Made by a program: the position numbers and the translations under genes
DNA from: Lysobacterales bacterium
GTDB lineage: Bacteria > Pseudomonadota > Gammaproteobacteria > Xanthomonadales > SZUA-5
Direction: 5' to 3'
NCBI GenBank assembly: GCA_046346965.1
Contig: JAXMHB010000012.1
Span: 62,797 to 126,796 of the forward strand
Length of the DNA stretch: 64,000 nucleotides
Shown: positions 1-64,000 of the stretch, one piece after another
Layout: each line of letters opens with the position of its first letter
Numbering within the stretch: the first letter of the stretch is position 1
The notes under the pieces: generated by a model
What the model saw: only the letters and a program-made list of their open reading frames with translations
The model's database searches: none
What the model was told of the DNA's origin: nothing

Positions 1-2220
1 CCACAGCGAGGCCACGAACCAGGCGATGCACAGCGCGCCGACCGAGAAGATCACGTCACCGGGGACGCGCAGCCACACCAGCGTCTCGACGATCGGGCTG
101 TGCACGAACTCCGCCGAACGCGCATACCAATAGCCGTTCTGGATCGCCGAGGACACCTGCAGGATGCCCATCGGCAGCAGGCACAGCAACGCCATGCCCA
201 GCAGGCCGAGGTTGAGCGCCCAGAAGCCGCGCGCCAGCACGGCGCCATTCCACTGCGCCTCCGGCTTGAGCAGGCGCAGGCAGAACAGCATCAGCCCGAT
301 GCCGAGCATGCCGTAAACGCCGAACAGCGCGGTGTGGCCATGCAGCGGGGTCAGGTTGAGACCCTGCATGTAGTACAGCGCCAGCGGCGGGTTGATCAGG
401 AAGCCGAACAGACCGGCGCCGACCAGATTCCAGAAAGCCACCGCGACGAAGAACAGGATCGGCCAGCGATAGCGCGCCATCCACGGCGTGGCTGCACTCT
501 TGCGATAGGTGTCGAAGGCCTCAAAGCCGATCAGCGCCAGCGGCACCACTTCCAGCGCCGAGAAGCTGGCACCCACCGCGATGATCGAGGTCGGCGTGCC
601 GGCCCAATACCAGTGATGCGCGGTGCCGAGCACGCCGCCGGTGAGGAAGATCACCGTGGCGAACAGCACGCCGGCCGTGGCGGTGCGTCCGCGCACCAGA
701 CCCAGCTTGACGAACAGGAAGGCGATCACGGCGGTGGCGAACACTTCGAAGAAGCCCTCGACCCACAGATGCACCACCCACCAACGCCAGTACTCGACCA
801 TCGAGATATGCGTGTGGCGCCCCCACAGCAGGCCGGCGCCGTAGAACAGACCGATGGCGACGGTGGACAGGAACAGCAGCGTGACGATCGAGCGGGTGTC
901 ATCCTGGCGACGCATGGCCGGCCACAGCGCACGGCCCATCAGCAGCAGCCAGAGGATCAGGCCCACCCACAGGAAGGCCTGCCAGAAGCGACCGATGTCG
1001 ACGTATTCCCAACCCTGGTGACCGAACCAGAAGTTCTCGGCCAGACCCATCTTCTGCATCACGGCGAACCACTGCCCGGTGAAAGCGCCGACGACGATGA
1101 TCAGCAGACAGACGAACAGGAAGTTGACGCCGAGGCGCTGGAACTTGGGCTCCGCGCCGCCGATCGCCGGGGCAATGAACAAACCGGTGCCCAGCCAGGC
1201 AGTGGCGATCCACAGCACGCCGAGCTGGGTGTGCCAGGAGCGCGTCAGCGAGTACGGCAGGATCTCGCTGATGTTGTAGCCGTAGAACTGCTGGCCTTCC
1301 ACCTGATAGTGCGCGGTGAAGGCGCCGAGCAGGATCTGCACCAGGAACAGCGCCGCCACCACCCAGAAGTACTTGGCGGTCGCTTTCATCGATGGCGTAG
1401 CAGTGAGCCCAGCCAGCGGATCGGAGGCCGGCGGCACCAGCGTGTCCTTGTGACCGTCGGTGGCCGCGTGGTACCAGACCAGCGCCGCGATGCCGGCGAT
1501 CAGGAACAGCACGCTGAACACGCTCCACAGGAAGATGCCCGAGGTCGGCTCATTGCCCACCAGCGGTTCCGACGGCCAGTTGCTGGTATAGGTGATGTTC
1601 GCGCCGGGCCGTTCGGTGGTCGCCGCCCAGGCGCTCCAGTGGATGAAGGCGCCCAACTGCGCGCGCCGCGCGGGATCGGGCACGGTGCCTTCCTTCATCG
1701 CGTACTGCTCGCGCAACTTGGAAAACTCGATGGCATCGCCGAACAGGCTGTCGTAATGGGCAGCCACCACGCGCGCGGCGGCGAGGCGGTCCTCGCTCAG
1801 CGTGACGGTCTCGGTGGCGGCGTCATAGCGATTGCTGCGCATCTCGCGGCGCAAACGATCATCCAGCGCCGCGCGCTCGCCCACGCCCAGTTGCTCATAG
1901 GCGCGAGCGTAGTCGCGCTGCGCCCAGATCTCGCGCAGCGCCACCGCTTCGCGATGCAACCAGTCGGCGCTCCAATCCGGTGCCACATAGGCGCCGTGGC
2001 CCCAGATCGAGCCCAACTGCATGCCACCGATCGACTGCCAGACTTCGCGGCCGGTGTCGATGTCGGCACGCGTGTACAGCACTGCGCCGCTCTCCGACAC
2101 GAAACGCGCCGGCACTGGCGGCGCCTGCCGATAGATTTCGCCGCCCATCCACAGCAGCACCGAGAAAGAACTGAGCAACAACAGGCTCAGCATGATCCAT
2201 AGCTTACGGGTACTCGACAT
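1..2220 (-). CDS. norB: Quinol-dependent nitric oxide reductase (single-subunit qNor, NorB/NorZ type); C-terminus cut by window edge
   Basis: Not in the supplied ORF track because it runs off the window. Reverse translation from the ATG (complement of 2218-2220) gives MSSTRKLWIMLSLLLLSSFSVLLWMGGEIYRQAPPVP...SIWGHGAYVAPDWSADWLHREAVAL, the N-terminal extension typical of qNor. Heme-copper-oxidase-like TM segments follow and the frame stays open to base 1. GGAGG lies 5 nt upstream of the ATG. Confidence 0.85.
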   Translation of the reverse strand, partial: MSSTRKLWIMLSLLLLSSFSVLLWMGGEIYRQAPPVPARFVSESGAVLYTRADIDTGREVWQSIGGMQLGSIWGHGAYVAPDWSADWLHREAVALREIWAQRDYARAYEQLGVGERAALDDRLRREMRSNRYDAATETVTLSEDRLAAARVVAAHYDSLFGDAIEFSKLREQYAMKEGTVPDPARRAQLGAFIHWSAWAATTERPGANITYTSNWPSEPLVGNEPTSGIFLWSVFSVLFLIAGIAALVWYHAATDGHKDTLVPPASDPLAGLTATPSMKATAKYFWVVAALFLVQILLGAFTAHYQVEGQQFYGYNISEILPYSLTRSWHTQLGVLWIATAWLGTGLFIAPAIGGAEPKFQRLGVNFLFVCLLIIVVGAFTGQWFAVMQKMGLAENFWFGHQGWEYVDIGRFWQAFLWVGLILWLLLMGRALWPAMRRQDDTRSIVTLLFLSTVAIGLFYGAGLLWGRHTHISMVEYWRWWVVHLWVEGFFEVFATAVIAFLFVKLGLVRGRTATAGVLFATVIFLTGGVLGTAHHWYWAGTPTSIIAVGASFSALEVVPLALIGFEAFDTYRKSAATPWMARYRWPILFFVAVAFWNLVGAGLFGFLINPPLALYYMQGLNLTPLHGHTALFGVYGMLGIGLMLFCLRLLKPEAQWNGAVLARGFWALNLGLLGMALLCLLPMGILQVSSAIQNGYWYARSAEFVHSPIVETLVWLRVPGDVIFSVGALCIAWFVASLW

Positions 2221-2282
2221 AGCCGCCTCCGCGGAGATTTCCATTGCGGGAGGCATGGTCGGACGCGAGGCCCGCGCCGACC

Positions 2283-2297
2283 AATGACCTGGGTCAA
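2283..2297 (-). promoter_or_regulatory. Possible FNR/Dnr/NnrR-type box upstream of norB
   Basis: The minus strand reads TTGACccagGTCAT, with inner arms TGAC-N4-GTCA perfectly palindromic (compare TTGAT-N4-ATCAA). It is centred about 70 nt upstream of the norB ATG. This is a single site, so no statistics are possible. Confidence 0.25.
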
Positions 2298-2433
2298 GCG
2301 GGCCGCAGTTCGGCGGTGTTTCGGCGAGCGCGGGGCCACAGGGGAGAAGCGCGGCAAGGGGCGGGGACCCGGACTGCGGCATGTGCGTGGCGCAGTCGCT
2401 GCGGACCGGCTGCTGCTTCGGCGACTGGCGGCA

Positions 2434-3468
2434 TCAAAGCTGCGGGAGAATCTGCTCAGTCAGCAGTTTGGCGGTGAGACGATGCGGCTGCTGCACGTTG
2501 AAGTTGGTCGTGGTGATGACCACCACCGCCTGCTGCTCGCGGAACACCTGCACCGTATTGCCGCCAGCGCCATTCATGGCAAAGGACTGGTAGCGGCGCT
2601 CGCCCACCGGGAACTGCATCAGCCACCACAAGTAGCCGTACTCGATGCCCTCATCGACACGCGCATGCGCGGTTGTGGAGGCGCGCACCCAGCGGCGCGG
2701 GATCAGCTGACGATCACCGACCTTGCCCTCGTCCAAATACAGCTGACCCAGCAAGTACAGGTCGCGCGTGCGCAGGCCGAGGCCGCCGCCAGCCTGCGCC
2801 AAGCCCAGCGGCGAGTGCTGCCACTCGGCGCCCTCGATGCCGAGTGGCGCGAACAAGCGGCGCTGCGCGTACTCGGGCAGCGTTTCACCGAGCGCGCCCT
2901 CCAGCGCCGCCCCCAGCGTGGTGACGCCCGCCGTGCAGTAGCGGAAGCTGCGGCCGTAAGGCGAGTCCGCCGGTTTGGGCATCCACGCCGGAAAGCCCTG
3001 GATCGGCAGGTCGACGTAGAACTGCACCCAGTCCTCGACCAGATACATGCGCTCCTCGTTGCCGCGCGAGTAACTGTTCTCGTCATGGCATTCGAGCAGC
3101 GAGGACATGGTCAGCAGGTCCTCGACGGTGATCGCGTTCTTGCGCGGATCAGGATTCGCCGGCGGTTGACGCAGCTTCAATAGCGGCAACACGGGCGCGT
3201 CCACGCCCGCCAGCTTGCCGTCCTCGATGGCCAGGCCCACCAGCATGCTGGCGATGGTTTTGGTCGCCGAGCGCGTGTTCCGCCGGGCTTGCGCGCCGCC
3301 CTCGTCAAAATAGTGCTCGTAGACCACGTGGCCGCGCTGCGCGATCAGCACGCTGCTGATCTGCTGGTACTCGCCAGCCTCCACCGCCCGGGTCAGCGCC
3401 GAATAGTCGGCCGCCGCGGCGTGCGCGCACAGCATGGAGATCGAAAATCCCAACCACAGTGTCTGCAT
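2434..3468 (-). CDS. Serine hydrolase / beta-lactamase-family protein (secreted)
   Basis: ORF 2434..4065 trimmed to the ATG at 3468, giving the signal-like N-terminus [20 protein letters not shown]. An SxxK motif (SATK) sits near aa 67, and the overall look is a class-C beta-lactamase/PBP-like esterase. The upstream ~200 codons are Ala/Arg/Gly-rich and overlap the AraC gene. Confidence 0.8.
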
Positions 3469-3551
3469 GGCAGCCGCTCCAGACGTTGATGGCTGCACGC
3501 TAGCGTGCACACTGCACGGCGTCTTGTACGCAGGCAACCCCTGCGCCGGGC

Positions 3552-4358
3552 TCAATCCAGTCGGTGTCGATACGCCGATGGCGTGCAGCCAAAGCGCAGG
3601 GTGAAGGCACGCGTCAGATGGCTGTGATCGACGAAACCGCAGTCGGCGGCGATCGCCGCGATGCTGCGGCGGCGGTCGCTCAACATCAGAGCAGCGCGTT
3701 GCAGGCGACAGCGGCGCAGATAGTCGGCTGGCGTGCAGCCGTACTGCCGGCGGAAGGCGCGCGCCAGGTACACCGGGTGCACGCCAGCAGTGTGCGCCAG
3801 CTCGGCGATGCCGGGCTGCGTGCGCCATTGGTCCTCCAGCTGCTCGCGCACGCGCTGCAGCCAGGGTGGCGCGTGGTCGCCGTCCAGCCGCACATCGATG
3901 GCGGCCTCGTCGAGCAGCGCATGCAATCGACATTCCACCGCCAGCGGCGACTGCGCGTCCCAGTGCTGCAGCTCGCTCCGCAGGCCCAGCGCCTGCGCCA
4001 TCGCCCCGCTTCCCAGACGCCGCGCGCCGGCGTCCAGCCGGCGCTCCTGTGCCATCGCCCGCCAACAGTCCGCGCTGAGCGAGAGCGTGAAAAAGCGACC
4101 GTCCAACCCGGCAAAACGGTCGCGATGCTCGGTGCCCGGCGGATTCAAGATCAACAAAGGCCCGCGCGCCCGCGCCGGCATGCCCGCTGCCGTGCTCAAG
4201 TACTCGCCCGCGAGCAGCAGCAGACAGTGCGCGTCGGCATGCACGTGCGGCGCCACCTCGGACTCCGGGACGGTCGGCGCCAGTTCGGCCAGGGCAATGT
4301 CACCCAGACGCCGCTGGCGCTGGTAATCCCCATAGAAATGGCCATGAGCAAAGTGCAT
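3552..4358 (-). CDS. AraC/XylS-family transcriptional regulator
   Basis: The C-terminus has the double HTH typical of AraC: [43 protein letters not shown]...[32 protein letters not shown] at 4358 is preferred over GTG at 4364. Confidence 0.85.
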
Positions 4359-4472
4359 GCGCACACGCTACGCCGGCCGACCGCGCCCGCGCTGCGTGAC
4401 TGATGGCATGCAGAACAGCTGTCAGGCGCAGCGGCAGGCTGCTCAAACGCGAAACACGGTGCGGGAGCGGGC

Positions 4473-5207
4473 TCAGCTCCCGCCGATGGCCTCGCGCGCG
4501 CCTTCCAGCGAGCGTACGCGCACGCGCGAGTCGGCCAGCTCCCACTGGTCCTGTGCGCGGCGGCTGACGTTGAGACTGCCGCCGTCCTGGAAGCGCAGCA
4601 CGCCCGAGCCGGATTTCTCCGGCGCCTCGTCGGCGATGGTGAAGAGCACCGGGATGATCGCCGTTCCGGCTACCCCGATGCCGGCGACGCGCTGGGGTTC
4701 CAACTGCCAGCGGCTCGCGGCGCGCAGCGCGGCGATCATGAAAGCATCCCGGCGCGCACCCGGATCGGCTGGCGTCGCTTCGATCACCCGACCGTCGGCG
4801 TCATAGGCCACGCGCAGCGTTACCATGCCGGACTCTCCGCGTTCGAGTTCGCGCATCGGATAGCGCGGCGGCGTGGCTTTGCGCGTGCCGACGGTGATGG
4901 CGATATCGTCGATCACCACTTGCAGCGCATCCGGCAACTCGTTGACACCGAGCACCACCGATATCGTCACGGCTGCCGGCGCCGGCTGTCCATCGACCAC
5001 CGCGGGCTCGAATTCCACCGCGCGGATGCGCTCGATCAGCGTGGCCCGCATGGCCTTGCTCAGACGGTTGTGCAGCAGTTTGACTGTGCTGGCGCGGCCC
5101 TGCGCATCAATCTCGACCTCGGCCTGGATAAAGCCCATCCAGCGCTCACCCGCCTGGGCGGCAAACGCGACTAGGGCCAACACCATTCCCAGCAACAGTC
5201 TGCGCAT
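4473..5207 (-). CDS. Periplasmic TonB-C-terminal-domain protein (two TonB_C-like modules)
   Basis: Start taken at the internal ATG 5207 (signal peptide MRRLLLGMVLALVAFAAQA). The segment PPRYPMRELERGESGMVTLRVAYDADGRV is a classic TonB C-terminal motif. An earlier degenerate copy is present (AEVEIDAQGRASTVKLL). Confidence 0.55.
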   Translation of the reverse strand: MRRLLLGMVLALVAFAAQAGERWMGFIQAEVEIDAQGRASTVKLLHNRLSKAMRATLIERIRAVEFEPAVVDGQPAPAAVTISVVLGVNELPDALQVVIDDIAITVGTRKATPPRYPMRELERGESGMVTLRVAYDADGRVIEATPADPGARRDAFMIAALRAASRWQLEPQRVAGIGVAGTAIIPVLFTIADEAPEKSGSGVLRFQDGGSLNVSRRAQDQWELADSRVRVRSLEGAREAIGGS

Positions 5208-5279
5208 ACGGCACCTTGTGTACGAATGTGACGCCAGAGCATAGCCGGATGTCACAGTTGCTCACAAGGACGCTTGGAC

Positions 5280-5744
5280 TCACCCATTCAACCGCCACAA
5301 TTCCGCATTCAGCGCGGTGGCAAAACTGACCCAGGCCAGATAGGGCAGCAACAGCGCGGCGGCGAGTCGGTGCAGCGGCCAGAAGTGCTTGATCGTCAGT
5401 GCAATGGCGAGCCACAGCAGCAGGATTACCCCGAGCGCCGCGCCGAGTGCGCGGGCGCCGAAAAACACCGGTGTCCACAGCGCATTGAGGACGAGTTGCA
5501 CGGCAAACACCGTCAGCGCCAGCCGCACGGCCGTCGACGGACCGCGCAACCAGACCAGCCCGGCGGCGACGCCCATCATCAGATACAGCGCCGTCCACAC
5601 CGGACCGAACAGCCAGTTGGGCGGCTGCCAGCTGGGCTTGGCCAGCGCGGCGAACCAGGCATCCGGCGGAAACGCCGCGCCGCCGAAGGCCGCGAGGAAA
5701 GGCAGCAGTGCCCAGGGCAGCAAATACCAGCGCGAGCGGTGCAT
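5280..5744 (-). CDS. tspO: TspO/MBR tryptophan-rich sensory protein
   Basis: 154 aa with five hydrophobic segments. Family-typical segments: KPSWQPPNWLFGPVWTALYLMMGVA and LLLPYLAWVSFATALN. Confidence 0.85.
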   Translation of the reverse strand: MHRSRWYLLPWALLPFLAAFGGAAFPPDAWFAALAKPSWQPPNWLFGPVWTALYLMMGVAAGLVWLRGPSTAVRLALTVFAVQLVLNALWTPVFFGARALGAALGVILLLWLAIALTIKHFWPLHRLAAALLLPYLAWVSFATALNAELWRLNG

Positions 5745-5830
5745 GGAAGGCCCTCAAAAGCGGCTATCGCAACATGTGCCGCGTGAGGCAGGTGTGCAGT
5801 GGCGGGCTGGATTGCGGCGTGGGACCAACA

Positions 5831-6095
5831 GCAGCGCCGCGGGAGCGGCGCCCTCCGGATCAAAAGCAGGGCTGCGGAGCGGCGCCGTCCAGATCAACGG
5901 CGACGTACTTCGAAGTGCGGCCGATGGCGGCTGCGAGGAGGGCGCCGGTCCTCCGGCGCCTGGGCGGGCGTTCGACGGCCTGGACCCAAGAGCAGCGCCG
6001 CGGGAGCGGCGCCCTCCAGATCTACCGCGGCACCGCGGGAGCGGCGCCCTCCAGATCTACCGCAGCGCCGCGGGAGCGGCGCCCGCCGAATCAAG
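5831..6095. repeat. Array of about five REP-like GC palindromes (GCGCCGC-GGGA-GCGGCGC followed by CCTCC(G/A)GATC)
   Basis: Copies start near 5831, 5867 (degenerate), 5991, 6026 and 6061. Each contains a 7-bp inverted repeat. The array lies between tspO and the 3' end of ettA. Confidence 0.6.
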
Positions 6096-6143
6096 CGCGG
6101 CACCCTCCGGGACGCCACCCCTTTTCCTTTTTCCCTTTCCCTT

Positions 6144-7808
<1,665 letters not shown>

Positions 7809-8020
7809 CGCTGCTCCTGGCGCCGGCCAGCGCCGGCTGATGCATGGGCTCCGCGCGCAGGCGTCAGCGACACTGACGGCCACGCTCGGGACACCTCGGG
7901 GGACCGCGTATGCTGCCAGCAGCGGCCAGAGGCGGCAATGCGGACGGCGCGGCAGCGGGCTTCGCTTTGCGCACGGCGAGCGCGCTATCGTTCGCGGTCC
8001 TTCGCGGTCTGCACCCTGCT

Positions 8021-9499
8021 ATGCCTGAAACTCACCCGCTGTACCGGCGCGGTATCGCGCTGACGCTGCTGCTGGCCCTGGTGCTGGCGCTGAGTTTCCA
8101 GGGTGGGCGCGGCCTGTGGGGGCCGGACGAAGGCCGCTACAGCAATATCGCGCTGCAGATGGTCGATTCCGGCGACTGGCTGACGCCGCGGCGCCACCCG
8201 GCCTACGAGCACTGGGCGAAGCCGCCGCTGACCTACTGGGCGATTGCGGCGAGCGTGCAGACTTTCGGGCGCAGCGAGGCCGCGCTGCGGCTGCCGAACG
8301 CGCTGTCCTATGTCGCCACCGCCTTTCTGCTGGTGCTGCTGGGGCTGCGGCTGCTGCCGGCGGCGCCGTGGCTGCCGGCGCTGATCTTCGTCACCAGTCC
8401 GGTGCCCTTCGGCGCCGGCAACTGGATCAACACCGACTATTTGCTCACTGCCTTCGAAACCCTGGCGATGCTCGGCTATGTGCATCTGCTGCAGGCCACG
8501 GATGCGCGCGCTGCAGGACGCGCTCGGGCGCTGCTGTGGACTGGCCTGGGGCTGGCCTTCATGACCAAGGGGCCGCCCGGTCTGCTGCCGCTGCTGCCAA
8601 TGCTGGTGTACGCGCGTCTGCAGCCGGCGCCGCGGCCGCGCGTGTTCAGCCTCACCGCGCTGTTGCTGTTCCTGGCGATCGCGCTGCCCTGGTACGCGCT
8701 GGTGATTTACAAGCACGAAGGCTTGCTCGGCTATTTCCTCGGCTACGAGGTCTACGGCCGCGTGTTCACCGACATCCACGATCGCAATTCCGGCTGGACC
8801 GGGCCGATCGAGGTCTACGGGCCGACGCTGCTGATCGGCTTGTTGCCGTGGTCGCTGCTGCTGATGCGGCGCCTGCCGGCGCTGCTGCGCGTGCGCGGCT
8901 GGCCGGCGTGGTGGCGAACGCGGACGCGCGAGGACCAGTTGCTGATCCTGTGGTTCCTGTTGCCCTTCCTGGTGTTCTGCTTCGCTCGCTCGCGCCTGTA
9001 TCTGTATCTGCTGCCGCTGCTGGTGCCCTTGGCGATTTTGATCGGCCGCCGCCTGCACCCGTTCAATCGGCATCGGCTGCGGCAAATCACCTGGACCGCG
9101 CTGATCAGCGCCGCCGTGCTGCTGGCCGGCAAGGCGCTGGGGCCGGACTGGGCGCCGCACGCCAAGGATGCGCGCGAACTGGCCGGCACCATCGATGCCC
9201 ACTGGACGCAGCGCCCGCGCGAGATCGTGTTCGTCGAGGAATCGGCCTTCTACGGTCTGTATTTCTATCTGGGCGCGCCAGTAACCCGCGTCAGCCTCGC
9301 CGCCCGCGACGATCCCGCCTACGACGCGCCGCTGGCGCGCGTCGTCGATTCCGATGCCACGCGCGTGTGGGTCACCACCGCCAATCGCATCGAGCGCCTG
9401 CAGGCGGCGCTGGCGCCGCAAGGCCTGCGCTTTGAACAGCGCGCCAGCCTGGAGCGCTATGTGTTCGGCAGCGTGGTGGCGGCGCCGGCGGGCTCCTGA
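8021..9499 (+). CDS. Glycosyltransferase family 39 (ArnT/PMT-like) integral membrane protein
   Basis: ATG at 8021. The N-terminal loop motif GLWGPDEGRYSNIALQM...W..KPPLTYW is typical of ArnT/PMT-type lipid-linked-sugar transferases. More than 10 hydrophobic segments. Confidence 0.8.
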   Translation: MPETHPLYRRGIALTLLLALVLALSFQGGRGLWGPDEGRYSNIALQMVDSGDWLTPRRHPAYEHWAKPPLTYWAIAASVQTFGRSEAALRLPNALSYVATAFLLVLLGLRLLPAAPWLPALIFVTSPVPFGAGNWINTDYLLTAFETLAMLGYVHLLQATDARAAGRARALLWTGLGLAFMTKGPPGLLPLLPMLVYARLQPAPRPRVFSLTALLLFLAIALPWYALVIYKHEGLLGYFLGYEVYGRVFTDIHDRNSGWTGPIEVYGPTLLIGLLPWSLLLMRRLPALLRVRGWPAWWRTRTREDQLLILWFLLPFLVFCFARSRLYLYLLPLLVPLAILIGRRLHPFNRHRLRQITWTALISAAVLLAGKALGPDWAPHAKDARELAGTIDAHWTQRPREIVFVEESAFYGLYFYLGAPVTRVSLAARDDPAYDAPLARVVDSDATRVWVTTANRIERLQAALAPQGLRFEQRASLERYVFGSVVAAPAGS

Positions 9500-9501
9500 A
9501 C

Positions 9502-10410
9502 TCAGCGCGGCGCGAGTCGGCGGATCCAGTAGCTGCCACCGCCGAAAGCCGCGCCATTGGGCAGCGCCAGCGCCGTGCGTACCGCGTCCGGGAAGCGCGT
9601 GTAGGCGTAATCGCAGCCGAACACGGTTTCGAAAGCGGTCGAGTACATCAGCAGCGCGCGCAGCAGGTAGAGCTCGTTCCAGCTGCGGTTTTCCTGGATT
9701 GCCCACTCCGGCTTGTACTCATTGGGCAGCGGAATGTCGTGGATGTGGATCAGCACGCCGGGCGCCAACCGCGGCAACACCTCGAAAAACAGGTGGTTGA
9801 CGTCGCTGCCGGTCTTGCAGACGTGCGAGGAGTCGATGAACAGAAAATCCCCGGCCTGCAGGCGCTCGTAGACGGTCATCGGCACGCGCTGGACCGGCTG
9901 CACGATCACCTCGCGGATGCCGGGCACGCCGCGCTGCAGAAAGGCGCGCGGATAGGGCTCGATGCAGCGGATCTCGCAGGCGCCGTCGAGGAAGCGCTGA
10001 TTCACATCGGCCATCAGCATCGAGGAATAGCCCGAACCCACCTCGACGATGCGCCGCGGCCTGAGCTCGCGCATGAACACGAACAGCGCGCGCGAATCCA
10101 GCCAGCCAAACTGCGAGTTGGCCGTGTAGTAGTGGGTCAGCGCCTCGTCCGCCGAGCCGTGCTCGGGGTAGTCATAGGCCGGCAGCTGGCGCGGAAACCA
10201 TTCGCGCAGGATGGTCAGGTGCATCGCATCGTTGAAGTCGACGCCGAGCACCGGCGCCAGTGGCTGCCGCCAGATTTCGTCCTGGCGCTGCCACAGCTCG
10301 TGCGGATTGCACACGGGCGAGTAGAAGTGGCCGTTGGGGTGGGCCGAGTGCACCTCGTCCCTCAGCCCGAGCAGGATCGCGATCGAACGCCGGAGTCCCA
10401 TTAGTCCCAC
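9502..10410 (-). CDS. Class I SAM-dependent methyltransferase (Methyltransf_24-like)
   Basis: Motif I is IVEVGSGYSS and post-I is D..FIDSSH. The start is either GTG 10410 or ATG 10401, and both overlap the stop of the upstream oxygenase. Confidence 0.75.
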   Translation of the reverse strand: MGLMGLRRSIAILLGLRDEVHSAHPNGHFYSPVCNPHELWQRQDEIWRQPLAPVLGVDFNDAMHLTILREWFPRQLPAYDYPEHGSADEALTHYYTANSQFGWLDSRALFVFMRELRPRRIVEVGSGYSSMLMADVNQRFLDGACEIRCIEPYPRAFLQRGVPGIREVIVQPVQRVPMTVYERLQAGDFLFIDSSHVCKTGSDVNHLFFEVLPRLAPGVLIHIHDIPLPNEYKPEWAIQENRSWNELYLLRALLMYSTAFETVFGCDYAYTRFPDAVRTALALPNGAAFGGGSYWIRRLAPR

Positions 10411-11657
10411 ACCATGCTGATCGGGCGCCAGGCCAGCGCGCGGTCGTCCGGCTGCCCGTGCTCGCTGGGTTTGAAGGTGTGACTGCTGTGCACATGGACC
10501 GTGGCCTGCGCCTCGGGTTCCAGCGGCGCGTCGAGGGCGATCTCGCAGACCTCGCCCGGGATCAGGGCGGCCTCGGCCAGCGCCTCGCCCACCTGCAGGC
10601 GCACGCGGGCGTCAGCCGCCAGTTGCGGCGGCGCCCACAACCGCAGCGTCAGCCGTTGCAAGGGGCGTGAGGCGGTGCAGACGAAGCGCAGCTCAGCGCC
10701 GGCCCAGCCATCCGGGTGGTAGCCGTCGACCGCGCCGGACTGGCGCACAAAGCCCTCCAGCGGCAGCGCCACCTGCGCGCGCGCCTCGGCCAGCGCCCGG
10801 ATCACCACCTCGTAATCGCGGCTCTGTTCCAGCTCGCGCTGGTACAGGAACTTGAGCTGACCTTTGAGCCGCCCGAAGCGTCGGCGCAGTTCCAGCCAGT
10901 CGGCCTCGCTGAGCACGTGGCCTGGGCGGAGCTGCGCCGGCAGCCCCGCCGGCACATAGATGGTGCCGTGCGAGGGCGCCGTCTCCTGCGGCGGCCGCTC
11001 GCGCGTGTACAGGTAGATCGCCAGCGATTTGCGCGACAGCCCGCGGCGCTCGGCCGGCAGATCGATGGCCCGAAAACCGTGCCAGGAGATCTCGTTGGTT
11101 TCGAAGATCACGCAGCGGTTGTACAGCGGCAGCACGGTCTGGATCTCGTCGTGCTCGGCGCTCCAGGGATCCTTGTGCAGATCCAGGCAGCCGCCCCAGG
11201 ACGCGTCCCACTCGTGGTTCAAATAGACGATCAGATTGAGCCGGCGATGCCAACCGCGCGTCGGCAGGATGTTGAAGTCCACATGCGGGTCCAGGCCCTG
11301 GCCATGGACGTTCTCATGGGTGCCGCCGCCCACGTAGTCGGGATCGTAGAGCAGATCGGGAATGCCGGTGATCGCCGAGATCGTGGCCAGGAAGGCCGGG
11401 CTTTGGATGGCTTGATCCAGTTCGGCATAGGCCGGCGAGATCGTCGGCATGTCCATGCGCACGGCCTTGCCGCCCACCAATCCACTTTCGTTGCGCGCGT
11501 AGCGCTCTTCGAAATTCGGGAAGTCCGCCAGCAGGCGCGCGATCAGCGCGGGGTCCAGAAACTGGTCGATCACCACATGCCGAAACGGCTGCGCCTCGGC
11601 AAAGGCGCGGGCAATCTGCGGAAGGGCAGCGGGGAGCTCAGGATGCAGGGCGCTCAT
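10401..11657 (-). CDS. 2OG-Fe(II) oxygenase (prolyl-4-hydroxylase-like) with ~190-aa C-terminal extension
   Basis: ORF 10401..12347 trimmed to ATG 11657 (MSALHPELP...). It carries an HxD...H facial triad (DPHVDFN ... ISWHGF) and an RxS (RKSLAIY). The upstream part of the ORF overlaps comF in another frame. Confidence 0.75.
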   Translation of the reverse strand: MSALHPELPAALPQIARAFAEAQPFRHVVIDQFLDPALIARLLADFPNFEERYARNESGLVGGKAVRMDMPTISPAYAELDQAIQSPAFLATISAITGIPDLLYDPDYVGGGTHENVHGQGLDPHVDFNILPTRGWHRRLNLIVYLNHEWDASWGGCLDLHKDPWSAEHDEIQTVLPLYNRCVIFETNEISWHGFRAIDLPAERRGLSRKSLAIYLYTRERPPQETAPSHGTIYVPAGLPAQLRPGHVLSEADWLELRRRFGRLKGQLKFLYQRELEQSRDYEVVIRALAEARAQVALPLEGFVRQSGAVDGYHPDGWAGAELRFVCTASRPLQRLTLRLWAPPQLAADARVRLQVGEALAEAALIPGEVCEIALDAPLEPEAQATVHVHSSHTFKPSEHGQPDDRALAWRPISMVWD

Positions 11658-11704
11658 CGGCGGGCTACGCAATGAAAGCGCCGCAGTATAGGCAGTCGCG
11701 GCAC

Positions 11705-12415
11705 TCAGGGTCGGCGCGCCAGCACCACCGCCTCCACCCACTGCACGCCGGCCGCCTTCAGCGCCCGCGCGGCAGCATCCAGCGTGGCGCCGGTGGTCAT
11801 CACATCGTCGATCAGCGCGATGCGTGCGGGCAGCGGCGCCTCGGCGCGAAAGGCCCCGCGCACATTGCGCCAGCGCGCTTCGCGATCCAGCCCCGGCTGC
11901 GCCGCGGTGGCGCGTGTGCGCTGCAGCGCGTGATCGAGCACCGGCAGCGCCAGATCCGCCGCCAAAGCGCGCGCCAGTTCCAGCGCCTGGTTGTAGCCGC
12001 GCTGGCGCAGCCGGCTGGCATGCAGCGGGATCGGCACCAGCGCCTCGGGCGGCGGCGACGCACGCTGCGTCAGCGCCGAGCGGTAGGCCTGCGACCACTG
12101 CGGGCGCAGTGCCGGGATCGCCGCCAGCCCTTCGGCAAACTTGAGGCGCTGGATCAAGCCATCGAGCGGCGCCTCGTAGCGCAAGGCGGCCCAACTGGCG
12201 TCGAAAGCCGGCGTCTTCTGCAGGCAATGGCCGCACAGCGGCGCTGGCTGCGGCAGCGGCTGGGCGCAGCGTGCGCAGGCACTGCCGTTGGCGCCCAGAT
12301 GGCGCGCGCAGTCCGCACACAGCCGCACGCCCGCCTCGCGGCGGCACAGCAGGCAGGCGGCCGGCAACAACGCATCGACAGCGCGCGCGAACCAGAACGT
12401 CAGTGCTTTGGGCAT
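11705..12415 (-). CDS. comF: ComF-family protein (phosphoribosyltransferase domain)
   Basis: N-terminal Cys4 zinc-finger-like CLLC...C.DC...C.RC...CGHC, plus a C-terminal PRTase motif IALIDDVMTTGATL. Confidence 0.85.
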   Translation of the reverse strand: MPKALTFWFARAVDALLPAACLLCRREAGVRLCADCARHLGANGSACARCAQPLPQPAPLCGHCLQKTPAFDASWAALRYEAPLDGLIQRLKFAEGLAAIPALRPQWSQAYRSALTQRASPPPEALVPIPLHASRLRQRGYNQALELARALAADLALPVLDHALQRTRATAAQPGLDREARWRNVRGAFRAEAPLPARIALIDDVMTTGATLDAAARALKAAGVQWVEAVVLARRP

Positions 12416-12434
12416 ACCCTGCTCCCCAGCGCGC

Positions 12435-14561
12435 TCAGAGCGGGAAACGTACCCGGAAGCGCGCGCCGCCGTCGCTCATGGTGTCGGCACGGATATGGCC
12501 GGCGTGCTCCTCGACAATCTTCTTGACGATCGCCAGCCCAAGGCCGGTGCCTTTGGTTTTGGTGGTGGTGTAGGGCTCGAACAGGCGTTCCAGCAGCGCC
12601 TCCGGGATGCCAGGGCCGTGGTCGCGCACTTCCAGCTCCAGCAGCGAGCGGCTGCCCTCGGTGGCGCCGTGCAGCGAGACCTCGACGCGCGCGCGGCCCT
12701 CCGGCTGCGCCTCCTCGGCATTGCGCAGCAGATTGTGCAGCAGCTGGCGGATGCGACCGGCGTCCGCGCGCACCGGCGGCTCCTCCTCCGGGATGCGCAA
12801 CTGGATGTCCAGGCGCGAGGTTTCGCCCACGTACAGATCGACCACCTCGCGAATGATCTTGGACAGCCGGATCGGCTTCAGCTCCAGCTTCGGCGGACGC
12901 GCGTAGTCACTGAAGGCATTCACCATTGCCTTCAGCGCCTCCACCTGGGCAACGATGGTGTGGGTGGAGCGATCCAGCACCTCGCGATCGGCTTCCGGCA
13001 AACGATCCAGGAACTTGCGGCGCAGGCGCTCGGCAGCCAATTGGATCGGCGTCAGCGGATTCTTGATCTCGTGCGCCAGTCGGCGCGCCACTTCCGACCA
13101 CGCCGAGTCGCGCGTAGCCTTGGCGTATTCGGACTCGTCATCGAACACCAGCACCAGCCCGCCGACCTCGCCGTCGCCGCCCGGCAGGCGCGCGCCGCGC
13201 AGCAGCAGGCGCTGCTCCTGGCCGCCGCGTAGGATGCGCACTTCCTCGCGCCAGTCGCCGGGCTGGCGCGCCAGCACCTCGACCAGATGCTGCGTCAGCG
13301 GCAGCAGCGGCGGATCGGCCTTGCCCAGGCGCTCGATCGGCAGGCCGTTCCAGGGCGTCAGATCCACGCCCAGGATGTCGTGCGCCGAGCCGTTCGAGGT
13401 GCGCAGGCGGCCGGCGCCGTCCAGGCTGAGCACGCCGGAGGAAATGCGGTCGAGCACGCCCTCGAAGTAGCGGCGACCGGATTCGGCATCGCCCGCCGCT
13501 CGCAGCAGACGCTGGTTGGCCTGATCGAGTTCGCGCGCCATCTGGTTGAAGGCGCGCGCCAGGCCGCCGAGTTCGTCGTCGGTGATCTCCGGCACCGAGA
13601 TCCGATAGTCACCCTGCGCCACCGCGCGCGTGGCTTCCACCAGCCGGCGCAGTGGCTCGACCAAACCACGCGCCAGCGCAAACGCCAGATACAGCGCGAA
13701 CAAAATCGCCGCGATCAGCACCACGCTGAGCACCACGCTGAGCGTGAACTTGAGCGCGTTGCGCAGGAATGCCAGCTGCCGATAGTCGTAGTAGTGGCGC
13801 TCGATGGTCTGCGCCAGCGTCGCGATCTCGTTGTCGACCTCGAAACGCGCCAGCAGCACCTCGCCACGCAGCGGCAGCTCGACCATCGACAAAACCGTCA
13901 GGCCCTCGCTGCTGCGATCGACGCTGGAGGCGCTGCCGGTGGCGCGCAGCGATTGCCACAAGGCGTCGGCCGGCACGCTGGGCGCCAGATAGCGCGGATC
14001 GGCGGCGACGCGCTCGATCACCCGGCGCGAGGGATCGTAAAGCGCCAGTTCCAGCGCGCCGAGTTCATCGAGCGCGGCGGTCAGGCTCTCGCTGTCACTG
14101 CCGGCCTCGCCGTCGTCGATGCGCTGGGCATGCAGGCGCACCCGCGCCAGACCCTGCTCCTCGCTGAGCTCGATGGCACGACGGGCGACCGTCAGGCTGT
14201 CGTCCAGCGCGGCATTGACGTCGACCTGGAACCAGCTGTCGACCGCGCCATGGACGAAACGCAGCGCAAAAAAGAACAACATGCCGAGCGGCGGCAGCAC
14301 CAGCAGTGCCAGTCGCTTCAGCAGCCGCCAGGACAGCCGCGCGCCGGGCGCGCGTCGGCGCACATCGCGGAACAGGCGCCAGGCTTCCAGGCCCAGCGCA
14401 CCGAGCAGCAGCGTCAGTGCCAGTCCCATCGCAGTGAGCACGGCGCTCCACTCGCTGCCCATGCGCGGTCCGACATCGGCATCGTGACCGGACAGGTACA
14501 CCGCCCCGAACGCCAGGACGGTCAGCGCCAGCAGCGGCAGCGCGCGCTTCCAGACGCTCAT
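12435..14561 (-). CDS. NtrY-like sensor histidine kinase (TM-HAMP-PAS-HisKA-HATPase)
   Basis: Start at ATG 14561, overlapping the upstream stop as ATGA. The H-box AHEIKNPLTPIQLAAERLRRK is the NtrY-type signature. HAMP segment: GDYRISVPEITDDELGGLARAFNQMAREL. The G-boxes are at the C-terminus. Confidence 0.85.
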   Translation of the reverse strand: MSVWKRALPLLALTVLAFGAVYLSGHDADVGPRMGSEWSAVLTAMGLALTLLLGALGLEAWRLFRDVRRRAPGARLSWRLLKRLALLVLPPLGMLFFFALRFVHGAVDSWFQVDVNAALDDSLTVARRAIELSEEQGLARVRLHAQRIDDGEAGSDSESLTAALDELGALELALYDPSRRVIERVAADPRYLAPSVPADALWQSLRATGSASSVDRSSEGLTVLSMVELPLRGEVLLARFEVDNEIATLAQTIERHYYDYRQLAFLRNALKFTLSVVLSVVLIAAILFALYLAFALARGLVEPLRRLVEATRAVAQGDYRISVPEITDDELGGLARAFNQMARELDQANQRLLRAAGDAESGRRYFEGVLDRISSGVLSLDGAGRLRTSNGSAHDILGVDLTPWNGLPIERLGKADPPLLPLTQHLVEVLARQPGDWREEVRILRGGQEQRLLLRGARLPGGDGEVGGLVLVFDDESEYAKATRDSAWSEVARRLAHEIKNPLTPIQLAAERLRRKFLDRLPEADREVLDRSTHTIVAQVEALKAMVNAFSDYARPPKLELKPIRLSKIIREVVDLYVGETSRLDIQLRIPEEEPPVRADAGRIRQLLHNLLRNAEEAQPEGRARVEVSLHGATEGSRSLLELEVRDHGPGIPEALLERLFEPYTTTKTKGTGLGLAIVKKIVEEHAGHIRADTMSDGGARFRVRFPL

Positions 14562-15022
14562 CGCTGGACCTCGTGCCAGCCGCTGTCGAAGGCCCAGTCC
14601 GGCTGCAGCAGCGCGGGCAGGCGCAAGGAGGCTGGCAGCCGCGCGCGATCGAGCGCCACGCGCACCCGGCCGCCGCACGCACTGGCGCAGGCAGCCGCCT
14701 CGTCAAAACGCAGCCGCGCCTGCTCGAACGCCGCCAGCATGGCGTTGCGCAACGCGTAGGTCTGCGCCGGCGCATTGCCCAGCGACAGCGCGTAGGCGCG
14801 CAGCAGCGGGCTGTAGCGCAAGGTCACGCCCTGACTGAGTTCGCGCCCATCAGCCAGTTGCCAGCGCACCTGATAGCCCAGCGCCAGTCCGGATTCGAGC
14901 GCTTCGGTGGCCTGCGTGCCGAGGTCCAGGCGCATCGAGATCTCCAGCGCCGGCACCCGATCAGCGCTCTCGCGCGCCTGCAGCAGGCTGAGCTGCTGCG
15001 CCGGCAGCAGCGCGGGGACCAT
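14558..15022 (-). CDS. DUF4390-like protein
   Basis: Only the last 154 codons of ORF 14558..15835 are plausible. ATG 15022 overlaps the rsmB stop (ATGA). A slightly earlier non-ATG start that would give a better signal peptide (LLLRLVAALALMVPALL) is possible. The position between rsmB and an NtrY-like kinase matches the usual DUF4390 context. Confidence 0.6.
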   Translation of the reverse strand: MVPALLPAQQLSLLQARESADRVPALEISMRLDLGTQATEALESGLALGYQVRWQLADGRELSQGVTLRYSPLLRAYALSLGNAPAQTYALRNAMLAAFEQARLRFDEAAACASACGGRVRVALDRARLPASLRLPALLQPDWAFDSGWHEVQR

Positions 15023-16323
15023 CAGGGCGAGCGCAGCAACGAGGCGTAGTAGAAGCCGTCGCCGGCGTCCTGACCGGTCAGATTCTGGCGTCCCGGCGTC
15101 GCCGGCACGCCCCAGTCGCAGTCGCGCTCGACCACGCGCGCGGTCGGCGTGCGCTGCAGGAAGGCCGCGATCTGGGCTTGATTTTCGAGGGCGAGGACTG
15201 AGCACGTGGCGTAGGTTAGACGTCCGCCGGGGGCGAGCAAAGGCCACAGAGCATCCAGCAGACGCGCCTGCGTGGCTACCAGCGCCGCCAGATCCGAGGG
15301 ACGGCGCAGATGCTTGATGTCGGGATGGCGCCGGATCACGCCGGTGCCACTGCAAGGCGCATCGATCAGGATGCGATCGAAGGGGCGACCGTCCCACCAG
15401 CGTCCCGGTTCGGCGGCGTCGGCGATGTGCAATCGGGCCTGGACGCGACAGCGTTCCACCGTCTGCTGCAGACGCGGCACACGGGCCGGATCGGACTCCA
15501 CCGCCACGATGTCCAGATCGGCGACGCGCTCGGCAATCGCCGCCGTCTTGCCACCCGGCGCCGCGCAGGCGTCCAGCACGCGCATGCCGGGCGCGAGAGC
15601 CAGCTCGTCGACCACACGCTGAGCGACGACGTCCTGCACCGAGACGCGACCGCTGGCAAAGCCGGGCAGCCGGTCCACCGCGACCGCCTCGCTCAGGCAT
15701 ACCGCCAGCGGCGGCGTCGCCGGCACTTGCACCGCCAGACCCGCGGCCTGCAGCGCCTCGACGTAGGCCGCGCGCGTGCCCGAGCGGGCATCCACCCGCA
15801 GCCACATCGGCGCTGCCTGATTGCCGGCGGCGCACAGCGCCTCCCAGTGCAAAGGCCAGTCGCGCTGATAGTGCTCGATCAGCCAGCGCGGATGCTCGAA
15901 GCGCGCCTCCAGCTCGCTGCCGAGCGCCGCCTCCAGCGCCTCGCGTTCACGCAGATAGCGCCGCAGCACCGCATTGACGTAACCGGCGGCGCCGGCCTCC
16001 AACTGCTGCGCCGCCGTGACCGTCTCGGCGACGGCAGCATGGGCGGGCGTCGCCAGATGGCGCAGCTCGGTGAGCCCGGCGCGCAACAGCGCCGCGATCA
16101 GCGGCTTGGGCGGACGCGCGCTCAACCGGCGCAGCAAGGCCTCGGCCGACCACGCGTAGCGCAGGCTGGCGTAACACAGGGCGCGCGCAAAGCCTGCCTG
16201 CGGATGCTCGGCAGCAATCTGCAGCAAGGCGCCATCCAGCGAGGCCCCGCGCGCCACCGCCAGCAGCGCGCGCGCCACCTGGGCACGGATGGGCACGGCG
16301 CCGGCGGCCTTGCGCTCGCGCAT
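15022..16323 (-). CDS. rsmB: 16S rRNA (cytosine967-C5)-methyltransferase
   Basis: NusB-like N-terminus followed by an MTase core (VLDACAAPGGKT, DRILIDAPCSGTGVIRRHPD, TCSV). The ATG overlaps the fmt stop (ATGA). Confidence 0.9.
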   Translation of the reverse strand: MRERKAAGAVPIRAQVARALLAVARGASLDGALLQIAAEHPQAGFARALCYASLRYAWSAEALLRRLSARPPKPLIAALLRAGLTELRHLATPAHAAVAETVTAAQQLEAGAAGYVNAVLRRYLREREALEAALGSELEARFEHPRWLIEHYQRDWPLHWEALCAAGNQAAPMWLRVDARSGTRAAYVEALQAAGLAVQVPATPPLAVCLSEAVAVDRLPGFASGRVSVQDVVAQRVVDELALAPGMRVLDACAAPGGKTAAIAERVADLDIVAVESDPARVPRLQQTVERCRVQARLHIADAAEPGRWWDGRPFDRILIDAPCSGTGVIRRHPDIKHLRRPSDLAALVATQARLLDALWPLLAPGGRLTYATCSVLALENQAQIAAFLQRTPTARVVERDCDWGVPATPGRQNLTGQDAGDGFYYASLLRSP

Positions 16324-17237
16324 CAGCGCTTCAGGTCCGGGCGGGCGTTGACGTAGTCGGCGGCATCGATCACGCGCCCGCCGGCGCGCTGCAGCTTGAG
16401 CACTGCCAGCGCCTGATCGCCACAGGCGATGACCAGACGACTGCGCGTGCCGCGGATCGGCTCGCCGGGCGTGCCCTGCCCCGACACAACCTCGGCGGCA
16501 TGGATGCGCACGCGCTCGCCGGCGATCTCGGCCTCGGCCACCGGCCAGGGCTGGTAGCCACGCACCTTGCGCGCCAGTTCGTCGGCGCCAAGGCGCCAGT
16601 CCAGCCAGGCTTCCGCTTTGTCCAGCTTGTGTGCATAGACCACGCCTTCGGCCGGCTGCGGCTGCGCCGGCGGCAACTCGCCGCGCAGCAGGCGCGCCAG
16701 ACCGTCGGCCAGTACCTCGGCACCGAGCAGCGCCAGACGGTCGTGCAGCGTGGCGGAGGTATCGGTCGGCTGGATCGGCGTGCGCCGTTCCAGCAGGATC
16801 GGACCGGTATCGAGGCCCGCTTCCATCTGCATCAGATCAACACCGGTTTCTGCATCCCCGGCGAGCAGCGCGCGCTGGATCGGCGCGGCGCCGCGCCAGC
16901 GCGGCAGCAGGCTGCCATGCACGTTCCAGCAGCCGTGGGTCGGGATCGCAAGCACTGCGCGCGGCAGGATCAGGCCGTAGGCGACGACGATCAGCAGATC
17001 AGGGCGCAGCTCGGCCAGCGCGGCCTGCACCTCCGGTGTCTTCAGCGTCTCCGGCTGTAGCACCGGCAATCCGGCCTCGAGCGCGCGCAGCTTGACCGGC
17101 GAGGCCTGCAGCTGACGACCGCGCCCGGCTGGGCGATCCGGCTGCGTGTACACCGCAACGCACTGCGCCGCCGACGCGAGCACGGCGTCCAGGCACGGCA
17201 CCGCAAAGGCCGGCGTGCCGGCGAACACGATCCGCAT
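16323..17237 (-). CDS. fmt: Methionyl-tRNA formyltransferase
   Basis: [16 protein letters not shown]...[22 protein letters not shown] 17237 is preferred over TTG 17246. Confidence 0.95.
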
Positions 17238-17242
17238 CAGAC

Positions 17243-17764
17243 TCAACCGGCGGCGCGGGCGGGCGCCTGCTGGCGGCGCCGCTTTTCCATCTTGCTGCGC
17301 ACCATCTGGCGTTTCAGCGGCGACAGGTAGTCGACGAACACCTTGCCGGCCAGATGATCCATCTCATGCTGGATGCACACGGCAAGCAGACCGCTGGCAT
17401 CGATGCGCTGCAACTGGCCGTGGCGGTCCAGTGCTTCCACCACGACGCGCTCGGCGCGCTCGACATCGGCAAACACGCCCGGCACCGACAAGCAGCCTTC
17501 CTGGCAGTTCTGTGCGCCCTCTTTCTCGACGATGCGCGGATTGATCAGCACCAGCGGCCGATCCTTCTCCTCACTCACATCGATCACGATCAGTTGCCGG
17601 TGATAGTCGATCTGGGTCGCGGCGAGCCCGACGCCGGGAGCGGCGTACATGGTCTCGAACATGTCGTCGATCAGCGTCTGCAGCTCGGGTTCGAAGCGCT
17701 CGATGGGCTTGGCGACCGTGCGCAGACGCTCGTCGGGAAACTCCAAAATGGGCAGCAGGGCCAT
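17243..17764 (-). CDS. def: Peptide deformylase
   Basis: [15 protein letters not shown]..., with the GxGLAATQ, EGCLS and QHEMDH motifs. Confidence 0.95.
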
Positions 17765-17811
17765 GGCTAAGGGTCCAGGCTAAGCACGATCTGCATAGGT
17801 TCCCACGCGCA

Positions 17812-17835
17812 GCGCGCAGGGGGAAGCCTGCGCGC
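17812..17835 (-). terminator. GC hairpin downstream of the blaR1-like gene
   Basis: GCGCGCAGG-gggaag-CCTGCGCGC: a 9-bp perfect stem about 25 nt after the stop at 17858. No U-tract follows. Confidence 0.3.
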
Positions 17836-17857
17836 GCGCAGCCGTTCAGTGCCCGGC

Positions 17858-19459
17858 CTATTTGCGGCAGATCCGGGTGCCGGTCAGATAGCGGCAGATT
17901 TCCTCGACCTCGGCATCACCGAGCCTGAAGGCAAAGCGCTGACTGAGGCGCTGGCCGGCCTGCAGACGCGCCGCCTCCGGGCTGTAGCGCCAGTCGACCA
18001 GCGCGCGCTTGGCCTCGGCCACAAAAGCGTAGGCGCGCGCTGGCGGATCCTCCGCCAGCATGTCGACGACGCGACCGTTGGCGTCGAGCAGATAACTGAC
18101 TTCCACCGTCACCCGCCGTCCACGCATGCGCTCGGATTCCGGATACACCGGCGCGCGTTGAAACAGCGGCGTCATCGGATCACGGGCCGATTCGACCGTC
18201 TCCAGCAGCCGCGGCGCCGGCAAATTGAGCGCAGGCGTCAGCGCGCCGACCGACATCGTCGCCACGCGCCGTTCACCCACCGACGGCAGTGGCGCCAGCG
18301 GCAGCGGCGCCGGGGCGTCGACCGCGATCGTCGGCCGCGCGAGCGCCGGCGCCAGCCGCAGCTCGGCGGCGGCCAGTTGCGCGTCCGTTTGCGGCGCGTA
18401 GAAACTGACCAGCGAGTCGCGCGGCACCGACACCTCGGCACGTCCGCCCGGGACCGACACCTGGCCCGAGGCCAGCAGGATGACGGCCAGTGAGACCACC
18501 GCCAGCGGCGTCAGCAGACGCTGCGCCATCACCCGCGAGGGCGGCGTGCGCCCAGCGATGCGCTGCACGCGCCAGAGCAGCGCGCCTGCGGCTGCACTGG
18601 GCGCCAGCCGCGGGGCTTCCTGGCGAAACTCCTCCAAACTCAGCAGCGCGCGCGCGTAGTCGGCGCGGCCACCGGCGATATGGATCACCAGATCGTCGCA
18701 GCAATCCTCGCGCACCCGACGCAGATCCTCACTGAGCCAGCGCACCACCGGATGGAAGAACAACAGCACTTCGAGCGCCAGCTGCAGCCAGTTCACCAGA
18801 TAGTCGGCGCGCCGCAGATGGGCAATCTCATGCGCCAGGATCAGCCGCAGCTGCGGCCAGGGCATGCCGGTAGCGATGCTCAGCGGCAGCACGATGACCG
18901 GCGCGAAGTGGCCGATCACAAAGGGCACCTTGGCGCAGGCCGAGGACACCACGGCGATGCCGCGTCGCACGCCAAACTGCTGCGCCAGTGCCAGCACCGG
19001 CTGCGCCAGCTCCGGTAGCGCGACGCCAGCGGTCACCAGACGCCGCAAGGCCAGATGCGAGCGCGCCACGCTGCCGGCGAGCAGCAGCACCGCCAACGCC
19101 CAACCAGCGACCAGCCAGGGCAGCGCGGCGTCCACCAGCGCGGCCCACGTAGGCACGCCGATGGCCTCGGTCGCGACGCTGTGTATCACCCCAGGCTGCG
19201 GCAAGGCGAGCGCAGCCTGAGCGACGGCGGCGGCGTAAGCGGACTCGCTCGCCAGCGACCATTCGCGCACAAAGACGGCGATCAGGCTGAGCGCCAGAAC
19301 GCCAAGGCCGACGATGCCGAAGTCGTAGACGCGATGCGGCGCGCGTGCGCGCCAGCCAGCCACCGCCACGGCGTAGACGGCACCAATGACAGCGCCGATC
19401 CAAAGCGAGTGGATCAGCGTCCAGCCGACCGCGCGGACCAGGGTATCGAGCGTATCCAT
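17858..19459 (-). CDS. BlaR1/MecR1-like M56 metallopeptidase signal transducer fused to a C-terminal TonB_C domain
   Basis: N-terminal TM segments, HEXXH (AHEIAHLRRADY), a further TM, a Pro/Ala-rich linker, and then the TonB-C motif PVYPESERMRGRRVTVEVSYLLDANGRV. The ATG overlaps the blaI-like stop (ATGA). Confidence 0.8.
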   Translation of the reverse strand: MDTLDTLVRAVGWTLIHSLWIGAVIGAVYAVAVAGWRARAPHRVYDFGIVGLGVLALSLIAVFVREWSLASESAYAAAVAQAALALPQPGVIHSVATEAIGVPTWAALVDAALPWLVAGWALAVLLLAGSVARSHLALRRLVTAGVALPELAQPVLALAQQFGVRRGIAVVSSACAKVPFVIGHFAPVIVLPLSIATGMPWPQLRLILAHEIAHLRRADYLVNWLQLALEVLLFFHPVVRWLSEDLRRVREDCCDDLVIHIAGGRADYARALLSLEEFRQEAPRLAPSAAAGALLWRVQRIAGRTPPSRVMAQRLLTPLAVVSLAVILLASGQVSVPGGRAEVSVPRDSLVSFYAPQTDAQLAAAELRLAPALARPTIAVDAPAPLPLAPLPSVGERRVATMSVGALTPALNLPAPRLLETVESARDPMTPLFQRAPVYPESERMRGRRVTVEVSYLLDANGRVVDMLAEDPPARAYAFVAEAKRALVDWRYSPEAARLQAGQRLSQRFAFRLGDAEVEEICRYLTGTRICRK

Positions 19460-19857
19460 CAGCCGCGCTCCTGCTCGATGTGGCTGAGCAACTCGCGGAT
19501 CTCCTTGAGCTCGCTGGTCTTGGCCGGCGGATCGCTGCCAAGCGCCTGCATCACCAGTCGCGTCGCCGAGCCGTCGAAAAGTTTGGAGATCAGGGCGCCG
19601 ACGAAGGCGCGCTCGGTGGCTTCCCGCGAAACCGTGGGCGCGAAGCGGTGGGCGCGCTGCGACTCGTCGCGGATCACCAGCCCTTTGCTGTGCATCACCT
19701 GCATGAGCTTCAGCGTCGTGGTGTAGCCGGTCTGGCGATCACGCCCCTGCAAGCCCTCGTGCACCTCGCGCACCGTGCATGGGCCGCGATCCCACAGGAT
19801 CTTGAGCAACTCGATCTCGGCCTCGGTCGGACGCGGCGCGTCGTGCTTGTTCACCAT
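19459..19857 (-). CDS. BlaI/MecI/CopY-family winged-helix repressor
   Basis: ATG at 19857. The segment TEAEIELLKILWDRGPCTVREVHEGL....GYTTTLKLMQVMHSKGLV is the family N-terminal wHTH. Confidence 0.85.
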   Translation of the reverse strand: MVNKHDAPRPTEAEIELLKILWDRGPCTVREVHEGLQGRDRQTGYTTTLKLMQVMHSKGLVIRDESQRAHRFAPTVSREATERAFVGALISKLFDGSATRLVMQALGSDPPAKTSELKEIRELLSHIEQERG

Positions 19858-19877
19858 GACATTCTCGGTAGCGCGAT

Positions 19878-19917
19878 CAACGACGCATATCGTAGCCCCG
19901 ATCCGCTCCTCCGACAA
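19878..19917 (-). promoter_or_regulatory. Putative blaI-blaR promoter with overlapping dyad O1
   Basis: The minus strand reads TTGTCG-17 nt-TACGAT. The dyad CTACGA-tatgcg-TCGTtG (19878-19895) overlaps the -10. Confidence 0.4.
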
Positions 19918-19936
19918 TCCGCCTCGATGGAAGCCG

Positions 19937-19965
19937 TTGACAGCCTACGAAATGCGTCGTAGTTT
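19937..19965 (+). promoter_or_regulatory. Putative promoter of paralog 1 with dyad O2 between -35 and -10
   Basis: TTGACA (19937-19942), a 17-nt spacer, then TAGTTT (19960-19965). The perfect dyad CTACGA-aatgcg-TCGTAG is at 19945-19962. Confidence 0.5.
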
Positions 19966-19998
19966 GAAATCGCACCCCCACCGTGAATGGAGCACGCG

Positions 19999-20472
19999 AT
20001 GAGTCGAATCCTGATCCTGGTGCTGGCGTTCGCCGCCAGCGTGTACACCCAGACGGCCTGCGCCGACAGCCAGGTGCGCGTGCGCTCGGGCCTGTCAGTC
20101 TCTGAGATCCAGCAGTACGTGGACTCGGTGGACCGCCGACTGCAGAAGGGCCGTTACGACAGCATCGACCCCAAGCAGCGCGCCTGGATGATCGAGCGCA
20201 TCGCCGGCTTGCGTGAGGCCTTGACCGGCGCCGATCAGAGTGCGCCGCCAGCGCCGGAGCTGGCCCTGCAGGCGGATGATTTCACCACCGGCATGATCGA
20301 GATCGAGGAAGGCGGCATCGTCTGTCGCAAGGAGTCGCGGGTCGGCTCGCACCAGCGCAACTTGCGCTGCACCAGCCGCAAGCAGCTGGTCGAAGAGCGT
20401 GAGCGCTCGCGCGAGTCGCTTCGAGATCTGCGCCGACCGCAGTCTCTGCCCGATCTCGAACCGGCCGGCTGA
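19999..20472 (+). CDS. Secreted ~157-aa protein of unknown function, paralog 1 of 3
   Basis: ATG 19999 is preceded by GGAG. Signal peptide MSRILILVLAFAASVYTQTACA. Blocks shared with the next two genes: Y(V)D.VDRRLQKGRYD, EEGGIVCR-x14-C.SR, and a C-terminal RPQSLP. Confidence 0.75.
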   Translation: MSRILILVLAFAASVYTQTACADSQVRVRSGLSVSEIQQYVDSVDRRLQKGRYDSIDPKQRAWMIERIAGLREALTGADQSAPPAPELALQADDFTTGMIEIEEGGIVCRKESRVGSHQRNLRCTSRKQLVEERERSRESLRDLRRPQSLPDLEPAG

Positions 20473-20595
20473 GCATGTGTCGGGGCCAGCTGCTTCGCCT
20501 CGGCGCGAATCAGGCAATCTCGGTCAGCCCGCAGCTCCACGATGCACATCGTACGCAACTGTCAATTGCACGGCGATTTGATAGTCAGTAGAAGG

Positions 20596-20624
20596 TTGAC
20601 ACACTACGACAGTGATCGTAGTTT
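20596..20624 (+). promoter_or_regulatory. Putative promoter of paralog 2 with dyad O3
   Basis: TTGACA (20596-20601), a 17-nt spacer, then TAGTTT (20619-20624). The perfect 7-bp-arm dyad ACTACGA-cagtga-TCGTAGT is at 20603-20622. The layout is the same as at 19937-19965. Confidence 0.5.
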
Positions 20625-20656
20625 TGCGCTTCGACGTTCAATTCCTGGAGATGCCG

Positions 20657-21130
20657 ATGTTTCGTTCGATTGCCTGCGCACTGGTCCTGAGCTTTGTCGG
20701 ACTGGCCTACCAGACGCCCGCCCTGGCCGATGACAAGGTCGTGGTGAGTACGAGCGATCTCAGCGTCACCGAGATTCAGGAGTACGTGGACGATGTGGAT
20801 CGCCGTCTGCAGAAGGGCCGCTACGACGTGATCGACCAGAAGGAGCGCCAGTGGATCATCGATCAGATCGCGGCACTGCGCGACGGTCTGCAGAAGGCGG
20901 ATCTGGCGGCGCCGCCGGCACCGGAACTGGCGCTGCAGGCGGGCGAGTTCGAGGCCGGCATGATCAAGATCGAGGAAGGCGGCATCGTCTGTCGCAGCGA
21001 GGCGCGCGTGGGCTCGCATCGCACCACCAAGCGCTGCTACAGCCGCAAGAAGCTGGAAGAAGACAGCCGCAATTCCCAGGACGTGCTGCGCTCGCTGCGT
21101 CGTCCCAACAGCCTGCCCTCGGGCGGCTGA
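20657..21130 (+). CDS. Secreted ~157-aa protein of unknown function, paralog 2 of 3
   Basis: ATG 20657 lies 7 nt after GGAG. Signal peptide MFRSIACALVLSFVGLAYQTPALA. Same conserved blocks as paralog 1, ending RRPNSLPSGG. Confidence 0.75.
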   Translation: MFRSIACALVLSFVGLAYQTPALADDKVVVSTSDLSVTEIQEYVDDVDRRLQKGRYDVIDQKERQWIIDQIAALRDGLQKADLAAPPAPELALQAGEFEAGMIKIEEGGIVCRSEARVGSHRTTKRCYSRKKLEEDSRNSQDVLRSLRRPNSLPSGG

Positions 21131-21257
21131 TCGCCGGTTCCCCCGGGCGCGACACATGACATCCCTTCCGATGGCTCCCCAGCGTCGGCTACATGTGTTC
21201 GCGCCTTTCTTTTTCGGCCCGCGTCCAGTGACCGGGCACTGAGTCGTCGAGGTCATC

Positions 21258-21728
21258 ATGAAGCGTCTGCTGCTGGGCTTGGTCTGCACGCTGATCGCCG
21301 CCACCGCGCTGGCCGACACCGACGCCAGCACCGACCGCGTGCTGCTGCGCAGCGACAAGTCGGTGGCCGAACTGCGCGAATATGTGGACGCTGTAGATCG
21401 TAGACTGCAGAAGGGCCGTTACGACGCCATCCCGGAACGGGATCGCCGCTGGATCATCGAACAAATCGGCGCACTGCGTGAGGCGCTGCCCGACGCCGAT
21501 GCGGCGGCGCCACCGTCGGGTGATTTGCTGCTGCTGGCCAGCGATTTCGAGACCGGCATGATTCGCATCGAGGAAGGCGGCATCGTCTGCCGGCGCGAAC
21601 GCAAGACCGGCACGCGCATGGTCACGCTGACTTGCGCCAGTCGCGAACGCCTGCGGGAGGAGCGCGAGGCCTCGCAGAGCTCGCTGCGCGAACTCAAGCG
21701 CCCGCAGTCACTGCCTTCCGGCGGCTGA
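21258..21728 (+). CDS. Secreted 156-aa protein of unknown function, paralog 3 of 3
   Basis: GAGG is upstream. Signal peptide MKRLLLGLVCTLIAATALA. Same blocks, ending KRPQSLPSGG. Confidence 0.75.
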   Translation: MKRLLLGLVCTLIAATALADTDASTDRVLLRSDKSVAELREYVDAVDRRLQKGRYDAIPERDRRWIIEQIGALREALPDADAAAPPSGDLLLLASDFETGMIRIEEGGIVCRRERKTGTRMVTLTCASRERLREEREASQSSLRELKRPQSLPSGG

Positions 21729-21732
21729 GGCT

Positions 21733-22473
21733 TCAGCGCCGCAATTGCGTGGCCGCCAGCGCGGCCAGAGCCAGCGCCAGCACGATCAGACCGAGTGAGG
21801 TGCTCGCGGGCACCGGCAGGATGGTTTCGTCACCGAAGAAGCGCGGCGTGTTGCCGCGATCGATGCTGTTGTAGCTGGCCGGCGCATTCGGGGCGAGGAA
21901 CTGCGCGCTCGGTGGCGCGCCGACGTCGATCGCATCCACGCTGTCGACCAACTGGGTGCCGGTGTTCGCCAGCGCCAGGAAGCTGACCGCACCGAAGGCG
22001 CTGCTCTGCAGCACCATGCGCGGCACCCCGCCGAGCAGTTCCAGACCGGCCGCGATCATCTGCGTGCCGCCGGCCGGCAAGGTCAGCGTATGCGCATCGG
22101 AACTCTGGATGCTCAGGCGGTTGAATTGATGGTCGCCAATCACGCGCGATTCTGTGCTGCCGCAGCCGTCAGCGATCCGGACCGTGCCGGTCTGCGGAGC
22201 CAGACGGCCCGCAGCGGACAGATCACCGCTCAATTGGACGGTACCGCTGCCGCCGTTCAACTGGCCCGTGACGGTGAGATTGCGCGCGCCGATCAAGGTG
22301 CCGCCGCCGATATCCAGCGCCCCAGCCACCTGCAAATCGCGGCAGCCCGCGTTCACCTGCGCATTGCCGAGCACCATGCGCGCGCCTGCGCCCACGACCA
22401 GTTCGGCAGCAGCGGCCGATCCGGCCAGTCCGCATGCGATCAAACCCGCCAGCCCCACAGTGCATCGGCGCAT
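21733..22473 (-). CDS. Secreted beta-helix-like protein with C-terminal tripartite sorting tag (PEP/IPTL/VPLPA-CTERM style)
   Basis: ATG 22473. Signal peptide MRRCTVGLAGLIACGLAGSAAAA. Gly/Thr/Leu-rich repeats (GGGTLIGARNLTVTGQLNGGSGTVQLSG). The C-terminus is ILPVPASTSLGLIVLALALAALAATQLRR: a short motif, then a TM helix, then basic residues. Confidence 0.7.
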   Translation of the reverse strand: MRRCTVGLAGLIACGLAGSAAAAELVVGAGARMVLGNAQVNAGCRDLQVAGALDIGGGTLIGARNLTVTGQLNGGSGTVQLSGDLSAAGRLAPQTGTVRIADGCGSTESRVIGDHQFNRLSIQSSDAHTLTLPAGGTQMIAAGLELLGGVPRMVLQSSAFGAVSFLALANTGTQLVDSVDAIDVGAPPSAQFLAPNAPASYNSIDRGNTPRFFGDETILPVPASTSLGLIVLALALAALAATQLRR

Positions 22474-22530
22474 GGTGTCCCCGTCAGTCACCCTCTACCG
22501 TCCGCAGCATCGCATGGCGCGGGCGCGCTG

Positions 22531-23184
22531 TCAGCCCGATCCATCGACGCCGTAGCGCTCGCGATAGGCCTGCAGCCTCGGCAGTTGCGCAGCGAGGTCT
22601 GGTCGTTGGGCCACATAGGACAGCAGTTCACCCAGATTGGCGATGGCGAGCACCGGCAGCGCGTAGTCGGCGGCGACTTCCTGCGCCGCCGAGCGCTCGC
22701 CCTGACCGCGCTCCTGGCGGTCGAGCGCAATCAGCACTGCCGCCGGCGTGGCGCCGTGGGCGCGAATCATCTGCACCGATTCGCGCACGCTGGTGCCGGC
22801 GCTGATGACGTCATCGATGATCACCACGCGCCCCTGCAGCGGCGCGCCGATCAGCAGCCCGCCCTCGCCGTGGTCCTTGGCTTCCTTGCGATTGAAGGCA
22901 AAAGGCACGTCGCGCGCGTGCGTCTGCGCCAGCGCGATCGCGCAGGCACTGGCCAGCGCAATGCCCTTGTAGGCGGGACCGTACAGCATGTCGTAGGGCA
23001 ATCCGCTGGCTTGCAGCGTATGCGCATAAGCGCTGCCGAGTTCGGCCAGCGCGGCGCCGGTATTGATCAGGCCCGCATTGAAGAAATACGGACTCTGACG
23101 GCCGCTCTTGAGCGTGTAATCGCCAAAGCGCAGCACGTTCAGGCGCAGCGCCAAGTCCAGGAATCGATGTCGGAAGCTGCTCAT
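22531..23184 (-). CDS. pyrE: Orotate phosphoribosyltransferase
   Basis: ATG 23184. FGDYTLKSGRQSPYFFN...VVIIDDVISAGTS. Confidence 0.95.
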   Translation of the reverse strand: MSSFRHRFLDLALRLNVLRFGDYTLKSGRQSPYFFNAGLINTGAALAELGSAYAHTLQASGLPYDMLYGPAYKGIALASACAIALAQTHARDVPFAFNRKEAKDHGEGGLLIGAPLQGRVVIIDDVISAGTSVRESVQMIRAHGATPAAVLIALDRQERGQGERSAAQEVAADYALPVLAIANLGELLSYVAQRPDLAAQLPRLQAYRERYGVDGSG

Positions 23185-23305
23185 GACGCACCTCGGCCGG
23201 GTCGCGCTGCAGTATTGGTGGGCTGGCACGGCAAGTCCATGCGGTCGCGACCCCGCTTGCACGCCGGTTGAACTAAGCTTGCGGTTCTCGCAGCAGGAGG
23301 CAGCG

Positions 23306-23695
23306 ATGCGACTGGACGTGTTTGCGCTGGTGCTCGGCGGGCTGAGTTTTCTCGGCTTCGGCGCGCTGATGCTGGTGGCGCCGCAAGCGGTAATGGCGAG
23401 CCTAGGGCTGATCCTGCCGGACGGCGTCCCGACCACGGAAATCCGCGCCTTTTACGGCGGCCTGGAGTTGGGGTTGGGCGCACTGCTGCTGGCCGCGGTG
23501 GCGGTGCCGGCGCATCGACCGTACGCGCTGGTGCTGGGCGCCGTCAGTTATGGCGCGATTGGGCTGACGCGGGCGCTGGCGATGTGGGTGGACAGCAGCA
23601 GCAGCCAGTTCCTGTGGATTGCGCTGGCTACCGAGCTTGGTCTGTCGGCAATCTGCGTACTGGCGCGCCTGCGCCGCTATCGGAACACCACGTAG
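23306..23695 (+). CDS. DUF4345-like small membrane protein
   Basis: AGGAGG lies 5 nt before ATG 23306. Four hydrophobic segments. The TEIRAFYGGLELGLG motif is recalled from DUF4345. Confidence 0.65.
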   Translation: MRLDVFALVLGGLSFLGFGALMLVAPQAVMASLGLILPDGVPTTEIRAFYGGLELGLGALLLAAVAVPAHRPYALVLGAVSYGAIGLTRALAMWVDSSSSQFLWIALATELGLSAICVLARLRRYRNTT

Positions 23696-23817
23696 GCGAT
23701 CACCGCCAGCGCCAAGGCTGCCAGCAGCGTGGGCCCGAGCAGTCCCCAGCGCTCCTGGGCGACGTGCTCGGGCAGATAACTGCCGCGATAGCGGCGCTTG
23801 CGTTGCTGCTCGTCCAT
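23677..23817 (-). CDS. 46-aa tail-anchored small membrane protein (hypothetical)
   Basis: AGGAG lies 5 nt upstream of ATG 23817. High GC3. The sequence MDEQQRKRRYRGSYLPEHVAQERWGLLGPTLLAALALAVIAYVVFR has a basic N-terminus and one TM helix. It overlaps the 3' end of the convergent gene by 19 nt. Confidence 0.4.
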   Translation of the reverse strand: MDEQQRKRRYRGSYLPEHVAQERWGLLGPTLLAALALAVIAYVVFR

Positions 23818-23901
23818 GTCCGCTCCTGGCCCGACCGCCGGGCTCGTGGTCGTCGATGTTACGGCATCATCTGCGCGCCCCGGATCGAAGGAGTACGCGC
23901 G

Positions 23902-24774
23902 ATGACTCGTCTGCAGCGTCGATGGCTGTACGCTTGCCTGTGGCCGATCGCCGCCGGCGCGCAAACCCCTGACTGGTGGACCGTGGACGGCTTCGAGCTC
24001 GCCTCGCCCGCCAGCGTATTCCGCTTCAGTGACCTCGATTTGCGCGATCCCCATGTGTACCTGCCAATCGCGCTGCCGCCGCCGCTGGGAACGCTGTGCG
24101 CCGACTTCACCGACAACCCGATCCCAACGACGACGACCTCGTTCAACGGCGAAATCCAGCGCAGCTACACCAGCGACACCAATCCGCTCGATGGCGTGCT
24201 GGATGCCAGTTCCCTGCTGTGGTTCCGGCCCTTGCGCCAGGACGGCGTGATCGCCCGCGTCGACAATGGTAGCGCCGACTGCCTGGCGCCAGCGCCGCCA
24301 GCGAGTTGCGCGCCCTCGGCGACGGCCACGCCGATGGCCTACAACTACGCCGTGGCTGCGGCCGGCGTGTGCCTGAGCGCGGTGAGCGGCACGCTCGGTG
24401 CGCCTCCGTACAACCCCGCTGTCAGCACGCCTTCGGCGCCCTGCTTCACCACCTCGCCGCGGACCTTCGTGTTCGATCTGCAGGGCACGCCGGTGACGCT
24501 GATCGACGCCCAGCTCGCCGGGACGCTGAGCGGCAATCCGGCCAACGCCATCAGCAACGGCTTGCTGCGCGGCTTCCTGCGCGAGAGCGATGCCAATCTG
24601 ATCCTGATCACCAATCCCAACGACCCCACGCAGAGTGTGCCCTTGTCCAGCCTGCTGGCCGGCGGCACTGGCAGTTGTGCCAGCCGCAACGACAAGGATT
24701 CCTATCAAGGCGTGGCCGGCTGGTGGTTCTATTTCAACTACTCGGCGGCGCCGGTGGCCTACACGGGCCCTTGA
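23902..24774 (+). CDS. Secreted Cys-containing hypothetical protein (290 aa)
   Basis: AAGGAG lies 8 nt before ATG 23902. Signal peptide MTRLQRRWLYACLWPIAAGA. No family recognised. Confidence 0.6.
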   Translation: MTRLQRRWLYACLWPIAAGAQTPDWWTVDGFELASPASVFRFSDLDLRDPHVYLPIALPPPLGTLCADFTDNPIPTTTTSFNGEIQRSYTSDTNPLDGVLDASSLLWFRPLRQDGVIARVDNGSADCLAPAPPASCAPSATATPMAYNYAVAAAGVCLSAVSGTLGAPPYNPAVSTPSAPCFTTSPRTFVFDLQGTPVTLIDAQLAGTLSGNPANAISNGLLRGFLRESDANLILITNPNDPTQSVPLSSLLAGGTGSCASRNDKDSYQGVAGWWFYFNYSAAPVAYTGP

Positions 24775-24824
24775 GTGCGTTGCCTGCAGTCTGCAAGCGC
24801 GCGTGGGCGCGCTCTGGAGGCGGC

Positions 24825-25634
24825 ATGAACGGTCGATGGCTGCTGCTGATGGCAATGCTGCAACCCCTGGCTTTGTGCGCGAACACGCTCGGCCCGACGC
24901 GCAGCTACGCCAGCTATGACGGCACGGCGTATGACCCCGACGAGGCGCGCGTGCTGTACCGCGAATCGCACTATCTGGTACTGGAGAATGAACGCGTCCG
25001 CGAGCGGCTGGTCTTGTATCGCTGCGCCGACGGCACGCCGTTCGCGCGCAAGACCGTCAGCAACGGCTTTGGTTCGCTCTGGCTGCCGGAGTTCGAGTTG
25101 GACGACGCGCGCCAAGGCTATCAGGAGGGCTTCCGTGCTGACGGGCAGACCTTGACGGTCTACTACCGAGAGAACGCGGAGAGCGAACTGGAACGCGAAG
25201 CGTTGTCCGACGCGCCGGTCGATCTGGTCGGCGACGCCGGCTTCGATGGCTTCGTCCAGGATCACTGGGACCAACTGGTGGCCGGCGACACCGTGCGCTT
25301 TCACTTTCTGGTGCCGAGTCGCCTGGATTACATGGGCTTCAAGGTGCGTCAGGTCGAACAGACGACCGTCGCCGGACGCCCGGCACGCGTATTCCGGCTG
25401 GCGCTGGGCGGCCTGCTCGGGCTGATCGTATCCGGCATCGATGTCGCCTATGACGCCGAATCGCGCATCCTGCTGCGCTTCGAGGGCTTGTCCAATGTGC
25501 GCGACGAGGACGGCGACAATTACGTGGCGCGCATCGAGTTTCCGCTCGATCACCGTCGCGTCGAACTCAACAGCGCCGCACTCGACGCCGCACGCGAGAC
25601 GCCGCTGGCCGCCAGTTGCGCGCGTGCCGGCTGA
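24825..25634 (+). CDS. Secreted hypothetical protein (269 aa)
   Basis: GGAGG lies 4 nt before ATG 24825. Signal peptide MNGRWLLLMAMLQPLALCA. Balanced composition. No family recognised. Confidence 0.6.
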   Translation: MNGRWLLLMAMLQPLALCANTLGPTRSYASYDGTAYDPDEARVLYRESHYLVLENERVRERLVLYRCADGTPFARKTVSNGFGSLWLPEFELDDARQGYQEGFRADGQTLTVYYRENAESELEREALSDAPVDLVGDAGFDGFVQDHWDQLVAGDTVRFHFLVPSRLDYMGFKVRQVEQTTVAGRPARVFRLALGGLLGLIVSGIDVAYDAESRILLRFEGLSNVRDEDGDNYVARIEFPLDHRRVELNSAALDAARETPLAASCARAG

Positions 25635-25646
25635 CTGCAGCCCACC

Positions 25647-25886
25647 TCAGCCGGCGGCCGTCGGCTGACCCAGCAACTGGCGCACCAAAGTGCCGATCTC
25701 TTCCTTGGTGCCGGTGATCATCATCTGGTGATCGCGGTGCAGATTGGTCCCGATCGCCACCGCGTAATCGGTGCCGGCGGCATGGCCCTCATCGTCGATG
25801 CGGGGAAAGGACTCGACCTTGCCGATGTACATGATCTGGGTGGCGTCCAGAAAGCCGCCTTGCGGCAATCGTATCCAACGCTGCAT
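25647..25886 (-). CDS. Hypothetical 79-aa protein
   Basis: Internal ATG 25886 (MQRWIRLPQGGFLDATQIMYIGKVESFP...). Protein-like composition. No family recognised. Confidence 0.45.
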   Translation of the reverse strand: MQRWIRLPQGGFLDATQIMYIGKVESFPRIDDEGHAAGTDYAVAIGTNLHRDHQMMITGTKEEIGTLVRQLLGQPTAAG

Positions 25887-26059
25887 AGACCTGCTCCGCC
25901 CTGGGCTTGGAGCTCCAGCATAGCGCCGGAGCGACGCCCGCATCGCACGGTGAGCGGCGCCAGCGGTCGCGCGATTGCTTGTGGTGCCCCGGTTTTGCCT
26001 TGAGCACTTCAGGCTTTGCGGGGTACGCTGACGGCCCGCCTCACGAAAATCTCACTATC

Positions 26060-27307
26060 GTGCTTCGCCCGATCCCGCACAACGAGCGTCTGGCCGATGT
26101 CCGTTACGACATCCGCGGGCCGCTGCATGCCCGCGCGCTCGACCTTGAGCAGCAGGGTAAACCGATCATCCGCCTTAATATCGGCAATCCGGGCCGCTTT
26201 GGTTTCGAGGCTCCCGAGCATGTGCGCGAGGCGATCGCCCGCCATTTGCGCGATAGCGAGGCCTACTGTCATCAGCAGGGCTTGACCGAGGCGCGCGAGG
26301 CCATCGTTCAGGTCATGCAGGCGCGCGGCATCGAAGGCGTGGACATCAACCACGTGTTCATCGGCAATGGCGTCAGCGAATTGATCGACCTTTCGCTGCG
26401 TGGCTTGCTGAATCCGGGTGACGAGGTGCTGGTCCCGGCGCCGGACTATCCGCTGTGGACCGCGGCGGTCATCCTGAATGACGGTCAGCCGGTGCATTAC
26501 CCCTGCCCGCCGGAGCGCCAGGGCCTGCCGGATCCGGTTGAGATCGAACGCATGATCACGCCGCGGACGCGCGCGATCGTCGTCATCAATCCCAACAATC
26601 CCAACGGCGCGGTCTACCCGAAGGCGCTGCTGCAGGCGATCGCGGCATTGGCAGAGAAGCATCGGCTGGTGGTGTTCAGCGACGAGATTTACGAAGGCCT
26701 GCTGTACGACGGCGCCGAGTTTCATCCGATGGCGCCGCTGGTGCAGAACTCGCTGTGCATCACGATGAGCGGTTTGTCGAAGATGCATCGCGCCTGCGGT
26801 TACCGCGTTGGTTGGATGGTCACCAGTGGCCGCGTGCAGGCCGCGCGCGATTACCTGCGCAGTCTGGACCTGCTGGCGGCGCTGCGGCTGTGCAGCAATG
26901 TGCAGGGCCAGTGGGCCATTCCGGCTGCGTTGCAGGGGCCGGATACGCATACCGCGCTGTGTCAGCCGGGCGGGCGTTTGTATGAGACGCGCGCGGCGCT
27001 GCTGCGGGCAGTCGGTCGCAGCCGGCATTTACAGGTCGCCGCCCCGATGGGCGCGATGTACGGCTTTGTCGGCGTGCGCGTGCCGGAGTTGCCGGGTTTC
27101 GACGACCAGCAGTTCGCACTGGATCTCCTGGACCAGCGCCAGGTACTGATCGTGCCGGGCTCGTCCTTCAACGTGCCCTATCGCAACCACTTCCGCATCA
27201 CGCTGCTGCCCGAGGCGGCGCTGATGGAGCGGGTGATCGACACCATCGACCAGTACGTCAGCGAACTGGCCGAACGTGCGCGCCCGCGGGTGGCGCAGGT
27301 CGCCTGA
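26060..27307 (+). CDS. alaA: PLP-dependent aminotransferase, AlaA (glutamate-pyruvate) type
   Basis: Collinear with my recollection of E. coli AlaA: VRYDIRGP...LNIGNPG.FGF.AP, IGNGVSELI, VPAPDYPLWTAA, INPNNPNGAVY, SGLSKMHRACGYRVGW. There is no ATG near the expected N-terminus, so GTG 26060 is proposed. The start is uncertain. Confidence 0.85.
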   Translation: MLRPIPHNERLADVRYDIRGPLHARALDLEQQGKPIIRLNIGNPGRFGFEAPEHVREAIARHLRDSEAYCHQQGLTEAREAIVQVMQARGIEGVDINHVFIGNGVSELIDLSLRGLLNPGDEVLVPAPDYPLWTAAVILNDGQPVHYPCPPERQGLPDPVEIERMITPRTRAIVVINPNNPNGAVYPKALLQAIAALAEKHRLVVFSDEIYEGLLYDGAEFHPMAPLVQNSLCITMSGLSKMHRACGYRVGWMVTSGRVQAARDYLRSLDLLAALRLCSNVQGQWAIPAALQGPDTHTALCQPGGRLYETRAALLRAVGRSRHLQVAAPMGAMYGFVGVRVPELPGFDDQQFALDLLDQRQVLIVPGSSFNVPYRNHFRITLLPEAALMERVIDTIDQYVSELAERARPRVAQVA

Positions 27308-27328
27308 CGCAGATCGCGCGCCCGCGAC

Positions 27329-27973
27329 TCAGGCGCGCTGATAGATCGAGATCGCCTCGGTGTCACCGGGGCGGAAAGGCTGGCGCCGCCAGGTGCGCCA
27401 GCGCTGCAGCAGCCGCAAACTAGCCAGTTCCGTCATTTGATCCAGGCGCGCGAGCGTGAGCGGCAGATAGCGCACCCGATAGCGCAGTGCCGGTGCGAAC
27501 TGCGGCAGCGCGCAGTCGACGCTCAGCGTATCCGTGCTAGTCGCCACCAGCGTGGATTCATCGACGTAGATCCCGCCGGGGTCGAGCGCGGCAGCGATGC
27601 CGGCAAGGCAGCGCTGCTGGGCCTCGGCCGTGGTCAGCAGACTCAAGGTACTGACGAGCGAGTAGGCCAGTCCGAAGCCGCCACGGATCGGCAGCATGGC
27701 GAGGTCAGCCCGAATCAGCGGCAGGCCCGGCAGGCGTCGCCGGCAGCGCTGCAGCATCGCCGCCGAGCCATCCACCCCGCAGACCTTCACGCCGCGCGCC
27801 AGCAGGCCAGCAGCGCAGCGCCCGGTTCCGACACCCAGCGCCAGTACCGGGCGACCGGCGGCCAGCACCGTCAGGCAGTCGATCACCTGCGGATCGATGC
27901 GTGGGTAGAGCTGGTCATAAACGGCGGCGTTGCTGTCGCCGTACGCGGCCGCACCATGCAGGCGCCGCGGCAT
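27329..27973 (-). CDS. Class I SAM-dependent methyltransferase
   Basis: ATG 27973. Motif I is VLALGVGTGR and the acidic post-I is VCGVDGS. Confidence 0.7.
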   Translation of the reverse strand: MPRRLHGAAAYGDSNAAVYDQLYPRIDPQVIDCLTVLAAGRPVLALGVGTGRCAAGLLARGVKVCGVDGSAAMLQRCRRRLPGLPLIRADLAMLPIRGGFGLAYSLVSTLSLLTTAEAQQRCLAGIAAALDPGGIYVDESTLVATSTDTLSVDCALPQFAPALRYRVRYLPLTLARLDQMTELASLRLLQRWRTWRRQPFRPGDTEAISIYQRA

Positions 27974-27989
27974 GCCTTCGGCGCCCCGC

Positions 27990-28529
27990 TCAGGGTGCGA
28001 CAGGTCGGAGGCCGGGGCGCCGACCAAGGAACTGGTAGACGCCGCGATCCTCCCAATGCTCGAAACCAAGGCGCTGGTACAAGCGGTTGGCGGGGTTCTC
28101 GGCCTCCACATGCAGGGAGATCGGCACGCCCGTGTGCTCAGACTCCTCGATCAGTTCCGCGAACAGCGCGGAACCCAAGCCACGTCCGCGATAGGCCGGC
28201 ATCAGCGCAATATCCATGACGCGGATGTCGCTGGGCGATCGATGCACGTACACCCGACCGACAGCGTGGCCGTCGAACTCGATCACCAGAAAGTCGGCGC
28301 CGACGTAGTGCTTCTGGTAGTGCGCATGCTGCAGATCGAACTGATCCTGCAGGAAGGCGCGCTTGGCTTCCTCCGGCCATGGCACGGGCGCCAGTTCCTC
28401 GCGGCGCACCTCGGCATAGAGATCACTGAGGAAAGGCAGGTCAGCCGCTGTGATCGGACGCAAACTCAGCCCGACCGGACGGCGCGGGTGGGCTGAGGTC
28501 AATGCTCGCAGAGCGGTGACTGCCGCCAT
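27990..28529 (-). CDS. GNAT-family N-acetyltransferase
   Basis: Acetyl-CoA motif A (IALMPAYRGRGLGSALF) plus ANRLYQRLGF. Confidence 0.8.
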   Translation of the reverse strand: MAAVTALRALTSAHPRRPVGLSLRPITAADLPFLSDLYAEVRREELAPVPWPEEAKRAFLQDQFDLQHAHYQKHYVGADFLVIEFDGHAVGRVYVHRSPSDIRVMDIALMPAYRGRGLGSALFAELIEESEHTGVPISLHVEAENPANRLYQRLGFEHWEDRGVYQFLGRRPGLRPVAP

Positions 28530-28534
28530 GTCGC

Positions 28535-29110
28535 TCAGGCGGTTTGCAGGATCAGCGCATCGAAGTCGCGCGGACTGCCGTCTGCCAAGGTCAGCAGCGA
28601 TTTCGCGGGCTGATAGCGCAAATCGAGCAGCGCCGGCGGCGCGTTGGTGCTGCGACGGGCGGTGGTCAACACCATCAGGCTGCCGTTCGGCAGGCTGGCG
28701 TCGAAAACCCGTGTCCCCGTGGCCGTGCGCACGGTGGCGGTCAGTGCCAGCGGCGTGCCCAGCGGAAAGCGCATGCGCACCTGATTGCTGGCGCTGGGGG
28801 CGGAGCTGCCACTGCGGCGCAACTGCCAGGCGTAGATGCTGCGCGGCAGATTCGACGCATCGGCGACGGTCAAGTCGATATCCATGTGCTGAACGCCGGT
28901 GGCGACCTCGCCGGGGAGGAACTTCAGGATGCGGATCTCGCTGATCGGCGCCCCGGTGACACGCTGATTGACCTCAATCGGCAACAGCGCGCAATTGCCC
29001 GGCGTACCGCCCAGCGGCACCAGACCGCGCCCAGTGGTGATCTCGCTCCCGGCAAAGGCCGGACTACCGGCAGCCAAGCCCGCAGCGATGAGTAGCTGTC
29101 TACGCTTCAT
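28535..29110 (-). CDS. Secreted hypothetical protein with Tat-like signal
   Basis: ATG 29110. MKRRQLLIAAGLAAGSPAFA gives a twin-Arg, hydrophobic, AxA layout. It lies 5 nt upstream of the GNAT gene. Confidence 0.6.
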   Translation of the reverse strand: MKRRQLLIAAGLAAGSPAFAGSEITTGRGLVPLGGTPGNCALLPIEVNQRVTGAPISEIRILKFLPGEVATGVQHMDIDLTVADASNLPRSIYAWQLRRSGSSAPSASNQVRMRFPLGTPLALTATVRTATGTRVFDASLPNGSLMVLTTARRSTNAPPALLDLRYQPAKSLLTLADGSPRDFDALILQTA

Positions 29111-29362
29111 GATTCCCCCGTCCGCGCCGCTCGGATCGACGCTGCCGCTATTGTGAAACATCTAAGTTCCGCGACCGCGCCTTCGGTCGGCGAAATCCGC
29201 CCCTGGTACCAGGATGCGCGCGGAATCAGCTTCCGCCGCGAGATCCAGGTGCCCGCCAAAAACTGTCCCCGCGGCAGCTGCCTACGATAGCCGCTCGCAC
29301 CCGGCTTGGGTACGCGCGGCCAAGGAAGCTCTTGCCAGACATGGGTGCATGGAGCCAGGAGC

Positions 29363-29386
29363 GGGGCAGGGGTCAGGGGTCGGGGG
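29363..29386 (+). other. G-quadruplex-forming motif (G4-N2-G4-N3-G4-N2-G5)
   Basis: The sequence is GGGGcaGGGGtcaGGGGtcGGGGG. A mirror C-rich motif, CCCCCgCCCCCtgCCCCCCgCCCC, lies at 29518-29541. Confidence 0.6.
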
Positions 29387-29620
29387 ACCAACACTGCCCC
29401 CCGACCCGCTTCTGTCCCTACGCATCCATGTTTGGCAAGAGTCCCTGTCTCGCCTTCGGCGCGCTTACTCGGCTCTGCAAACTGGCGACAGTGCAATGCA
29501 GCCGCCACATGGCTGATCCCCCGCCCCCTGCCCCCCGCCCCGCTTTCGCTCCTACGCACTCATGTTTGGCAAGAGCCCGTGTCTCGCCTTCGGCGCGCTT
29601 ACTCGCTTCGCAAACTGGCG

Positions 29621-29746
29621 GTCCCGGCTCCTGGCTCTCGGGTCCCGGGTCCCGGGTCCCGGGTCCCGAGCTCCGAGTTCCGAGTTCCGAGTTCCGAGTT
29701 CCGAGTTCCGAGTCCCGCGTCCCGCGTCCCGAGTCCCGAGTCCCGA
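29621..29746. repeat. Heptanucleotide microsatellite, 18 units of G(T/C)(C/T)CCG(G/A/C)
   Basis: Read directly: gtcccgg ctcctgg ctctcgg (gtcccgg)x3 gtcccga gctccga (gttccga)x5 (gtcccgc)x2 (gtcccga)x3. Confidence 0.9.
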
Positions 29747-29772
29747 CGCATCCATGTTAGGCAAGAGCTTCC

Positions 29773-30063
29773 TCAGTTGAAGATCACCTCGAACAGCGCG
29801 CCTTGGGCGTCCGGCTGGATCGGCACCATCATGACCTCCAGCGCCCCGTGCGTGGGGTGTACCAGCGCGTACACGCCTTGCGGCAGGCGGTAGCGCTCGG
29901 GCGAGCGAAAGATCAGTCGGAAGGCCGGCGCCGGGCGCGGCGAGGGCTGATTCAACAGGGCCGCTTCGACCAGCGTCAGCGCAAACTCGGCATTGGCTGC
30001 GCGGAACTGGACGGAGGCGTTGAGCAAGGGCGTGAAGTCGGTAACGGCAAGCGTTTCCAGCAT
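29773..30063 (-). CDS. 96-aa hypothetical protein downstream of the tail-collar triplet
   Basis: Internal ATG 30063 (MLETLAVTDFTPLLNASVQFRA...GALFEVIFN). High GC3 and balanced composition. No signal peptide and a weak SD. It resembles small orphan proteins I recall next to collar triplets (possibly DUF6916), but this is unverified. Confidence 0.5.
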   Translation of the reverse strand: MLETLAVTDFTPLLNASVQFRAANAEFALTLVEAALLNQPSPRPAPAFRLIFRSPERYRLPQGVYALVHPTHGALEVMMVPIQPDAQGALFEVIFN

Positions 30064-30183
30064 GGCGGAGGGTCGGCAGAAGGGGAATCGATCGCGCCGT
30101 CGGCGCGGTGCACAGCGACCGCGCCAGACTGATCCGGTCGGGCGCGATCCATGGGGCCGGCAAAGGCACCCGTTACCTCGCAA

Positions 30184-30203
30184 CGGGCTGGAACCCCAGC
30201 CCG
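30184..30203 (-). terminator. Hairpin after third collar gene
   Basis: CGGGCTGG-aacc-CCAGCCCG: an 8-bp stem 17 nt after the stop at 30220. Only a short U-run follows. Confidence 0.3.
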
Positions 30204-30219
30204 TCGAAAGGTCGCCGGC

Positions 30220-30738
30220 TCAGGTACGCGGCGGGTAAACGCCCTGCAGGGCAATGCAGAAATACACGGTGAGGTAGGGCTGCATATTGTTGTGCGGTGC
30301 GTCGCCGCCTGCCGGCGTCAGGGCGTTGGGACTCATCGCTACCAACGATGTGGCCGCGCCGTACAACAAACCGCCGGTCGAGCGCGCCATCGCCTCGGTG
30401 TTGTTCGGGACACGGTCCTCGCCGATCTGGTTGGTGGTGTTCACCGCGTGCGAGTGCGAGGGAATCTCCGATTCCAGCAGACTCACGGTCTCGGTGCCGC
30501 CCATCTCGCCCAAGTCGTGCAAGGACAGACCCGGCCCCTGCCCGGGATGCATGGGCGCGCGTCCCTGCAAATCCGGCAGTGCGAAGTTGGACTTCCCGTT
30601 TCCGCCGTAGGTAGTCCCGAGCAGCGAGAACAGCGCCGTGTTCTGGGAGAGCGGCAGCAACTGCCCGTCACACCACGCCCAACCTCGGGGTGCGAAGTTG
30701 AACGGGAACATACGAATCTCAGCAACAAAAGGATCCAT
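30220..30738 (-). CDS. Phage tail-collar domain protein (MdpB/COG4675-like), paralog 3
   Basis: MDPFVAEIRMFPFNFAPRGWAWCDGQLLPLSQNTALFSLLGTTYGGNGKSNFALPDLQGRAP...HNNMQPYL. GAGGAG overlaps the preceding stop, with a 9-nt gap. Confidence 0.9.
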   Translation of the reverse strand: MDPFVAEIRMFPFNFAPRGWAWCDGQLLPLSQNTALFSLLGTTYGGNGKSNFALPDLQGRAPMHPGQGPGLSLHDLGEMGGTETVSLLESEIPSHSHAVNTTNQIGEDRVPNNTEAMARSTGGLLYGAATSLVAMSPNALTPAGGDAPHNNMQPYLTVYFCIALQGVYPPRT

Positions 30739-30747
30739 GATTGCTCC

Positions 30748-31251
30748 TCAGGTCTGGCTCGGGAAGATGCCGAACATCGAAATAATGAAATCCACGCACA
30801 GGTAGGGCTGCATATTGGTATGCGGCTGACTACCGCCGACCGAACCCATGGACTGCGGGCTCAGCGGTGCATTCGGCGGCTGGGCAAAAAACGGCGTTGC
30901 GGTCAGCGGCGCGCCGATCACGTTGTTCGACGGATTCAGAGTGTTGGTCTGATCGCCCGACGCCAGAAACACATGAGAGTGCGCGGGAATCTGACTCACC
31001 GTCAACGTGACTTCCTCGGCGCCGCCAGTTTCCGCCAGCGTAAATCCGTTGCCGAAATGCACAGGAAGCCGGCCGCGCAGATCGGGGAGCGCAAATGTGC
31101 TCTGACCGTCGCCACCGTAGGTGGTCCCGATCAGGTTGAACAGGGTTTCATATTCGGAAATGGGCAGCAGTTGGCCCTCGCAAAACATCCATCCGGCCGG
31201 CGCGAAATTTCCGGCAAACATGCGGATCTCACCTACGTACGGTTGTGCCAT
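30748..31251 (-). CDS. Phage tail-collar domain protein, paralog 2
   Basis: MAQPYVGEIRMFAGNFAPAGWMFCEGQLLPISEYETLFNLIGTTYGGDGQSTFALPDLRGRLP...GGSQPHTNMQPYL. The gap to the upstream gene is 10 nt. Confidence 0.9.
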   Translation of the reverse strand: MAQPYVGEIRMFAGNFAPAGWMFCEGQLLPISEYETLFNLIGTTYGGDGQSTFALPDLRGRLPVHFGNGFTLAETGGAEEVTLTVSQIPAHSHVFLASGDQTNTLNPSNNVIGAPLTATPFFAQPPNAPLSPQSMGSVGGSQPHTNMQPYLCVDFIISMFGIFPSQT

Positions 31252-31261
31252 GGCCAGGTCC

Positions 31262-31768
31262 TCAGGTCGCGCTCGGGAAGATGCCCTGCAGGGCGATGCT
31301 GAAATTGATCACCAGGAAGGGCTGCATGTTGAGGTGGGCCTGGCTGCCGCCGACATTGGAGACAGTTCCGGCCGCCAGCGCGACCAGATTGCTCGGCTGC
31401 CGATAGGCCTCATAGTTCTGCGATGACGCCAATACCGTCGTGTTGCTCGGAACGGCCGCAGTCGCGTTGGCAGACGACGCGTTCAGGACGTGCAAATGGG
31501 TAGGAATCTCGTTGATCGACAGCGTGTGGCCCTGCTCGCCACCACGCTCGCCCAGCGTATGACCGCTGCCCACGTGAATCGGTGTGCGCCCGCGGAAATC
31601 CGGCAGCCCGAAGTTGACGCGCCCATCGCCACCGAAGGTGGTGCCCAACAGTGAAAACAATGCCTGGTTCTGGTTGATCGGGAGCAACTGGCCATTACAG
31701 AGCGCCCAACCCTTGGGCGCAAAGCCAAAGCTCATCAAGCGTATCTCGCTCAAGAACGGTTCCGCCAT
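31262..31768 (-). CDS. Phage tail-collar domain protein, paralog 1
   Basis: MAEPFLSEIRLMSFGFAPKGWALCNGQLLPINQNQALFSLLGTTFGGDGRVNFGLPDFRGRTP...GGSQAHLNMQPFL. A GGGGAGA SD is present. Confidence 0.9.
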   Translation of the reverse strand: MAEPFLSEIRLMSFGFAPKGWALCNGQLLPINQNQALFSLLGTTFGGDGRVNFGLPDFRGRTPIHVGSGHTLGERGGEQGHTLSINEIPTHLHVLNASSANATAAVPSNTTVLASSQNYEAYRQPSNLVALAAGTVSNVGGSQAHLNMQPFLVINFSIALQGIFPSAT

Positions 31769-31899
31769 TTCCTGTCTCCCCTTGTCAGAGTCGCCACGGT
31801 TTGTTTGCGTAGGCCGTTTGCTGCCTCGGCAGACCCGGCTCTGGATGGTGTCGCTGCCGCTGCCCCCACCGATCGTCCATCGGCCCCCTGGGGCGGATA

Positions 31900-31925
31900 C
31901 CGCGCGGCCGCTGTGGGCCGCGCGG
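31900..31925 (-). terminator. Perfect 10-bp GC hairpin 14 nt after the giant gene (attenuator/terminator candidate)
   Basis: CCGCGCGGCC-gctgtg-GGCCGCGCGG. No U-tract follows. Confidence 0.35.
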
Positions 31926-31938
31926 TGGATGCTGCTGC

Positions 31939-34900
31939 TCAGGTCGGCGGATTCAGGCAGGTGGCGTTGCCTACCACACTGATCGTACCCAGGGCGGTGG
32001 TCAGCGTCGCCGGCGGGTGGTTGTCGTCCAGCACGGTGGCCGGTGTCGGCGAGCCCGAGATGCCCTGCTCCAACTGGACCGTGGCCGGCGCCGCCTGACG
32101 CACACGCAGACCGAAGGCCCCGTTGACCGTGTTGTTGCGGACATCAAAGCAGGCGGTGCCGCGGCGCGCGGTGACGTCGGCGGTGGCGCCAAAGGTTGGA
32201 TCCACGCCGGTGACCACGTTGTTGATCACGGTGGTGGTCCAGTCGGGCGTGGTGTTGATGTCGGGCGTATCCACCAGGAAGGGCCGGGTGGTGCCGCCGT
32301 TGGCCGGGTGATCGATCGAGTTGCCGTCGATCGAGATATTGGCGCGACTGACCTGACCGATGGTGCTGGTCAGGAAGGCAATGATCGAATGGTTGGTCGC
32401 CGTGATCGGCGAGTTGACCACGTTGTTCTGGATCAAGGCCGTCAGACCGATGGCGCCACCAGCCAGCGCGTTGGCATTGCCCGGCGTCTGGCCGACGAAG
32501 ATGCCGACGCCACCGAAGCTATTGATGCGGTTATTGGTGACGCGCGCGGTCAGACGACCATTGTTGCCGTTGGACAGCACGAAGCCTTCATTGCCCTGGG
32601 TGAGTCGGCGGGCGAAGGACTCGTCGATGGTCGCATTGATCACCGAGCTGTCATTGGCGGCAATCTGGATCGCCTGCGAGCGATTGTCGCGGAAGATGCA
32701 GCGGTCGATGACCAGCGTCGCGTTGGCAGTGCCCTGCATCTCAAACAGGATGCCGTCGGAACCGCCGGTGGTCGAGTTGGAGTCCACCGAGCAATCGGCG
32801 GTGTCGTCGCCAGCGCTGTTCGGATTGGCGCCCTCGCTGACCGGATTCACGCCCTCAATGTTCAAGGTCAGCGTGCCGGACTGGTTATAGAACTCCAGGT
32901 TGTGCTCGATGCTGCCGCTGACCTTGGTGTTGCGAATCAAGCCGGTGCCCGTGAGGCCATTGATGCCACCCGGATTGCTGACGCCGAAATTGATCGCACC
33001 CTCGGTCTGCCCGGTGTTGTTGCCGATCACACCGTTAATGACGCTGTCGGTCAACTGGAAGTTATTGACGTTGCGGCCGGTGATCGCGGAATTGTCGAAG
33101 GTATTGAGCTGCAGACGCGCCAGCGAGACATTGCTGGTGCTGTTCAGGTAGATGCCAATGCCGCTGGTGGTGGAACCGTCGGCGCCGGTCTTGCCGCTGA
33201 TGGTGCCGCCGCTGGCCGCAGCGCCGGTGCCGGTGACGGTCAATCCGCCCAGGTTGCCGGTGGTGTCGAGCGAGATACCGACATTGGCGCCAGCGCCCGA
33301 ATTGATGCGCTGGAAGGTCAGCCCGGCCGCCGCGATCGTGGTGGCGTTGACGTTGAGGCCGATGCCGCTGGTCGTGTCGATGAAGTTGCCGGTGCCGGTG
33401 ACCGAGATTCCCGTCGCGCCGCCGGTGGCATTGAAGCCAGTACCACTGGTGGTCGTGATCGCCAGACCGCCGCCCGTGAAGTTGATCGTGCTGCCGGCGT
33501 TGTTGGTCAGCGAGATGGCTGCATTCGCGCCGGTGCTCGAGAAGGTCTTCGTCGCGTTCGAGAAGTTGACCGTGCCACCCGTTCGGTTGGTGACGCGCAG
33601 GCCTTCGACACCGGCGCCGGTGCCGCAGCTGGTGAGGCAGCTCAGCGTGCCGCTGAAGTCGACGTTGCCGGTGCCACCGGAGATGTCGATCAGACGTCCG
33701 GCCGTGACCTTGGCCACCGACCCACCAAAGCTGAAGGTCCCTGCGTTGCCGCTGAGCAGGACACCCGGGAAGCCCGCGTTCGAATTGGTGATGCTGCCGC
33801 TGGCAATGGTGATGAAGCCGGTGTAGTTGGTGGCGCTGAGACCAGGACCGGCGCCGCCGGTCGAGGTCATCGTCCCCAACGTGATGGCCAGCGCCGAATT
33901 GCTGACCAGCAGCGAGTTGAACGGCGTGGTAATCGAACCACCGGTCACCGTGGTGAGGCCGGTGCTGCCCGACACGGTCATGGAGCCGGTGGTGTTCAGC
34001 AGGATGTTGCCCAGGTTCACCGGGCTGGCGTTGTTGCTCAGGCTGATCGAGCCGTTGCCCAAGGAGCTGTTCAAACCACCCGTCAAAGTCACGCCGCCGC
34101 CCGCTGGCATGTTGGCGATGGAGAAGGCGGCCGTGGTGCCGGTCAAATCGACCTGGTTGGTCACCGACCAAGTGCCACCCACCGTGTTCAGCGTCAGCGA
34201 ACCGGCGCCCGCGTTGACATTGATGTCGAGCAGGTTGCCGTTGAGCGTGCCGGTGGTGAGGTTCATCGCGGTGCCGCTGCCGGTCAACGTCAGCTCGGCC
34301 ACCGTCAGGGTGCCGAAGGCGTTGCCGAAGATGTCGTTGCCGGCCGCACCCGAATCGCCGATGGTGAAGCCGCGCAGCGTGTTGCCGGTGCCGAGCGTGA
34401 TGCAGTTGCCGGTGCAGCTGAGCGTCGGTGCCGTGCCGCCGAAGGCCGGGAAGCTGGAGCCGGTGACCGGAGCGATGCCGGTGATCGCGCCGAGCGTCGA
34501 GGAGGAACCGTCACCCACCACGCGTTCACCGTTCTCCAGCGTGTGCGTGCCGGTGTAAGCGCCCTGGATCAGGTAGATGGTGTCGTTGGTGGTATCAGCC
34601 GCCGTTACCGCCGCCAACGTGGTTGCCGGGCAAGCCTGGGTGCCGACGTTGTCGCCGGTGCAGACAGTACCCGCGGCGTTGTCGTCGACGAACCACACCA
34701 GTTCGAGCTCTGCTGCCGGGGTCGTGGCATAGGTAAAGGTGATCTGCGCGGTATCGCCGCCCGTGACTGTGTAGAAGAAGTCTGTGCTGGCGGCGGCCGG
34801 GTTGGCCGGCGGATAGAAGGTAAAGGTGCCATTGGCATTCAGGCGGAGTGTGCCATTGGTGCCGTCATCCAACAGGCTGCCTGGCGCATTGGCGTTGGCG

Positions 34901-37900
34901 TTCGCCAGCGTTTCGCCAAAGCCGGTGATCGTACCGGTGCCCAGGGAGTCGTTGGCATCCAACTCCGCCGCTACGGGGGCAGTCAGAGTCAGCTGACGCG
35001 TCACCGGATAAGTGTCGTCGACCGCTTCCGGGCGCACATCAAAGGTGTAGACCTGATTCGCCGCCAGCGCATTGGGCGGATCGATTGCATCGTTATCGGT
35101 GATGTTCGATGCGACTACGGTCAGCGTGCATTGGGTGCCGCCTGGAAGGTTGGCAGTCGGATCGATGGTCAGGCTCGTGGCGTTGGTGGCCGGGAGTCCA
35201 GCAAATGCCCGCGGGGATCCGACCGGACACTCCAGCGTGACTGCAGCCGCAGTTGCATCAATGGCCTCGGAGAAGTTGATGACGAGGTTGCTGTCGCCAT
35301 CGACCAACTGACCCACGCCGAGCGGTAGGGTCGTCGGCACATTGGCCACCTCGGCAGTTGCCGAGGTTATGGCAGGTTGGGCGTCCACCGTGAAACTGCG
35401 TACGAAGTTGGCTGCCAGATTGTTCGGCGGATCGTTGGCATCGCTGTCGCTAATCTCGGCTGCGACGCCTGTGAGCGTGCACGAACTACCTTGCGGCAGT
35501 CCGCCCGTGGGCGTCAGCGTGATGGTGTTGGTAGCCGTGGCCGGCAGCGCCGGGACGCTGGTGAAGGGCACCGCAGCACCACAATTCAGCGTGAAGGCGT
35601 TGCTGGTCAGATCGACGTTCTCGCTGAAATTGACCGTGATCGTCTGCGTCGTCGGCACCACGGCGGCGGCAGCAGGCGTAGCCGTCGTCACCGTCGGTGC
35701 GGCGTCGGTCGTGAAGCTCCAGTTGAAGTTCGCCAGCATCTGATCGGGCGGGTCGCCGGCATCGACGTCGGTCACCAGGGTGGCGACCACACTGCCGTTG
35801 CAGGTGGCGCCTTCGGGCAGCGCCGCGGTCGGCGTCAACACCAAAGAGCTCACGTTGGTGGCCGGCAAGCCGGCGCCAAAGCTCACGGCGGCACCGCAAT
35901 TCAGCGTGACGCCACCGGCAGCGACATTCACGGGCTCGGAGAAGTTCACCGTGATCGTGCTGTTATTGGCAAGGTTCGTCGCGCCGTTGCCGGGCAGCAC
36001 CGAACTGACGCTCGGCGCGGCGTCGACGTTGAAGGTCGCGACGAAGTTGGCGGTCATATTGTCGGGCGGGTCGATGGCGTCGTCGTCGACCACCTGCGCG
36101 GCAAACACCGTCAGCGTGCAGCTGTCACCCTGGGTGTAGTTGACGGACGGCGACAGCACAAACACCGGGTCGAGGACGGTCACGCCCAGCCCGGAACCCA
36201 CGGTACGGCTGCCGGAAATCGTGCACAGCACCTGCGCCCACACGCCGGTCGGATTGACCGCTTCGCTGAAGGTCAGACGGATCTGCGTGTTGGAGTTGGC
36301 CCCTACACCGCCAGCCAGCGGCAATGCCGTGAAGCTGCCGCCAACCTGTACTTCGGCCGTGGCCACCGACGGCGGATTGTCGTTCACCGAGGTGAAGCTG
36401 ATCGCGACATTCGCCGCCATGTTGTCGGGCGGATCGCCGGCGTCGGTATCGGTGATGCCGGCGGCCAGTGCGGTCACCGTGCACAGCGTGTTGATCGGCA
36501 GCAAGCCGGTCGGAGTCAGCGTCGCCGTGTTGGTACCGCTGCCGGCGACGTTGAAGGGCACGGCGGCGCCGCAGCTGTAGGTAAAGCTGGCCGCGGTGAA
36601 GTTCACGTTCTCGCTGAAGGTGTAGGTCACCACGCCGGTCAGCGGCACATTGACCGCCCCATTGGCCGGGTTGGTCGCGGTCACGCTGGGCGCGGCATCG
36701 GTGTTGAAGGTGCGCACCACGTTCGCCGCCAGATTGTTCGGCGGATCAAAGGCGTCAACGTCGGTGATCTCGGTCGCGACGGCGGTGGCGGTACACGCGG
36801 TGTTGGCCGGCAGCGCGGCGCTCGGCGTGAAGGTCAGCGTGTTCGTGCCGCTGCCGCTGACCACACCGGTGATCGAGCCGGCGCAGTTCAGCGTGATCGC
36901 GTTCGCCGTTGCATTGACCGCTTCGTCAAAGGTGTAGCTGACCGTGGTGCCGGTACCCAGGCCCGAGGCGCCGTTGGCCGGTGCTCCGCCGGTGACGCTG
37001 GGAGCGGCGTCCACGGTGAAATTGACGACGGTGTTGGCGACCGGATTCTGCGGCGGATCGGCCAGATCGCTGTCGTTGATGGCGGCGGCGAGTACCGTCA
37101 GCACGCAGGCGCCGGACGGCAGGCTGCCAGCGTAGGTCGGATTGAGCACGCTGACGGCAGTACCACTGGCGCCGCCGGTGATCAGATTCGGGCCACCGCC
37201 GCAGCTCAGCGTCACCGCATTGGTGGCGTCCACCGGCTCGCTGAAATTGATCTGCAAGGCGACGTTGTTGGCGGTCGTGCTGCCGTTGGTCGGCGTGGTA
37301 GTGGTCACGGCCGGCGCGGCATCGACGGTGAAGGTCGCGCTGTAGTTGGCTGCCGGATTGTTCGGCGGGTCGATGGTGTCGACATCGCTGACGCTGGCGG
37401 CCGGCACCGTCAGGGTGCAGCTGCCGGCGGGCAGCGGGGCGGTGTAGGTCAGATTCAAGGTGGTCACGCCGGCGCCGGTGCTGCCACCGGTGATCAGGTT
37501 GGGGCCGCCACCGCAGCTCAGCGTGGTGCCGGCGATGACGTTGACCGATTCGCTGAAGTTGACGCTGATCGCGGCGTTGTTGGCGATGGTGGCGCCATTG
37601 GCCGGCGTGCTGCTCACCACCGGCGGAGCGTCGACGTTGACGCTGATCAGGTCGGTGTCGATCTGCGCGCCGCCGCTGCCGGTGTTGCCCTGGTCATTGG
37701 TGATCACGGTGATCGTGCGCGTCGCGGTGGTGCCGGCGACCGGCGTGTAGGTCAGGCTGCCGGAGGGGCCGTTCAGCGCCGTGTTCAGCGCCGTCAGCGT
37801 ACCGGTGGCGATCACCAGCTCGGTGCCGTTGCCGGTCAGGCTGCTCAGCACGCCACCCGGATTGGCCAGCGTCAGCGTGCCATTGGCCGGCGCGCCGGTG

Positions 37901-40900
37901 CCAAAGCTCATCTGCACGATGCCGGCTGCGGCGTCGACGTCGGCCACGCTGATCGCGTTGGTGTTGGCGGTGCTGAAGACCAGCGGCACGGTGTCGCCAG
38001 TGTTCTGCGCGCCCGGCACGGTGTTCACCGGCGCGTCGTTGACGGCGTTGACGGTGATGACGAAGGTCTGCGCGGCGCTGGTGTTGACGTTCGGGGGAGT
38101 GCCCGAGCCGCTGTCGACCGCGACCAGCGTGATGGTAGCGCTGCCGCTGGTATTGGCGGCGGGCGTGTAGGTCAGCACGCCGGTCGGGCTGATCGCCGGG
38201 GCGGTGCTGAACAATCCGGCATTGGTGTTGCCGGTGACGTTGAAGCTGACCGTCTGCGCGGCCTCATCGGCCGGACCCGGGCTGATCGCAGTCGCCCACG
38301 GATTGACCGTCTGCGGACCCGCGTCTTCATTCACGCTCTGATCGGCGCCCTTGGTGAAGCTGGGCGCGTCGTTCACTGCAGTGACGGTGATCGTGAAGTT
38401 CTGCGGCGCACTGGTGTCGACGCCGCCGTTCGCGGTGCCGCCGTTGTCGCTCAGCGTCAGCGTGATCGTGGCGGTGCCGTTGGCGTTGGGCGCCGGCGTG
38501 TAGGTCAGCACACCCGTCGGGCTGATCGCTGGCGCAACGCTGAACAGGGCCGCGTTGGTGTTGTTGGTGACATTGAAGGTCAGCGTCTGCGTGACTTCCG
38601 GATCGCCATCGTTGATCGCCGTGGCCCACGGGTTGACCGTCTGCGCGCCGGCATCTTCGAGCACGGTCTGGTTCGGCCCCGCAGTGAAGCTGGGCGCGTC
38701 GTTGACGCCGGTGACGGTGACCGTGAAGGTCTGCGTGGGGCTCAAGTCGACACCGCCGTTGGCGGTACCGCCGGAATCCTGCACGCGCACCGTGAAGGTG
38801 CTGCTGCCGTTCTGGTTGGCCGCCAGCGTGTAGCTCAGCGTGCCATTGTTGGCCACCGCCGGCGCGACCGCGAACAGCGCCGGGTTGCTGACCGCGCTGA
38901 CGGTGTAGCCGAGCACGGTCTGACCGGATTCGTCGGCCGGGCCCGGATTGAACGTGGCCCAGGCCGGAATGCTGACGGCCGCCGCGTCTTCGTTCACCGT
39001 CGGCGGATTGCTGGCGGTGAAGCTCGGCGCGTCATTGACCGCAGTGACGGTGATCGTGAAGTTTTGCGGCGCGCTGGTGTCGACGCCGCCGTTCGCGGTG
39101 CCGCCGTTGTCGCTGAGCGTCAGCGTGATCGTGGCGCTGCCGTTGGCATTGGGCGCCGGCGTGTAGGTCAGCACGCCCGTCGGGCTGATCGCCGGCGCAA
39201 CGCTGAACAGGGCCGCGTTGGTGTTGTTGGTGACATTGAAGGTCAGCGTCTGCGTCACCTCCGGATCGCCATCGTCGATGCCGGTCGCCCACGGATTCAC
39301 CGTTTGCGCACCGGCGTCTTCCAGCACGGTCTGGTTCGGACCCGCGGTGAACACCGGCGCATCGTTGATGCCGGTGACCGTGATCGTGAAGGTCTGCGGT
39401 GTACTGGTGTCGATGCCGCCGTTGGCGGTGCCGCCGTTGTCGCTCAGCGTCAGCGTGATCGTGGCGCTGCCGACCGCATTCGCGGCGGGCGTGTAGGTCA
39501 GCGTGCCGGTCGGGCTGACCGCCGGCGCAGCACTGAACAGCGCCGGATTGGTATTGCCGGTGATGTTGAAGCTGAGCGTCTGACCGGACTCATCGGCCGG
39601 GCCGGCGCTGATCGCCGTCGCCCACGGCGTGACCGTCTGCGCGCCCGCGTCCTCGTTCACGGTCTGGTTGGCGCCTGCGGTGAAGCTCGGCGCGTCGTTG
39701 ACCGCGGTGACGGTGATCGTGAAGCTCTGCGGCGCACTGGTGTCGACGCCGCCGTTGGCGGTGCCGCCATCGTCGCTCAGCGTGAGCGTGATGGTCGCCG
39801 TGCCATTGGCGTTGGCCGCCGGCGTATAGGTCAGCGCGCCGGTCGGGCTGATCGCCGGGCCAGCGCTGAACAGTGCGGGATTGGTGTTGCCGGTGACATT
39901 GAAAGTCAGCGTCTGCGTGACTTCCGGATCGCCATCGCTGACGCCCGTAGCCCACGGATTCACCGTCTGCGCGCCGGCATCCTCGAGCACGGTCTGATTC
40001 GGGCCCGCGGTGAACACCGGCACATCGTTCACCGGCGTGATCGTGATGGTCACCGTGGCCGGCGTCTGGCTCGGAACCTGACCATCGAAGGCGTTGTAGG
40101 TGAAGGTGTCTGTGCCGTTGGCATTGGCATTCGGCGTGTAGGTGAAGCCGCCGTTGGCATTCAGCGTCAGCGTGCCGCGCGTCGGGCCGGTGACCAGTTG
40201 CGCCGTGATCGGATTGCCCTCGGGATCGCTGTCATTGGCGAGCACGCCCGGCGCCGGCACGGTCAGCGCCGTGTCTTCCAGCGTCGTGTAGGCGTCATTG
40301 ACGGCGACCGGCGGCCGGTTTTCCACGTCCACCACGTCCAGGCGGAAAAACAGCGTCGAGGCCTCGTCGGCACCGAAGGCAGCGACGATGTCGGTGGCTG
40401 CCAGATTGGGTACCGGATCGCCGGTGGGATCGTTTCCGATCGGCGAGCTGTTCGACCAGTCGCCCACCTGACCGTCGGCGATGAAGTTGGCCGCCCACGC
40501 CGCCAGGCCGGCGGAGAAGAAGGCGCCCAGCAGCAGCATCTGCGCCAGCGCGCGATTGCGCTTGAGCGTGCGCAGCGCCACGCCGACCAGCACCAGCGCC
40601 AGCAACAGCGCGCCAACGAAACCCAGCGTCGGGATCAGCTGCGGCGTGCCGACGGTCATCGGCGGACCGCCGACCTGACCGTTGCTGGTGTAGAGGATGT
40701 CGATCGACCCCGAGGCGCTCTCGGCGGCGAAGCCGACGCGCACTTGCGGCTGTACGCCCGGCAGCAGGCTGCGGCCCACCGCCATTTCGATCACATCAGC
40801 GAAAGCGCCGGCGCCTAGCGGCAGACCGTTGTTGAGGCCGACGGGGTAGCCCGCGCTCAGCGTGGCTGGTGCGCTGAAGCTGCCGCCAGAGCAGGCTGCC

Positions 40901-41118
40901 AGCGTCCGTGCCGACACCACCGGTGGCGTACCGGTGACGGTAACCGTGAGTCGGAAGTCCGCGCCGGCGAAGGTCTGCCCGCCTCCGCTGACGGTACAGC
41001 CCGTGGTGTCACGCAGATCGGCGTCGAGGTACACGTGGTAGGTGTACGACTGCGCCTGCGCGCCAGCGGCGAACAGGAGCAATGCCAGGACGGAAAAAGC
41101 TCGGCGGAACAGGTGCAT
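31939..41118 (-). CDS. Giant (3059-aa) secreted repeat protein: N-terminal domain + internal IPTL-type anchor, Ig/cadherin-like tandem repeats, C-terminal parallel beta-helix
   Basis: ATG 41118 gives the signal peptide MHLFRRAFSVLALLLFAAGAQA. One cadherin-like module (VAVNDAYTTLEDT...) is followed by six ~110-aa repeats (VNDAPSFTAG.NQTV.EDAGAQTV.PWAT...TANGG.DTS.PQ.FTITVT) at nt 38044-40032. Eight ~105-aa two-Cys repeats, each ending D.D..DPP.N..AN, occupy nt 35035-37629. A Gly/Thr/Asn-rich beta-helix-like region spans roughly nt 31942-34700. Confidence 0.9.
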   Translation of the reverse strand: MHLFRRAFSVLALLLFAAGAQAQSYTYHVYLDADLRDTTGCTVSGGGQTFAGADFRLTVTVTGTPPVVSARTLAACSGGSFSAPATLSAGYPVGLNNGLPLGAGAFADVIEMAVGRSLLPGVQPQVRVGFAAESASGSIDILYTSNGQVGGPPMTVGTPQLIPTLGFVGALLLALVLVGVALRTLKRNRALAQMLLLGAFFSAGLAAWAANFIADGQVGDWSNSSPIGNDPTGDPVPNLAATDIVAAFGADEASTLFFRLDVVDVENRPPVAVNDAYTTLEDTALTVPAPGVLANDSDPEGNPITAQLVTGPTRGTLTLNANGGFTYTPNANANGTDTFTYNAFDGQVPSQTPATVTITITPVNDVPVFTAGPNQTVLEDAGAQTVNPWATGVSDGDPEVTQTLTFNVTGNTNPALFSAGPAISPTGALTYTPAANANGTATITLTLSDDGGTANGGVDTSAPQSFTITVTAVNDAPSFTAGANQTVNEDAGAQTVTPWATAISAGPADESGQTLSFNITGNTNPALFSAAPAVSPTGTLTYTPAANAVGSATITLTLSDNGGTANGGIDTSTPQTFTITVTGINDAPVFTAGPNQTVLEDAGAQTVNPWATGIDDGDPEVTQTLTFNVTNNTNAALFSVAPAISPTGVLTYTPAPNANGSATITLTLSDNGGTANGGVDTSAPQNFTITVTAVNDAPSFTASNPPTVNEDAAAVSIPAWATFNPGPADESGQTVLGYTVSAVSNPALFAVAPAVANNGTLSYTLAANQNGSSTFTVRVQDSGGTANGGVDLSPTQTFTVTVTGVNDAPSFTAGPNQTVLEDAGAQTVNPWATAINDGDPEVTQTLTFNVTNNTNAALFSVAPAISPTGVLTYTPAPNANGTATITLTLSDNGGTANGGVDTSAPQNFTITVTAVNDAPSFTKGADQSVNEDAGPQTVNPWATAISPGPADEAAQTVSFNVTGNTNAGLFSTAPAISPTGVLTYTPAANTSGSATITLVAVDSGSGTPPNVNTSAAQTFVITVNAVNDAPVNTVPGAQNTGDTVPLVFSTANTNAISVADVDAAAGIVQMSFGTGAPANGTLTLANPGGVLSSLTGNGTELVIATGTLTALNTALNGPSGSLTYTPVAGTTATRTITVITNDQGNTGSGGAQIDTDLISVNVDAPPVVSSTPANGATIANNAAISVNFSESVNVIAGTTLSCGGGPNLITGGSTGAGVTTLNLTYTAPLPAGSCTLTVPAASVSDVDTIDPPNNPAANYSATFTVDAAPAVTTTTPTNGSTTANNVALQINFSEPVDATNAVTLSCGGGPNLITGGASGTAVSVLNPTYAGSLPSGACVLTVLAAAINDSDLADPPQNPVANTVVNFTVDAAPSVTGGAPANGASGLGTGTTVSYTFDEAVNATANAITLNCAGSITGVVSGSGTNTLTFTPSAALPANTACTATAVATEITDVDAFDPPNNLAANVVRTFNTDAAPSVTATNPANGAVNVPLTGVVTYTFSENVNFTAASFTYSCGAAVPFNVAGSGTNTATLTPTGLLPINTLCTVTALAAGITDTDAGDPPDNMAANVAISFTSVNDNPPSVATAEVQVGGSFTALPLAGGVGANSNTQIRLTFSEAVNPTGVWAQVLCTISGSRTVGSGLGVTVLDPVFVLSPSVNYTQGDSCTLTVFAAQVVDDDAIDPPDNMTANFVATFNVDAAPSVSSVLPGNGATNLANNSTITVNFSEPVNVAAGGVTLNCGAAVSFGAGLPATNVSSLVLTPTAALPEGATCNGSVVATLVTDVDAGDPPDQMLANFNWSFTTDAAPTVTTATPAAAAVVPTTQTITVNFSENVDLTSNAFTLNCGAAVPFTSVPALPATATNTITLTPTGGLPQGSSCTLTGVAAEISDSDANDPPNNLAANFVRSFTVDAQPAITSATAEVANVPTTLPLGVGQLVDGDSNLVINFSEAIDATAAAVTLECPVGSPRAFAGLPATNATSLTIDPTANLPGGTQCTLTVVASNITDNDAIDPPNALAANQVYTFDVRPEAVDDTYPVTRQLTLTAPVAAELDANDSLGTGTITGFGETLANANANAPGSLLDDGTNGTLRLNANGTFTFYPPANPAAASTDFFYTVTGGDTAQITFTYATTPAAELELVWFVDDNAAGTVCTGDNVGTQACPATTLAAVTAADTTNDTIYLIQGAYTGTHTLENGERVVGDGSSSTLGAITGIAPVTGSSFPAFGGTAPTLSCTGNCITLGTGNTLRGFTIGDSGAAGNDIFGNAFGTLTVAELTLTGSGTAMNLTTGTLNGNLLDINVNAGAGSLTLNTVGGTWSVTNQVDLTGTTAAFSIANMPAGGGVTLTGGLNSSLGNGSISLSNNASPVNLGNILLNTTGSMTVSGSTGLTTVTGGSITTPFNSLLVSNSALAITLGTMTSTGGAGPGLSATNYTGFITIASGSITNSNAGFPGVLLSGNAGTFSFGGSVAKVTAGRLIDISGGTGNVDFSGTLSCLTSCGTGAGVEGLRVTNRTGGTVNFSNATKTFSSTGANAAISLTNNAGSTINFTGGGLAITTTSGTGFNATGGATGISVTGTGNFIDTTSGIGLNVNATTIAAAGLTFQRINSGAGANVGISLDTTGNLGGLTVTGTGAAASGGTISGKTGADGSTTSGIGIYLNSTSNVSLARLQLNTFDNSAITGRNVNNFQLTDSVINGVIGNNTGQTEGAINFGVSNPGGINGLTGTGLIRNTKVSGSIEHNLEFYNQSGTLTLNIEGVNPVSEGANPNSAGDDTADCSVDSNSTTGGSDGILFEMQGTANATLVIDRCIFRDNRSQAIQIAANDSSVINATIDESFARRLTQGNEGFVLSNGNNGRLTARVTNNRINSFGGVGIFVGQTPGNANALAGGAIGLTALIQNNVVNSPITATNHSIIAFLTSTIGQVSRANISIDGNSIDHPANGGTTRPFLVDTPDINTTPDWTTTVINNVVTGVDPTFGATADVTARRGTACFDVRNNTVNGAFGLRVRQAAPATVQLEQGISGSPTPATVLDDNHPPATLTTALGTISVVGNATCLNPPT

Positions 41119-41376
41119 GGACGACCCCGAAACAAAAAAGCGCACTTGGCCGCGGAGAATGCGCTGCAATTGGTGTCAATTCAACGAAAAGTCGGCAACC
41201 ATCGCGTCAGGGCGCGATCGGCGCGGCTCCTCTGTACGCAGAGTGCCAAATGTCTCAGCCGCTGGTCGGAAAGTTTGCGCGACGGCACGCACGCCGCGGC
41301 TTACACCGATGGTCGAGACCGGCATCGGGAGCCGGCGCGTTATAGTCGGCGTTTTCCCCGCTGCTGAGGCTGTGCC

Positions 41377-42297
41377 ATGAGTCAATCCCTGCCCGACTAC
41401 ATCTGGTTCAACGGCAAACTGGTGCCCTGGGCCGAGGCCACTGTGCACGTGATGTCGCACGCCCTGCACTATGGCTCGTCGGTATTCGAGGGCATCCGCA
41501 GCTATCAGACGCCCAAGGGTCCGGCGATCTTCCGTTACACCGATCACATGAAGCGGCTGTACGCCTCGGCCAGCATCTACGATCTGGAGATCCAGCACGA
41601 CATCGCCAGCCTGATGGAAGCGGGCCGCGAGGTGTTGCGCGCCAATCAGCTCACCAATGCGTATCTGCGCCCGCTGGCCTGGCGCGGCGCCGGCGGTTTT
41701 GGCCTGGGCGCCGACAACCCCACCGGCACCATGATTGCGGCCTGGGTGTGGGGCCCATACCTCGGTGCGCAGGCAATTCATGACGGCATCGACGCCTGCA
41801 TCTCCAGCTGGCGCCGGGTCGCGCCGGCGACGCTGCCGGCGACCGCCAAGGCCGGCGGCAATTATCTGTCCAGCATTCTGGTGTCGCGCGAGGCCAAGCG
41901 CCTCGGCTTCCACGAAGGCATCGCGCTGACCGTCGACGGCTATCTGGCCGAAGGCGCCGGCGAGAATCTGTTCCTGGTGTTCGGCAAAACCATCTACACG
42001 CCGCCGATCGCCGCCTCGATCCTGCACGGCATCACCCGCGATACCGCGATCACGCTGGCGCAGGAACTGGGCTACGAGATCAAGGAACAGAATCTGCCGC
42101 GCGAGATGATCTATCTGGCGGACGAGGTGTTCATGACCGGCACCGCAGCGGAGATCACGCCGATCCGCAGCGTAGACGGCAAGAAGATCGGCGCCGGCCA
42201 GCCGGGTCCCACCACCCGTGCCATCCAGCAGCGCTTCTTCGGTCTGTTCGACGGCAGCGTCGAGGATCAGCACGGCTGGCTGGAATACGTGGGCTAA
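41377..42297 (+). CDS. ilvE: Branched-chain-amino-acid aminotransferase
   Basis: IWFNGKLVPWAEATVHVMSHALHYGSSVFEGIRSY...; the GGNYL and TGTAAEITPI motifs. Confidence 0.95.
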   Translation: MSQSLPDYIWFNGKLVPWAEATVHVMSHALHYGSSVFEGIRSYQTPKGPAIFRYTDHMKRLYASASIYDLEIQHDIASLMEAGREVLRANQLTNAYLRPLAWRGAGGFGLGADNPTGTMIAAWVWGPYLGAQAIHDGIDACISSWRRVAPATLPATAKAGGNYLSSILVSREAKRLGFHEGIALTVDGYLAEGAGENLFLVFGKTIYTPPIAASILHGITRDTAITLAQELGYEIKEQNLPREMIYLADEVFMTGTAAEITPIRSVDGKKIGAGQPGPTTRAIQQRFFGLFDGSVEDQHGWLEYVG

Positions 42298-42311
42298 GCA
42301 GCATCGCCGAT

Positions 42312-42336
42312 CCGCGGGCCGGCGCACGGCCCGCGG
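42312..42336. terminator. Bidirectional GC hairpin between convergent ilvE and sensor kinase
   Basis: CCGCGGGCCG-gcgca-CGGCCCGCGG: a perfect 10-bp stem. Confidence 0.4.
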
Positions 42337-42350
42337 TGCGCGCTGACCGC

Positions 42351-45300
42351 TCAGCCGAGCAAACGCGAGAGCAGTGAGCGCAGCGCCAGCGGCTTGACCG
42401 GTTTGTGCAGCAATTGCACCTCGCGCGCGCCGGCCTCGGCGCGCAGGCCAGGGCCGTGGTCGGCGCTGATCAGCACGCTCGGCCGCTCGCCGTAGCGCAC
42501 GATCAGGCGCTCGCGCAGATCGAGGCCGGTGTCGCCGGCATCGAGGTGGTAGTCGAAAATCCACGCATGCACCGCATGGGCGTCGAGGATGGCCTCGGCC
42601 TCGGCGCCATTGCGCGCTTCGTGGACGGTCAAACCCCAGCCGCGCAACAGCGTGCTGAGCGCGCGCAGGCCGTCGGCGTCGTTGTCGACCAGCAGCACGG
42701 CGCGATCGGCGGCCATCGCACTTGGGGCGGTGGCGGCCACGGGCGCCCGGGTCGTCACCGGCTGCGCCAGCGGCACGCTGACGCCGATCAGCGTGCCGCG
42801 TCCCGGCTCGCTGCGCAGCGTGATCGGCAGCCCCAGCAGGCGCGTGATCCGGGTGACGATCGCCAGCCCCAGTCCTAAACCTTCGGGGACGGCCGCGCGC
42901 GCCGCCGGCAGGCGCTGGAACTCCTCGAAGATGCGTTCGCGGTCGGCCGCCTCGATGCCGCTGCCGGTATCGCCGACCTGCAGCTCGGCCAGGCCGGCGC
43001 GGCGACGAACGCCGATCAGCACGCGTCCGCTGCGGGTGTAACGCAGCGCATTGGCGACAAAATTCTGCAGCACCCGACGCAGCAGCTGCGGGTCGCTGTG
43101 CAGCCACAGCCGCGAGGGCACGGTCACCAGCGTCAGGCCGCGCTCGCGCGCCATCACGCCGAACTCGGTGGTCAGGGTATCGAGCAGCTCGCGTGCCGGG
43201 AAGGCGCGCGGCCGCGGCGTCAGGCCACCGGCGTCCAGCCGTGACAGATCCAGCAGCCCGGACAGCAGCGCCTCGGTCGATCCGAGGGCGCTGGCGATGT
43301 TCTGCACCGAGGGCCGGTACTCCGGATGCTTGAGCTGCTGCGCCAGCGCGTGGGTGAACAGATGCGCGGCGTTCAAGGGTTGCAGCAGATCGTGGCTGAT
43401 CGCCGCCAGAAAGCGCGTCTTCGCCTGATTGGCGCGCTCGGCTTCCTCGGTGGCGGCGAGCAACTCCTGCGTGCGCGAGGCAACCCGCGCCTCCAGCGTT
43501 TCGTTGGCTTCCTTGAGCTCGCTCTCGGCGCGCCGGAAGGCGGTGATGTCGGTGTAGGTGGTGACGAAGCCGCCGCCGGCGATCGGATTGCCGCGGATTT
43601 CGATCACCGTCCCGTCCGGCCAGCTGCGCTCAAACACATAGGCCGAGCCCTGGCGCAGATAGGCGAGGCGCCGGCGCACCAGCTCTTCCACCGCACCGGC
43701 GCCGAGCAGACCGCGTTCGGCGTTGTAGCGGAACAGATCGGACACCGGCCGGCCGACGCGCAGATAGCCGGGCGGATAGCCGATCAGCTGCTCGTAGCGC
43801 TGATTCCAGGCGACCAGACGCAATTCGCCGTCGCAGACGCTGATGCCCTGGCTCAGATTGGCGAAAGCGGTGTCGAGGATGGCATGGCTGAAGGACACCG
43901 CCTCGCGCGCCTCGCCGACCACCTGGGTCATCGCCTGCAGCTCGCCGCGCGCGCCGCGGCGGGCGGCGTCGAGCAACAGCCGTGCGCTGGCGGCTCCCAC
44001 CAGCGCCGAGAGTTCGTGCTCGACGCGATTCAGACTGGCGTCGTCGGCGCCGAGCGCAGGATCGGCGCTCTCGGCCCGGCCGAGCAGCGCGTCGACGCGC
44101 TCACGGTCGAGCAAGCGGCTGGCGACCTCGCGCAGCTCGGCGCGCGTCAGCGGGCGGCTGGGATCGGCCGCCGGCACGCGCAGACTCTCGTGCCGCGACA
44201 CCCAGACGATCACCAGCGTATTGACCGCCAGACTCCACAGCACGCCGTGGGTGAGCGCGTCCAGCCCGGTGGTGCCGAACAAGCCGTGCGGCGACAGGAA
44301 GCCGATGCCCCAGGGGCCCTGGTCGATCCAGTCGGCGCCGCCCAGGCCCGCCGCCAGCACCGGCAGCAGCAGCGTGTAGGCCCACAGCAGCAGGCCGGCC
44401 GCCATGCCGGCCAACACGCCACGGCGGCGCGCGCGTGGCCAGTACAGCGCAACCAGCACAGCCGGGGCGAGTTGCGCCAGCGCCGCAAAGGCGATCGCAC
44501 CGACGTCGGCGAGCGATTCGCTGGCGCCGATGAAGCGGCTGTAGGCGTAGGCCGCGGCCATCACCACGACGATCACGCTGCGGCGCTGCCACAGCACCCG
44601 CGCGCGCAGATCACCACCGCTGCCGGGCAGCAGCAGCGGCGTCAGCCAGTGATTGCCGACCATGATGCCGAGCGTCAGCGTCGCCACCACGACCATGCTG
44701 GTGGCAGCACTGATTCCGCCCAGAAACACCAGCACCGCCAGCGGCCCGGCGCCCGTGCTCAGCGGCAGGCCGAGCACATACAGATCGCTGGGCACGGCGC
44801 TGCCGCCCAGCAACAGCTGACCGGCGCGCGCCAGCGGCAGCACGAACAGGCTGACCGCCAGCAGGTACAGCGGGAACAGCCAGCGCGCGGTGCGCACATG
44901 ACTGACGTCGCGGCACTCGACCACGCCCAGATGGAACTGATGCGGGAGCGAGAACATCGCCAGTGCGCCGAGCAGCACCAGGGTCAGGAAATTGGTGCCG
45001 GGCGGCGTCGGTGCCGGCAGCGCGCGACTCGCCTCCGCCAGCGCCAGCGGGCCGTCGAACAAGCCATACAGCACATACAGGCCGACGGCGCACAGCGCGA
45101 CCAGCTTGATCAGCGACTCGAAAGCCATCGCCAGCACCACGCCATGCGCGGACACACCGGCACGCCGGGTGCCGAACAGCATCGCGAAACACGCCATCAG
45201 CAGCGCCGCCGGCGCCGCGCTGTCGCGCCAGCCGTTGCCGGCGGCGCCGCCCAACCACTGGGTGGCGAGCAGATCGAAGCTCTGCGCCACCGCCTTCAGC

Positions 45301-45698
45301 TGCAGCGCGATATAGGGCACCAGGCCGATCAGCGCGATCGCGGTGGCCAGCGCGGCAATTCCGGCGCTTTTGTCGAAGCGCGAGGCCAGCAGATCGGCAA
45401 TCGAGGTGCTGTTGCGCGCGCGCGCCTCCGCCACCAGCCGTGCCATCAGCGGCCAGGCCAGCGCAAACAGCAGAATGGTGCCGACGAAAGTGGGCGTCAC
45501 CCACCAGCCATGGCGCAGCGCCTGGGTGACGGTGCCGTAGAAGGTCCAGGAGGTGCAGTAGACCGCCAGCGACAGCGCGTACACCCAGTGCCAGTGCGCC
45601 GCCAGCGCGCGCGGTCGGCGCTCGCCATAGAGCGCGGCCGCGAACAGCAGGCCGATCCAGATCAGCGCACCCAGCGTCAGCAGCGTGGCGGCGTTCAT
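42351..45698 (-). CDS. Hybrid sensor histidine kinase with N-terminal sodium:solute-symporter-like domain (CbrA/CrbS-like), PAS, HisKA, HATPase, receiver
   Basis: About 13 TM segments of SSF type (YCTSWTFYGT, IADLLASRF). The H-box is RFLAAISHDLLQPLNAA, and G-boxes are present. The C-terminal REC is VLLVDNDADGLRAL...DYHLD. Confidence 0.85.
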   Translation of the reverse strand: MNAATLLTLGALIWIGLLFAAALYGERRPRALAAHWHWVYALSLAVYCTSWTFYGTVTQALRHGWWVTPTFVGTILLFALAWPLMARLVAEARARNSTSIADLLASRFDKSAGIAALATAIALIGLVPYIALQLKAVAQSFDLLATQWLGGAAGNGWRDSAAPAALLMACFAMLFGTRRAGVSAHGVVLAMAFESLIKLVALCAVGLYVLYGLFDGPLALAEASRALPAPTPPGTNFLTLVLLGALAMFSLPHQFHLGVVECRDVSHVRTARWLFPLYLLAVSLFVLPLARAGQLLLGGSAVPSDLYVLGLPLSTGAGPLAVLVFLGGISAATSMVVVATLTLGIMVGNHWLTPLLLPGSGGDLRARVLWQRRSVIVVVMAAAYAYSRFIGASESLADVGAIAFAALAQLAPAVLVALYWPRARRRGVLAGMAAGLLLWAYTLLLPVLAAGLGGADWIDQGPWGIGFLSPHGLFGTTGLDALTHGVLWSLAVNTLVIVWVSRHESLRVPAADPSRPLTRAELREVASRLLDRERVDALLGRAESADPALGADDASLNRVEHELSALVGAASARLLLDAARRGARGELQAMTQVVGEAREAVSFSHAILDTAFANLSQGISVCDGELRLVAWNQRYEQLIGYPPGYLRVGRPVSDLFRYNAERGLLGAGAVEELVRRRLAYLRQGSAYVFERSWPDGTVIEIRGNPIAGGGFVTTYTDITAFRRAESELKEANETLEARVASRTQELLAATEEAERANQAKTRFLAAISHDLLQPLNAAHLFTHALAQQLKHPEYRPSVQNIASALGSTEALLSGLLDLSRLDAGGLTPRPRAFPARELLDTLTTEFGVMARERGLTLVTVPSRLWLHSDPQLLRRVLQNFVANALRYTRSGRVLIGVRRRAGLAELQVGDTGSGIEAADRERIFEEFQRLPAARAAVPEGLGLGLAIVTRITRLLGLPITLRSEPGRGTLIGVSVPLAQPVTTRAPVAATAPSAMAADRAVLLVDNDADGLRALSTLLRGWGLTVHEARNGAEAEAILDAHAVHAWIFDYHLDAGDTGLDLRERLIVRYGERPSVLISADHGPGLRAEAGAREVQLLHKPVKPLALRSLLSRLLG

Positions 45699-45741
45699 GG
45701 CTCGCGCGACTCGGCAGCGCCCGCGCAGCTAGGGCGCCAGC

Positions 45742-46416
45742 TCACACCGCCTCGACCTGACGCGCCGGATCGCTGAGTTCCAGTTGCCGCAGGAACACGC
45801 CGGCCTGGGTGCGATTGCGCGCGCCGAGCTTCTCGAAGATCGCCTGCAGATGCGCCTTGACCGTGCGCTCCTGGATGCCGAGCACATCGGCGATCTGTTT
45901 GTTGAGTTTGCCCTGGGCGACGAGTTCCAGCACGCGAAACTGCTGCGGCGTCAGCGTGCCGAGGCGACGCGCGAGATCGCGGTCCTGCACCGAGGGCGGC
46001 GGCGCGCGCTCGCGGGCCGGCGCCGGCAGCCAGGTCTGACAGGCAAACACCGCGTTCAAGGCGGCGCGGATGTCCTCGGGCGCGGCGCTCTTGGGGATGA
46101 AGGCCTGGGCGCCAAACTCGATCGCACGCGCCATCACCTCGGGATCATCGTTGGCCGACACCATCGCCACCGCCACCGCCGGGTGGCGACAGCGCACCGC
46201 GGTCAGCCCGGCCAGCCCGTGACTGCCGGGCATGTGCAGATCGAGCAGACAGAGATCGGTATCGGGATTGGCTTCCAGCCAGGCATGCACCGCGTCCAGC
46301 GAGCCCGCCTCCACCAGACTGGCGCCGGGCACCAGCTCACGCAGCGCCTGCGTCAGCGCTGCCCGGAACAGCGGGTGATCGTCGGCGATCAAAATGCGGG
46401 TCATCGCAGTTTCCAT
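45742..46416 (-). CDS. Two-component response regulator, NarL/FixJ (LuxR HTH) family
   Basis: RILIADDHPLFR...LLDLHMPG, with the C-terminal LTPQQFRVLELVAQGKLNKQIADVLGIQERTVKAHL. The start is either ATG 46416 or ATG 46404. Confidence 0.9.
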   Translation of the reverse strand: METAMTRILIADDHPLFRAALTQALRELVPGASLVEAGSLDAVHAWLEANPDTDLCLLDLHMPGSHGLAGLTAVRCRHPAVAVAMVSANDDPEVMARAIEFGAQAFIPKSAAPEDIRAALNAVFACQTWLPAPARERAPPPSVQDRDLARRLGTLTPQQFRVLELVAQGKLNKQIADVLGIQERTVKAHLQAIFEKLGARNRTQAGVFLRQLELSDPARQVEAV

Positions 46417-46535
46417 GGCGCGGAGCTTACACCGGGCGCCACGCCGGCTGGGATCGCCAGCGCCGCGTCAGTCGCCCGCGTGATGGCCCCGAAAAGCACC
46501 AGCCCCGCACTGGGCGGGGCTGGTTGGAGCACAGC

Positions 46536-48728
46536 TTAGAACTCGTAGGATGCCGTCAGCGACACCGTGCGCGGAGCGCCGTAGAAGCCGGTGAGAATGC
46601 CGAGCGCGGCGATGTTGTAGCCGGTCGTGCGGTATTCCTCGTCGGCGAGGTTGTTGCCTTCCAGCGCCACCTTCCAGGCATCGTTGACCTGCCAGATCAC
46701 GCTGGCATTCCACAGACCGTAGTCGTCCTGGGCGATCGCCTCGGACAGATCCGTGGTCGGGTAGACCTTGGTCTGATAGGTGTAGCCCACGCGGGTGCGG
46801 ATCTCGCCGCCCGAGGCCATCGGGTGGATGTACTGCAGCGACAGCGCGCCCGAGAAGTTCGGCGCATTGGTGAACTTCTGCGCGCCGGCGACGTTGACAC
46901 CCGCCGAGATGTACTCGTCGTACTCGGCATCCAGATAACCCAGGTTGCCCTGCAGCACCCAGTTCTCGTTGAACTGGCCGAAGACTTCCAGTTCCACGCC
47001 CTGCACCGTCGCCGCGCCGGCGTTGGTGAAGTCGCCGAAGAAGGCCGGCGGGTTGCTGTTCGGAATCGTCGTGAAGATCGACAGCTGGATGTCTTTGTAA
47101 TCGCTGTAGAAGTAGGCGGCGTTGACGAACCAGGTCTGGTCGGCGAAGGAGGCCTTGGCGCCGAACTCGTAGGTGGTGACCTGCTCATCGTCGAAGGGAC
47201 GGCCGGAGGCCGGCACCGCCGAGATGTTGGCGCGGATGTTGAAGCCACCGCTCTTGAAGCCGCGCGAGGCCAGGCCGTAGAGCAGGAGGTCGTCGGTGAA
47301 CTGGTAATCGACCGAGAGCTTGGGCGAGAAGTTGTTGAACTTCACCGAGTCATTGAGATCGGACACCGTGGCCAGCGGGATCGAGAAGTTCGGATCGCGG
47401 AAGGTCTGGTTGAAGATGTCGACCGTCTTCTCCTCGCTGGTCCAGCGACCGCCGAGGGTCATCGACCACTGGTCGTCGAAGCGGTAGGTGCCCTCGCCGT
47501 AGACCGCGATCGAGTCGGTGTCGACCTGGCCGTTGGTGTTGCCGAAGGACAGGTTGAAGAAGTTGTTCAGCACGGTGCCACCGGCCTCGCCCTGGAACCA
47601 GTAGACGCCGCCCACCGCGGTGAAGGCGCCGCCAGCGTCGTAGTTGAGCTGGAATTCCTGGCTTAGCTGGTTGTCGCTGTACAGGGCTTTGACGTCGGCG
47701 ATGATGTTCGGCAGCGTGTCGAAGTCGATGTTGGTCTCGGTGTCCGACTCGCGATAGGCGCTGACCGACTTCAGCGACCAGTCCTCGCTCAGCTTGAAGT
47801 CGAAGGTCAGGCCGTAGCCGTTCATCGTGGTGTCGTTAACGTTCGGCATGCCGTTGCGCACGTCGTAGCGATCATCGAGCGGCGGCACCGTCGGCGCGAA
47901 GCGATTGACCGCCAGCATCTGCGCGCCACGCACGGCCGAGGCGTCGTCGATGCGATCGGCGGTGAAGCGCATCGACCAGCTGTCGCTGCCGATGTAGCCC
48001 AGCGTGAAGCGGCCGGCGACGATTTCCTTGTCGCTGACGTCCTGGCCGGTGCGGATGTTCTCGCCGTAGCCATCACGCGTCAGATTGGCGGCGGCGAAGC
48101 GCGCCACCCAGCCCGACTCGCTGATCGGCACATTGACGCTGGCTTTGACGTCCTGCTGGTTGTAGGTGCCGAGCGTCACGCTGGCCTTGCCGCCAAAATC
48201 CGGATCGAGCGCGCGCGAGACGTACTTGATGGCGCCGCCGATGGTGTTCTTGCCGTACAGCGTGCCCTGCGGGCCGCGCAGCACTTCGATGCGCTCGACG
48301 TCGAACACGTCCAGCAGAGCGCCCTGCGGGCGCGCGACATAGACATCGTCGAGATAAATGCCGACACCGGGATCGACGCCCCACAGCGGATCGGACTGAC
48401 CGACGCCGCGGATGTAGGCGGTGATCGTGCTGGAGGAGCCGCGCGCCGAATACACGGTCAGATTGGGCACCTGCGCATCCAGATCCGACAGATCCTCGAC
48501 ATTGAAGTCCTCCAGCTTCTGCTCGCTGAAGGCGGTCACGGCAATCGGCACTTCCTGCAGCGTTTCCTCGCGCTTGCGGGCGGTGACGGTGATGGTGCCG
48601 AGTTCGGCCGCCTCGGTCTTCGCCTCGTCTTCGGTCTTGTCCGCATCCTGCGCATAGATCGCTCCCGCCGGCAGGGCCGACAGAGCCAGAGTCAGCGCAA
48701 GCGCAAGGCGATTCGGTTTGAGCAGCAT
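46536..48728 (-). CDS. TonB-dependent outer-membrane receptor
   Basis: ATG 48728 with a GGGGAGA SD. Signal peptide MLLKPNRLALALTLALSALPAGAIYA. The plug region carries ITVTARKREETLQEVPIAVT, and the protein ends in an aromatic residue (...ASYEF). Confidence 0.9.
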   Translation of the reverse strand: MLLKPNRLALALTLALSALPAGAIYAQDADKTEDEAKTEAAELGTITVTARKREETLQEVPIAVTAFSEQKLEDFNVEDLSDLDAQVPNLTVYSARGSSSTITAYIRGVGQSDPLWGVDPGVGIYLDDVYVARPQGALLDVFDVERIEVLRGPQGTLYGKNTIGGAIKYVSRALDPDFGGKASVTLGTYNQQDVKASVNVPISESGWVARFAAANLTRDGYGENIRTGQDVSDKEIVAGRFTLGYIGSDSWSMRFTADRIDDASAVRGAQMLAVNRFAPTVPPLDDRYDVRNGMPNVNDTTMNGYGLTFDFKLSEDWSLKSVSAYRESDTETNIDFDTLPNIIADVKALYSDNQLSQEFQLNYDAGGAFTAVGGVYWFQGEAGGTVLNNFFNLSFGNTNGQVDTDSIAVYGEGTYRFDDQWSMTLGGRWTSEEKTVDIFNQTFRDPNFSIPLATVSDLNDSVKFNNFSPKLSVDYQFTDDLLLYGLASRGFKSGGFNIRANISAVPASGRPFDDEQVTTYEFGAKASFADQTWFVNAAYFYSDYKDIQLSIFTTIPNSNPPAFFGDFTNAGAATVQGVELEVFGQFNENWVLQGNLGYLDAEYDEYISAGVNVAGAQKFTNAPNFSGALSLQYIHPMASGGEIRTRVGYTYQTKVYPTTDLSEAIAQDDYGLWNASVIWQVNDAWKVALEGNNLADEEYRTTGYNIAALGILTGFYGAPRTVSLTASYEF

Positions 48729-64000: not shown

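Follow-up and report, generated by a model that had tools for sequence, protein, structure and literature searches.

The three consecutive collar-domain genes found in the window, together with genes for a GNAT acetyltransferase, a DUF6916 protein and a large beta-helix protein, constitute a single, widespread cellular cassette that is undescribed in the literature we searched. The window, by which we mean the whole 64,000-nucleotide stretch of DNA from an uncultured Lysobacterales bacterium analysed here, carries one copy, with all of the cassette's genes on the minus strand. A preliminary description of this DNA had listed a giant exoprotein, three collar paralogues and a 96-aa protein. Translation and the open reading frame list confirm all five genes at the coordinates given below, but the unit extends to a Tat-signal protein and a GNAT acetyltransferase that had been missed. 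The features of the locus are as follows.

31939..41118, minus strand: large exported protein, 3059 aa (open reading frame with ATG at 41118; Pfam Big_5, Big_9 and Cadherin_5/4, NCBIfam tandem-95 repeat)
41050..41118, minus strand: Sec-type signal peptide of the large protein (MHLFRRAFSVLALLLFAAGAQAQ), visible in the translation
40492..40635, minus strand: internal IPTL-CTERM-like segment (IPTLGFVGALLLALVLVGVALRTLKRNR) plus a second hydrophobic helix, a putative membrane hairpin anchor (translation; recurrence elsewhere)
35119..40332, minus strand: variable Ig/cadherin-like repeat stalk (Pfam domain positions, TRF)
32419..35118, minus strand: predicted right-handed beta-helix domain, aa ~2001-2900 of the large protein (BLAST coverage map, domain matches)
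31900..31926, minus strand: GC-rich hairpin with an 11-bp stem, 13 nt past the stop of the large gene (folding, dG -28.1, z -2.5)
31262..31768, minus strand: collar paralogue A, 168 aa (Pfam Collar 3e-27; orthogroup A)
30748..31251, minus strand: collar paralogue B, 167 aa (Pfam Collar 5e-30)
30220..30738, minus strand: collar paralogue C, 172 aa (Pfam Collar 7e-28 and a weak Gp10_C match)
30181..30206, minus strand: core of a strong hairpin past collar C, with an extended stem at 30170-30218 (dG -32.7, z -5.1)
29773..30063, minus strand: DUF6916 protein, 96 aa (Pfam PF21880, 5e-23)
28535..29161, minus strand: Tat-signal protein, 208 aa (likely start 29110, MKRRQLLIAAG...)
27990..28529, minus strand: GNAT acetyltransferase, 179 aa (custom GNAT profile 6e-64; Pfam Acetyltransf_1 2e-15)

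The spacers between collar genes are 10 nt (A to B) and 9 nt (B to C), and GAGGA and GAGGAG Shine-Dalgarno sequences overlap the TGA stops, just as the preliminary description had it; across loci the median intercollar spacers are 11-12 nt. The two hairpins it had pointed out, after the giant gene and after the triplet, are likewise real, although the stem of the first is one base pair longer than given there. Because a U-tract is absent from each, neither is a canonical intrinsic terminator, and terminator prediction gave no call for the post-giant hairpin. The gap between collar C and DUF6916 measures 156 nt and holds the strong hairpin, and there is no clear Shine-Dalgarno sequence for DUF6916; for these reasons DUF6916, unlike A-B-C, is probably not translationally coupled. 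The neighbours of the locus in the window encode aminotransferases, a methyltransferase, a hybrid histidine kinase, a LuxR-type response regulator and a TonB-dependent receptor.

Linkage was assessed in a census of 43 genome loci reached from collar anchors, each with flanks of 5 kb or more on either side. GNAT was present in 42 of the 43 loci (98%), DUF6916 in 39 (91%) and an adjoining large beta-helix protein in 42 (98%), on the same strand in 41; all three occurred together in 39. In the reverse test, all five loci reached from DUF6916 anchors carried both the triplet and the giant. The preliminary description had made its module depend on collar triplets elsewhere being linked to giant exoproteins and to the small protein, and this link holds. 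Loci with the cassette span at least ten phyla, the taxa including Acidobacteriota, Chloroflexota, Verrucomicrobiota, Alpha-, Beta- and Gammaproteobacteria, Bacteroidota, Gemmatimonadota, Actinomycetota and Myxococcota, and the genomic surroundings of the Pfam-annotated loci are unrelated to one another. Co-regulation of the cassette is supported by the joint repression of AM1_3684 and AM1_3686-3690 in Acaryochloris (PMC11633204). A known anti-phage defence system was considered and rejected, as the six small cassette proteins gave no match to PADLOC-DB 2.0 defence models at E <= 0.01.

The 96-aa protein, formerly described as an orphan, is nothing of the kind: it matches PF21880 over residues 6-95 of 96 (81.4 bits against a cutoff of 27, E 5e-23) and has more than 2115 relatives. 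Its AF2 model (pLDDT 92.4) is a small six-stranded beta domain for which structure comparison returned no significant match. Cassettes carry one or two copies of DUF6916, and a role as assembly factor is a guess on our part. The GNAT protein is a core member of the cassette. It is generic in sequence and RimI-like, its best named match being RimI TIGR01575 (3e-13); at 50.1 bits against an equivalog cutoff of 86.4 we rejected that identity and assign it to the GNAT superfamily only. Neither GNAT nor DUF6916 shows an export signal in any lineage. The 208-aa Tat-signal protein shows no DUF6916 membership; at least 14 loci have a Tat-signal protein at this place, which makes it a frequent, non-universal accessory.

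All three collar proteins of the window match Pfam Collar PF07484 far above its gathering cutoff of 24 (94.7, 103.7 and 96.9 bits for A, B and C), A and C additionally match Gp10_C weakly, and the three are mutually 48-50% identical, so that the claim of three paralogues with a shared collar signature stands. Collar B alone has more than 8000 homologues, with at least 78% identity among the top 120. The nearest relative lay at the same gene position for 229 of 231 collars, identity being 70-72% within and 47-51% between positions. By these comparisons A, B and C are ancient orthogroups that keep to gene position and to the order A-B-C, and the fixed order of divergent paralogues noted at the outset for this one locus is borne out. 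The collar domain begins at residue 7-8 of the window proteins (167-172 aa), which are thus head-only. They significantly match trimeric fibre tips in sequence, namely T4 gp12 (1ocy, 1pdi, 5iv5), 8kec, 9nxk and 9qgo, and tail-fibre PHROGs match them as well, with alignments falling inside profiles 300-1000 residues long. Prediction of the collar monomer structure gave a pLDDT of 41.7, too low to use.

GC3 of the collar genes tracks that of the host over a range of 0.20-0.93. Third codon positions are 34-51% identical, against an amino-acid identity of 60-85%. Because synonymous sites are saturated while protein identity stays near 70% across phyla, the collars are under strong purifying selection. 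Conservation is unevenly distributed along the chain: scores are 0.8-0.99 for residues 1-93, 0.35-0.55 for residues 95-140 and 0.84-0.96 for the C-terminus, both termini being near-invariant. An HxH motif (aa 91/93 in A and B, aa 95/97 in C) is invariant in all three paralogues across 77 loci. Each collar consists of a near-invariant scaffold bearing HxH and a roughly 40-residue hypervariable insert, which the conservation profile places as follows.

31349-31486, minus strand: hypervariable insert of collar A, aa ~95-140
30835-30969, minus strand: hypervariable insert of collar B, aa ~95-139
30301-30444, minus strand: hypervariable insert of collar C, aa ~99-146

Collars (about 70% identity) are far more conserved than any proposed partner (25-35% for DUF6916, 30-50% for the beta-helix domain), and for this reason a purely partner-driven constraint fails to explain their conservation, a point against the knob model set out below.

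The large partner had been characterized as a giant Ig-repeat/beta-helix exoprotein. A large exported protein does indeed adjoin the collars in nearly every locus of the census, but its conserved feature is the predicted beta-helix domain and not the Ig repeats. From the N-terminus, the window giant reads signal peptide, N-terminal domain, membrane hairpin, stalk, beta-helix head and C-terminal tail. N-terminal signal peptides are seen in homologous giants too, and the IPTL-CTERM-like segment with its hydrophobic helix recurs in nine loci (L007, L009, L012, L019, L026, L060, L064, L067 and L071). The Ig/cadherin stalk, with eight Big_5, six Big_9 and Cadherin_5/4 matches, a tandem-95 repeat and six tandem copies of a 333-nt unit at 38029-40014 (TRF), is not conserved between loci. 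What the partner proteins share in all phyla, according to a BLAST coverage map, is the predicted beta-helix domain, which in either gene arrangement is always encoded on the side facing the collar genes. In the window this domain has no Pfam match of its own; Beta_helix PF13229 matched two of 16 homologous domains (6e-6), and the domain profile weakly matches a GH110 beta-helix (7jw4, E 0.0065). The export route varies with lineage: Sec, a T9SS CTD in Flavobacterium, and an IAT_beta inverse-autotransporter barrel in Aminobacter. The partner, with its lineage-specific export signals, is predicted to be a surface-exported protein. A T1SS RTX giant adhesin of the LapA/SiiE type was rejected, given the N-terminal Sec signal, the absence of an RTX or T1SS signal and of any RTX Pfam match from the window giant, and the absence of ABC/MFP/TolC transporter genes nearby.

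We favour a reading, to which we assign a probability of roughly 0.4, in which A, B and C form a heterotrimeric knob that works with the beta-helix surface protein and is matured by GNAT and DUF6916. Translational coupling would supply A, B and C in equal amounts, and their 1:1:1 assembly would give one pseudo-threefold knob, the equivalent of a phage tail-fibre receptor-binding tip. The near-invariant collar halves and a total of six HxH histidines would make up the trimer core; the metal sites of T4 gp12 and gp37 likewise hold six HxH histidines. The three different hypervariable inserts would form a composite ligand-binding face. GNAT and DUF6916, presumably both in the cytoplasm, would mature or assemble the knob, possibly through N-terminal acetylation of Met-Ala/Ser/Thr N-termini, and the knob and the beta-helix head would together act as a binding module for adhesion or for cell-cell or cell-substrate recognition. 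The idea of an A-B-C heterotrimer is supported by analogy, since a virophage with three consecutive collars of the same size forms a 1:1:1 heterotrimer. A difficulty for the model, absent from the preliminary description, is one of topology: the knob that would reach the surface is signal-less. No signal peptide, lipobox, Tat motif or T9SS CTD was found in the collars of any lineage examined, and only about 14 loci possess a Tat-signal accessory by which a folded complex could be transported. Because the collars are signal-less while the partner is exported, a capping or tip role on the giant is something that we infer.

The lack of export signals fits a cytoplasmic location at least as well as a surface one, and it supports an alternative in which the collars stay in the cytoplasm and, with GNAT and DUF6916, act on the large protein before export (as chaperone, in targeting or in modification of the beta-helix) or have a separate, co-regulated cytoplasmic role. 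Whatever the lineage, collars, GNAT and DUF6916 are signal-less, and it is the partner that changes its export route, from Sec plus hairpin to T9SS CTD or inverse-autotransporter barrel. The acetyl-CoA that a GNAT needs is cytoplasmic, the beta-helix domain invariably lies on the collar side of the large gene, and collar surfaces so close to invariant point to a constant ligand, which may lie inside the cell. Against this, the fold is that of an extracellular receptor-binding tip, the hypervariable insert resembles a diversifying binding face, and we know of no precedent for a tail-fibre-tip fold as a secretion chaperone. A cellular collar-domain protein has, moreover, been found extracellularly in Ruegeria (PMC4949626). 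On balance we consider a cytoplasmic role rather unlikely.

We regard as rather improbable that each paralogue instead forms its own homotrimer (A3, B3, C3), the three acting in series or in a complex like T4 gp10, gp11 and gp12, with coupling supplying equal amounts of three homotrimers. Every collar-domain structure that we retrieved is homotrimeric, which also counts against the heterotrimeric knob, and the weak Gp10_C matches of A and C point the same way. T4 genes 10, 11 and 12 are consecutive and encode related C-terminal domains. Three specialised homotrimers would account for the positional orthogroups just as well. Scaffolds as extremely conserved as those of all three paralogues are, however, more easily explained if each collar must fit two different neighbours, and in the only studied system of the same layout and size, virophage DSLV2, the proteins co-purified as a complex of about 55 kDa for which AF3 favoured a heterotrimer (PMC12724248). 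That the collar genes are merely a decaying prophage or tailocin remnant lying beside an adhesin gene by chance is effectively refuted, in agreement with the preliminary description. What speaks for a remnant is the Collar domain itself, typical of tail fibres in phages, and the former listing of a Caulobacter K31 triplet as a 'phage region' (PMC4221894). But no phage structural genes flank the window locus, whose neighbours are cellular, and genes for phage structure, lysis or integration are absent both there and from the Pfam-annotated related loci. At least ten phyla have the same set of six genes, purifying selection on the genes is strong and their GC has ameliorated to that of the host, the best identity is about 40% to deposited phage and at most 51% to viral contigs against 60-85% between bacterial phyla, and the cassette collars lack the N-terminal shaft of phage fibres.

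COG4675 proteins, annotated as 'microcystin-dependent' or 'phage tail' across thousands of genomes and routinely dismissed as phage debris, also turn up in soil metaproteomes (PMC5579227). Many of these proteins, a large share of the total, belong to this one fixed cassette with its defined partner set and strong purifying selection, so that an annotation nuisance becomes a concrete, testable system, with tractable hosts in Mesorhizobium, Bradyrhizobium, Flavobacterium, Spirosoma, Chiayiivirga, Intrasporangium, Caulobacter K31 and Acaryochloris. Should the heterotrimeric knob be true, cells would have their own counterpart of the receptor-binding tips of phages, relevant to adhesion, aggregation and symbiosis and perhaps to phage-host mimicry, and the knob could serve as a natural scaffold whose three binding loops vary independently; cytoplasmic collars would instead reveal a new role for the fold. 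In its most far-reaching form, which we offer tentatively, the proposal is that bacteria of ten or more phyla have in common a surface apparatus, so far unrecognised, that follows the principle of phage receptor-binding proteins, in which a domesticated, obligate A-B-C heterotrimeric tip knob, matured by GNAT and DUF6916, would be carried by a signal-independent route to the beta-helix head of a lineage-adapted fibre, with the inserts setting specificity; virophage and some phage triplets would then derive from, or share ancestry with, the cellular system and not the reverse.

Comparison with known systems places the cassette apart from each of them. Like the LapA/SiiE adhesins and inverse autotransporters, the window giant exceeds 3000 aa and joins a tandem Ig/cadherin-like stalk to a distinct terminal domain, and the homologous Aminobacter partner carries the barrel of inverse autotransporters; it differs from LapA/SiiE in its Sec signal, IPTL-like hairpin, predicted unnamed beta-helix domain and collar/GNAT/DUF6916 company. 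RhiB of Rhizobium rhiABC(D) and MrpB of Microcystis (COG4675) are non-phage collar proteins of similar size, expressed in settings of interaction, among them the rhizosphere, quorum sensing and colony formation (PMC13133039, PMC3328848, PMC6969944). In rhiABC, however, only RhiB has a collar domain, RhiA and RhiC being without a Pfam domain; the rhi operon is flanked by rhiI and rhiR (PMC13133039), and it is not reported to contain a triplet, a GNAT, DUF6916 or a beta-helix giant. We rejected an identity with rhiABC(D)/mrpAB, since the three window collars are uninterrupted by any non-collar gene and no LuxI-type gene occurs in the flanks scanned. T4 gp12, gp37 and collar tail fibres share with the cassette the collar domain, HxH and a C-terminal H-x-N-x-Q-P-Y/F, but these phage proteins are homotrimeric with long N-terminal shafts and carry the collar within 300-1000 aa, whereas the cassette collars are head-only, start 6-7 residues before the domain and occur as three paralogues with no phage context. 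The closest likeness in layout is to virophage DSLV2 (QIG59353-59355), whose three consecutive, co-oriented PF07484 proteins, each about 175 aa long, co-purify at 1:1:1, assemble into 16-nm fibres and bind cells (PMC12724248, J Virol 2025). Proteins of this type cluster by gene position and have a flexible head patch at residues 120-145; the triplet adjoins capsid genes in 45 virophages and serves virion attachment, and cellular homologues go unmentioned (PMC12724248). The heterotrimer was shown experimentally in the virophage. Virophage triplet and cassette both have three consecutive co-oriented collars (168/167/172 aa in the cassette) in positional orthogroups, each with a conserved part and a variable patch, but the cassette is cellular, has no minor capsid gene, is linked to GNAT, DUF6916 and the beta-helix giant, and is far more conserved.

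Open reading frame calls and translations confirmed the five minus-strand genes of the preliminary description. The five-gene unit that it proposed is nevertheless too short, for it extends downstream through two genes that had been missed, one encoding a Tat-signal (twin-arginine) protein and the other a GNAT acetyltransferase. The features are as follows:

31939–41118, minus strand: giant protein (ATG at 41118, stop at 31939), 3059 aa, N-terminal Sec-type signal peptide
31262–31768, minus strand: collar A, 168 aa
30748–31251, minus strand: collar B, 167 aa
30220–30738, minus strand: collar C, 172 aa
29773–30063, minus strand: DUF6916 protein, 96 aa
28535–29161, minus strand: Tat-signal protein, 208 aa
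27990–28529, minus strand: GNAT acetyltransferase

The giant protein matches Big_5 (eight stretches), Big_9 (six), Cadherin_5/4 and the NCBIfam tandem-95 repeat in Pfam and NCBIfam. The collar identity of the three small proteins, proposed earlier from a sequence signature, is borne out by Pfam Collar matches (E values 3e-27 to 5e-30), as is their mutual paralogy (48–50% pairwise identity). Their genes are indeed tightly spaced, with 10 nt between A and B and 9 nt between B and C, and the Shine-Dalgarno sequences GAGGA and GAGGAG overlap the preceding stop codons at these junctions. The 96-aa protein had been called an orphan but is a full-length match to DUF6916 (PF21880, E = 5e-23). The two hairpins fold stably, one after the giant gene (dG −28.1, z −2.5) and one after collar C (dG −32.7, z −5.1), and neither is followed by a U-tract. 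A consensus scan of 27000–41600 detected neither a sigma-70 promoter nor a canonical terminator, so that operon structure is read from gene spacing only. Two antisense ORFs of 1103 and 1813 aa lie on the plus strand inside the giant gene (32017–40818); we rejected them as genes and regard them as shadow ORFs of the kind common in high-GC repeat genes.

Flanking the cassette are aminotransferases, a methyltransferase, a hybrid histidine kinase, a LuxR-type response regulator and a TonB-dependent receptor. None of the flanking genes is phage-related, as had been noted before, and with no phage functions in the flanks we rejected a prophage or tailocin remnant. The SAM-methyltransferase ORF (27329–28111) follows GNAT on the same strand; as called, the two share about 120 nt, and the methyltransferase probably starts further downstream. 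No methyltransferase was seen beside the cassette in other loci.

The cassette, comprising collars A–B–C, GNAT, DUF6916 and a large beta-helix protein, is a conserved multi-gene unit. A collar-anchored scan with one genome per species listed 80 loci of at least 586 confirmed matches, and the loci listed span Acidobacteriota, Chloroflexota, Verrucomicrobiota, Alpha-, Beta- and Gammaproteobacteria, Bacteroidota, Gemmatimonadota and Actinomycetota, to which a DUF6916-anchored scan added Myxococcota. Loci were annotated with our own profiles, and linkage was counted over the 43 with at least 5 kb on each side. GNAT is present in 42 of these, DUF6916 in 39 and all three partners in 39, while a large beta-helix protein lies beside the collars in 42 (on the same strand in 41); the linkage of collar triplet, giant and small protein predicted for related genomes thus held. 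In the reverse direction, all five DUF6916-anchored loci had three collars, GNAT and a giant, together with a second DUF6916 protein of greater length. Neighborhoods with precomputed Pfam labels place the cassette in unrelated surroundings, for example next to recA/lexA or purEK or on an Aminobacter plasmid.

Two gene orders recur. The first runs from the large gene through A–B–C and an optional slot to GNAT, and its DUF6916 gene is convergent; the second has DUF6916 and GNAT upstream of the collars and the large gene after collar C. The window holds a variant of the former in which DUF6916 is co-directional and directly follows collar C. Where the common arrangement is present, the 3′ ends of GNAT and the convergent short DUF6916 gene overlap by exactly 8 nt in many unrelated loci (L001, L009, L019, L021, L022, L027, L038 and others), which suggests a constrained junction. 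Two or three complete collar triplets stand in tandem in three genomic loci (L020, L044, L085) and two viral contigs (L175, L176), with L044 and L176 carrying nine collar genes each. A further locus filed as viral (L180) has bacterial-type collars together with GNAT and DUF6916; it may be a piece of cellular DNA that was misclassified. In rhizobial loci from Aminobacter and Mesorhizobium (L005/L006, L034, L066) the slot after collar C encodes a 430–480-aa protein that combines a PLL-type beta-propeller lectin domain with a disordered, Lys/Ala-rich N-terminus. In loci of the Competibacteraceae type (L009, L041, L064) a 180-aa protein and a GT4 glycosyltransferase are encoded instead. The lectin domain and the GT4 enzyme hint at glycan involvement.

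At the window locus itself, the 660-nt spacer between the DUF6916 and Tat-signal genes (29162–29772) is repeat-rich, with 15 GGGACTC heptamers (29642–29746), a G-rich CCCCCGC run (29518–29541), a pair of direct repeats, each about 75 nt long, and copies of ggaagctcttgcc.acatg that are partial or inverted. The spacer resembles a REP/MITE-like insertion, which may account for the unusual gene order. An exact-match DNA search for the host genome gave no match; an adjacent aminotransferase, with 85% and 82% identity to two MAGs, assigns this DNA to an uncultured member of the Lysobacterales. None of 80 syntenic loci in related genomes has a cassette gene beside that aminotransferase, which makes the cassette an accessory island of the lineage. 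Collar genes A and B (30748–31768) have low GC3, both below the 0.78 filter and 0.71 for B, compared with 0.80–0.89 in typical window genes and 0.86 in the adjacent giant gene; this could reflect different codon usage or more recent arrival.

The collars fall into three positional orthogroups. Among the 231 proteins of the 77 loci with exactly three collars, 229 have their nearest relative outside their own locus at the same gene position, the single exception being a locus (L089) in which A and B are swapped. Identity averages 70–72% within positions versus 47–51% between them, and median spacers across loci are 11–12 nt. The conservation of the collars is not the result of recent transfer. 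GC3 of collar B tracks the host genome, with extremes of 0.20 (Flavobacterium) and 0.93 (Intrasporangium), and collar B compared with that of the window shows 34–51% identity at third codon positions and 60–85% in amino acids; in the same loci DUF6916 reaches only 25–35% and the beta-helix domain 30–50%. In each paralogue the mean consensus frequency is 0.8–0.99 over residues 1–93 (as far as an invariant HxH), drops to 0.35–0.55 over the next 40 or so residues and returns to 0.84–0.96 in the last 30. These collars are head-only, the domain beginning at residue 7–8, whereas in PHROG tail-fibre profiles they align to internal regions of much longer proteins. Their PDB sequence matches are trimeric fibre tips (including T4 gp12, 8kec and 9nxk), and their best identity is about 40% to deposited phages and at most 51% to viral contigs. 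The monomer model of collar B (pLDDT 41.7) was left out of the fold search.

In the large partner, the Ig/cadherin stalk varies among loci; what is conserved is a putative beta-helix domain of about 900 residues (aa 2001–2900 of the window protein). The window sequence has no Pfam match there. Beta_helix (PF13229) was matched at 6e-6 by two of 16 homologous segments, and a domain profile gave a weak match to a GH110 glycosidase beta-helix. In partners encoded upstream of the collars the domain is at the C-terminus, and in those encoded downstream it sits near the N-terminus (aa ~100–800), so that its coding region always adjoins the collar genes; the domain is also present in short partners of only 930–1250 aa. 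Export signals fit the lineage: a Sec signal peptide, an IPTL-CTERM-like transmembrane segment and a second helix in the window and many other loci, an inverse-autotransporter barrel in Aminobacter, and a T9SS C-terminal sorting domain in Flavobacterium, with a T9SS-sorted beta-helix protein of 1738 aa at locus L039. The IPTL-CTERM sorting motif is normally a C-terminal signal. In the giant, IPTL, a hydrophobic helix and a basic cluster occur at aa ~162–209 (40492–40635), about 160 aa from the N-terminus, directly followed by the second hydrophobic helix. The layout recurs in homologous giants of Gammaproteobacteria, Betaproteobacteria and Acidobacteriota, some of which (for example L009 and L064) have a textbook IPTLSEWGLLGLILLLLVAVIRQRSR at this motif. 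The segment may anchor the protein as a membrane hairpin or mark a site of processing. In Proteobacteria, Acidobacteriota and Actinomycetota alike, partners encoded upstream of the collars also share Cys-x(1-3)-Pro at the extreme C-terminus (31942–32100 and homologues; CLNPPT, CLDPPP, CSLP, CMLP, CVLPF, CPIP and others).

For DUF6916, a single-sequence search (six matches) and a pattern scan (two loci) were both too insensitive; the sensitive route was to use collars as the anchor and a profile for DUF6916. A profile search gave more than 2,100 relatives, all single-domain, about 100 aa long and unnamed. The model is a confident six-stranded beta structure (pLDDT 92.4), for which Foldseek returned nothing significant from the PDB or BFVD libraries (best E 0.06 and 0.014), and hence no fold was assigned; the best sub-significant matches were small phage tail/hub-like and PilZ-like barrels. 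The best named match of GNAT was RimI, below the cutoff. We rejected the Tat-signal protein as a divergent DUF6916 (hhalign probability 0.4%).

Beyond homology and linkage, what we say of function is inferred. With moderate confidence, we propose that A, B and C would form one heterotrimeric knob held by metal at the HxH histidines, the three hypervariable inserts making up its composite binding face. This reading draws on the positional orthogroups, translational coupling, extreme scaffold conservation and a virophage precedent. With lower confidence, GNAT and DUF6916 may act in maturation of the knob, and the knob may act together with the exported partner's beta-helix head. A known defence system was rejected, as a PADLOC search returned no matches.

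The main obstacle to the knob is topology. The partner is clearly exported, whereas no export signal was detected on the collars in any lineage examined, nor on GNAT or DUF6916. The Tat-signal accessory could carry a folded complex, and it occurs in at least 14 loci including the window; since it is absent from most, we rejected Tat 'hitchhiking' as a universal route of collar export. Given this obstacle and the patchy accessory, substantial weight stays with three separate homotrimers in place of one heterotrimer, and likewise with a purely cytoplasmic role in which the collars act on the partner before its export.

We found no mention of DUF6916 in the literature searched. Cellular collar-domain proteins of unknown function include MrpB and RhiB of rhiABC(D), whose operons have a single collar gene in contrast to the three described here (PMC13133039, PMC3328848, PMC6969944); membership of the cassette in rhiABC was rejected. 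A collar triplet of Caulobacter K31 was once listed as a phage region (PMC4221894), and in Acaryochloris AM1_3684 and AM1_3686–3690, comprising three collar genes, an acetyltransferase and hypotheticals, are co-repressed 8–16-fold (PMC11633204). A Ruegeria collar protein was present in an exoproteome (PMC4949626) and COG4675 proteins in soil metaproteomes (PMC5579227). Several viral contigs also carry collar triplets, of longer proteins than the cellular ones. The closest precedent for the cellular triplet is virophage DSLV2, in a study that does not discuss cellular homologues (PMC12724248). There, three consecutive PF07484 proteins (58.3 kDa in total), each with a flexible head patch at residues 120–145, co-purify as a 1:1:1 heterotrimer, form 16-nm fibres and bind Synechococcus cells, and the triplet proteins cluster by gene position across 45 virophages (PMC12724248).
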